This document shows positions 1-32,000 of a DNA stretch of 32,000 nt, piece after piece. The DNA lies in assembly GCA_964373795.1 (NCBI GenBank), contig CAYJVY010000004.1:1-32000 (forward strand). Reading direction: 5' to 3'. The DNA is from an uncultured archaeon (GTDB taxonomy: Archaea; Iainarchaeota; Iainarchaeia; Iainarchaeales; DATDZZ01). The position numbers and the translations under genes were made by a program. Under the pieces are notes generated by a model. The model ran no database searches. It saw only the letters and a program-made list of their open reading frames with translations, and was not told the origin of the DNA. How positions within the stretch are numbered: position 1 is the first letter of the stretch; the number at the start of each line of letters is the position of its first letter.

Positions 1-111
1 TCAGAATTTAAATGGATTTCATTACACAAAGCATTGAAATTGAAAAATAAAAAAATTACTGAATTAGTGAAAAAAGTTTTTCAAAATAAAATGTTTTAAA
101 AAAAGCCTGCT

Positions 112-861
112 TTAAGTGCCTTCAATTCTTGGAGCCAAAAAATAAGTAATACTTGCTTTTCCGATTTTGTATGAAAGCCTTACAGGAGCATTTGACTTTA
201 AATGTAAATCAATTTCATCTGAAGAAGAAGCTGCTTTAAGCATGTCACTCAAGTAATCTAATGGAAACATTGAAGTGCAATCGTTTCTTGTTTTTAATTC
301 AATTAATTCTTTGTCTTTTTTAGTTGCCTCGTTAAATAGTTCTCCTTTACTTGAATGAGCTTTAACAAAAAAAGTTTCATCTGTTACCCCTAAAGTTAAA
401 TGAGTTGAAATTAATGCTGCATCTTTTAATGCGTCTTGAATTATTCCTGCTTTTAATTTAATTTCTGCATCAAACTCTATTTTTGGATTAGGTAATTCTT
501 GACTTGAAAAATCAATTAAGGGAATTGAAAACTTTCTAGTAGAAGATCCTTTAAAAGTTAAATTCAATCTAGATTTTGCTTCATCTAATTCCATTACAAG
601 TTTTTCTTTAGGCTTTGAACGAGACATTACTTGGCTTAAATAATCTAAATCTAATCCAATTTTTGTAGGCGAATCAACTTCATATTCATGAAAAGCATTT
701 TTTGGCAATTCAAAATCCACCATTGATATCTGGCTTGGATCAGTTGCCTTTAAAACAAATCTATCTTTTTCAACTAAGAATTCAGCTTCATCAATTAATA
801 CTGAAATTGCATCCACGCATCTCTTAAAATCAGATGCATCCTCTAAAACTAGTTTAACCAT
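112..861 (-). CDS. pcn: DNA polymerase sliding clamp (PCNA)
   Basis: 249-aa acidic ORF of the right size and two-domain layout for archaeal PCNA. The C-terminal ...ITYFLAPRIE motif is typical of archaeal PCNA. TAA stop. Confidence 0.88.
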   Translation of the reverse strand: MVKLVLEDASDFKRCVDAISVLIDEAEFLVEKDRFVLKATDPSQISMVDFELPKNAFHEYEVDSPTKIGLDLDYLSQVMSRSKPKEKLVMELDEAKSRLNLTFKGSSTRKFSIPLIDFSSQELPNPKIEFDAEIKLKAGIIQDALKDAALISTHLTLGVTDETFFVKAHSSKGELFNEATKKDKELIELKTRNDCTSMFPLDYLSDMLKAASSSDEIDLHLKSNAPVRLSYKIGKASITYFLAPRIEGT

Positions 862-910
862 TTCTTTTCCCTAAATAATTTCACTGAATTAGAATTAAAA
901 AGGTTGGCAA

Positions 911-1741
911 TCAAATTCCTGAACTAAACTTGAAAAAAAATGATTGAATTATTCTAGGCAAGTCGTCAAAAAAAATTAATTTAACATGTCCAAGTAAAGG
1001 AATTGTTAGAATTGCTTTTCCATCAATTTCTTTTGCATTAACTGGCAAAGGAGAAATCTCTGTTTGCTGATCTAGTAAAGGATTTTGAGTTGAATCTCCT
1101 TTTGTAAGCAAAAACAAGCCATCTCTTGCCTTAATCTTTGCAACAACTCTATGAATTATTGGTCTATTCAAGGAATTAGAGAAATACACTACTACATCTC
1201 CTTTAGTTGTTACTGCAATTTCTTCTCCGTTATTGAAAGAAATTTTTTTGGCAACAAATTGATTGCTGTCAATTTTTCTTTCTTGAAACAATTTAATGAA
1301 TTCATTGCAAGAAGCTAATTCAGTTTTAATTGAATTATTTACTCCAATGCATTGAACTTCTGCAAAAGATGAAAGAAATGAGTTCCGCAAATTTCTGTCT
1401 AAATCTATTTGAGGAGCATTAATTTGTTCAAATGAAAGGCCTTGAAGCATTATAATGTCGCCTCTAAACATTATTGGCTCCATTGAACCAGAAAGAACTA
1501 TTACTAAAGGATTTTTTGTTGCAAGCAATACCCCTAATAAAAAAAATAATGCATAAGCGAAAATAAATGCAAAAACAATGTAAACAATGTTTGAAACAAA
1601 TTTATTTTTGTTTGGATTAACTTTAGGCATTACATATAGGTCAACATAAGTAAAAGGATCAAACCATTTAAGTTTTTCTCGAACTTTGTTTATTGGTTCA
1701 AAAAAAGATTTTTTCTGAATTAATTCTTTATTTTTTTTCAT
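911..1741 (-). CDS. Archaeal-type signal peptidase I (Sec11/S26B-like) with an enlarged segment between the catalytic boxes
   Basis: N-terminal TM helix, Ser box LSGSMEP, His box PIIHRVV, and a later TKGDS box. About 110 aa separate the Ser and His boxes, longer than I expect for this family. Confidence 0.72.
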   Translation of the reverse strand: MKKNKELIQKKSFFEPINKVREKLKWFDPFTYVDLYVMPKVNPNKNKFVSNIVYIVFAFIFAYALFFLLGVLLATKNPLVIVLSGSMEPIMFRGDIIMLQGLSFEQINAPQIDLDRNLRNSFLSSFAEVQCIGVNNSIKTELASCNEFIKLFQERKIDSNQFVAKKISFNNGEEIAVTTKGDVVVYFSNSLNRPIIHRVVAKIKARDGLFLLTKGDSTQNPLLDQQTEISPLPVNAKEIDGKAILTIPLLGHVKLIFFDDLPRIIQSFFFKFSSGI

Positions 1742-1785
1742 TTAAGTTTCACTTAATAAATATTAATTAAATTCAAGCAAAAAAG

Positions 1786-2352
1786 TTATAATTGCGTTGA
1801 CTCTCCCTTTGTTGTTCCAGAAGCAATTAAATGCGCTAGCCTTATTGGTTCAGGCAAATTTGAGTGAAGAAAAGTCTTTTTCAACAATTGCTTTGCTTCT
1901 AATTTGCTTAAACCTGTAATCTGAAAATAAATTGAATTAAATGAATGAATTTTTCCTGCTTTTTTAATTAAAGAAATTCTTTTCATTGACTGAGAAAGTT
2001 TTTGCAATGCTTGAAAAATTTTTTGCATTAAAGGCTTGCGTTTGAATACTGCTATTACAGGCAAACTAGTTTCCTTTGAAAGTTTTTCCAAGTCAACTAT
2101 ATTGAATCCAGCAAAGTTTACTCCGCTTAATAAAATGCATTTAATTTGAGGCTTGAATTTGCTTGCATTAATTAATTTAATTAATTTCTTAGTTGAATCA
2201 AAGGAATCAATTTTTATTTTAGTTGAAACGATTCCTTCAAGTCTATGATCTAGTCTGTAAACCACTCCAACTAATAAAACAAATGAATTTGATTGAGGAA
2301 TAAAAAAGCCATCATCAAATGCAACAACTGAATGACCTTTTTTAAAACTCAT
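1786..2352 (-). CDS. DUF99/UPF0215 family protein (EndoV-like fold family)
   Basis: VVAFDDGFF start, central GVNFAGFNIVD, PVIAV, and C-terminal PEPIRLAHLIA. These are motifs I associate with archaeal UPF0215/DUF99. Confidence 0.68.
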   Translation of the reverse strand: MSFKKGHSVVAFDDGFFIPQSNSFVLLVGVVYRLDHRLEGIVSTKIKIDSFDSTKKLIKLINASKFKPQIKCILLSGVNFAGFNIVDLEKLSKETSLPVIAVFKRKPLMQKIFQALQKLSQSMKRISLIKKAGKIHSFNSIYFQITGLSKLEAKQLLKKTFLHSNLPEPIRLAHLIASGTTKGESTQL

Positions 2353-2367
2353 TAAAATCAGTGCAAA

Positions 2368-2643
2368 CTATTTCATTGCTTTTTGAATTTTTTCTCTGAA
2401 TTCTTTTAAATCAGTTGAAACTTCTTCGCATGCTTCTAGTAAAACTTTTTTTGGTTCTTTGGATTTAGTTCTTAAAACAAATTCAACTTCGTTATCCATT
2501 GGATGATTTAATTTATATGAAACAAAGTCAACTTCAGAGTTTTTTAATAGCCTTGACTTTAATAAATTTGCAAAAGTATGCCTTTCTCCAATTAAGTTAA
2601 ATTCTAAAAAATTTTTTTCATTGTTTTTAATTTTTAATTCCAA
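2368..2643 (-). CDS. rpoL: DNA-directed RNA polymerase subunit L (Rpo11)
   Basis: 91 aa. GERHTFANLLKSRL and VDFVSYKLNHPM match the RpoL/Rpb11 signature (E.HT..N.L...L ... Y...HP). Confidence 0.85.
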   Translation of the reverse strand: MELKIKNNEKNFLEFNLIGERHTFANLLKSRLLKNSEVDFVSYKLNHPMDNEVEFVLRTKSKEPKKVLLEACEEVSTDLKEFREKIQKAMK

Positions 2644-2653
2644 TTTTTCACCT

Positions 2654-3229
2654 CTACTTTAAGGAATACTCATTTGAAAGAATTCTTTTCTCAATTCTTC
2701 CACAATTAATGCATTTTAGTTGCATTCCAAATAAATGTAATTGTTTTCTACATTTAGAGCAAAAAGCTTTTATTACTCCTAAATTAGGCTTTGCAGTAGT
2801 TAAATCAATTGAGTAACGAGTAACAGCTATTACTTCTGCTTTAATAATGTCTCCAATTTTTAATTCTTCATTTAATTTGCTTACAAATCTTGAACTAACT
2901 CTTGCAATTGCTAGAAAAGCGTTTGATTCAGAGCAAATTCTTTCCACGCCATTTTTTTCAGCCTTTAATAAATTAATTATAGCCATTTTTTCTTTAACTA
3001 AAACAACCACTCCAATTACAATTGAACCAATTTCAATTGGTTTAATTTGTCTTCCATTCTTGAAAACACTCACTTCTCTTTCGTTTTCATTAAAAACAAC
3101 TTTTCCAATAGTTGTTGAAGAAATATTTCCAGAGTCATCTTCAAAAGTATTTTCTCCAGGAGTAAATTCTTCCGCTGTTGAAAGAAATTGTCCAGGAAAA
3201 ACAAATTCTTCTTTATCCATGCAAATCAA
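2654..3229 (-). CDS. csl4: Exosome complex RNA-binding subunit Csl4
   Basis: N-terminal FPGQFL segment, central S1-like beta-rich region, and a C-terminal zinc ribbon CSKC...(12)...CINCG. The start may instead be the internal Met at 3220. Confidence 0.78.
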   Translation of the reverse strand: MICMDKEEFVFPGQFLSTAEEFTPGENTFEDDSGNISSTTIGKVVFNENEREVSVFKNGRQIKPIEIGSIVIGVVVLVKEKMAIINLLKAEKNGVERICSESNAFLAIARVSSRFVSKLNEELKIGDIIKAEVIAVTRYSIDLTTAKPNLGVIKAFCSKCRKQLHLFGMQLKCINCGRIEKRILSNEYSLK

Positions 3230-3323
3230 ATTAAATAGTTCTTTTAATCAGTAATACTTAATAATTTAAAAGAAACATATTTAAATTATTCACTAATGCA
3301 TTAATTTTTTTAAAGGAATTAAA

Positions 3324-4247
3324 ATGGTTTTAGAATCAATTTTTTCAGCTGAATTAATCAGAAAAAAGCCTTATATAATGATTTTAGAAGCAATAATTGT
3401 TTCATCTATTGCTTTATGGGTTAGCTATTATTTTTTTCCAACTTCAAGCAGTTTAATTCACATAGCTTTTCTAGTAATTGCTTCCATGCCCGTGCTTCAT
3501 AATGTTTTCTTGGTTGAAGAAGACGAGGAAGCTGAAAACCCTAAAAACCCTGTAGGATTTCTTAGTCGACACTTCGATTTAATTGCTATTTATGCATGGC
3601 TTTTTATTGGATTAATTATAAGTTATTCTTTTTGGCATTTCTTTTTGCCAAGTCAAACAGAAAGTTTTTGTTTTTCAGAAGGCATTTGCATTAAAATTCC
3701 TGAAAGAGAAATTGTTTTCATGGAACAAGAAAAAGTATTAAAAGAAATAGATAATTTGCGAACCTCTTTAACTGGAAACGCAGTCTTAGCAACTGAACAG
3801 CAAGATAAAACTTTTTTAAAAGCATTTAACCAAATTTTTCCAACAAATTTAATGGTGTTATTATTAGCAATTTTATTTTCCTTTATTTATGGAGCAGGAG
3901 CACTTTATTTAATTGCGTGGAATGCATCTGTTTTAGCAGTTAAAATCTCGCAAAATGCAATAATTTTATTAGAAAAAACTGGGGACGCATCTTTATCTTA
4001 TTTAACTGGATTATTTTATGGAATTGGTTTTCTTCCACACGGAGTATTTGAAATAACTGCTTTCTTTGTAGGAGCAATAGCTGGAGGAATAATTTCAGTT
4101 GCAATAACTAAAAAGACCTATAGAAAAAATGAATTTCAAACAATTGCTAAAGACGCATTAGTAATAACAATAATGGCTGTATTCTTAATCTTTATTGCAG
4201 CAGTAATAGAGTCTTATTTAATTGCAATAATTTTGTCTCCGGCTTAA
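3324..4247 (+). CDS. SpoIIM-like (DUF95) integral membrane protein
   Basis: Multi-TM ORF with the LPHGVFEITAFFVGAIAGG motif characteristic of the stage II sporulation protein M family. Contains an acidic/soluble insert. Confidence 0.6.
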   Translation: MVLESIFSAELIRKKPYIMILEAIIVSSIALWVSYYFFPTSSSLIHIAFLVIASMPVLHNVFLVEEDEEAENPKNPVGFLSRHFDLIAIYAWLFIGLIISYSFWHFFLPSQTESFCFSEGICIKIPEREIVFMEQEKVLKEIDNLRTSLTGNAVLATEQQDKTFLKAFNQIFPTNLMVLLLAILFSFIYGAGALYLIAWNASVLAVKISQNAIILLEKTGDASLSYLTGLFYGIGFLPHGVFEITAFFVGAIAGGIISVAITKKTYRKNEFQTIAKDALVITIMAVFLIFIAAVIESYLIAIILSPA

Positions 4248-4263
4248 TAAGAAATTGAATGAA

Positions 4264-5343
4264 TTAACTTACGTTATCCATTGAATCCCAGTTTTCTTGA
4301 TAATCCCAAGTGCCATCGTTTTCTGAATCAATGTAAAAATAATCCAGAGAAGTTTTACTTTTATAGTTTTCAGCTAAAAGATGTGATGGCTCTAAAGTTG
4401 GAACTAAATCTGTTGCAAGTACTCCACTAATTAATGGCTCTGTAGCTCCATCAACAAATAAACTTCCTTTTTCCTCTGCATTAATTACAAACTTAAAAGT
4501 ATGATAATCTGATTTTAAATCAATTTGTTTTTCTTCACTGTTTTTTCCAACTATTTTAACTCGTTCAGTTGCATGATTTACTTTAAACAATTTCTTTGAA
4601 GGACTATACAATAACACTGTTAAAGGAAATCCAGTTGAAGTTCCTTCTAAAATCTTTAATCTCCATTCAAATGCTTTGTTTGAAAGTTCTCCGCTTACTC
4701 CTTCAACAAATGCTAGCTTTAATCTTCTTTCTCCTTGTTGAATCTTTAAAAATCCTGCAGGCTCAAGTGAAATACTTCCATCGTTTACTGTTTTCTTCCA
4801 TTTAATTGGCTTGAATTGAGGAACAGGTTTTTCTAAAACAACATTTAATTCATCGTTTTTATCTAAAGTTTTTTCATTTGGAGAAGAATTAAATCCTTCT
4901 TTTGAAACAGTTACTGTATAAGTTCCTTCTAATAATGAAAAACTTGTTAAACCGTTTTCATCAGTTAAAGCATTATTTGAATTAACTGAAACACTTGCTC
5001 CTGAAACAACTGCATTTGCAGAATCCTTAACTGAAATCTTTAAAGTAAAAGTTTTTTTCTCTACAGGCTTTGGTTGAATGTTTTTATCTGCATTTAAGTC
5101 AACTTTTGTTTCAGCATTTACATCAACTTTTGTCTCTAAGTTTAAGTCAACTTGATTATTTTTATCTGTTACAGGTTTAACTGGCACTTGTAAGTTTTTA
5201 TCTGAAGGCTTTAAAACATTTTTATCTGCATTTCCATCTAATTTGAAAGGCAAATCTGAAAGCTTTACATTAACGCATCCTGTAAGCAGGAAAGCAATTA
5301 AAATCAATAAAATTAATTTCTTCATGGTAAACAAAAAGAGCAT
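4264..5343 (-). CDS. Secreted lipoprotein with a carboxypeptidase-regulatory-like (CarboxypepD_reg) beta-sandwich domain
   Basis: Signal peptide ending in the lipobox LLTGC. A DKN/ETKVDxN short-period repeat region lies at about 5080..5238. TLKISVKD...VSGASVSVN...TDENGLTSFSLLEGTYTVTVSKEGF is the typical CarboxypepD_reg pattern. Alternative start at 5325. Confidence 0.55.
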   Translation of the reverse strand: MLFLFTMKKLILLILIAFLLTGCVNVKLSDLPFKLDGNADKNVLKPSDKNLQVPVKPVTDKNNQVDLNLETKVDVNAETKVDLNADKNIQPKPVEKKTFTLKISVKDSANAVVSGASVSVNSNNALTDENGLTSFSLLEGTYTVTVSKEGFNSSPNEKTLDKNDELNVVLEKPVPQFKPIKWKKTVNDGSISLEPAGFLKIQQGERRLKLAFVEGVSGELSNKAFEWRLKILEGTSTGFPLTVLLYSPSKKLFKVNHATERVKIVGKNSEEKQIDLKSDYHTFKFVINAEEKGSLFVDGATEPLISGVLATDLVPTLEPSHLLAENYKSKTSLDYFYIDSENDGTWDYQENWDSMDNVS

Positions 5344-5362
5344 TTTATATAAAAACTTTACG

Positions 5363-6397
5363 TTAAGCGTTTTTTTCTACTGGTTTCTTTTTGGTTTCTT
5401 CTTTTACTACTTCAAGCAATTTTTCTGATAATTCTTTTCCAAACAATGAAGCTATTTCTTGATTGTGTTCTTTAATGAATTGCTCTGCATCAATTTTTTT
5501 CTTTTCAGGAATTGAAGTACTTGCTAGTTTGCTTGAAATACTGCTTGCAAGCCTGGATAACTCCATTGGAAAAATCATTTTAGTCGCTTTTCCTTCACTC
5601 ATTTTTTCTAAGGCTTTAATGTAATAATAAGATAATGCTTTGTCATCTAATTCTGCTGCTGCTTCTCTTACAGCCAGTATTTCTGCTTTGCTTGCCTCTG
5701 CTCTTTGAAGTCTCGCCTTTTTTTCTTGTTCTGCAGCTCTATGACCATGCATTGCATCTAAAACAGTTTTAGGAATACTAATGTCTTGAATTTGAACTTT
5801 ATCTACTTGAATTCCCCAATCCTTTGAAACAGATTCAAGTTGAGTGTAAAGAGTTTTATTTACTTCATCAACGTTTGCAATAATTTTATTTAAAGGAAAT
5901 AGTCCAACTACATCTCTGATTGCAGCTACAATGTATTTTTTTGAAGCCTCTTTATAGTCTTGAATATTTAAAACAGATGCTTTAACTGAATCAGGATTAG
6001 AGCCAACTTTCATAAAAATTAATGCATCAACTTTTATTTCAATGTTTTCAGTTGTTAAAATATTTTGAGGAGGAACATCAATTGTTTGCACTCTTAAATC
6101 CACTTTTTTAAAGGTTTCAATAAAAGGAATCATAAAAAACCATCCAGGCCCTGAAACCCTATTAAATCTCCCAAAACGCATTACAACTGCTCTTTCATAT
6201 GCCTCTAACTGAATTAACACATCATAGAAATAGAAAACTAATACAATTAGAATTGCTGCAGCAATTAAAGCAAAATAGTTAATGAAAAATTCTTTAAAAG
6301 AAATAAATGCATAAACAGCTAACAAAATCAATGCAATTATTACAATGAAAATCATTTTCTTCATTTGATTTGTTTTAATAGTTGTTTTTCCAGTCAT
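5363..6397 (-). CDS. SPFH/band-7 (stomatin/prohibitin-like) membrane protein
   Basis: N-terminal TM helices, then a YERAVVMRFGRF...GPGWFFMIPFIE...VDLR SPFH core, followed by an Ala/Glu-rich coiled coil. Confidence 0.85.
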   Translation of the reverse strand: MTGKTTIKTNQMKKMIFIVIIALILLAVYAFISFKEFFINYFALIAAAILIVLVFYFYDVLIQLEAYERAVVMRFGRFNRVSGPGWFFMIPFIETFKKVDLRVQTIDVPPQNILTTENIEIKVDALIFMKVGSNPDSVKASVLNIQDYKEASKKYIVAAIRDVVGLFPLNKIIANVDEVNKTLYTQLESVSKDWGIQVDKVQIQDISIPKTVLDAMHGHRAAEQEKKARLQRAEASKAEILAVREAAAELDDKALSYYYIKALEKMSEGKATKMIFPMELSRLASSISSKLASTSIPEKKKIDAEQFIKEHNQEIASLFGKELSEKLLEVVKEETKKKPVEKNA

Positions 6398-6425
6398 TTA
6401 AAACTCACAATCCATTTTTCCAACA

Positions 6426-6492
6426 ACGCTTCGCACACGCCGCGTGATTCATATACGCCGGGTTTCGCGCTCGCCAAGCGTGACGGCGTAGA
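6426..6492 (+). ncRNA. Candidate small structured RNA with a K-turn (box C/D-like) closing motif
   Basis: By hand count, 42 of 67 nt are G/C, inside an AT-rich divergent spacer. ACGCCG (6437-6442) pairs with CGGCGT (6484-6489). This stem is followed by CGU-GAUU on one strand and preceded by GUGA on the other, which is the arrangement needed for tandem sheared G.A pairs. TTTAAAA lies about 25 nt upstream. Confidence 0.3.
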
Positions 6493-6497
6493 GATAA

Positions 6498-6530
6498 ATT
6501 AATATAATTAGATACTTATTAATATAATTA
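6498..6530 (+). promoter_or_regulatory. Duplicated ATTAATATAATTA box (TATA-like) directly upstream of the DUF373 gene
   Basis: An exact 13-nt direct repeat occurs at 6498-6510 and 6518-6530. The second copy abuts the ATG at 6531, and the first is at TATA-box distance for a leaderless transcript. Confidence 0.3.
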
Positions 6531-7772
6531 ATGGCTGTTAAGACAGGAAATGTATTAGTTTTATGCATTGACAGAGACAATGATTTGGGTAGAAAAGCCA
6601 AGGTTCAAGGCCCAATAATTGGAATAGAAGCAAATATTGATGCAGTAATAAAGTTAGGAATAGCTGATCCAACTGATTCAGATACTAATGCAATTCTTGC
6701 TGCTTTAAAAAAATTTAATGAAGCAAAAAAGTTGTATAAAAACGTTGAAATAGCTACTTTAACTGGCAAGGAAAATGTTAAAGTTTTTGCAACTGAGGCA
6801 GACAAAATTTTAAGCGAACAACTTGATAAGGTTTTGGAAAGGTTTCCAGCTGACTCATTTATTTTTGTTTCAGATGGAGCAGAAGATGATGCAGTTCTTC
6901 CAATTATTACTTCTAGAATTAAGAAAATTAATTCAAAAGAAATAGTCATAGTTAAACAAGCAAAGCAAGTTGAATCAACTTTTTACACAATTAAAGAAGT
7001 ATTAAAAGATCCTTTAGTTGCAAAAATTGTTTTCGGCATTCCTGGAATAATTTTGTTAATAATTCTTGCTTTAGGGTCAATTGGAACTCAAGTAGTTTTA
7101 GGAGCACTAGGAATTTTTTTGCTTTTATATGGATTTGGATTACTTGAATGGAGTGTGAAAACATTTAATGACTTGGTTACCCCTATTTCAACTCAAAGAG
7201 TTAGCTTTGTTTTCTACATTGGAGCATTTTTAATATTCTTTTTTGGAATTTTTTCAGCAATAATTACTTTTAATCAAAAAGCTGGACAAGAAGAATTAAT
7301 TAGAGGAATTGAATCAGTTTTTCAAATGCTTTTGTTTATGATGATTTCAAATATTTCAATAAATATTGCTAAATCCATTGACGGCGTTTATTTGAAAAAA
7401 GCCTTTAAATTAGGGTATTTTTTTAGATCAGCTTTTGCAGGAATATTAATTTACGTTATACTTGATTCAGGAAAACAAGTTTTCTTAGCAAATGCTGACT
7501 TAAACTTATTTGTTTTAACTTTAATTGGATCAGCAATAACTTTTGTAATTGCCGATCAAGTTGCAAAAGTAATTGATGTAAGAGGAAAAATAACTAAATT
7601 ATTAATTGGCTTGCCTGTTTATTCAAGTGAGGGAAACTGGATTGGAAAAGTTAATTCAATTAATAGTGAAAAAGAATTAATTGAAATCAAGGAAATTAAG
7701 TCAAAAAAATTATTAAAGTTAAAGAAAAACCAGTTTTTATTCAAAGAAGGAAGCCTTTTTTTAACTGTTTAA
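6531..7772 (+). CDS. DUF373 family membrane protein
   Basis: N-terminal VLVLCIDRDNDLGRKAKVQGPIIG...LGIADPTDSDTNAI is the signature I associate with archaeal DUF373. It is followed by about 6 TM helices and a small C-terminal soluble domain. Confidence 0.68.
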   Translation: MAVKTGNVLVLCIDRDNDLGRKAKVQGPIIGIEANIDAVIKLGIADPTDSDTNAILAALKKFNEAKKLYKNVEIATLTGKENVKVFATEADKILSEQLDKVLERFPADSFIFVSDGAEDDAVLPIITSRIKKINSKEIVIVKQAKQVESTFYTIKEVLKDPLVAKIVFGIPGIILLIILALGSIGTQVVLGALGIFLLLYGFGLLEWSVKTFNDLVTPISTQRVSFVFYIGAFLIFFFGIFSAIITFNQKAGQEELIRGIESVFQMLLFMMISNISINIAKSIDGVYLKKAFKLGYFFRSAFAGILIYVILDSGKQVFLANADLNLFVLTLIGSAITFVIADQVAKVIDVRGKITKLLIGLPVYSSEGNWIGKVNSINSEKELIEIKEIKSKKLLKLKKNQFLFKEGSLFLTV

Positions 7773-10700
7773 TGAATTACTTTTTTTCCAACTTTTTTTA
7801 ATGCAGTAGACAAGTTAAGGTTAACGAATTTTTTTAACTGCTTCAATAAACGTTGTTTAGTGGAAGATTTTACAAAAGCGTTTTCCAAAACTTCATTCAA
7901 TGTTGTTACTGGAATAATTTTAATTTTTTTACTCATTTCAGGAGTTAAAACAATGTCTTCAAAATTTGATTTAGGAATAATTACTTCTTTAAAGCCTGCA
8001 ACAATTGCCGCGCTTACTTTAGCTGTAACTCCTCCTACAGGTAAAACTTCTCCTCTAACTGACAAGCTTCCAGTCATTGCCAAGCCTTGTTTAATTGGAA
8101 TTCTTTCCAAAGCAGAGATTACAGCTGTTGCAACTGAAACACTTGCAGAATCTCCTTCAACTCCTTCATAGGTTTGCAAAAACTGTATATGCAAGTCATG
8201 CTTTGAAATATCTTTTCCAGAAATTTTTTTAATTAAAGCTGAAACATTTTGAACAGCTTCTTTAGCTATTTCTCCAAGCTTTCCAGTAGCAATTAATTTT
8301 CCTTCAGCAGTACTAGAAGCAGGCGCTATTTCTGCTTCAATAGGCAATACTAATCCAGCATCCCCTGCTCCTGAAACAGCTAAACCATTAACTCTTCCAA
8401 CTGCTTGTCCTTCCCTTAAATAAACATCGTAATCTTTTTTTTGCTCAATTATTTTTGAAACCATTTGCTGTTCAAGAGTTCGAGCAGACATTTTTGCTTC
8501 AAACACGTCTTGCTCTAAAACAAGTGCATGCCCTTTTTCTTTAGCAATATCTCCTGCAGCTCTAATCAAGCCTCCTAAGTCTCTTAACTTTAAAGTTAAC
8601 TTGAATTTTCTTTGAGCTCTTTTTCTTGCCTCAAAAATAATTGCTTCAACTGCTTCTCTAGCAAAATGAGGAATTTTTCCATCCTTTGAAACCTCTTGAG
8701 CAACAAATTGCACTACTTTATTTCTATTCTCTTTATTATCAGGCATATCTAAATTCATGTAAATTTCATATCCATATCCCCTAATTCTTGAACGCAAAGC
8801 AGGATGAACATGTTTTAAGTCTTCATAGTTTCCAGCTGCAACTAAAACAAAGTCACATGGAACTGGATCAGTTCTAGTCATTGCTCCAGAAGACATTTCG
8901 CTTTGCCCAGTAATTGAATACTTTTTTTCTTGCATTGCAGTAAGCAATTCTTGTTGAGCTTTTTGAGGCAAAGTAGCAATTTCATCAATAAATAAAACTC
9001 CTCCATTAACTCTGTGAATTAATCCAGGCTCTACTCTTAAATGAGGCGGAGTTCCTAAACCTCCTGAATTTGCTGCTAAAATGTTATTAGCAATTAAGTT
9101 TCCTGATTCAGTTGTTATGTTGTAAATAATTTCATCAACCATTAGTTCATTATCTGAAAAACTAAATTCTTTTTTTTCAAGCATTTGCATTAAAGAAGAT
9201 GAAACCCTTAAAGTTGAGTTAATGGAGAAATTAGTTTTCCCTTTTTCAAGCAAGTTATTATAGTTTATTTTTTTCCACTCACTCATTTCTTTTAACGCAT
9301 TATTTAGTCTTTCAATTTTTTTATTTGAATAACTTAAAGGAATAAATTTTATAAATCGTGCAAGATTTTCTAGTTCTTTAGAAATGCATAACTTCCAAAT
9401 AAATCTTGAAGGCCTAAACTCATTTTCATAAATGTTGTTTGTTTTGATGCCATAAGAATTTAAATATCTTTTAACTTGAGACAAAAACTGGATTCTATTT
9501 TCTTTTAATTCTTTTGATCCAGCTAAGGCAACATCAAAAGTATTAAAATATTTGTGTTTTTGTGAAAACTTTGGAGAACATAATTCGTTTCCAAGAAATG
9601 CTCCAAAAAATTCTTGCAAAGATTTTTCATTCAAATAAATCCATGAAGGAATAATTAATTCCTTGTTTTTTCTGCCAAGCGGGGCTCCTAAAGCCAAAAA
9701 AAATCTAATTAATGTTCGATTAGTGCAAATTACATTTGCAGCTGTTTCATTAATACCGCTCTTCATTTCCCTTAAATTACTTTTAATTTCTTCACCAAAT
9801 AATTCAATTAAATCTTGTTTGTAATCTGAAAGTGATTCCCTTTCAGCTGAAGACAAAAAAATTCCATTCAAATTAGAAAAAACTCCTCCATCTCCAAAAG
9901 TCGTGCCAAGAATTCTAGCAACTAAATAAACTTTTGAGTGAGAAGTTGTTAAAGGCAATAAATTTTTCTTATTTAATAACTCAATTACTTTAACTGGATC
10001 GGGCTTTGAATTGGTTAAATGCCACCACCTAACCCTTCCCTTAGGAATCTCCAATTTTTTAGCCAATTTTTTATATCCAAAAAAAGGATTCTCCTTTTTG
10101 AGTTTTAAATACTCATAATAAGAGTGAGTTGACTCCTGGTCTTTTTTAGAAAAAGTTTGAATTATATCTTCTTCATCCAAAATTATTTCATCATGTAAAA
10201 AAAGTTTTGAATCAGGAAATATTTTTTCTGCTTCAACCCATTCAGTATTGGAAAAAATCTTATGTTCAGGAGTTAAAATTAATCTGTTACTATTTTTTCG
10301 AATAGAGATCATTTTTCCTGTATAAGGACGTCTATTAACAATGAAAAGTTTAACTGGTTGAATTACTCCCTCTTTAAATCCAAGAATTTTAATATCTTCT
10401 GTATCTGGAAGAATTAAACCTTCATATCCTTTTTCATTTATTTCAACTAAATTAGGGTATTTGAAAATTAAATTATCCACTAATTTTTTGATCAACATAG
10501 GTTGAACTTTATTTTTTTCATTAACCAAATAAACTGCTGTATCAGGAAAAAAAGTCTGAAGCGGATCATGCCTTACATCACCAAGTAATGATCCAGCTCT
10601 TGAACCAGTGCCATCAGCAAAAGGAGCTATTTTTTTTCCTGCATTATCAATTAAAAGTTTTGGTGTTTGCCTTGTTTCTCTTGGCTTTATTTGCGAACCT

Positions 10701-11176
10701 AAAGCTACTCCAATAATTAAAAATCCTCCTAATAGTAAAGTAGCTGCATAAATTACGTCTGAAATCCATTTCAAGCTCCACATAACGTAATTCAAAATAA
10801 ACCATGCAAAAGGCAAAAGCAATCCAATTAATCTAGCATTATCTTCAGCTGCCTTTGAATCCAACCTCATTCTGTGAATAATTTTTTTTCCTTCGCCTGC
10901 ACTCACTACTTTAACTCTTGGATTATTTGAATCAGTTGAATTAGGGTAAATTAAAATGTCATTCAATTTATTGAATGGCAGGATTTCAGCCATTGCTTGA
11001 GCTAACATTGATTTTCCAGTTCCAGGCAATCCAACTAATAAAACATTTCTTTTCTGAACAGCTGCTTTTCTAATTAATTCAACTGCAATGTCTTGTCCAA
11101 TGATTTGTTCAATTAATCCTTTTGGAACAGGAATTTCTTGAGTGCTCTTAAAATCTTTTGAAATCTCTACAACCAT
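7769..11176 (-). CDS. lonB: Archaeal membrane-bound Lon protease (LonB), interrupted by an intein
   Basis: - Walker A is GLPGTGKS.
- Two TM helices are inserted in the AAA+ module.
- GDVRHDPLQ and SGGLGTPPHLRVEPG...VLFIDEI are contiguous in other LonB proteins but separated here by 496 aa.
- The C-terminal protease domain has GDSASV.
- The extein total is 639 aa. Confidence 0.9.
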   Translation of the reverse strand: MVVEISKDFKSTQEIPVPKGLIEQIIGQDIAVELIRKAAVQKRNVLLVGLPGTGKSMLAQAMAEILPFNKLNDILIYPNSTDSNNPRVKVVSAGEGKKIIHRMRLDSKAAEDNARLIGLLLPFAWFILNYVMWSLKWISDVIYAATLLLGGFLIIGVALGSQIKPRETRQTPKLLIDNAGKKIAPFADGTGSRAGSLLGDVRHDPLQTFFPDTAVYLVNEKNKVQPMLIKKLVDNLIFKYPNLVEINEKGYEGLILPDTEDIKILGFKEGVIQPVKLFIVNRRPYTGKMISIRKNSNRLILTPEHKIFSNTEWVEAEKIFPDSKLFLHDEIILDEEDIIQTFSKKDQESTHSYYEYLKLKKENPFFGYKKLAKKLEIPKGRVRWWHLTNSKPDPVKVIELLNKKNLLPLTTSHSKVYLVARILGTTFGDGGVFSNLNGIFLSSAERESLSDYKQDLIELFGEEIKSNLREMKSGINETAANVICTNRTLIRFFLALGAPLGRKNKELIIPSWIYLNEKSLQEFFGAFLGNELCSPKFSQKHKYFNTFDVALAGSKELKENRIQFLSQVKRYLNSYGIKTNNIYENEFRPSRFIWKLCISKELENLARFIKFIPLSYSNKKIERLNNALKEMSEWKKINYNNLLEKGKTNFSINSTLRVSSSLMQMLEKKEFSFSDNELMVDEIIYNITTESGNLIANNILAANSGGLGTPPHLRVEPGLIHRVNGGVLFIDEIATLPQKAQQELLTAMQEKKYSITGQSEMSSGAMTRTDPVPCDFVLVAAGNYEDLKHVHPALRSRIRGYGYEIYMNLDMPDNKENRNKVVQFVAQEVSKDGKIPHFAREAVEAIIFEARKRAQRKFKLTLKLRDLGGLIRAAGDIAKEKGHALVLEQDVFEAKMSARTLEQQMVSKIIEQKKDYDVYLREGQAVGRVNGLAVSGAGDAGLVLPIEAEIAPASSTAEGKLIATGKLGEIAKEAVQNVSALIKKISGKDISKHDLHIQFLQTYEGVEGDSASVSVATAVISALERIPIKQGLAMTGSLSVRGEVLPVGGVTAKVSAAIVAGFKEVIIPKSNFEDIVLTPEMSKKIKIIPVTTLNEVLENAFVKSSTKQRLLKQLKKFVNLNLSTALKKVGKKVIH
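9068..10555 (-). mobile_element. Intein with LAGLIDADG-type homing endonuclease inside lonB (residues 208-703)
   Basis: Block A-like TFFPDTAVYL, block B LILTPEHKIF (TxxH), two LAGLIDADG-like motifs (LVARILGTTFGDGGV and FFGAFLGNELCS), and C-terminal GNLIANNILAAN followed by Ser +1. Boundaries were checked at the codon level: ACT at 10553-10555 and AAT at 9068-9070. Confidence 0.8.
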
Positions 11177-11274
11177 GTTATCAGTTCTAAATATAAGTAA
11201 TAATAATAGAATATAAATTTCTTTGCATGCAAAAGTCGTATATCTTTAAATAACTGAAAATTAAAGGAGATTAA

Positions 11275-12177
11275 ATGATTGCAACAATTCTCGGATCAAG
11301 TGGGTCAACTCCGACCAAGGACAGGAATTTGATTTCAGTTAATGTAAACTTTAATGGCAGAAATTATTTATTTGACTGCGGAGAAGGAACTCAAAGACAG
11401 TTAATGAAAGCCAAAATTAGTTACATGAAAATTCCATTCATTTTTTTCAGTCATTTTCATGGAGATCATTTTCTTGGTTTGCCAGGCTTGCTTGCTACAA
11501 TGTCTAGTCATCAAAGAGATTATCCTTTAACTGTTTTTGGCCCAAAAGGCATTGAAGAAAAAGTTGAAACTTCAATAAAACTTGGAATGCTTGACATTAA
11601 CTTTGAAGTGAAAGCAAAAGAATTAAAGGAAGGAATAATAGTTAAAGAAGAAAATTATTCAATTGAAGCCTTTAAATTAAAGCATCGCACTGAATGTTTT
11701 GGATTTGTATTCAAAGAAAAAGACAAAGAAGGAGAATTTCAAAGAGAAAAAGCACTCAAGCTAGGCATTCCCATTGGCCCATTATTTTCAAAACTAGTTG
11801 AAGGTAAAAGCATTACAGTTAATGGAAAAACAATTTCTCCAGAACAAGTAATTGATTTCTCTAAAAAAAGAATTGGAAAAAAAATTGCAATAGTTTACGA
11901 TACCTTGCCAATTGCTTCAATTGCAAAACATGTAAAAGAAGTTGACTTATTAATTCATGAATCAACTTTTTTAGAGGAAAACAAATCCAGAGCAAAAGAA
12001 ACCATGCATTCCACTGCATTAGATGCAGCAAAAACTGCTGCAAAAGCAAACGCAAAAAAACTAGTATTATTTCACTTCAGTGCACGCATTAAAGACACAA
12101 CAAAATTTGAAGTAGAAGCAAGAAAAGAATTCCCAAACGTAATTGCAGCAAAAGACTTAGAAGAAATTGAAATATAA
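11275..12177 (+). CDS. rnz: Ribonuclease Z (tRNA 3' endonuclease)
   Basis: 300 aa, FSHFHGDHFLGLPGLL (HxHxDH) motif, exosite-like insert, and C-terminal HFS. AGGAG lies upstream of the ATG. Confidence 0.88.
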   Translation: MIATILGSSGSTPTKDRNLISVNVNFNGRNYLFDCGEGTQRQLMKAKISYMKIPFIFFSHFHGDHFLGLPGLLATMSSHQRDYPLTVFGPKGIEEKVETSIKLGMLDINFEVKAKELKEGIIVKEENYSIEAFKLKHRTECFGFVFKEKDKEGEFQREKALKLGIPIGPLFSKLVEGKSITVNGKTISPEQVIDFSKKRIGKKIAIVYDTLPIASIAKHVKEVDLLIHESTFLEENKSRAKETMHSTALDAAKTAAKANAKKLVLFHFSARIKDTTKFEVEARKEFPNVIAAKDLEEIEI

Positions 12178-12210
12178 AATTTTGCAAGCCACAGAATAAT
12201 TAAATAAAAA

Positions 12211-12903
12211 TTATTTTTTAAACTTAAAACTTTTACCTGGCTCTAAAACTATTGCTTGTGTTTTGAGAATGGATTTTTCAATTCTTTGCACGAATTCTCT
12301 TGGATCAACTTTGATTGCTTCAAATGTATTGTAATGAATTGGAATAACATAATCTGGCTTCATGGTTTTAGTTGCTTTCACTGCATCAACTAAATCCATT
12401 GTAATTTTTCCACCAATTGGAAGCAATGCAACATCTGCTTTTAATTCTTCAAACAATTGAGTTAAAGAAGTGTCTCCTGCATGAAAAATTTTTGTGCCAT
12501 CTTTTTTAATTAAATAAGAAACAGGATAAAAAGATTTTGGATGATGAGCTGGATGAACTTCAATTTCTACTCCTCTTAAATTTTTTTTATCTCGCGCTTG
12601 AATTGGAACTAATTGACTTGCGGGAAGAGTTAATTCATTTAAAACATCTTGGGTTCCAACAACTAAAGAGTTATCTCTTTTTCCAAAAAATTCTACTGCT
12701 TTTTTATCAAAGTGATCAAATTGGTCTTGCGTTAATAAAATTAAATCAATGTTTTTCAAGTCTTCTTCTTTGAATGGATTTTTAACAATTCTTTTAAATT
12801 CTGGTTGAGTAGAAGAAGAACTAAAATAAGGGTCAACTAAGACATTCACATCTTTGAATTTTAGTTTAACAGATGAGTGCCCTAAAAACTTTATTTCAAC
12901 CAT
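12211..12903 (-). CDS. Metallo-beta-lactamase-fold hydrolase (UPF0173-like)
   Basis: MVEIKFLGHSSVKL start, then DQFDHFD, HAGDT and LPIGG motifs. I trimmed the ORF-track start (12975) to the Met at 12903, where the family-typical N-terminus begins. Confidence 0.72.
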   Translation of the reverse strand: MVEIKFLGHSSVKLKFKDVNVLVDPYFSSSSTQPEFKRIVKNPFKEEDLKNIDLILLTQDQFDHFDKKAVEFFGKRDNSLVVGTQDVLNELTLPASQLVPIQARDKKNLRGVEIEVHPAHHPKSFYPVSYLIKKDGTKIFHAGDTSLTQLFEELKADVALLPIGGKITMDLVDAVKATKTMKPDYVIPIHYNTFEAIKVDPREFVQRIEKSILKTQAIVLEPGKSFKFKK

Positions 12904-13058
12904 TAAACCCCTTAATAAGAGGTAGTAAACAATAGTATTTAAATTCGACTCAAAAATTAATTTTATAATTAACAAGAATTAATGTCCCTTTTTCGAGTTA
13001 GAAAAAATATTTATACTTAAAAAAACAATAGATTATTAAAATAAATAAGGGTGAAGAA

Positions 13059-13832
13059 TTGAATAAATACTTGATTTTAATTGCATTAATTTTATTTATC
13101 ACGGCAAATGCAAGCGGGCTTGCTTTAACAAAGCATGAAATAGCAATTCAACTCCAATCAAATGGATTTGCATTCTTTAAAGAAAAATATTTTCTAGATT
13201 TAAATGCAGAAGAAAAAGAAACCTTTTTGAAAGCAATTCAAAAAAATGGAAAAGACTTTATTTCATGGAAACTAGGCTATGAATTTATTTATCCAAGATT
13301 TAAAGGAATAAGAGACAATTTAACAAACATTGAAAACGTGGTATTCAATGAACAAGAAAAAACCCTAGAAATAGGTTATGAAAGAGACAGAGAAATAGCA
13401 TTGCAAAAAGAGGAAGATGTTAGAAAAACTGTTTGGAGTATTTCAGAAAACGAATTCAAAGAATTTGTTTCAGGAACTACTTTCAATATTCCTGAAACAA
13501 CTTTAATTGAAATTCAGTTGCCTGAAAAAGGAAGTGTATTAAGAGATAAAACAACTCCTGAAATTGTTGTCGATGGAAGAAATTTAAGTATTAGTAAATT
13601 TCAGGGAAGCAGTTTAAAGATGTGGTATTCAATTGAAAAACCAATTGCTCCAACAATAAAAATAAATGAATTAATTGAAGAATTTTTAAAAAATAAAATA
13701 AATCAATTCTTTTTACTTGTAGCAGTAATACTAGTTATATTATTATTTGTTTTAAGAAAACCAGTAATCAAAAAAGTAGAAGAATATGTAGTGGAAAACT
13801 CTGAAATAGAAAAAGAGGAAAAAGAAGAGTGA
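13059..13832 (+). CDS. Hypothetical secreted protein with a C-terminal membrane anchor and acidic tail
   Basis: TTG start preceded by GGGTGA. Has a signal-peptide-like N-terminus, a C-terminal TM helix (FFLLVAVILVILLFVL), and a Glu/Lys tail. No family recognised. Confidence 0.5.
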   Translation: MNKYLILIALILFITANASGLALTKHEIAIQLQSNGFAFFKEKYFLDLNAEEKETFLKAIQKNGKDFISWKLGYEFIYPRFKGIRDNLTNIENVVFNEQEKTLEIGYERDREIALQKEEDVRKTVWSISENEFKEFVSGTTFNIPETTLIEIQLPEKGSVLRDKTTPEIVVDGRNLSISKFQGSSLKMWYSIEKPIAPTIKINELIEEFLKNKINQFFLLVAVILVILLFVLRKPVIKKVEEYVVENSEIEKEEKEE

Positions 13833-13836
13833 ATTA

Positions 13837-14196
13837 ATGCTTGAAGGAATGCAAAAAAATTTAATAATAATTACTTTAGTAATCGGAGGAACACTTTTTG
13901 CATTAGAGTTAATGCAAACAAGCAAAATAATTGATTTAGATTTAGGGTTACTAATTCCTTTAAGTCTTATTTTAATCGGAGTCATTACAGGAATTTATTA
14001 CTCTCAAACAGGGAATATTGCTTTTTTCTTTATTGCAATTGGATTAATTGTAACAGGACTGCTTACTTCAAACGAAACAGGACTCAAATGGGGAGCAGAA
14101 TTAGTAACACCAATAACTGTTTTTGTATTAATTTTTTTAATTGCTTTAAGAATAGCAGTTAAAGCATTAAAACTCGAACCTACAAGTAAGTCATAA
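13837..14196 (+). CDS. Small integral membrane protein (about 4 TM)
   Basis: Begins 4 nt after the preceding stop and is hydrophobic throughout. No family recognised. Confidence 0.5.
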   Translation: MLEGMQKNLIIITLVIGGTLFALELMQTSKIIDLDLGLLIPLSLILIGVITGIYYSQTGNIAFFFIAIGLIVTGLLTSNETGLKWGAELVTPITVFVLIFLIALRIAVKALKLEPTSKS

Positions 14197-14551
14197 CAAT
14201 ACTTAAACCAATTAAAGTTGTAAGCAAAAAAGTCAAAATATGTTTTTCTAATTTAGTTCCAACTAAAAATGTTTCAAGAACTATGTTGACAATGAAAATT
14301 AATGCAGCAAAAGGCAAAGGAATTTGAAACAATAAGAAAAACAAAACCAATGCATACATGTTTCCTCCCCAAAAAAATATTTTTTCAATTAATAATGTTT
14401 TCCAAGAAGGGTCTTTTGGAAACAAGAATACAATGAATGCAAGAACTCCAAAAACCCAAAACAAATTATTAAATGCAACGTACAATAAGTCTCCAAATCT
14501 TAATTGAATGAAGCTAAAGAATACTTCCAATAAATCAACGCCAAAAGCCAT
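14180..14551 (-). CDS. Small integral membrane protein, paralog of 14763..15137
   Basis: Shares N(L/V)FW(V/I)F...F(L/F)FPK(D/K) and the overall TM layout with 14763..15137. Translationally coupled (TAATG) to the upstream ORF. Confidence 0.5.
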   Translation of the reverse strand: MAFGVDLLEVFFSFIQLRFGDLLYVAFNNLFWVFGVLAFIVFLFPKDPSWKTLLIEKIFFWGGNMYALVLFFLLFQIPLPFAALIFIVNIVLETFLVGTKLEKHILTFLLTTLIGLSIVMTYL

Positions 14552-14754
14552 TAAGATTTCCCCTCAAATCTTTTTCTTACATCAAAAAATTGATATAAAA
14601 GACTTACAATAAATAAATATAAAGAAGCAAATCCAAACCAAGTGAAAAAAATTGATTTAAATAAATTAATTTCTAGAACAGCTAAAAATTCTAGTAAAAA
14701 AATTATTGCAATTGAAACATACAAACTTACAATCAATGTTTTTAATACAGCCAT
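14551..14754 (-). CDS. Small membrane protein (2 TM)
   Basis: 67-aa hydrophobic ORF lying between the two paralogs, with a stop/start overlap to the downstream gene. Confidence 0.42.
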   Translation of the reverse strand: MAVLKTLIVSLYVSIAIIFLLEFLAVLEINLFKSIFFTWFGFASLYLFIVSLLYQFFDVRKRFEGKS

Positions 14755-14762
14755 TTTCTCGC

Positions 14763-15137
14763 CTAAATTATGTTAACTAAAAATAAATTATAAATAATCA
14801 TTGCAGCAACTAATTGCAATCCTAAAATTAATGGAAAGTAAGGCTTCAAAGACTCAATTGATTCAGTGAACATCAATAAAGCCATTCTGAAAAGATAATG
14901 GAATGCCAAAAATGTTGCAGACAATATTCCCCAACCAGAAAGATTTGTAAAATCCAAGGCAACAAACACGGCAAAAATTACTAAAATAAATCCAGTAAAC
15001 AAGTTTTTTTTAGGGAAAAAGTAAAAACCAGTAGCTGCAAAAGCGAAAATCCAAAAAACATTAGCTAAAATAAAGTGTGCAAACCAGGCTAAGTCAAACT
15101 GTAAAAACCTTAACAGTATCTCAAAAATGTAAAGCAT
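14763..15137 (-). CDS. Small integral membrane protein, paralog of 14180..14551
   Basis: 124 aa and about 4 TM, with the same conserved NVFWIF...FFPKK segment as 14180..14551. Confidence 0.5.
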   Translation of the reverse strand: MLYIFEILLRFLQFDLAWFAHFILANVFWIFAFAATGFYFFPKKNLFTGFILVIFAVFVALDFTNLSGWGILSATFLAFHYLFRMALLMFTESIESLKPYFPLILGLQLVAAMIIYNLFLVNII

Positions 15138-15248
15138 GCGTAACGCTATCCTTCTAATAAAATAGCGAATCCACAGTATATAAAGTTATTCATTAACTGA
15201 AACGAGTGAACAAAAATCACGTTTCAAAGGAATTCGCTTTTTGACGAA

Positions 15249-15665
15249 TTATTGCTTTTCCTTGAATTTTATTTTTTTCTTTATTCCTTGCATTAAAATT
15301 GGTTGAAAAGAGATTTTCAAATGCTTTAAAGCGTTTTGAATTGAATAATCATCTGTTAAAACAACTACTTTTTGATTTTGTTCTTGTAACTCTAAGGCTA
15401 GTGCAAGAATGCTTTCATCTTCCTTGGATAAAACTGAATGAATTTTTTGCAAAAAGGTTTTGACTTTTTGAATTGAAGTTTTTTCTGGATCGCGAATTTC
15501 AAGCAAGTTTTGATGTAAAGCGTTTTCAATTAATGCTTTTGATTGAAAGTCTTTTAATTCATTTAAAACATTTGAAGTAATAAAATATTTTTTCTTTGAA
15601 TCAAATGAGAATAACTCGTTATTTAAAATTGCAGATGCATCTAATAAGTAAATCATTTCAATCAA
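15249..15665 (-). CDS. PIN-domain protein, Nob1-like (putative rRNA 3'-end endonuclease) lacking a zinc ribbon
   Basis: LLDASAIL (first acidic residue), NVLNELKD, LSKEDESILALALEL and VLTDDYSIQNALKHL resemble the archaeal Nob1 PIN domain. The ORF ends without a Cys-rich C-terminal module. Confidence 0.55.
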   Translation of the reverse strand: MIEMIYLLDASAILNNELFSFDSKKKYFITSNVLNELKDFQSKALIENALHQNLLEIRDPEKTSIQKVKTFLQKIHSVLSKEDESILALALELQEQNQKVVVLTDDYSIQNALKHLKISFQPILMQGIKKKIKFKEKQ

Positions 15666-15728
15666 ATAAATGATATTTAAATGTTTTTATAATAGTTATT
15701 AATTAGTGTTTGCGTTTTCGGTGGAGAA

Positions 15729-17264
15729 ATGAATTTACATAAAATAGTTGAAGAATTAAGTGAAATTGAAAAAACTGTTTTACTATTGTTAACTGAAGAA
15801 AAACATAGCTTGCATGAAATTGAAGCAAAAACTGATTTAAATAAAGACTCCATAATGAGGGCAATTGCTTGGCTTAATCAAAAAGAATTAGCTGAAGTAT
15901 TTGAAGAAAAAATTAAAGTAATAGAGTTAACCTTGGAAGGAAAAAAAGCTTTCAATGAAGGATTAATTGAAAAAAAATTCATTCAAAAAATTAAAGACTT
16001 AAATGGCAAAACAGTTTTAAGTAAATTAAAAGAATCAAACGAATTTGGAAACGAATTAAACTTTGTTTTAGGTCATGCAAAAAAAAATGCTTGGGTTTCA
16101 ATTCTAAAAAAAGGCAATGACTTAGAGGTAGAGTTAACTGGTTTAGAAAAAGATTTACTGCAAGGAAATTATAAAGAAGAAAAACTCATTCACAGAATTG
16201 GAAAAGAAAAACCTTTAGAAAAAAAATTAACTGAAGAAGAACTGCAAACATTTAAAGAATTAAATAAAAGAGGATTAGTAATTGAAGAAGAAAAAATTCA
16301 TAGAAAAATAAGAATTTCCAATGAAGGAAAAAAAGCGCGTGAATTATTTCAGTTTGCTAAAAACGAAATAAATACTTTAAGCAGAAAAGAATTAATTTCA
16401 CAGGAATGGAAAAACAAAGGATTTAGAAAATATAATATTCAAGACCCTGTTCCAGAAATTTGGGCAGGAAAAAGACAACCATATATTCAATTTCTTTCAC
16501 AAATCCGACGCAAACTTGTGGAACTTGGATTCAAAGAAATGTTTGCTCCAACAATTGTTTCAGAATTTTATAATTTCGATGTGCTTTTCCAACCACAAAA
16601 TCATCCTGCAAGAACTTGGACTGACACTTATCAATTGAAACAACCTCAATTTGGAAAGCTTCCTGATAGAAAAATTGTACAAGCTGTCAGGGCAGCTCAT
16701 GAAACAGGAGGAGTTTCAGCTTCCTCTGGATGGGGTTATCAATGGAGTGAAGAAATTGCTTCCAAATTAATGCCTTCAGCTCACGCTACTGCACATTCCG
16801 CAAGACAAATTGTTCAAGGAATAAAAATTCCTGGAAAATATTTTGCAATTGCTCGCTGTTACAGGCCTGATGTGATAGATGCAACTCATTTAGTTGAATT
16901 CAATCAAATGGATGGATTCATTGCAGGCGAAGAGTTGAATTTCAGGCACTTGTTAGGAATTTTGAAACAATTCGCTGTAGAGGTTGCTGGTGCGGAAAAA
17001 GTAAGATTTTATCCAGATTATTATCCTTTCACAGAGCCTTCAGTTCAATTGTCAGCAAAACACCCAGAACTTGGATGGATTGAATTCGCTGGAGCAGGAA
17101 TTTTCAGGCCTGAAATGACTGAAAACCAAGGAATTAAATGCCCAGTAATTGCATGGGGAATTGGAATTGACAGATTGGCAATGTTCAAACTCGGCATTCG
17201 CGACATTAGACATTTGTTTTCAGAGGACTTGAATTACTTACGCAACGCGAAGATGGTGGATTAA
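15729..17264 (+). CDS. pheS: Phenylalanine--tRNA ligase alpha subunit
   Basis: N-terminal winged-helix repeats, then a class II core: FQPQNHPAR, RCYRPDVIDATHLVEFNQMDG, GAGIFRPEM and WGIGIDRLAM. GGTGGAG lies upstream of the ATG. Confidence 0.92.
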   Translation: MNLHKIVEELSEIEKTVLLLLTEEKHSLHEIEAKTDLNKDSIMRAIAWLNQKELAEVFEEKIKVIELTLEGKKAFNEGLIEKKFIQKIKDLNGKTVLSKLKESNEFGNELNFVLGHAKKNAWVSILKKGNDLEVELTGLEKDLLQGNYKEEKLIHRIGKEKPLEKKLTEEELQTFKELNKRGLVIEEEKIHRKIRISNEGKKARELFQFAKNEINTLSRKELISQEWKNKGFRKYNIQDPVPEIWAGKRQPYIQFLSQIRRKLVELGFKEMFAPTIVSEFYNFDVLFQPQNHPARTWTDTYQLKQPQFGKLPDRKIVQAVRAAHETGGVSASSGWGYQWSEEIASKLMPSAHATAHSARQIVQGIKIPGKYFAIARCYRPDVIDATHLVEFNQMDGFIAGEELNFRHLLGILKQFAVEVAGAEKVRFYPDYYPFTEPSVQLSAKHPELGWIEFAGAGIFRPEMTENQGIKCPVIAWGIGIDRLAMFKLGIRDIRHLFSEDLNYLRNAKMVD

Positions 17265-17762
17265 ATGCCTGCAAGAAGAGAGCCACCAAAATTGCCAAAA
17301 AGGAGTTTTAAACAAAGAATTGCTGCCATGGAAAGACATCTTATAAAAATTGGGTGGCTTATTCCAGAAAAAGGCACTAGAAGAAATAAAGCACCGTTTA
17401 GAGGTATGACAGGCAAAGATATAAGTGAACACAACTTTGCTGTAAAAATGATGCTAGCTTTTGAAGAGTCACTAGAGCAAGCACATATTGTTATACCAGC
17501 AGACAAGAAAAAAGAAGTTTATAGACTACATATTAGGTCATGGCGACTAATTAAAAAATTAGAGAAAAAATACGGAAATCTTATGAGAGGAGGAATGCAT
17601 TTGTTAACATCTGATTCAGATGTAAAAGTGCTCACAGAGTTGCAACGCAAAATTGTATTAATTTTGGGTAAAGAAAAAACAAAAGAATTATTGGATTGTG
17701 TTGAAACCATGAACACAGAACTAAATAGATATCTAAGAGAAAAATTAATGAAAGGGATATGA
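17265..17762 (+). CDS. Hypothetical basic helical protein A (paralog of B)
   Basis: The ATG immediately follows the pheS TAA, with GGTGGA 4 nt upstream. N-terminus is RREPPKLPKRSFKQRIAAMER. No family recognised. Confidence 0.6.
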   Translation: MPARREPPKLPKRSFKQRIAAMERHLIKIGWLIPEKGTRRNKAPFRGMTGKDISEHNFAVKMMLAFEESLEQAHIVIPADKKKEVYRLHIRSWRLIKKLEKKYGNLMRGGMHLLTSDSDVKVLTELQRKIVLILGKEKTKELLDCVETMNTELNRYLREKLMKGI

Positions 17763-17812
17763 ATCAATAACGAACAAATATGCAGAATATCTGCAGAAAT
17801 GAAGTGAAAATT

Positions 17813-18307
17813 ATGGCAACAGGAAGACAACCTCCAAAATGGCCTAAGAGAAATTTACAGCAAAGAATTGAAGCAATGCAGAGGCTTAAAATAAAAAGTG
17901 ATGCACTAAAACCAGCAGGAGAAACAAAAAGAGACAAACCTCCTTACAAAGGAATGAATGCACAAAAAATTCTTGAACATAGAAGGATCACTAGAAACGC
18001 ATTGCTCGTGGATGAAGCACTAAGAAAAACTAGAACAAGACTTACAGAATATGATAGAAGAAGAATCCATAAAATAATTATTGGGGCATTAAGAGCTTAT
18101 TCAAGACTTCTTGAAAAATATGGTTTGGAATTGTTACAAGAAATTGATACGCAGATGGTGGGAGCCATGTTTTCAGACCCAGATATAAAAAAATGGAAAG
18201 AATTGACCACACAAGGCGAAAAAATACTTGGAAAAGGAAAATTAAGTACAGTTGTTCAAACACTAATAGATACAGAAAAAATAGTACGAAAAGAATTTCT
18301 CAAATAA
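17813..18307 (+). CDS. Hypothetical basic helical protein B (paralog of A)
   Basis: I chose the start at the Met preceded by GAAGTGA. GRQPPKWPKRNLQQRIEAMQR, K.P..GM, I.EH and LEKYG all align with protein A. Confidence 0.6.
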   Translation: MATGRQPPKWPKRNLQQRIEAMQRLKIKSDALKPAGETKRDKPPYKGMNAQKILEHRRITRNALLVDEALRKTRTRLTEYDRRRIHKIIIGALRAYSRLLEKYGLELLQEIDTQMVGAMFSDPDIKKWKELTTQGEKILGKGKLSTVVQTLIDTEKIVRKEFLK

Positions 18308-18360
18308 ATGCAAAAATGGTGGAATAATTTCAGATCTCAAAAAAAATTTAAAGTGAGAAA

Positions 18361-18729
18361 ATGAATTTAAAAAAATTACGAAAAGAAGAATTAGAGGAAA
18401 AAATTGGCGCGGCTATTTCAAGAATTAATTCAGGAAACGCCAATATTGAGAAAACAATTTCTTGGCTGGACAGTTTATTTAATGAATTCTCTAGAAGGCC
18501 TGAAGTAAAATATAGAGAAAAGCTTTCAATGTGCGAAAGGCTTAAAGAACAATTAAGGCAATGGACAGGCAAACATCTTCAACACGGAGAAAAACTTCAT
18601 TATTTAACTGAATCCGTTTATAGAACAGAAACAAGCATTAGAATAAAACAAGTAAATGCAGTTGGACGAAAAATGCATACAAGAACAACGCCAAGAAAAA
18701 AAGATTCAAGAAAATTTAGACTAAGATAA
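18361..18729 (+). CDS. Hypothetical coiled-coil protein C with a strongly basic C-terminal tail
   Basis: AAGTGAGAAA lies upstream of the ATG. 122 aa, ending RKMHTRTTPRKKDSRKFRLR. Ends 9 nt before pheT. No family recognised. Confidence 0.5.
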   Translation: MNLKKLRKEELEEKIGAAISRINSGNANIEKTISWLDSLFNEFSRRPEVKYREKLSMCERLKEQLRQWTGKHLQHGEKLHYLTESVYRTETSIRIKQVNAVGRKMHTRTTPRKKDSRKFRLR

Positions 18730-18738
18730 AGTGAAATT

Positions 18739-20397
18739 ATGCCATCAATTGATTTAAATTTAAAGGATTTAGAAAAACTTGTAGGGAAAAAATTACCTGA
18801 AGACTTGGATGAATTATTCATGTTTGTCAAAGGAGAAATTGATTCTAGGAACGGGGATGAAGTAAAGCTTGATGTGAAGGAAACTAATCGTCCGGATTTA
18901 TGGAGCACTGAAGGAATTGCCCGCGAACTGAAAGCAAAACTTGGCTTGGAAAAAGGCTTGCCAGAATACAAAGTCAAGAAAGGAAAAGTAAAAATAATAA
19001 TTGACAAGAACTTGGAAAAAGTTCGACCATTCATTGTATGCGCAGTAATCCGGAACGTGAAAATTTCTAATGACTTCTTGATTCAAATGATTCAATTGCA
19101 GGAAAAAATTGGAATGAGTTTTGGAAGGAAAAGAAAAGAATGCGGACTAGGTTTGTACGATTTCGCAAAAATGAAATCACCTGTGCACTACAAGGGATTC
19201 AAGGACAAAGAAATAGAATTCACGCCTTTAGAGTGGAAAGTAAAAATGCACCCAAGTGAGATACTCAAAGAGCATGCAAAAGGAAAAGAATTTGGGCACT
19301 TGCTAGAAGGAAAAGAATTTTATCCAATAGTAATTGATTCAGCTGGAACTGTTGCTTCAATGCCACCAATAATTAACTCTGAAGCAACAGGAAAAGTAAC
19401 AGAAAAAACAAAAGACATTTTCCTTGAATGCACAGGATTCAATTGGGAGATTGTAAATATTGGCTTGAAGGTTATGTGCATGGCCTTAGCTGACAGAGGT
19501 TCTGAAATTGAAAGTTGTGAAATACACTTACCAAAAGGCGGAATTTATCCAAAAGAAGCAGTAATTCACACTCCATTCTTTCGAACAAAAAAAACATCTT
19601 TGGAATTGGATTTCATTCACAGGCTCTCAGGAATTAATTGGACAGATAAAGAAATTCTTTCCCTTGCTGAAAGATGCAGATATTCTGCAAAAATCAAAGG
19701 AAAAAAACTAGAATTAGAATATCATGATTTCAGGAATGACATCTTGCACGCAGTTGATGTAGTGGAAGACTTGCTTATAGCTTACGGTTTTAACAACATT
19801 CAGCCTTTAGAAGTCAAAATGTCTACAACAGGACAGGAAAGGCCTGAGGTTTTAAAACAAGACATTGCAAGAGAAATTTGTATAGGACTAGGGTTGCAAG
19901 AAATACTGCAATACACTTTAACTTCCAAAGAAATGCAAGAAACTAAAATGCTTTTAGAAGAACAAGAATTTGTTGAATTAGCAAACCCTGTTTCACAGAA
20001 TTACGCAATTTTCCGCAAAAGCATGATTCCTGAAATGCTTTCATTTATGGCTAAAAACAAAACAGTTCAAATGCCTCAACACTTATTTGAAGTAGGAAAA
20101 GTTTTAGAAATTGATGAAAAACAAGAAAACAAGGTTAGAGAAAGAGTAATGCTTTGCATTGGAATTTCTAAAAACGAAACAAATTTCACTGAAATAAAAA
20201 GCTATTTACAAGCTTATGCAAAACTACGCGGAGAAGAATTCAAACTAATAGAAACAAGTAAACCTTTCATGATTCCAGGCAGACAAGCAAAAATCTTGAC
20301 AGGAAAAAAAGAAGGATTAATTGGAGAAATCCATCCAAAAGTTTTACAAAATTTTGGCCTCGAGAATCCAGTAATTGTTTTTGAATTGGAAATTTAG
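18739..20397 (+). CDS. pheT: Phenylalanine--tRNA ligase beta subunit (archaeal type)
   Basis: 552 aa. The MPSIDLNLKDLEKLVGK N-terminus, the B3/4 and B5-like regions and the C-terminal catalytic-like fold are typical of archaeal PheT. AAGTGA lies upstream. Confidence 0.92.
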   Translation: MPSIDLNLKDLEKLVGKKLPEDLDELFMFVKGEIDSRNGDEVKLDVKETNRPDLWSTEGIARELKAKLGLEKGLPEYKVKKGKVKIIIDKNLEKVRPFIVCAVIRNVKISNDFLIQMIQLQEKIGMSFGRKRKECGLGLYDFAKMKSPVHYKGFKDKEIEFTPLEWKVKMHPSEILKEHAKGKEFGHLLEGKEFYPIVIDSAGTVASMPPIINSEATGKVTEKTKDIFLECTGFNWEIVNIGLKVMCMALADRGSEIESCEIHLPKGGIYPKEAVIHTPFFRTKKTSLELDFIHRLSGINWTDKEILSLAERCRYSAKIKGKKLELEYHDFRNDILHAVDVVEDLLIAYGFNNIQPLEVKMSTTGQERPEVLKQDIAREICIGLGLQEILQYTLTSKEMQETKMLLEEQEFVELANPVSQNYAIFRKSMIPEMLSFMAKNKTVQMPQHLFEVGKVLEIDEKQENKVRERVMLCIGISKNETNFTEIKSYLQAYAKLRGEEFKLIETSKPFMIPGRQAKILTGKKEGLIGEIHPKVLQNFGLENPVIVFELEI

Positions 20398-20547
20398 TCA
20401 TTAATAGATTACTTAAATAACTAAAGAAATTAACATTAGAAAAGTTATATTAAATAAAACCTCCAAAACTGCTTCTAGAAAAAACGTTAAACCTAGTAAG
20501 GCAAAACCAAAGAGAAGAAAAAATACAAAACCAATATAACGCGCAAG

Positions 20548-20820
20548 CTATTTGTAAATTCTGTCGTGATGATCAAAATTATAAAACTTTATTTTATCTT
20601 CAGATTTTAAGTACATGAACGTCAAAACAAATGGACCGTTAACATGAACTCTCTTCAGGTGTTGAAGAGGATTTCTCAGATTCTTGTAATGCTCGACATC
20701 TTCACATCCAAGGATTTCATTAATTTTTTTCATAATAGCTTCATAAGTAACCTTGTCTTTCTTTGCAAGCTTGCTTAAAATCTTTTGAAGACCTGGTTCA
20801 ACAGAAAAATTACGACTCAA
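20548..20820 (-). CDS. RelE/YafQ-like type II toxin
   Basis: 90 aa. KLAKKDK...I.KKI.EI...HYKNL...L..LKRVHV...FVLTF...KIKFYNFDHHDRIY fits the RelE/ParE-superfamily pattern. Overlaps the upstream antitoxin ORF by 11 nt. Confidence 0.62.
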   Translation of the reverse strand: MSRNFSVEPGLQKILSKLAKKDKVTYEAIMKKINEILGCEDVEHYKNLRNPLQHLKRVHVNGPFVLTFMYLKSEDKIKFYNFDHHDRIYK

Positions 20821-21052
20821 TAGCTCGCCTCAAATCAGACAACTTCTTGTATTCAATAAATTTTCCACGCTTTTCAATTTTCTGAATTTTTTTCACAAAT
20901 TCAGGCCTAAGTTCGGGTTCCAAAAAATTTTCCTCATATTTTTTAACAATCCAATCAATTACCTGTGACTTATCCTTTAACCCAAACTTGGCTTTAACAA
21001 TATTCAAAACCCTATTAGTATTTTCATCAATATTTATCATAGCCTGTACCAT
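20810..21052 (-). CDS. Cognate antitoxin (small DNA-binding protein, DUF2683-like)
   Basis: 80 aa. INIDENTNRVLNIVKAKFGLKDKSQVIDWIVKKY resembles the archaeal antitoxin family found upstream of RelE-like genes. Operonic overlap with the toxin. Confidence 0.58.
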   Translation of the reverse strand: MVQAMINIDENTNRVLNIVKAKFGLKDKSQVIDWIVKKYEENFLEPELRPEFVKKIQKIEKRGKFIEYKKLSDLRRAIES

Positions 21053-21057
21053 TTACA

Positions 21058-21081
21058 CCACATATATACTTATATATGTGG
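21058..21081. promoter_or_regulatory. Perfect 11-bp inverted repeat (probable TA operator overlapping a TATA-like box)
   Basis: CCACATATATA-ct-TATATATGTGG begins 6 nt upstream of the antitoxin start codon. Confidence 0.45.
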
Positions 21082-21259
21082 AATATATAAACCTTTTCAA
21101 ATAGATCAAAACCAGTTTTTATTTCAGAGAGAGCAGCAAAAATTGTTTCCAAAAAAAATCAATTAATTATGTTTGAATTTGAGATTTAATTTTGTTTACC
21201 CACGTTTATTGTCGAAAACTAAAAATGTATTAAAAATTGTTTCAAATAAAAAAAATTTA

Positions 21260-21337
21260 ATGAAACTACCACTTATTTCCTCCAAAGAATTGAGAGAAAC
21301 AAATATATCAAGAGAAGAATTAATTGAAAAATTGTAA
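21260..21337 (+). pseudogene. Possible HicA toxin remnant (N-terminal about 11 aa only)
   Basis: MKLPLISSKEL resembles the HicA N-terminus (KLP.(I/V)S.KE). The rest of the 25-codon ORF does not continue the family. It sits where hicA would be, upstream of hicB. Confidence 0.25.
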
Positions 21338-21375
21338 ACATTATAATTAAATATTTAAAACAGGATAAAACTGTT

Positions 21376-21594
21376 ATGAGAAGATTTGAAGTTTTATTAT
21401 ACAAAGATGAAAATGGAGTATTTATTGCTGAATGTATTAATCTACCTTGATGTATCTCAGATGGTAAAACAAAAAAATATGCCTTAGACAACATAAAAGA
21501 AGCAATTGAAGCTTATCTTGAAAGCTTGGAAAAAAATAATGAACAAATACCTCTTATTAGTTCACCAAAACTGGTTAATGTAACAGTTCAATAA
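21376..21594 (+). pseudogene. HicB-like (UPF0150) antitoxin interrupted by an in-frame TGA at 21448-21450
   Basis: The translation MRRFEVLLYKDENGVFIAECINLP*CISDGKTKKYALDNIKEAIEAYLESLEK matches the HicB pattern ...P-G-C-x-S/T-x-G-x-T..EA..N.KEAI. The stop replaces the invariant Gly. Not in the ORF track because it is split. Confidence 0.7.
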
Positions 21595-21661
21595 AATTTC
21601 TCTAAAACAAAAGCCAGCGAAAAAATTATTAAATCCAAATTCCTTTAAATAATTGATTGAA

Positions 21662-22075
21662 ATGGTTTTTCCAAGCATTGAAGTACTTGTAATAAATTTA
21701 CTATTAGCTGTATTACTTTGAGGAATAATCGGATTTGAAAGAGAGAAAAGCGGTGTGCCAGCCGGGTTAAGAACACATATATTAATTTGCTTGGGTTCAA
21801 CTCTTTTCACTTTGATTTCTGTTAGTTTTTCTGAAGGAGATCCAACAAGAATTGCTTCAGGAATTGTTACAGGAATTGGTTTTCTTGGAGCAGGAGCAAT
21901 CTTTAAATCAAAAAACCACGTAATAGGATTAACTACTGCAGCAGATATTTGGGTTGTATCAGCAATCGGATTAGCAATTGGATTAAATTTTTATTCAGCA
22001 GCAGCAATTACAACATTAATTGCTTTCATAATTTTATTTTTAGGACGCATACTCAAAAAAGAAGTTAACAATTAA
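21662..22075 (+). pseudogene. MgtC/SapB family membrane protein interrupted by an in-frame TGA at 21719-21721
   Basis: MVFPSIEVLVINLLLAVLL*GIIGFEREKSGVPAGLRTHILICLGS... matches the MgtC N-terminus (A.LLGG.IG.ERE....AGLRTH.L). The stop replaces the first conserved Gly. The ORF-track entry 21755..22075 is the in-frame tail. Confidence 0.75.
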
Positions 22076-23537
22076 TTTTTTTCACAATTCCTTTTTCTGC
22101 GTCAACCTCAATTAAATCATTGTCTTTGAAAACCTTGGTTGCATATTTTGTTCCAACCACGCAAGGAATTTTTAATTCTCGTGAAACAATTGCTGCATGG
22201 CAAAGCAAGCCTCCATCGTTTGTAACAATTGCAGAACAGTTCTCCATTGCAGGAACAAATGAAGGCTGAGTTCCAGGAGCAATCAATACATCTCCTTTTT
22301 CCACTTTTGAAATATCTTTTTCTGTCAATACAATTTTTGCCTTTCCTCTGATTTTTCCTGAAAAAGCACAAACTCCTTGAACTCTGTCTAAATTAGAGTA
22401 ATCCATAATCAAGTGTTTATTTTTTTCATAAAACTCCTGCAACTCTCTCCCTTCAATTATTGATGTTTTTCCTTTCTCCAGCAAAAAATAGCAGTCTTTT
22501 ACTCTGTCATTCAATTTCTCAACCAAGCCCTTTGGAACAGAGTTTTTTTCCAGAATTCCAAACAATTCTTGAAGACGAAGCTCAATCACTTGATTATATG
22601 AAAGCCCATATTCTTTGCAGAATAACAGCAAATAAGGGTGCAACTTGTAAGAGGAAAAATGATACCATGAATCTTCAGTAAAAGAAACATAAGCCCATTT
22701 TCTTGCAACTTTTATCTTCAAAAGAGTTTTTTTATCAAACCCATACTTGGCTAGTAATTTTTTTCTTTTTTCCCAAATTCTTTCCTGTTCTAAAATTTTT
22801 TGCAATTCTTTTTCCACGCCTTTTTCAAGAACTTTTTCAATTCGAGGTTTTACGTCTTGCTCTGTATAAGCTCCTCCATAATAAGTGCAAAAACCCATGA
22901 ATGCAAATTTTTCTAAATAATTTTTAATCATTTTCTGGATTTGAGGAGAACTAAATGAAAGCTTTTTGCGCTTCATGTTCAAAGCAATTAAAGCAATTGC
23001 TTTTGCCTCATTTTTTATGTCAGTTGGCTCGTGCAAGGAAAAAACAGTTTCCAAAAACGAATTCAATTCTTTTACATTAGGAATTTTCTGCACAAAAACA
23101 GAATTTAATTCCTCCAAATAAAACTTGTCTAAAATCATGTAATCATAAGTCATTGAACCAATGTCCTTGTATAATTCGAAATACTTTTTGAATTTTTTTA
23201 AAAACAATTTCCTGTCAAACTTTTTTGGTTTTGGCAACAATTTAACCAAAGTTTTTGTATGCTTTTGAATCATTTTTTCCAAACGCTCTGCATAAAACAA
23301 AAGCCTTTCATCAGATTCTTTAAAGAATTCAACAATTGCGTTATATTCTTTTCTTGAAATTCCTCTTTCACTCATGAACTGTCTATAATTTGTCACAGGA
23401 ATATTTCTGCCATGATTTTTTGCAAAAAATCCTTCCCTGAAACACTCGGCTAAAGAGTCAACTAACAAAATCGGAAGCTTTCGCTTTCCAGAAAGCAAAA
23501 TCCATTTTTCATCCCAAGACAAATTCATTTCAATCAC
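22065..23537 (-). CDS. PEP-utilizer swivel (phosphohistidine) domain protein with an unrecognised ~380-aa helical N-terminal region (copy 1)
   Basis: C-terminal G.AKIV...GDVLIAPGTQPSFVPAM...AIVTNDGGLLCHAAIVSRELKIPCVVGT is the PEP-utilizers mobile-domain signature, including the catalytic His. I see no ATP-grasp (PPDK_N) or PEP-binding TIM-barrel motifs. Paralog of 28615..30078. Confidence 0.75.
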   Translation of the reverse strand: MIEMNLSWDEKWILLSGKRKLPILLVDSLAECFREGFFAKNHGRNIPVTNYRQFMSERGISRKEYNAIVEFFKESDERLLFYAERLEKMIQKHTKTLVKLLPKPKKFDRKLFLKKFKKYFELYKDIGSMTYDYMILDKFYLEELNSVFVQKIPNVKELNSFLETVFSLHEPTDIKNEAKAIALIALNMKRKKLSFSSPQIQKMIKNYLEKFAFMGFCTYYGGAYTEQDVKPRIEKVLEKGVEKELQKILEQERIWEKRKKLLAKYGFDKKTLLKIKVARKWAYVSFTEDSWYHFSSYKLHPYLLLFCKEYGLSYNQVIELRLQELFGILEKNSVPKGLVEKLNDRVKDCYFLLEKGKTSIIEGRELQEFYEKNKHLIMDYSNLDRVQGVCAFSGKIRGKAKIVLTEKDISKVEKGDVLIAPGTQPSFVPAMENCSAIVTNDGGLLCHAAIVSRELKIPCVVGTKYATKVFKDNDLIEVDAEKGIVKKINC

Positions 23538-23678
23538 TAAAAAAATGTTTTACTAGAATAAATAACTTGGTTTTGAACTGCATTAAAAGCTTTAAGCCGG
23601 TATATAATGCCTTATGCAAGCCTGTTTAGAAAAACACAAGCTTTAAATTTCTTTAATTTATTTTTTTATTACATTTAA

Positions 23679-25043
23679 ATGAATTCAACTGAATTAAAAA
23701 AAAAAGCTTTAGCTTATCATGGCGGAAGATTTAAAGGCAAATTAAAAGTAATGCCTTTGAAAAGCATTTCAAACCAAGAAGAATATGCTTTAGCTTACAC
23801 TCCAGGAGTAGCTTTTCCTTGCCTTGAAATAAAAGAAAACCCTGAAGAAGTTTACAGGTATACTTCTAAAGGAAATTTAATGGCAGTTGTATCAAACGGT
23901 TCTTCAGTTTTGGGTTTGGGAAGCATTGGCCCTGAAGCAGGTTTACCTGTAATGGAAGGAAAAGCAGTTTTATTGAAAAAATTTGCAGGAATTGATGCAA
24001 TTGGTTTATGTATTTCTAAAACACTTGATTCAAAAAGAAAAACTTTAGTAAAAGAATTTGTTTCATGCGTGGAAAAACTCGAACCAAGTTTTGGAGCAAT
24101 TAATTTAGAAGACATTGCTGCTCCTGAATGCTTTCAAGTTGAACAAGAACTGCGAAAGAAAATGAATATCCCTGTAATGCATGACGATCAACATGGAACT
24201 GCAATTGTAACAGGAGCAGCTTTACTGAATTCAATCAAACTTGCAGAAAAAAAGTTGTCAGAAATAAAATTGGTTTTTTCTGGAGCAGGAGCAGCAGCAA
24301 TTGCTTCAGCAAAATTCTTTGAAATGCTTGGAGTGAAAAAAGAAAATATTTTAATGTGTGATTCTAAAGGAGTTGTTTCCACTACGCGAAAAGATTTAGA
24401 TGAATTCAAACAAGAATTTGCCTCCAATACAAATGCTAAGACTTTATCTGATGCTTTGAAAGGCACAGATGTTTTTTTCGGTCTTTCAAAGCCAGGAATT
24501 GTTTCAAAGGAAATGATTAAGTCAATGGCTGAAAAAGCAATTGTTTTTGCAATGGCAAACCCAGTGCCTGAAATCCTTCCAGAAGAAGCCTTAGAAGGAG
24601 GGGCATTTATTGTAGGCACTGGACGTTCAGATAGAGCAAATCAAATTAATAACTCCCTTGGGTTTCCTGGAATTTACAGAGGAGCTTTAGATGTCCGCGC
24701 TAAAGAAATTAATGAAGAAATGAAACTAGCTGCTTCACATGCTTTAGCTAATTTATTGCAAGAAAAAATTCCTAAAGACGTCAAAGAATTTTTGAATAAA
24801 GCTTATCCTAGAGCAAAAGAAAAAGAATTGTTTGAAAAAGAAATTCCTTTATCTCCTGGCTTGATTCTTCCACGAATTTTAGATCCAAGAATTGTTCCAC
24901 GCATTGCACGAGAAGTAGCAAAGGCAGCAATGCTTTCAGGCGTTGCACGAGAAAAAATCCTTGATTTAGAAAAATACGAAAAAGAAACAACACAATTCAT
25001 TGAATTCACTAATGAAAACATTCAAGTCTGTTTAAAAATTTAA
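23679..25043 (+). CDS. NAD(P)-dependent malic enzyme (oxaloacetate-decarboxylating malate dehydrogenase)
   Basis: YTPGVA, HDDQHGTAIV, the Rossmann motif FSGAGAAAIA, and FAMANPVPEI are typical of short prokaryotic malic enzymes. Confidence 0.9.
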   Translation: MNSTELKKKALAYHGGRFKGKLKVMPLKSISNQEEYALAYTPGVAFPCLEIKENPEEVYRYTSKGNLMAVVSNGSSVLGLGSIGPEAGLPVMEGKAVLLKKFAGIDAIGLCISKTLDSKRKTLVKEFVSCVEKLEPSFGAINLEDIAAPECFQVEQELRKKMNIPVMHDDQHGTAIVTGAALLNSIKLAEKKLSEIKLVFSGAGAAAIASAKFFEMLGVKKENILMCDSKGVVSTTRKDLDEFKQEFASNTNAKTLSDALKGTDVFFGLSKPGIVSKEMIKSMAEKAIVFAMANPVPEILPEEALEGGAFIVGTGRSDRANQINNSLGFPGIYRGALDVRAKEINEEMKLAASHALANLLQEKIPKDVKEFLNKAYPRAKEKELFEKEIPLSPGLILPRILDPRIVPRIAREVAKAAMLSGVAREKILDLEKYEKETTQFIEFTNENIQVCLKI

Positions 25044-25110
25044 AATAACTAACCCCTCCAACTAAAGTCCAAAGTATCCAGAGTTCATTTTTAAGAAATA
25101 AATTAACATT

Positions 25111-25312
25111 CGCCGAGCAGCCGGCGAGGCTGAAGCACTGTTCAGCCGGCAAAGCTGAAGTGACCAGCCCGCGAGGCTGAGTGCCCACGTGGGCATCGCG
25201 CTTGCCGCGCGAGACTACAGCTGAAGGGTCACGTGACCCCTCGCACTCGACGGGCGTGACGTCGCAGCCGACAAAGCTGAGTCAGCAGTTGACAAAACTG
25301 GAACCTGGTGCC
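25111..25312. other. GC-rich island made of about 10 consecutive mini-hairpins / degenerate direct repeats (candidate structured RNA or protein-binding array)
   Basis: - By hand count, 131 of 202 nt are G/C, between two convergent AT-rich genes.
- The repeated unit CAGCC-N5-GGCTGA(A)G, or the variant CAGC-N7-GCTGA(A)G, starts at 25118, 25143, 25165 and 25265. A degenerate copy starts at 25283.
- Two perfect 14-bp palindromes are present: TGCCCACGTGGGCA (25182-25195) and GGGTCACGTGACCC (25226-25239).
- Two further hairpins are present: TCGCGC-ttgcc-GCGCGA (25196-25212) and CGACG-ggcgtga-CGTCG (25248-25264). Confidence 0.6.
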
Positions 25313-25334
25313 TAAAACTTCATAACAACTATTG

Positions 25335-25994
25335 TTAAGGTAACAAGTTTTCTAATACAAAAGGAATTATTTTTTGCTCAGCTTTACGCAGGTTTTCTGT
25401 AAAAGTTGAAGCACTTAAACCTTTTCTTTTTGCTAATTCTTTAATGTTGGCTTTTTTTGGAAACTCGTAATACCCTTGTTCAAACGCGTATCGAATTAGC
25501 TCTTTCTGTTTCTCAGGCAAAGAAGGAACTGCATGTGGAATGAAGAAATCCTTTAAAGGTTCTTGAATAATTGACTCTACTTCAAAATGAACAAATTTCT
25601 CCATTTTTTTCAGCATTTTTGTAAGGCTTTCTTTTTTCCATGCACCGAAAGTAACTGTTTGAAAGCCTTGAGGAAAAACTGTTAAGGGTTTGACAAACAT
25701 TATTTCAGGGCTAATAAATAACTGTAAATGACTTTTAGCTGAACTCTTATGAGTGTAAACATAAAAGTCTCCATAGCTTTCAAAATTAGTAATGCTTGGA
25801 TTTTTTTTCACTGCAGCAAAATAGGCTTTTTTGTTTTCTTCAGAACCAATAACGTAATGCACAAAATCAAAGAAAATAAATTTGCCTTTCTTGAAGTGAT
25901 TAATTGGAAAACTTGTAAAAACGATGTTGAATTTTTTTGCATACTCTAAAGCATAAGAATTTTCATGCCAGTATTTGAGTTTTAAAATCCACAT
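25335..25994 (-). CDS. HTH_10 (bacterio-opsin-activator-type) transcription regulator (copy 1)
   Basis: The C-terminal LPEKQKELIRYAFEQGYYEFPKKANIKELAKRKGLSASTFTENLRKAEQKIIPFVL matches the HTH_10 pattern. I trimmed the start from 26372 to the Met at 25994, where MWILKLKYWHE aligns with the paralog start MWVLKAKIFHE. Confidence 0.7.
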   Translation of the reverse strand: MWILKLKYWHENSYALEYAKKFNIVFTSFPINHFKKGKFIFFDFVHYVIGSEENKKAYFAAVKKNPSITNFESYGDFYVYTHKSSAKSHLQLFISPEIMFVKPLTVFPQGFQTVTFGAWKKESLTKMLKKMEKFVHFEVESIIQEPLKDFFIPHAVPSLPEKQKELIRYAFEQGYYEFPKKANIKELAKRKGLSASTFTENLRKAEQKIIPFVLENLLP

Positions 25995-26050
25995 GAAATC
26001 AATAAAGAAAAAGAAATATTTAAAGCTAGCCTTCCATTCATTTACTTGAA

Positions 26051-26076
26051 AACATTTAAATATTTGTTTAAATGTT
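26051..26076. promoter_or_regulatory. 10-bp perfect inverted repeat in the divergent HTH_10 / zinc-ribbon promoter region
   Basis: AACATTTAAA-tatttg-TTTAAATGTT lies about 30 nt upstream of the ATG at 26107 and about 57 nt upstream of the HTH_10 start. Confidence 0.3.
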
Positions 26077-26106
26077 AATATATTGTTTTTATTCTCGGGG
26101 AGAAAA

Positions 26107-26406
26107 ATGAATTTAAAATACTGTCCTAATTGTGGAAAAATAGGGGACTTTGTTTCAGTTAAAGGAATACAAAGATGCGAGTCATGCAAAGTAGTTGGAA
26201 AACCATTAGAAGGAACAATTGATGAAATTAATGCTTTTGCAAAAAAAATAAAAGCAGGAAAACCAATTTCAAGAAATAATTCAGCAATTGATTCAATTTC
26301 AAGCCAAGCAATTACTTCAAAAACAAGTACTTCAAATCCTTCTTCAAATAATGAATGGAAAGAAAAATTCAAGTCATTAAAAGGAAAAATAATTGGTGCG
26401 GACTAG
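26107..26406 (+). CDS. Small zinc-ribbon protein with a Ser/Thr/Asn-rich tail
   Basis: MNLKYCPNCGK...(12)...CESC forms a four-Cys ribbon, and GGGGAG lies upstream of the ATG. It occupies the region that the ORF track assigns to an implausible N-terminal extension of the opposite-strand gene. Confidence 0.5.
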   Translation: MNLKYCPNCGKIGDFVSVKGIQRCESCKVVGKPLEGTIDEINAFAKKIKAGKPISRNNSAIDSISSQAITSKTSTSNPSSNNEWKEKFKSLKGKIIGAD

Positions 26407-27848
26407 AAAAGCTTTGTTTGACTTGGTTCTTTAGATGAATCTTCAAGTTTTTCTTTTTCATTTTCTAATTCAATTCTTTTTTCTTCAAGTTCTTTGAATT
26501 CATCTAATTGTTCAAAGGATTCAAAGGAATGAAGTTTAACTGGTTTAATGAATTTTTTCTTTAACTCTTGAGCTTCAAACAAAATTTTTTCAATTGATTT
26601 TGAATCAGGTTTTGCATTCAATAAAAAACTTAATTCTTTTTCATCAAAATCAAATTGAGTAGTTAATTCAACTGCATTTTTTTTGTTTTGCATTAAAGTT
26701 TTAATGAATTCTAAATCGTTTTTAATTACTTCTTTTGAAGAAGAATGAATTTTTTCTCCAATCTTTAAGGCAATTGCTTTCTTAGTGTTTCTTAAAGCAG
26801 TTGAAGAAGAAAGTTTTTTCAGAAAAGAAGGAAATTGAAGTTGAAGCCATCCATGGTATTCGTTTTCTTTGGCTAAAGCAACTCCTGAAGACATTAATTC
26901 AGATGAATACCTCAAAAAACCCCAATGCTGTCTACGCATTATTCTTCCATCAAATACATCTGCTCTGCTTAAAACCTCAAAAGCTTTTCTTGAATCCTCT
27001 CCCTTTAAATAAATTCTTGGAATATTTTCTTCAACCCATTTTTTTAATAAATCATTGTCAATGTCAATAAAGGCTTTAGATTTTCTAATTTCTTGCAAGT
27101 CTTGTTTTTTAAAGATTTTTTCAACTACCTGAAAAACATCTGTTTCTCTTTCTCTGAAAAAATTTAATTCCAAGTCTTGTAAAACAATTTTATTGTTTAC
27201 AATTGAAAGGTTTTGCAAGTCAAGTAATGCAGCTCTTAAATCTCCATTAGAGTCTTCTGCAAGTTTTTTTAATACTTCTTGATCAAAATCAATTCCTTGT
27301 TTTTCGCAAATCTCTTTCAAACGTTTTGCAATGCTTGGAAAAGAAATTTTGGAGAACTTTAATTCCTCGCAGGAAAATTTAATTGAATCAAGTTTTCTGT
27401 CTGGAAAAAAAATTTTGTTTGCAGTTAAAATAATTGGTTGCTGAGAATCCTTCAATATTTGAGTAATTGCTTGCAAGCCTCCTCTATCTTCACGTTTTTG
27501 AATTCCGTCAACTTCATCTAATAAAATTAATCTTTTCCCAGAAAAAAAAGAAGCATTTAATGAAGCGCCTCCAACAACTTTATCAATAATGTCTTTATTG
27601 CGGAAATCAGATGCATTTAATTCAAATAACTGCCAATTAAATTCTTTTGCCACAAGAAAAGCTAAAGCTGTTTTACCAATTCCAGGAGAGCCATGCAGCA
27701 ATAAAGGCTTTCCTTTAATTCCTTCACTCCAATTTTGAGCCCATTTTTTAACAAACCCAACAATTTTTGAATTTCCAACAAATTCTTTAAAGCTTTGAGG
27801 AGCAAATTTTTCAGTAAAAAGATCAGTCATTAAAAAATTAACTGACAA
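26403..27848 (-). CDS. rfcL: Replication factor C large subunit
   Basis: FTEKFAPQSFKEFVGN, Walker A HGSPGIGKT, Walker B LILLDEVDG, sensor TANK-like region, and an acidic/Lys-rich C-terminal tail typical of archaeal RfcL. The start may instead be the Met at 27830. Confidence 0.85.
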   Translation of the reverse strand: MSVNFLMTDLFTEKFAPQSFKEFVGNSKIVGFVKKWAQNWSEGIKGKPLLLHGSPGIGKTALAFLVAKEFNWQLFELNASDFRNKDIIDKVVGGASLNASFFSGKRLILLDEVDGIQKREDRGGLQAITQILKDSQQPIILTANKIFFPDRKLDSIKFSCEELKFSKISFPSIAKRLKEICEKQGIDFDQEVLKKLAEDSNGDLRAALLDLQNLSIVNNKIVLQDLELNFFRERETDVFQVVEKIFKKQDLQEIRKSKAFIDIDNDLLKKWVEENIPRIYLKGEDSRKAFEVLSRADVFDGRIMRRQHWGFLRYSSELMSSGVALAKENEYHGWLQLQFPSFLKKLSSSTALRNTKKAIALKIGEKIHSSSKEVIKNDLEFIKTLMQNKKNAVELTTQFDFDEKELSFLLNAKPDSKSIEKILFEAQELKKKFIKPVKLHSFESFEQLDEFKELEEKRIELENEKEKLEDSSKEPSQTKLF

Positions 27849-27906
27849 AGAAAATAAGAATTTTCCGCAAAGAAAAGATTAAATATTTCAAATAAACTAG
27901 TCTATC

Positions 27907-28581
27907 ATGTGGGTTTTAAAAGCAAAAATTTTTCATGAAGACTCTTTTGGAATAAAATACTGCAAAAAATACAAACTTACAATGCATGGATATCCTTTAT
28001 CAATTACTCCGCAAGGCAAGGAAGTAATTGTTTCAGTATGGCATTTCATTCAAGGCGAGAAAAAAAATATTAAAAAATATTATGCTGAATTAAAAAACGA
28101 AAAAAAATTATTTGATATTGAAATAAATGGCAACATATTGATTTACTCGTTTTCGGTTTCCAAAAACAACTCACATTGGAGAGCATATGCTAATCCAGCT
28201 GTCGTATTCTTAAAACCTGCAATCATAAATTCAAAAGGAGATGAATTCATAGAAATAGGGGCATGGAAAAAAGAAGTTTTAACAAAATTTATAGAAAGCG
28301 CTTCAAAGAAAATGGAAATAAATGTTTCAAGCCTGAAAAAGGAAAAAGCTCCAGATATATTTATTCCTTTTTCAATGCCAAAACTATCAAGCAAGCAAAG
28401 GATTTGCCTGGATTTGGCATACGAAAATGGTTATTATTTATATCCAAGAAAAATAACTTTGGAAGAACTTGCCAAAAAAGCAAAAATTTCTTATACCACT
28501 TTCCAAGAACATCTAAGAAAAGCAGAAACAAAAATAATTCCTTTTTTCCTGGAACAAACCAAAGCCGACAAACATCGGTGA
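27907..28581 (+). CDS. HTH_10 (Bat-type) transcription regulator (copy 2)
   Basis: The C-terminal LSSKQRICLDLAYENGYYLYPRKITLEELAKKAKISYTTFQEHLRKAETKIIPFFL matches the HTH_10 pattern. It is followed 33 nt later by the co-oriented swivel-domain gene. TGA stop. Confidence 0.75.
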   Translation: MWVLKAKIFHEDSFGIKYCKKYKLTMHGYPLSITPQGKEVIVSVWHFIQGEKKNIKKYYAELKNEKKLFDIEINGNILIYSFSVSKNNSHWRAYANPAVVFLKPAIINSKGDEFIEIGAWKKEVLTKFIESASKKMEINVSSLKKEKAPDIFIPFSMPKLSSKQRICLDLAYENGYYLYPRKITLEELAKKAKISYTTFQEHLRKAETKIIPFFLEQTKADKHR

Positions 28582-28614
28582 AACGACTTTTAACATAGAA
28601 ACTGGAAATTATTT

Positions 28615-30078
28615 ATGACAAAAAATAACTGGATTGTTTTAGCATCAGGAAAAGGCCATATTCCATTTTTTGCATATAGTGCATTCATGCATGCCATTGG
28701 AAAACCAATAAAAGAGTTTCCTGGAATAAAAAACATTTCAAAATATAGGAGAGTTCTAAACATTTCTTTTGTTGAAGAAAAAGATTTTCAAGCTCTTTGG
28801 AAATCTCTTGAAAAAGCAGAAAAAGAAAAACCAGGACTTCTGTTAAAAATCGGCAAGGTGTGGGAAAAAAAGTTAGTGGATTTGAAAAAATTTGTTGATA
28901 ATAATTCTGGAAAAAAATTCAAGGAAATGAACAACAAACAACTTTTGGCGTTTTTTAAAGAATTTTTTTCTGTCTGTGAAAAAGCACTGGAATTCGAATT
29001 GTTTTACTATGGAGCTAATGCATTTCTGCCTGAAAAATTATTCAAAGAATTGAATGAAATAATTGAAAACAAAAGTAAGATGAACGATGCCTTACTGGAG
29101 CTGACAGAAATTGATAAAGAGATTTCAGCAACAAAGGAAAGGAAAAAACTAATTGAATTGACTAGGTTTGTAAAAAAACACGGAAAAAATTTCGAAAACC
29201 CTGAAGTGAAAAAAAGAATTGAAAAACACTTGAAAGAGTTTGCATTTCTTGGATATTATTGGTGTGGCAGAAAACCATACAATTCAGAGAATATTAAGGA
29301 AAGAATTACAGAATACTTGGAAAAGGATTTAGAAAAAGAAATTCAAATCTGCGGAAAATGGAAAAAGGTTAAAACTAAAGTCAAAAGAATTTCGAAAAAA
29401 TATTCTTTGCCAAAAAGTATTCTTTTGAAAGCAGAAGCTGTAAGACATTATTCATATGTTTCTACTTTGGCGAATGAAATTTTTGGAAGCTATATGAGAT
29501 TTGGAATGCAAAAATTATTTGAAGAAATTGCAAAACGACTGTATATTTCTGTAGACCAAATTTTGGAGGCAAACAAGGAAGAAATAGTTGATGCTCTAGA
29601 GAAAGGAAAAATTTCAAAAGAATTGCAAAAAGAATTACAGGAACGGACTAAAGATTATTATTTTGAGTTCTATGACAAGAAAATTTTATTTTTTGACAGA
29701 AAAGAAATTGAAAAAGTGAATAAAGAAATGCAGCAAGAGAGCACTGAATTAAAAAAATTAAAACAAGTGCAAGGCTTAAGTGCAAAAAAAGGAATTGTAA
29801 AAGGAAAAGCAAGAGTAATTCTTTCACCACAAGAATTACATTCTGTGAAAAGAGATGAAATACTTGTTTCAATAAACACTACTCCTGTATTTGTCCCTGC
29901 AATGGAAAAAGTTAAAGCAATAGTAACAGATGAAGGAGGATTATTATCTCATGCAGCAATTGTTTCACGAGAACTAGGAAAGCCATGCATTGTTGGAACA
30001 AAGATTGCAACAAAGGTTTTCACTAACGGAGAATTAATTGAAGTGAATGCCACAAAAGGAATAGTTAAAAGGCTTTGA
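28615..30078 (+). CDS. PEP-utilizer swivel (phosphohistidine) domain protein with an unrecognised helical N-terminal region (copy 2)
   Basis: C-terminal GKARVILSP...DEILVSINTTPVFVPAM...AIVTDEGGLLSHAAIVSRELGKPCIVGT. The internal HLKEFAFLGYYW segment aligns with YLEKFAFMGFCT of copy 1. TGA stop falls at the same relative C-terminus as the paralog. Confidence 0.75.
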   Translation: MTKNNWIVLASGKGHIPFFAYSAFMHAIGKPIKEFPGIKNISKYRRVLNISFVEEKDFQALWKSLEKAEKEKPGLLLKIGKVWEKKLVDLKKFVDNNSGKKFKEMNNKQLLAFFKEFFSVCEKALEFELFYYGANAFLPEKLFKELNEIIENKSKMNDALLELTEIDKEISATKERKKLIELTRFVKKHGKNFENPEVKKRIEKHLKEFAFLGYYWCGRKPYNSENIKERITEYLEKDLEKEIQICGKWKKVKTKVKRISKKYSLPKSILLKAEAVRHYSYVSTLANEIFGSYMRFGMQKLFEEIAKRLYISVDQILEANKEEIVDALEKGKISKELQKELQERTKDYYFEFYDKKILFFDRKEIEKVNKEMQQESTELKKLKQVQGLSAKKGIVKGKARVILSPQELHSVKRDEILVSINTTPVFVPAMEKVKAIVTDEGGLLSHAAIVSRELGKPCIVGTKIATKVFTNGELIEVNATKGIVKRL

Positions 30079-30136
30079 TTAGGCAATTGCCGAATTTTTA
30101 TAAAGGCTTTTAAGATTTATTTTTTCAAAAATCTGC

Positions 30137-30555
30137 ATGGTGAAAAGATTTTATTTGGATACAAGTATTTGGAGAGACTATTTTGAAGACAGAGTTGACA
30201 AGTTTAGGCCACTTGGTTTGTTTGCTTTTCAATTTTTGAATGAATGCAGGAATAAAGGCCACAAGGTTTTGTATTCTGATTTGATTTTGTTTGAGTTACG
30301 AAAAGAATATTCAGAAGAAAGAATTAAGTCAATCCTTTCAGAGTTTCACAATATTCTAGAAAGAGTTGAATCTACAGACAAGCAAAAGTAGAGTCAAAGT
30401 TATTAGAAAATAAGTTAGAAGAAGCACATAATCCAGATATATTGCATGCAATTATTTCTAGAGACAACAAGGCAGTAATTATTACAAGAGACAAAGGCTT
30501 CGAAGAATTAAAACAAGTTGTCGAAGTTAAGAAACCAGAAGAAGTCACTTTTTAG
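30137..30555 (+). pseudogene. PIN-domain (VapC-like) toxin gene with a -1 frame break near 30389
   Basis: Frame 1 gives MVKRFYLDTSIW...FELRKEY...STDKQK then stop (30389-30391). The next frame continues from 30391 as ESKLLENKLEEAHNPDILHAIISRDNKAVIITRDKGF..., supplying the third and fourth acidic PIN residues. This is consistent with a 1-nt deletion. Confidence 0.65.
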
Positions 30556-30835
30556 ATTTTTCTTCCAATTCCCTAAAAAACTCTTCACTATATTTTCGCC
30601 TGTTTTCCAGCCATTCTTCATCTGTTTTGGATTTACTCATGCCTTTCAAAGCGCCTCTAGCTGTAAAAAGTGCTTGCCAAGCCTTTTCTTTTCTGCGCTC
30701 GACTTCAAGTTCTTTGAGTTTGCCTCTGATTGCATCTCTAATGAATTCAGTTTTCGTGCTGTATCTAAATTCATGCAAGACTTTTTCAATCTCTTTAGCA
30801 AGAGAAGATTCAAGTTTAATGCTAATGCTTTCCAT
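30545..30835 (-). CDS. Ribbon-helix-helix (CopG-like) protein
   Basis: The N-terminal ISIKLESSLAKEIEKVLHEFRYSTKTEFIRDAIRGKL is an RHH pattern. It is convergent with the broken PIN gene and overlaps it by 11 nt, so the two are not a classical co-oriented pair. Confidence 0.58.
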   Translation of the reverse strand: MESISIKLESSLAKEIEKVLHEFRYSTKTEFIRDAIRGKLKELEVERRKEKAWQALFTARGALKGMSKSKTDEEWLENRRKYSEEFFRELEEKSKK

Positions 30836-30910
30836 ATTACTAAGTAATACATAGTAGTATTTAAAAAATTAATGCAAAAAAAGCTTTAGCTCTAAGTTAA
30901 AAGAAAAAAA

Positions 30911-31034
30911 TGGGTTTAAGCTTAAACCCACTAAAAAAAGCCTATCCAATTTCCATTGAAATTAAAAAATATAAGTAAAAAATATAAGTAGTGGGACTTA
31001 GCCCACTTAATACTTAATCTTGGGCCTAACCAAG
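30911..31034. repeat. Three related GC-clamped hairpins in an AT-rich spacer
   Basis: tGGGTTTAAGCTTAAACCCa (30911-30930), aGTGGGacttagCCCACt (30990-31007) and CTTGGgcctaaCCAAG (31019-31034). All share a TGGG..TTA(A/G)..CC(C)A layout. The first and third are followed by A-runs; the second is followed by TAATACTTAATC. Confidence 0.35.
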
Positions 31035-31192
31035 AGTTTTAAAAAAAACTAATAATATATATGCATTAAATTATTTATATACATTTCTGCCATTTTATTA
31101 AACAAAACAACCATAAAAGCGTATAATTTTAAACATTTGTATACTAAAATATGAAATAATAAGCTCAAAGTAAACATTTATTTGGGGATTTT

Positions 31193-31636
31193 TTGGAATT
31201 AGACAAGCTTGATAGAGAGATTTTGAATATTTTGCTTGAAAACTCTAAACTTGCATATAGGAAAATTGCTGAAAGAGTTGGAGTTGTACCTGCAACTGTA
31301 ATGCATAGAATTAAGAGGCTTGAAAACGAGAAAATAATCAAGAGTTATACTATAGATGTTGATACTGTTAAGACAGGATATGAATTTGAAGTATTAATTG
31401 ACATGGTTATTGATAAAGGCCAAGACTATTTAGTTTCAAGCCGAATTATTGATAATCCTCAAATTGCTAGAATTTATAAAATCACTGGAGCAATGGATGT
31501 AGAATTGGTTGCAAAATTTAAAACAAGAAAAGAATTGGATAAATTTCTTCAAACAATTCAAGAAATGGAGTACGTGAATAGAACTGAAACAAAACTGGTT
31601 TTAAACACAATTAAAAAATCCGAAGTAATAATTTAG
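31193..31636 (+). CDS. Lrp/AsnC family transcription regulator
   Basis: TTG start preceded by GGGGA. LDKLDREILNIL...AYRKIAERVGVVPATVMHRIKRLENEKII is the HTH, followed by a RAM/AsnC-type C-terminal domain. Confidence 0.85.
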   Translation: MELDKLDREILNILLENSKLAYRKIAERVGVVPATVMHRIKRLENEKIIKSYTIDVDTVKTGYEFEVLIDMVIDKGQDYLVSSRIIDNPQIARIYKITGAMDVELVAKFKTRKELDKFLQTIQEMEYVNRTETKLVLNTIKKSEVII

Positions 31637-32000
31637 TCTCTTAATTCATTTAACACTAATTCTTTTGAAATCTTTAAAGAAATCATTCGAGTTTTTCCTC
31701 TCAAGTTTTCATTTAAATCAGCTGAAACCAGGTTTAAAGTATTAAGTCTTGAAATCAAATCCCTTAAACGGCGTTCAGTTAATTGTTGTTTTGACAACTT
31801 GTTAAATTTCATGTATAACTCGCCTGCAGAAATTGGTTTGAATTCTTGTGAAAGAATTTTCAGTAAAAGTTTTTCTGAATCACTTAAATGTTTTAAAAAT
31901 TTTTTTGCAGGAATGAAATCAATTACTTCAAATGCTTTTCTTAAATGCTGTAATGAAACTTTTTCAGAGTTTTCTTTTTCCGCTAAACGCCCGGCCTTTA
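31633..32000 (-). CDS. cdc6: Orc1/Cdc6 replication initiator, C-terminal winged-helix part (5' end outside the window)
   Basis: The reverse-strand frame is open from the window edge: ...VSLQHLRKAFEVID...LSDSEKLLLKILSQEF.PISAGELYMKFNKLSKQQLTERRLRDLISRLNTLNLVSADLNENLRGKTRMISL, the typical Cdc6 C-terminal WH domain. Not in the ORF track because it has no start within the window. Its stop overlaps the Lrp stop. Confidence 0.8.
   Translation of the reverse strand, partial: KAGRLAEKENSEKVSLQHLRKAFEVIDFIPAKKFLKHLSDSEKLLLKILSQEFKPISAGELYMKFNKLSKQQLTERRLRDLISRLNTLNLVSADLNENLRGKTRMISLKISKELVLNELRD

Follow-up and report, generated by a model that had tools for sequence, protein, structure and literature searches.

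The DNA analysed here, referred to as the window, is a stretch of 32,000 nucleotides. It codes for PCNA, endonuclease dU, a LonB protease that probably contains an intein, tRNase Z, the large subunit of RFC and malic enzyme, together with the alpha and beta subunits of PheRS, which are both of archaeal type. The closest relatives of PheRS-beta have identities of 63-65% to it, and the named ones, which come lower in the list, are from Diapherotrites, Iainarchaeum or simply an 'archaeon'. The window is a segment of the chromosome of a standard-code DPANN archaeon that is Diapherotrites/Iainarchaeia-like. Between pheT and a gene of the PEP-utilizers family lies an accessory islet of ~1.7 kb composed of a yafQ/relE-DUF2683 gene pair, hicA-hicB and mgtC (Table 1). 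The neighbouring genes hicB and mgtC are each interrupted by one in-frame TGA.

Table 1. Genes and sequence features of the window mentioned in the text.
Feature	Position	Strand	Characteristics
PCNA	112-861	-	
LonB protease	7769-11245	-	1158 aa
pheS	15696-17264		PheRS alpha
Three small ORFs	17265-18729	+	165, 178 and 125 aa
pheT	18730-20397		PheRS beta; islet border
YafQ/RelE-like toxin	20548-20820	-	90 aa, intact, TTG start; TIGR00053 E=8.7e-15
DUF2683 protein	20810-21052	-	80 aa; PF10884 E=5.5e-12
hicA remnant	21260-21337	+	25 codons; both ends of a 72-75 aa HicA toxin
hicB antitoxin gene	21376-21594	+	72 codons; TGA at codon 25; PF15919 E=8.3e-6
In-frame TGA of hicB	21448-21450	+	At the invariant Gly of LPGC
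mgtC (MgtC/SapB family)	21662-22075	+	137 codons; TGA at codon 20; PF02308 132.9 bits
In-frame TGA of mgtC	21719-21721	+	At the first Gly of G-x-x-x-G-x-E-R-E
PEP-utilizers paralog	22065-23537	-	About 487-490 aa; islet border
HTH_10 regulator	25335-26402	-	Between the two PEP-utilizers paralogs
RFC large subunit	26403-27878	-	
HTH_10 regulator	27907-28581	+	Directly upstream of the second PEP-utilizers paralog
PEP-utilizers paralog	28615-30078	+	About 487-490 aa
Region of overlapping ORFs	30518-30847	+/-	Ribbon-helix-helix-like gene and its antisense ORFs
Ribbon-helix-helix-like protein	30545-30835	-	96 aa; ends on TGA
AsnC-type regulator	31193-31636		

The LonB protease is archaeal and features Lon_C and LonB AAA-LID domains. 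A large insertion, from about amino acid 100 to 735, interrupts the AAA+ domain, and in it sub-threshold, weak signals of intein splicing and of a LAGLIDADG homing endonuclease are found. The three small ORFs that separate pheS from pheT gave no significant match in Pfam/NCBIfam; PheRS subunit genes are usually adjacent. The sole recognisable domain of the two PEP-utilizers paralogs is the carboxyl-terminal PEP-utilizers mobile (phosphohistidine) domain, and no family was found for their amino-terminal part of ~380 aa. One of the two HTH_10 regulator genes immediately precedes the second paralog and the other is placed between the paralogs (Table 1).

Just past the end of the window, in a locus (L092) that extends ~2.4 kb beyond its 3' end, a Cdc6/Orc1 gene is found next to the AsnC-type regulator gene. 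With PCNA and the large subunit of RFC also encoded in the window, there may be a replication origin nearby. The ribbon-helix-helix-like protein has a weak amino-terminal similarity to NikR/ParD. Antisense ORFs of about the same length cover its whole gene, which belongs to a stretch of ~1.1 kb that is otherwise gene-poor.

Within the islet, both genes of the YafQ/RelE-DUF2683 pair are intact, and the toxin gene overlaps the DUF2683 gene by 11 nt, an arrangement which supports the DUF2683 protein as putative antitoxin partner of the toxin. This pair adjoins a decayed hicAB module. An initial annotation, made from the DNA letters alone, had reported a HicA stub upstream of hicB, and the stub is indeed present. 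Comparison by tblastn and hand alignment with the HicA proteins of two homologous loci (L003 and L007) identified it as a remnant made of HicA residues ~1-12 and ~55-72, relative to homologs of 72-75 aa. Its amino terminus MKLPLISSKEL aligns with MVKLPVISSKDL of HicA and its carboxyl terminus LRETNISREELIEKL aligns with LRQANLKSEDLLKLL, while ~45 internal codons that include the conserved GSH region are missing in frame. In homologous Iainarchaeia/DPANN loci an intact hicA gene (72-75 aa, PF07927) is positioned directly upstream of hicB, whereas the remnant alone is found beside hicB in the window. Deletion of the hicA core leaves hicB as an orphan antitoxin gene and, combined with the stop in hicB, predicts that the HicAB module is inactive.

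The hicB frame extends from the ATG at 21376 to the TAA at 21594 and is open apart from one TGA, reading MRRFEVLLYKDENGVFIAECINLP-TGA-CISDGKTKK.... The stop column corresponds to the G of LPGC in 22/22 aligned homologs. The Pfam family HicB_lk_antitox (PF15919) scores 26.4 bits for a cutoff of 27 when the stop is entered as X. All 21 database homologs of hicB carry PF15919, with identities of up to 71-72%, and the named ones among these 21 are DPANN archaeal HicB proteins. At the site of the stop, the homolog from L003, which is of Iainarchaeum type, has the codons TTA CCT GGA TGT and the window has CTA CCT TGA TGT, the flanking codons CCT and TGT being the same in both.

The mgtC frame, which starts at the ATG at 21662 and finishes at the TAA at 22075, is also open apart from one TGA and reads MVFPSIEVLVINLLLAVLL-TGA-GIIGFEREKSGVPAGLRTH.... 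Its match to PF02308 covers profile positions 1-119 of 121, with a score well above the cutoff of 31.4 bits. The column of the stop has G in 118/119 top homologs and S in the other one. More distant genomic relatives among the matches listed have a Gly codon at this position in 68/78 cases and otherwise Ser, Cys or Ala (10), and a stop codon is found there in none of these 78. All 27 other invariant columns of a 26-sequence alignment (A1) are kept. An uninterrupted frame for the amino-terminal GxxxGxERE helix is not present, the TGA at codon 20 replacing the first Gly of the motif. The only downstream start is the GTG at 21755, whose product would lack the first helix and the GxxxGxERE motif. 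The two TGAs are spaced by 271 bp. Their positions and spacing, the frames that are otherwise intact from start to stop and the placement of the stops on conserved Gly columns had all been read correctly in the initial annotation.

The two stops are an exception in the window. Its 24 confident genes (8557 codons, of which 447 code for Gly) are free of in-frame TGA, a set that takes in ORFs of 1158, 555 and 522 aa, and the in-frame TGAs found are limited to the two in hicB and mgtC. TGA is the terminator of 6/28 genes, at sensible carboxyl termini, and reading past each of these TGAs leads to junk and further stops; the six were known from the earlier reading of the sequence. One PEP-utilizers paralog ends with ...GIVKRL-TGA and its sister with ...GIVKKINC-TAA. 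The absence of TGA from the 24 genes and its use as terminator exclude a genome-wide reassignment for this stretch, and the initial annotation was right in calling genome-wide recoding unlikely. In the literature, Absconditabacteria and Gracilibacteria are the only groups with the UGA=Gly reassignment (PMC4032931, PMC8629427). In Archaea the sole genome-wide stop reassignment reported is that of UAG to pyrrolysine, and none was reported for UGA as of 2026 (bioRxiv 10.64898/2026.05.24.727570).

Recoding signals were also sought. ARAGORN detected no tRNA in the 32-kb window, whose contig measures 112 kb or more, and the window has neither an Rfam family at gathering threshold nor a release-factor gene. 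No stable structure was found downstream of the TGAs, the 80 nt from each of them folding like shuffled sequences (z=+0.83 and +0.84). Incorporation of selenocysteine was rejected, both sites being Gly positions that have no SECIS-like Rfam match. Readthrough of UGA by near-cognate tRNAs yields Trp, Cys or Arg, not Gly, and the archaeal aRF1 is one factor for all three stop codons.

The same sequence was recovered in other assemblies. One Logan contig of 6357 bp from run ERR3478686 and another of 1302 bp from run ERR4904391 match the window with 100% identity, both TGAs included, which shows that the TGAs are not base-calling errors. The shorter contig (ERR4904391_249251, L002) corresponds to window positions 21402-22703. 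In the independent assembly L001 the islet is joined to core archaeal genes, from pheT to the malic-enzyme gene.

Gene callers have mistranslated this locus, creating database artefacts. A public entry for this mgtC (P0001) is a 106-aa tail call from the GTG at 21755. Another one (P0142) is a 137-aa MgtC with Trp at the stop, and the Logan DNA behind it carries TGA; the Trp thus stems from gene calling under code 4 on a short contig and does not represent another allele. A partial hicB from the same contig (L002) was likewise read through its TGA. Code 4 (TGA=Trp) was discarded as candidate, both columns being Gly in homologs and the Trp of P0142 being a choice of the gene caller on a 1.3 kb contig. 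This code-4 entry, an artefact from a short and AT-rich contig, could mislead the homology-based inference of genetic codes.

The best matches in protein searches are 62-66% identical for MgtC and up to 71-72% identical for HicB, and the named best homologs come from Diapherotrites, Iainarchaeum, Aenigmatarchaeota and Pacearchaeota. The initial annotation described both families as 'mainly bacterial', which is misleading here since their nearest relatives are archaeal. Divergence from the best homologs (62-71% identity) matches that of the flanking PheRS-beta (63-65%). Gracilibacteria/Absconditabacteria (GTDB class JAEDAM01) are found neither among the named hicB and mgtC matches nor among 80 GTDB loci taken from the matches listed. 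A comparison of composition had been proposed in the initial annotation and gives no sign of foreign origin: the 816-bp region is typical of the window, at the 68th percentile of equal-sized windows for trinucleotide distance and at the 32nd percentile for GC. The DPANN homologs, the PheRS-beta-like divergence, the hicA-hicB synteny in those archaea and the typical composition indicate that hicB and mgtC are native genes and not imports from a code-25 organism.

No relative closer than 62-72% identity was found in protein searches or among the matches listed from DNA-level scans of GTDB genomes and JGI metagenomes. The closest MgtC loci among the matches listed (L094-L097) have 44-49% GC, use GGT or GGC and have no shared synteny. 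A search for other strains via the DUF2683 gene returned only the Logan contig that was already found. As no relative exceeds 72% identity, the ancestral codon and the timing of the changes are not directly readable.

The codon usage of the window provides a short route to both stops. GGA represents 298/447 (67%) of its Gly codons, and mgtC has 12 GGA codons if the one presumed to have become TGA is included. With GGA dominant, and present at the HicB site in L003, one G>T transversion per gene suffices. In-frame stops of pseudogenes are known to have a non-random origin from particular neighbouring codons (Codetta paper, PMC8629427). Chance estimates were computed under three mutation models. 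One random nonsense hit per gene gives GGA>TGA in both genes with a probability of about 0.7-1.9%. If both stops are taken as TGA, the probability that both derive from Gly is about 7-21%. The double-Gly coincidence is mildly unusual but not compelling, since it was singled out only once it had been seen. What is left is a modest coincidence, two stops of the same type within 271 bp in genes that show no other damage.

The best explanation, to which a probability of about 0.8 is given, is that two recent GGA>TGA nonsense mutations occurred in a decaying accessory islet where hicA was already deleted. Such a pair of mutations was among the possibilities listed in the initial annotation, and the internal deletion in hicA adds weight to it. 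An in-frame internal deletion removed the catalytic core of hicA, leaving hicB as an orphan antitoxin gene under no selection. Then hicB and the adjacent mgtC would each have gained a single G-to-T transversion that converted a GGA glycine codon, the probable ancestral state, to TGA. Translation would end at codon 25 of hicB and at codon 20 of mgtC, without a full-length product of either gene, and both would now be non-functional. The rest of both genes is intact, which suggests that the inactivations are recent. The same lack of further damage counts against decay, as a functional recoded gene would also be undamaged.

Functional readthrough or suppression would account for this preservation. 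The TGAs would be decoded by a tRNA-Gly(UCA) encoded elsewhere or by a near-cognate tRNA, with HicB and MgtC produced at a low or regulated level. All remaining invariant residues are kept in both genes, and the stops fall on Gly columns in both, for which the a priori chance is about 1-2%. Distant MgtC relatives have Cys, Ser or Ala at this column, so a near-cognate Cys might be tolerated there. The initial annotation had also considered local suppression, but nothing in the window is in its support: tRNA, known recoding RNA elements and downstream structures are all absent from it, and TGA is the normal terminator of 6/28 genes. Moreover, deletion of the hicA partner removes the reason to keep HicB, the Gly at the HicB site is invariant, and near-cognate decoding does not supply Gly. 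Readthrough is accordingly quite unlikely. It is very improbable that the DPANN host has a low-efficiency or context-dependent decoding of UGA as glycine, for example by a tRNA-Gly(UCA) whose gene lies elsewhere in the genome, and that the two TGAs are the earliest traces of an incipient code-25-like reassignment. If suppression were true, it would be the first case of UGA sense decoding in Archaea.

An artefact of the consensus or of the population, resulting from a GGA/TGA polymorphism or from library damage of the 8-oxoG type, with intact genes in many cells, is a quite unlikely source of the TGAs. The two G>T changes share a strand, which is the signature of oxidative damage, and the two Logan runs and the MAG may not be independent samples. 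However, three assemblies (the two run accessions and the contig of the window) agree base for base over 1.3-6.4 kb, and damage, which is of low frequency, would not be expected to prevail in the consensus of two different runs. A further proposal of the initial annotation was the recent import of a fragment from Gracilibacteria or Absconditabacteria, which use code 25 (TGA=Gly), that would be untranslatable in the archaeal host. In its favour, TGA on Gly columns is what characterises code 25, both TA modules and MgtC are mobile and widespread, and relatives of MgtC are found in many bacterial phyla. Against this, the named best homologs (62-71%) are DPANN archaeal and include no Gracilibacteria or Absconditabacteria, which is essentially the outcome that the initial annotation had named as refuting the transfer. 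They are as divergent as the relatives of the housekeeping gene next door, the hicA-hicB order is that of Iainarchaeia loci, the composition does not set the region apart from the window as a whole, and L001 joins the islet without a break to core archaeal genes. Such an import is extremely improbable.

The two genes share with the code 25 of Absconditabacteria/SR1 and Gracilibacteria/BD1-5 (PMC4032931, PMC8629427) the presence of in-frame TGA on conserved Gly columns. They differ in that only 2 codons in 2 adjacent genes are concerned, TGA being otherwise a terminator that is absent from reading frames. The host is an archaeon, with PCNA, RFC, LonB and PheRS of archaeal type, the 32-kb window has no tRNA-Gly(UCA) and the nearest homologs are from standard-code archaea. 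The case calls for caution, as GGA>TGA mutation in AT-rich genomes dominated by GGA can mimic locally the code-25 signal.

The module resembles type II HicAB TA systems (PF07927/PF15919) in the order hicA then hicB, in the HicB sequence, which is 60-72% identical to DPANN HicB, and in the hicA remnant, which keeps the amino- and carboxyl-terminal residues of the family. In contrast to these systems, its toxin has no core and its antitoxin gene has a premature stop. The mgtC gene has a full-domain match to MgtC/SapB (PF02308) and the single-domain build of ~140 aa that is typical of archaeal members, but it differs from them by the premature stop at codon 20.

The closest likeness in kind is to ordinary nonsense pseudogenes in degenerating TA or accessory loci. 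As in those, a premature stop caused by a single nucleotide interrupts a recognisable gene, the partner toxin is already deleted, and the genes belong to a small, non-essential islet between housekeeping genes. The differences from such pseudogenes are that here both stops would be GGA>TGA changes at highly conserved Gly codons 271 bp apart, and that neither gene has other damage, which would make the nonsense events very recent. On this reading, the two-TGA case is routine gene decay in a reduced-genome archaeon.

Follow-up and report, generated by a model that had tools for sequence, protein, structure and literature searches.

The two swivel proteins encoded in the window analyzed here, a 32-kb stretch of DPANN archaeal DNA, belong to a large family that has expanded among the smallest bacteria and archaea known. 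By analogy with characterized enzymes, we consider it fairly probable that these proteins, which we name SwvA and SwvB, each form part of a split small-molecule dikinase of the rifampin phosphotransferase (RPH) type, namely, the subunit that binds the substrate and carries the phosphohistidine, and that each is charged in trans.

SwvB (487 aa; 28615..30078, plus strand) and SwvA (490 aa; 22065..23537, minus strand) are paralogs that align over their full lengths with 30% identity (E = 4e-64) and share a two-domain layout, in which an RPH-type substrate-binding domain (approximately residues 1 to 380 of SwvB) precedes a swivel phosphohistidine domain at the C terminus. The latter, the PEP-utilizers mobile domain (Pfam PF00391), covers residues 412 to 482 of SwvB (29848..30060, plus strand; E = 4.6e-23) and residues 413 to 483 of SwvA (22089..22301, minus strand; E = 3.6e-24). 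The catalytic histidine lies in the motif TxxGGLL(C/S)H and, as confirmed by translation of the codons, is H446 in SwvB (29950..29952, plus strand) and H447 in SwvA (22197..22199, minus strand). The SwvA reading frame opens with GTG, an alternative ATG lying three codons further in. PF00391 is the sole Pfam match in either protein, neither PPDK_N nor PEP-utilizers_C being found. These results bear out a prior sequence-only reading, which had described ~490-aa paralogs that end in a swivel domain with its catalytic histidine and lack both ATP-grasp and TIM barrel domains.

The same reading had treated the swivel proteins as orphans, a status that did not survive an exhaustive family search (E ≤ 1e-3), which recovered 402 representatives of clusters at 50% identity. 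Nearly all of them are 460 to 520 aa long. Most of the members known to date come from CPR bacteria and DPANN archaea, and the genes often form tandem arrays of 4 to 12 copies; multi-module polyproteins also occur. SwvA matches the local HMMs of both the N-terminal domain (E = 3e-97) and the swivel domain (E = 1e-48). Across 105 family members, the swivel histidine of the T/SxxGGxxxH motif does not vary, nor do E323, G387, G441, G442, and P457, and R344 shows 98% conservation. Pairwise identity averages 20% in the substrate-binding domain and 54% in the swivel domain. One member (P0132) carries a C-terminal response regulator receiver domain, recognized with an E value of 1.6e-5 that lies under the Pfam cut-off.

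An AlphaFold2 model of SwvB, built from an alignment of 105 sequences, reached a pLDDT of 95.1 and a pTM of 0.92. In a Foldseek search of the PDB with this model, the six best matches were all to the Listeria enzyme RPH-Lm (E = 3e-15 to 9e-12; best query TM-score, 0.62), with 5FBU, 5FBT, and 5HV1 at the top (E = 3e-15 to 5e-14), and every match beyond these six was confined to the swivel domain. Positions 113 to 486 of the family profile likewise align to RPH residues 464 to 866 (E = 2e-35), with E323 and R344 of the family falling on E710 and R728 of RPH. RPH (5FBS, 5FBT, 5FBU, and 5HV1) is thus the best structural and profile match across the helical and swivel domains, and in both RPH and the window proteins the swivel domain is C terminal; however, RPH's ATP-grasp domain (residues 1 to 314) is missing from SwvA and SwvB. 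The earlier description of an RPH layout minus the ATP-grasp module therefore stands, but the N-terminal ~380 aa are no orphan fold, as both the model and the family profile match RPH over its rifampin-binding and swivel domains.

The NCBIfam models place SwvA and SwvB below the cut-off of every family. Their score against NF041857 is 66 bits versus a cut-off of 999, and the ~600-aa PRK08296 models match over the swivel domain only (74 to 104 bits versus cut-offs of 578 to 730); alignments to the RPH-like PRK06241 reach into the helical region (e.g., residues 239 to 485 of SwvB). The Arg666-Glu667 pair of RPH, which is essential for the second phosphotransfer, to rifampin, corresponds in the HMM alignment to family positions 283 and 284, an uncertainly aligned stretch in which ~45% of the members have an arginine. 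Both window proteins (YVSTLANE and YVSFTEDS) lack this arginine, no equivalent of the pair being evident at this uncertainly aligned site, and nothing indicates rifamycins as their substrates. The likeness to PEP synthase and PPDK is that of a homologous swivel domain (~50% local identity with the profile of PDB 8A8E; E = 1e-51). Unlike those enzymes, SwvA and SwvB have neither a PPDK_N ATP-grasp domain nor a PEP/pyruvate-binding TIM barrel, their swivel domain is C terminal rather than central, and the remainder of the protein folds differently.

Contrary to the earlier statement that no described system matches, the layout is shared by the two-component dikinases HpeHI of Rhodococcus, CreHI of Corynebacterium, and the phenylphosphate synthase PpsAB of Thauera and Aromatoleum, in which one subunit combines an RPH-like substrate-binding domain with a swivel domain bearing the T/SxxGGxxxH catalytic histidine and the ATP-grasp domain resides on a separate ~40-kDa subunit (PMC12167813). 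Mutation of the swivel histidine abolishes the kinase activity of HpeHI (PMC12167813). Like these split enzymes, two relatives of the window proteins (L008 and L022) have a stand-alone ATP-grasp gene next door, whereas none adjoins SwvA or SwvB. The described subunits are also larger (~600 to 640 aa versus ~490 aa), with SwvA and SwvB being ~110 to 150 aa shorter than the 71-kDa HpeH; they come from degraders of aromatic compounds rather than from DPANN archaea and CPR bacteria, and large tandem arrays, polyproteins, and, in the window lineage, an HTH_10 regulator set the present family apart.

The phosphodonor, for which no candidate had been named, now has an obvious one in the PPDK_N-type ATP-grasp, which occurs fused or adjacent in relatives and, abundantly, as a stand-alone protein, though none is encoded in the window. 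Proteins of 770 to 838 aa (P0093, P0098, P0111, and P0142) combine PPDK_N, a relative of the N-terminal domain, and a swivel domain, and at five loci (L009, L012, L015, L019, and L055) an ATP-grasp domain is fused to one or more modules; in the fused relatives, the order is ATP-grasp, helical substrate-binding domain, and swivel histidine domain. At least 7,980 proteins match the profile of the family-linked ATP-grasp domains (E ≤ 1e-30), and the best 120 of these are nearly all PPDK_N-only proteins of 313 to 345 aa, the top stand-alone matches having an average identity of 73%. Those stand-alone matches whose organism is named by the source are bacterial (Patescibacteria), and the archaeal evidence consists of fused forms (L012 from Woesearchaeota and L055). 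Such conservation of the ATP-grasp protein, set against the 20% identity of the substrate-binding domain, fits a common donor serving diversified acceptors.

An HMM of the family-linked ATP-grasp domains matched nothing in any frame of the window at E ≤ 10, so that a cryptic ATP-grasp domain, the finding named beforehand as counting against the sequence-only reading, did not emerge; nor did Pfam recognize an ATP-grasp domain in the remaining large ORFs of the window. The majority of the family loci with long flanks are similar, with ATP-grasp absent within ~10 kb at L003, L005, L007, L013, L016, L017, L018, L020, L025, and L042, and the 89 regulator loci (L082 to L170) are all without an ATP-grasp gene. 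These absences could suggest that the swivel histidine does its work independently of ATP and of an ATP-grasp partner, either in a transphosphorylase that moves phosphate to one small molecule from another, phosphorylated one bound in the helical domain or through charging by some other donor, e.g., a PEP synthase or PPDK belonging to the cell or its host. Consistent with this, HpeH on its own transfers phosphate from 4-phosphoacetophenone to acetovanillone (PMC12167813), and the family swivel domain scores best against the 8A8E-like swivel domains of archaeal-type PEP synthases. Nevertheless, fused and adjacent forms of the ATP-grasp are found repeatedly in bacteria as well as archaea, the very many highly conserved stand-alone ATP-grasp proteins have no other obvious partner, and unlinked partners appear to be common, which makes an ATP-independent shuttle unlikely in our estimate. 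Neither of the two stand-alone ATP-grasp genes whose surroundings we inspected has a family gene within 10 kb; hence, the lack of an ATP-grasp gene in the window is the usual case and no anomaly.

For the split dikinase that we favor, the characterized relatives allow us to infer a mechanism. A separate PPDK_N-type ATP-grasp protein, presumably encoded elsewhere in the genome, outside the window, would bind ATP and phosphorylate H447 of SwvA or H446 of SwvB, with release of AMP and phosphate. The swivel domain would then swing back onto its own helical domain, where the phosphate would pass to a hydroxyl of the bound small molecule. As their substrate-binding domains are only 22% identical, SwvA and SwvB probably act on different substrates.

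Each swivel gene is accompanied by a ~220-aa regulator with a C-terminal HTH_10 domain (PF04967), as had been noted. H1 (224 aa; 27907..28581, plus strand; E = 3.7e-18) lies directly upstream of SwvB, its HTH_10 domain (28384..28539) preceded by an uncharacterized ~155-aa N-terminal domain, and H2 (219 aa; 25335..25994, minus strand; E = 8.8e-18; HTH_10 domain, 25365..25517) lies upstream of SwvA in the same orientation. They are paralogs with 37% identity across 216 aa (E = 5e-54). A longer, TTG-initiated ORF for H2, extending to 26372, was rejected because the homologs begin at MW.LK. Reading of the sequence confirmed the reported gap of 33 nt between H1 and SwvB (28582..28614, plus strand), a spacer with no obvious room for a second archaeal promoter, which makes cotranscription of the two genes likely. 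C-terminal HTH_10 domains are also found in the HVO_A0563-type (PF24280 plus PF04967) and Bat-type regulators, but H1 and H2 lack the GAF or PAS domains of Bat and themselves fall short of PF24280, which a distant member of their family (P0178) matches N terminally. No relative of solved structure was found for the N-terminal domain of the H1/H2 subfamily.

H1 and H2 fall in a single regulator clade, in which family genes lie just downstream at 12 of 13 informative loci, against linkage at 1 of 43 outside it, and the H1-SwvB gene order is repeated in a relative that is 71 to 75% identical (L001). Viewed from the swivel proteins, the pairing is a minority arrangement: among the archaeal family loci examined, it occurs at L017 alone, and no CPR bacterial locus examined has such a regulator nearby. 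The repeated regulator-swivel module proposed earlier is therefore real but restricted to one lineage. We suggest that H1 and H2 most likely each control transcription of their own swivel gene through the N-terminal domain, which perhaps senses the substrate or product. The tight and persistent adjacency within the clade, the uncharacterized regulator domain, and the subthreshold receiver domain of P0132 could instead point to a signaling pair resembling the PTS, in which the swivel protein, instead of modifying a metabolite, senses or carries phosphohistidine and controls the adjacent regulator by phosphorylation or binding. We regard this as improbable, given that all CPR bacterial and most archaeal loci have no such regulator, that arrays of 4 to 12 divergent copies and polyproteins fit many-substrate enzymes better than one-to-one signaling, and that regulators of the same family stand before unrelated genes, like ordinary local transcription factors. 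Moreover, in sister clades the regulator is separated from the swivel genes by a small membrane protein, joined at some loci by a HAD phosphatase.

A malic enzyme gene (23679..25043, plus strand; PF00390 and PF03949) does lie between H2 and SwvA, on the opposite strand, as had been stated, but the implied link to pyruvate did not hold up: since no related regulator-swivel locus examined has one, the gene is probably a bystander outside the module.

The absence of two of the three PEP synthase domains and the reduced nature of DPANN genomes might be taken to mean that SwvA and SwvB are what is left, truncated and nonfunctional, of genes for PEP synthase or RPH-like enzymes, but this is effectively refuted by the conservation data, as the ORFs are intact and full length with a layout that recurs throughout the family, the histidine and its companion residues do not vary, the SwvB model is confident and compact, and the L001 ortholog preserves both length and gene order.

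The four genes singled out by the sequence-only reading were all confirmed as open reading frames (ORFs) at the positions it had assigned to them. The two swivel proteins, SwvA (22065..23537, minus strand; 490 aa) and SwvB (28615..30078, plus strand; 487 aa), align over their full lengths with 30% identity (E 4e-64), and in each a PEP-utilizers mobile (swivel) domain (PF00391; E about 1e-23) at the extreme C terminus is the sole Pfam domain. The catalytic histidine, H447 of SwvA and H446 of SwvB, lies in a T/SxxGGxxxH motif that reads TNDGGLLCH in the former and TDEGGLLSH in the latter. The Pfam results for both proteins contain neither the PPDK_N ATP-grasp domain nor the PEP/pyruvate TIM barrel, as that reading had proposed, and a search for a cryptic ATP-grasp, by an HMM scan and Pfam scans of ORFs, found none in any frame of the 32-kb window. 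The paralogous regulators H1 (27907..28581, plus strand) and H2 (25335..25994, minus strand) are 37% identical and have a C-terminal HTH_10 domain (PF04967; 65.5 and 64.3 bits versus a gathering cut-off of 23.1). H1 ends 33 nt before the start of SwvB; H2 lies upstream of SwvA, both on the minus strand, with a malic enzyme gene between them on the opposite strand.

The other genes of the window are archaeal housekeeping genes, coding for PCNA, the RFC large subunit, both PheRS subunits, tRNase Z, and a putatively intein-bearing LonB, and the closest relatives are labeled Candidatus Diapherotrites, a DPANN lineage. In the LonB-type protease ORF (7769..11176, minus strand; 1135 aa), weak Pfam matches to Intein_splicing and LAGLIDADG_3 separate the Walker region from the remaining AAA domain, which suggests that lonB is interrupted by an intein. 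A 106-aa ORF (21755..22075, plus strand) matches nearly the whole MgtC domain (E 9e-32) and shares 11 nt with the oppositely oriented SwvA gene, at the 3' end of the latter. Toxin-antitoxin-like pairs of small ORFs, recognized by eye from their sequences, flank the regulator/swivel region, with overlapping 90-aa and 80-aa ORFs at 20548..21052 (minus strand) and an 84-aa ORF and a 96-aa ORF at 30137..30835. No tRNA genes were detected within the window, and PADLOC matched no defense system to the swivel proteins, to the regulators, or to a stand-alone ATP-grasp.

With the N-terminal 385 aa as query, a word-indexed protein search retrieved only SwvB and one 71-75%-identical relative, so that an exhaustive HMMER search, run with a profile of the SwvA and SwvB N-terminal regions, was needed to see the family. 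This profile matched 402 cluster representatives at E <= 1e-3, of which 116 reach E <= 1e-10, and the family members are nearly all 460-520 aa long with the same short layout. AlphaFold2 modeled SwvB with a pLDDT of 95.1 and a pTM of 0.92 when supplied with the family alignment, which was required, the single-sequence model reaching a pLDDT of 37. The six best Foldseek matches of this model in the PDB are all to RPH-Lm, the rifampin phosphotransferase (RPH) of Listeria (E 3e-15 to 9e-12; query TM-scores up to 0.62 over ~560-590 alignment columns), and the remaining PDB matches cover the swivel domain alone. Independently, positions 113-486 of the family profile align to RPH residues 464-866 (E 2e-35), and PEP synthases match the profile across the swivel domain only. 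The predicted structure and the profile alignment together identify the helical region as a homolog of the RPH rifampin-binding domain, and RPH was correctly picked out beforehand as the closest layout. Neither Pfam nor NCBIfam has a model for this substrate-binding domain.

A 2025 study of HpeHI described a subfamily of two-component small-molecule dikinases, HpeHI, CreHI, and PpsAB, in which one subunit corresponds to the rifampin-binding and swivel domains of RPH and the other to its ATP-grasp; mutation of the swivel histidine abolishes HpeHI activity, and HpeH by itself shuttles phosphate between substrates (PMC12167813). The sequence-only reading had seen no match to a described system, and the layout of these enzymes supplies one (PMC12167813). 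The window proteins share with the HpeH/CreH/PpsA type both a C-terminal swivel domain with the T/SxxGGxxxH histidine and an RPH-like helical domain N terminal to it. Their fold, their motif, and the architectures of their relatives suggest that SwvA and SwvB putatively work like the larger subunit of these dikinases. They differ in being ~110-150 aa shorter than the HpeHI-type larger subunit, and whereas the gene for the ATP-grasp subunit is adjacent in the characterized two-component dikinases, the window has no ATP-grasp gene in its 32 kb. At the level of sequence, SwvA and SwvB are not members of the HpeHI/CreHI/PpsAB subfamily: they fall far below every NCBIfam cut-off, and the ~600-aa PRK08296 models, which we take to represent the PpsA/CreH/HpeH-like group, align to them at the swivel region only (74-104 bits versus cut-offs of 578-730). 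Against the RPH equivalog NF041857 they score 66 bits versus a cut-off of 999; unlike RPH, they have no PPDK_N, and they measure 487-490 aa versus 867 aa for RPH-Lm. PEP synthase and PPDK combine a PPDK_N ATP-grasp, a central swivel domain, and a C-terminal PEP/pyruvate TIM barrel, whereas the window proteins have the swivel domain only. In RPH, an Arg666-Glu667(-Lys670) network positions the phosphohistidine for transfer to the substrate, and the Arg666-Glu667 pair is essential for this second transfer (PMC4844700). The HMM-aligned family positions 283-284, in a stretch where the alignment is uncertain, are S-T in SwvB and S-F in SwvA, and ~45% of the family members, neither window protein among them, have an Arg in this uncertainly aligned pair.

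The reading that we moderately favor is that SwvA and SwvB each provide the substrate-binding/phosphohistidine subunit of a split RPH-type dikinase. They would receive their phosphate in trans from an ATP-grasp protein whose gene lies elsewhere, and a dedicated HTH_10 regulator would control the transcription of each swivel gene. Precedent exists for both the chemistry and the split architecture; the family itself is unstudied, as regards its so far exclusive occurrence in CPR and DPANN, its organization in arrays and polyproteins, and the clade of its regulators.

For the putative donor, loci of the genome collection were scanned with locally built HMMs for the family N-terminal domain, the swivel domain, the ATP-grasp, and the regulator; locus counts from the swivel-pattern scan apply among the matches listed, about two thirds of which are ordinary PEP synthases, and are no census. 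A few relatives of the N-terminal domain, 770-838 aa long, combine it with PPDK_N and the swivel domain in the full RPH-like architecture. A stand-alone ATP-grasp gene adjoins family genes in Falkowbacteria (locus L008) and Buchananbacteria (L022), the ATP-grasp is joined to one or several modules at loci L009, L012, L015, L019, and L055, and many family loci among the matches listed have no ATP-grasp within ~10 kb. Seven family-linked ATP-grasp domains, bacterial and archaeal, are 52-64% identical, and a profile built from them matches at least 7980 proteins at E <= 1e-30. The top-scoring 120 of these at least 7980 matches (P0180-P0299) are almost all PPDK_N-only proteins of 313-345 aa, from Patescibacteria wherever the organism is named, and the top stand-alone matches have a mean mutual identity of ~73%. 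Two stand-alone ATP-grasp genes that we inspected (L171:4223-5233 and L172:10001-10945) have no family or swivel gene within 10 kb, which suggests that it is normal in this family for the enzyme to be split and its ATP-grasp subunit to be unlinked; the absence of an ATP-grasp from the window is uninformative by itself. The phosphate shuttling by HpeH alone provides a parallel for the alternative that SwvA and SwvB form an ATP-grasp-independent phosphoryl shuttle, which we consider unlikely; among their relatives, the ATP-grasp occurs both fused to family modules and encoded next to them.

Mean pairwise identity within the family is 20% for the substrate-binding domain and 54% for the swivel domain. 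A donor and a carrier that stay constant, beside an acceptor-binding domain that diverges fast, fit many substrates served by one ATP-grasp, and the arrays and polyproteins found at family loci agree with this. Head-to-tail arrays of 4-12 divergent swivel-family paralogs take up 6-18 kb of small CPR/DPANN genomes (L003, L013, L025, L016, L022, and L042), with ~12 tandem copies in Nealsonbacteria (L003:2216-20269), ~10 in Falkowbacteria (L013:290-13328), 8 in Woesearchaeota (L025:3886-15976), and 5 in Uhrbacteria (L016). The family can occupy 15-20 kb at single loci, and most tandem arrays have no ATP-grasp gene in the region covered around them. In the polyproteins, one N-terminal PPDK_N ATP-grasp is followed in a single ORF by multiple substrate-binding/swivel modules (L009:384-4316 and L055:7913-11611), by 4 swivel domains (L015:8273-14263; ~1997 aa), or by ~8 swivel modules (Woesearchaeota contig JAFGGS010000004.1, L012:3317-14602; 3761 aa). 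The literature searched yielded no description of a multi-acceptor dikinase polyprotein and no paper on the swivel family or its arrays; a survey of CPR resistance genes mentions rph-like matches without further analysis (PMC8651080). More speculatively, CPR and DPANN organisms might practice a "one donor, many acceptors" form of phosphorylation, in which one highly conserved stand-alone ATP-grasp charges swivel-histidine subunits with diversified substrate pockets and minimal, host-dependent cells thereby phosphorylate, and so trap or inactivate, a wide variety of scavenged metabolites or toxins. The acceptors would then be deployed as tandem arrays of up to ~12 genes or as polyproteins of up to 3761 aa, and the lineage of the window would have placed individual subunits under dedicated HTH_10 regulators. 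One family member of 698 aa (P0132) has a weak match to a response-regulator receiver domain C terminal to the swivel domain (PF00072; E 1.6e-5; 25.5 bits versus a cut-off of 30.2), which hints at a link to two-component signaling in at least one lineage.

The word-indexed search recovered a regulator family of 28 proteins, a distant member of which (P0178) matches PF24280 (HVO_A0563_N) in its N-terminal region; no relative of solved structure was found for the N-terminal domain of the regulators. Gene order is syntenic around four regulators that are 39-42% identical to H1. In three of these four, genes for a ~105-aa protein and a HAD-family hydrolase come next, and then one or more swivel genes (L082 has two, as does L088, where the second is split or broken); in the fourth, the contig breaks off within the gene that follows the one for the ~105-aa protein. 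No swivel gene lies close to three further regulators, at the 32-36% identity level. Scanning metagenomes contributed another 80 regulator loci, 7 of them with downstream family genes (L092, L094, L096, L097, L098, L099, and L102); among the 47 loci whose downstream sequence extends to 2.5 kb or more, such genes are present in 4. In a neighbor-joining tree, all swivel-linked regulators except that of L017 (Micrarchaeota) fall in a single clade with H1 and H2. Inside this clade, 12 of the 13 informative loci are linked to family genes, the exception being L093, versus 1 of 43 outside it (L017). The other regulators outside the clade are followed by unrelated genes, which on reading their sequences seem to code for membrane proteins, methyltransferases, a radical-SAM-like protein, and others. 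The regulator/swivel pairing is thus a conserved, lineage-specific association and not chance. Seen from the swivel family, the pairing is a minority arrangement, present in L017 only among the archaeal family loci listed and in none of the bacterial ones, so that the repeated association first noticed in the window holds within the H1/H2 clade and not across the family. The pairing might alternatively be that of a signaling couple, with the swivel protein governing the regulator, an arrangement that we regard as quite improbable; most family loci listed have no such regulator beside them.

Two sister subclades encode, between the regulator and swivel genes, a homologous ~105-130-aa protein with hydrophobic stretches, judged by eye as likely to be a two-pass membrane protein (L082:6805-7625, L084:6793-7614, L088:6754-7632, L094-L098, and L099), and several of these loci have a HAD-family phosphatase of 164-183 aa in the same interval; tblastn found neither protein encoded in the window. 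The malic enzyme, whose product pyruvate had earlier been linked to the swivel proteins, is absent from all related loci; it was rejected as part of the module, and its gene is regarded as a bystander.

That SwvA and SwvB are degenerated PEP synthase or RPH-like genes is highly implausible: the family conserves an invariant swivel histidine together with E323 (invariant), R344 (98%), W6, E175, H205, and R230. The ATP-grasp is absent from all 105 aligned full-length short family members. If the split-dikinase reading is right, the genes are half of a modular kinase system, not broken PEP synthases, and this system is strongly amplified in the smallest known cells. Its fragments are annotated "PEP-utilizing enzyme," "pyruvate, water dikinase," or "PEP/pyruvate-binding domain-containing protein," the last two being the names variously given to the stand-alone ATP-grasps, and such annotations could mislead metabolic reconstructions into inferring gluconeogenic PEP synthesis. 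Because the ligand sensed by a regulator is a candidate substrate or product, the regulator-linked pairs of the window's lineage would offer a tractable route to the substrates.

A perfect 10-nt inverted repeat, AACATTTAAA-N6-TTTAAATGTT in the minus-strand reading (~26047..26072), lies ~50-80 nt upstream of the H2 start codon, and no counterpart is evident upstream of H1. H2 has a TTTAAATATTTC box ~25-35 nt before its start, and H1 is preceded by a similar box, TTAAATATTTC; the repeat and the boxes may be operator and TATA elements.

Follow-up and report, generated by a model that had tools for sequence, protein, structure and literature searches.

A GC-rich mosaic of short palindromes between two converging genes of an AT-rich DPANN archaeal genome

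Between the 3' ends of a malic enzyme gene and an HTH_10 regulator gene, the genome of a DPANN archaeon carries a GC-rich block of 202 nucleotides, here called island A, in which short perfect hairpins are packed far more densely than chance allows. A shorter GC-rich block, island B, lies ~19 kb away in the same window (the whole stretch of DNA analysed, 32,000 nucleotides), and the two probably form a small family. We regard island A as a real element that matches nothing known and is most likely a variant of a palindromic repeat element. By analogy, we tentatively read it as a lineage-specific, non-coding, modular GC-rich palindromic element, comparable to bacterial REP/BIME elements or to the GC clusters of mitochondrial genomes. 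The modular mosaic, the second copy, the variation among relatives, the short and mutually exclusive stems, and the location in a spacer between converging genes together fit a reading of this kind.

Composition and modular structure of island A

Island A has a G+C content of 131/202 (65%), as a preliminary description had counted by hand, against 30.5% across the 32-kb window. When G+C was computed in 60-nt windows, values of at least 55% were reached only at 25098–25315 and 6411–6501. The placement between two converging 3' ends, the malic enzyme stop and the HTH_10 stop, was likewise reproduced. Perfect hairpins with stems of at least 5 bp and loops of 3–8 nt cover 141 of the 202 nt, compared to 22.5 ± 18 nt (maximum 93) in 1000 dinucleotide shuffles of the island; the hairpin density is far beyond chance. 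Island A contains ten perfect hairpins with stems of 5 bp or more, each 14–20 nt long, and also holds 11 of the 14 GC-rich 5-bp hairpin matches of the whole window. About nine of the hairpins can coexist, the left end being occupied by two mutually exclusive registers. The stems are 4–7 bp long, local and perfectly Watson–Crick paired throughout, neighbouring hairpins share arms so that several exclude one another, and there are no long-range helices in the island. Every hairpin previously listed was found in its place, and the view of the island as a chain of repeated short hairpin modules is supported.

Three module types account for the repeats (Table 1): CAGC(C)-N5-7-(G)GCTGA(A)G units, two palindromes with a CACGTG core, and two TCGCRC-N5-7-GCGYGA hairpins. 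Exact matches to CAGC-N7-GCTGA begin at 25118, 25143, 25165 and 25265, as originally described, and occur nowhere else in the 32 kb, with zero sites in the promoter regions of the window. A fifth unit, formerly placed at 25283, does exist, but it is degenerate and takes its best form slightly further right. Successive CAGC units are spaced by 25, 22, 100 and 18 nt and consequently stand in different reading frames, and between 25118 and 25179 CAGC half-sites take turns with GCTG half-sites at steps of 11 nt, one step of 14 nt excepted. The two CACGTG palindromes, both perfect over 14 bp as first reported, contain the only two CACGTG sites of the window, and each is directly preceded by GCTGA(A)G. 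Comparing TGCCCACGTGGGCA with GGGTCACGTGACCC, three of the five stem pairs differ and both sides have changed each time, leaving both palindromes perfect; these three pairing-preserving double changes hint at selection on pairing rather than neutral drift. The TCGCGC/GCGCGA and CGACG/CGTCG hairpins of the preliminary description were also recovered. The order CAGC...GCTGA(A)G unit, CACGTG palindrome, TCGCRC hairpin occurs twice, at 25165–25217 and 25218–25264, which suggests the duplication of a unit of ~45–50 nt.

Table 1. Coordinates of the islands, their modules and the adjoining genes in the 32-kb window.
Feature	Position	Strand	Remarks
Island B	6422..6496	+	Between divergent SPFH (-) and DUF373 (+) genes
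Malic enzyme gene	23679..25043	+	33–37% G+C, a host-like composition
T5 tract	25087..25091	+	After malic enzyme stop, before island A
TATA-like box ATAAATTAA	25098..25106	+	5 nt left of island A
Island A, whole	25111..25312	(.)	65% G+C mosaic of ~11 short perfect hairpins
Hairpin CGCCG-AGCAGC-CGGCG	25111..25126	(.)	Overlaps first CAGC unit; alternative register
Degenerate tandem array	25118..25187	+	3.1 copies, period 22–25 nt, consensus CAGCCGGCGAGGCTGAAGTGAC
CAGC units of the tandem array	25118–25135, 25143–25160, 25165–25181	+	
Bridging hairpin GGCTGAA-GCACTG-TTCAGCC	25128..25147	(.)	Arms from neighbouring units; excludes units 1 and 2
Perfect 14-bp palindrome TGCCCACGTGGGCA	25182..25195	(.)	GCTGAG directly before
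TCGCGC-TTGCC-GCGCGA	25196..25212	+	TCGCRC...GCGYGA module, copy 1
Loopless CAGC/GCTGA(A)G unit CAGCTGAAG	25218..25225	+	Opens second higher-order module
Perfect 14-bp palindrome GGGTCACGTGACCC	25226..25239	(.)	
TCGCAC-TCGACGG-GCGTGA	25241..25259	+	TCGCRC...GCGYGA module, copy 2; overlaps hairpin 25248–25264
Hairpin CGACG-GGCGTGA-CGTCG	25248–25264		Confirmed
Unit CAGC-CGACAAA-GCTGAG	25265..25281	+	
Degenerate last unit CAGTT-GACAA-AACTG	25286..25300	+	Best form of the unit earlier placed at 25283
HTH_10 regulator gene	25335..25994	-	Real product 219 aa

Island B and the link between the islands

The preliminary description had connected island A to a second GC-rich island (6426–6492) through an 11-mer that recurs there with one mismatch. 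The recurrence (TCGCGCTCGCC at 6465–6475) was confirmed, and the link proved stronger than a single 11-mer, as it extends to four motif copies and an ordered alignment of the cores. Island B contains two TCGCRC...GCGYGA modules, at 6431–6447 and 6465–6483, matching 25193–25267 in both order and strand. The pattern TCGCRC-N4-9-GCGYGA has four + strand matches in the window, two per island and zero elsewhere, with 0 expected by chance; this motif was defined after three of its four copies were known, and the independent evidence is thus the fourth copy and the alignment test. In that test, island B aligned with 25193–25267 at a score of 117, against 84.3 ± 9.9 for shuffled sequences, a score that 5 of 1000 shuffles reached. 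The 8-mer GCGTGACG is found in the window only at 6478 and 25254. Within island B, the string TATATGAA lies between the two TCGCRC modules, and the modules immediately precede the likely TATA box of DUF373. Taken together, the motif copies and the alignment support a small family made up of islands A and B. Two copies are seen in ~34 kb of this genome (the window plus a 2-kb extension); when 48.7 kb of DPANN sequence was scanned with R1, a covariance model derived from both cores, no third member emerged.

Flanking genes, relatives and assembly

The host is a DPANN archaeon close to a Diapherotrites metagenome-assembled genome (MAG; contig L083), with which it shares 82–86% identity in the genes flanking island A. 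The HTH_10 gene of this relative is 85.6% identical in DNA and 95% identical in protein, and the next conserved gene, PEP-utilizers, is 81.7% identical. The slot between these two genes holds, in the relative, a 344-residue PEP-utilizers paralogue, with neither the island nor the malic enzyme gene; in the window, the slot (23538–25334) is taken up by island A and by the malic enzyme gene, which runs on the opposite strand. The closest homologue of the malic enzyme (72% identity) is encoded on a DPANN-like, AT-rich contig (L085), where the downstream spacer is AT-rich and lacks the island. The remaining homologues are ~57% identical and come mostly from Lentisphaerota/Victivallales, so the gene was probably acquired horizontally. 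A scan of genome contigs with the malic enzyme returned relatives of at most 55% identity, mostly bacterial, and the same gene order was not found among them. Since the slot differs in L083 and the L085 spacer lacks the island, island A is conserved with neither neighbouring gene and is part of a variable, recombination-prone slot. The idea that the adjacent HTH_10 protein binds island A is weakened by the 95%-identical HTH_10 protein of a genome that has no island at that site.

Each AT/GC junction of island A is matched at 100% identity by an independent Logan contig, the two coming from two other sequencing runs; one contig (L081) reaches 25170 and the other (L082) begins at 25231, and the central 60 nt (25171–25230) are covered by this assembly alone. 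A 12.6-kb contig from another run spans island B intact, with no differences within the island. Three Logan contig ends lie inside the two islands, at 25170, 25231 and 6489, and such ends point to a drop in coverage, sequence variation or repeats. A patch of GC-rich hairpins also marks the start of a fourth Logan contig (L084), which belongs to another DPANN archaeon. A chimeric join at island A seems unlikely, given that the flanking gene order is kept in the relative and that the junctions are reproduced in the Logan contigs.

Strand, folding and candidate transcription signals

Island A folds more stably than expected on both strands, with z-scores of -3.6 (+ strand) and -3.05 (- strand), and its minimum-energy fold has 6–7 hairpin loops. 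The units are polar, GCTGA occurring five times on the + strand against two occurrences of TCAGC, and the + strand loops are purine- and A-rich. The energies of individual hairpins, compared through G-U versus A-C pairs, are mixed and reveal no consistent strand preference; summed over island A, they slightly favour the - strand, whereas island B folds better on the + strand. Perfect stems that share arms and show no consistent strand preference match DNA palindromes more closely than they match a fold evolved in RNA.

The TATA-like 9-mer to the left of island A is a possible promoter for a + strand transcript; it is also present right after island B and, reversed, 18–26 nt before the malic enzyme ATG. 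The T5 tract that precedes it may serve the malic enzyme mRNA as an archaeal terminator, and no T-tract follows island A on the + strand. On the - strand, there is one match resembling a bacterial-type intrinsic terminator, a stem at 25127–25110 with the T-rich tail ATGTTAATTT, where 0.6 ± 0.8 matches are expected. Hairpins are not known to be required for termination in archaea.

Searches against known families and sequence collections

Rfam returned 0 matches in the whole window at gathering thresholds. In permissive searches (E ≤ 10), the best match to island A was chrB-a at 24.4 bits, with a threshold of 43.9, and nothing credible was obtained for island B. ARAGORN predicted 0 tRNA or tmRNA genes in the window. 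These null results support the earlier statement that island A is not a tRNA, an SRP RNA or an RNase P RNA; inspected by eye, none of the K-turn, C/D-box, H/ACA, SRP helix-8 or RNase P motifs fits. The lean of the preliminary description towards a structured RNA gene gained no positive support: the island has no homologues from which covariation could be read, and it is absent at the relatives' sites.

Several kinds of DNA element were compared with the island. A CRISPR array, with direct repeats of 20–50 bp and unique spacers of similar length, does not fit the 3.1-copy repeat, whose 19-nt units start every 22–25 nt and leave only 3–6 nt between them. The parS consensus is a 16-bp palindrome, TGTTNCACGTGAAACA, that has only the CACGTG core in common with the palindromes described here, whose arms are GCC/GGC and GGT/ACC. 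The likely replication origin spacer adjoins the orc1/cdc6 gene, located ~6.5 kb from island A, and not the island itself. The GTAG/CGTC unit tags of REP elements are absent: in the island, GTAG is missing from the + strand and has a single - strand occurrence (CTAC at 25215), CGTC is likewise present one time, and the recurring flank is instead GCTGA(A)G. Among the window open reading frames of at least 90 residues that were scanned, none encodes a RAYT (Y1_Tnp), a transposase or an integrase, and no convincing target-site duplication was seen at island A.

Large collections, probed with a limited set of patterns, were equally silent. A scan of JGI metagenomes for two adjacent CAGC units gave two unrelated matches only, a coding repeat (AAREAER) and unrelated GC-rich DNA, and the same query had no match in IMG/VR. 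Further IMG/VR scans with the exact core, the CACGTG module and the double TCGCRC module gave chance matches in GC-rich phages only, and blastn gave no match to plasmids, phages or E. coli genomes. The longest open frame of the island (90 codons, - strand) had one spurious match (E = 3e-4) when compared by HMMER to 1.84 billion proteins. An exact look-up of the island-overlapping open reading frames, the 219-residue HTH_10 product and RFC-L returned no record.

Alternative explanations

Island A could be a small RNA gene in its own right, non-coding, ~200 nt long and most likely read from the + strand, with island B as a shorter paralogue; we give this a lower but still substantial probability. 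The hairpin-plus-GCUGA(A)G modules would then be sites for RNA-binding proteins, and the transcript a scaffold or a sponge similar to CsrB/RsmZ. In AT-rich archaea, a GC-rich island in a spacer often proves to be an RNA gene, and 51 of 73 GC-rich regions in P. abyssi are known non-coding RNA genes (PMC3124441). The + strand fold z-score, the motif polarity with A/G-rich + strand loops, the better + strand fold of island B, and a pairing that survives three double changes in the CACGTG hairpins are all consistent with an RNA, as is the TATA-like 9-mer 5 nt upstream, also present at two likely promoters, although such strings are common at 30% G+C. The known archaeal GC-rich RNA genes (from Klein/Eddy-type screens, and the sRk RNAs of P. 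abyssi) resemble island A as strongly folding GC-rich islands in AT-rich spacers but differ in being conserved with covariation, whereas island A is absent from the equivalent sites of the relatives examined and matches no Rfam family at E ≤ 10 other than the sub-threshold chrB-a. Its local, perfect and partly exclusive 4–7-bp stems without long-range helices, the slight preference of the summed energies for the - strand, and the missing T-tract on the + strand also count against an RNA gene. A more specific version, in which both islands are genes of an undescribed DPANN small-RNA family with tandem GCUGA(A)G and UCGCRC...GCGYGA docking sites, forming an accessory scaffold or sponge that moves with variable slots, is unlikely.

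Three other explanations operate at the level of DNA or data. An array of protein-binding sites, in which dimeric proteins would recognize inverted repeats of 15–19 bp as an operator cluster, a decoy or a centromere-like site, is rather improbable. The 5–7-bp spacers of the inverted repeats are typical of dimeric helix-turn-helix operators, the half-sites alternate at a nearly constant 11 nt, and, at a genomic G+C content of 30%, half-sites made entirely of G and C would confer high specificity; island B modules lie in a divergent-promoter region, just upstream of the likely DUF373 TATA box, and genes for regulators are close (two HTH_10 in all, one Lrp/AsnC and one RHH), with orc1/cdc6 ~6.5 kb off. 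Yet island A, flanked by two 3' ends, has no gene to regulate, its back-to-back palindromes belong to at least three unrelated types, the motifs occur in no other promoter region of the window, the resemblance to parS stops at the CACGTG core, and a genome with nearly the same HTH_10 protein has no island at the locus. Neutral foreign debris, left by a GC-rich donor when gene replacement placed the malic enzyme in the slot, is quite improbable. The island does lie at the edge of the segment that replaces a different gene in the relative, its neighbour looks horizontally acquired, no homologues of the island were found in any search, and CAGCCCGCGAGGCTGA can arise in Ala/Arg/Glu-rich coding repeats, as in the sequence L087. 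Random GC-rich DNA, however, stays below the observed palindrome density, the units stand in different reading frames, the longest open frame has a single spurious protein match, and a related island exists at an unrelated locus; moreover, the malic enzyme gene has already become host-like in composition, so neutral flanking DNA that is equally old should likewise have decayed. An artefact of assembly or sequencing, for example a chimeric join or a fold-back, is highly improbable: the contig ends inside the islands, the L084 contig that starts in a hairpin patch, and the central 60 nt found only in this assembly would agree with it, but the junctions and island B recur intact in contigs of other runs, the flanking gene order is that of the relative, and no E. 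coli, plasmid or phage sequence matches.

Comparison with palindromic elements and proposed origin

Our preferred reading, a palindromic repeat element, draws on two known systems. REP elements consist of short palindromic units (20–40 bp) that can form stem-loops. They favour spacers downstream of converging or co-directional genes, and once transcribed they are considered to function as RNA hairpins (PMC3733652). Island A shares with REP/BIME elements its short GC-rich palindromes, organized in mosaic clusters outside genes and varying between relatives, and its location downstream of converging genes, but island B is found between divergent genes. Unlike REP/BIME elements, the units of island A carry no GTAG/CGTC tag, no RAYT gene is present in the window, and two loci are known; the host is a DPANN archaeon of 30% G+C, whereas REPs reach their highest abundance in genomes rich in G+C (PMC12306157). 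We suggest that island A may work like a REP/BIME element, but we do not assign it as a member of that class, as the tag is absent and the known loci are two. In AT-rich mitochondrial genomes, GC-rich palindromic clusters merge and shuffle (PMC4478555). The fungal clusters (yeast GC42 and the M, G and V classes) are like island A in forming GC-rich palindromic islands in AT-rich spacers, with patchy occurrence and composite modules. They differ in belonging to an organelle rather than a cellular archaeal genome and in having no sequence similarity to island A; the island is absent from the slot of the relative, yet the whole gene content of that slot differs.

A third system, the attC site of integrons, has been reported in Archaea too (PMC9668308) and resembles island A as a structured palindromic element right after a possibly horizontally acquired gene. 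At ~200 nt, island A is longer than the reference attC hairpins (~57–141 nt), it forms 6–7 hairpins instead of one long imperfect hairpin, and it is accompanied by no integrase or cassette array; the R'' (RYYYAAC) and R' (GTTRRRY) boxes are absent from both strands of 25000–25449. We therefore rejected an attC site.

Island A could have originated as hairpin-forming modules were duplicated locally, merged and shuffled, or it could have been inserted, and it may have persisted in a spacer between converging genes that tolerates such insertions. If the island is transcribed, it would most simply be carried as a 3' tail by the HTH_10 mRNA, which would stop in the T-rich tract to the left of 25111. 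Stable stem-loops in that tail may block 3'-to-5' RNA decay, and the same stem-loops may shield the converging genes from read-through, both as bacterial REP elements do. Several observations weigh against a repeat element. High copy number is a hallmark of REPs, and only two copies are seen in ~34 kb, with no third in 48.7 kb; the units lack the tags, and no RAYT, transposase or integrase gene was found in the window; the scans of JGI metagenomes (CAGC-unit pattern) and IMG/VR yielded no similar sequence; a palindrome acting purely as DNA would not need the polarity of the units or the A-rich + strand loops; and the three double changes between the CACGTG palindromes hint at selection on pairing.

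Implications

DPANN genomes are tiny, packed and AT-rich, and DNA that is not needed is expected to be lost quickly, so that a 200-nt block of hairpins with 65% G+C, related to a second island in the same genome, calls for an explanation. On a practical level, short-read contigs of this organism tend to break at the islands, which affects the completeness of MAGs. Should the islands encode RNA, they would represent a new accessory RNA family. If island A is instead a self-propagating palindromic element, it would mark a recombination-prone slot that took up a probably bacterial malic enzyme gene, and elements similar to REP/BIMEs or GC clusters would extend to the DPANN archaea, in a form without the GTAG tag and, so far, without a known transposase.

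Island B between divergent genes

Island B, the second GC-rich island of the window, lies between the divergent SPFH/Band_7 and DUF373 genes. Its two TCGCRC...GCGYGA modules flank the string TATATGAA (6447-6456, minus strand), and the ATAAATTAATATAA box upstream of DUF373 begins 10 nt past the end of the modules, so the modules could overlap both promoters.

Genes and other features in and beside the window
Feature	Position	Strand	Remark
SPFH/Band_7 gene	5363-6397	-	divergent neighbour of island B (6422-6496)
DUF373 gene	6531-7772	+	divergent neighbour of island B (6422-6496)
LonB protease gene	7769-11176		1135 aa
Malic enzyme gene	23679-25043	+	
HTH_10/PEP-utilizers pairing	25335-25994 and 27907-30078		
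107-aa ORF	26083-26406	+	CxxC...CxxC motifs (zinc-ribbon-like)
orc1/cdc6 gene	~31633-32913 (L091 5422-6702)		beyond the right end of the window

Contig ends at GC-rich islands

Short-read contigs assembled in Logan from several sequencing runs end in or at GC-rich hairpin islands, at window positions 25170, 25231 and 6489 and at 1-68 of L084, a contig from another DPANN archaeon. These ends may reflect systematic coverage loss, sequence variation or repeats. The Logan contig L089 (run ERR3478686) differs from window 1-12594 at 4 of 12594 positions; since its first base is exactly window position 1, the window start may itself coincide with a contig end.

A GC-rich patch of about 60 nt, also rich in hairpins, is present within positions 1-105 of L084 (Logan SRR18053868), followed immediately by the TATA box of a gene homologous to HTH_10 (34% identity). 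On the plus strand the patch aligns weakly with island A, the hairpin mosaic between the malic enzyme and HTH_10 genes of the window, with a score of 121 versus 91.6±11.2 in shuffles, 2 of 300 of which reach 121; common to both are GCGAGACTA and AAGTGA...CAGC...GAGTGC.

Neighbouring genes and a probable origin

The malic enzyme gene appears to have come in by horizontal transfer. One DPANN-like homologue matches it at 72%, the remaining best matches are ~57% identical, and those that are named belong to Lentisphaerota/Victivallales bacteria; in L083, a contig of a close relative, its slot is occupied by a PEP-utilizers paralogue. The LonB gene appears to carry an intein, as weak Intein_splicing and LAGLIDADG_3 matches fall between the halves of its AAA+ domain. 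The 107-aa ORF has no Pfam match; gene calling on a Logan contig predicted it as a gene. It is convergent with the gene for the RFC large subunit, whose stop codon it overlaps by 4 nt. In the contig L091, the spacer adjoining orc1/cdc6 contains repeats, TTCCTGCGGGAATTTTCACCGGAAATTT, similar to origin-recognition boxes, and probably holds the replication origin, ~6.5 kb from island A.

HTH_10 and PEP-utilizers genes

Two pairings of HTH_10 regulator genes (~220 aa) with PEP-utilizers (mobile-domain) genes occur in the window, and L083 has a further one, in the order HTH_10, a 344-aa PEP-utilizers paralogue and a 490-aa PEP-utilizers paralogue. HTH_10 and PEP-utilizers together look like a conserved putative regulator-enzyme module of DPANN archaea.
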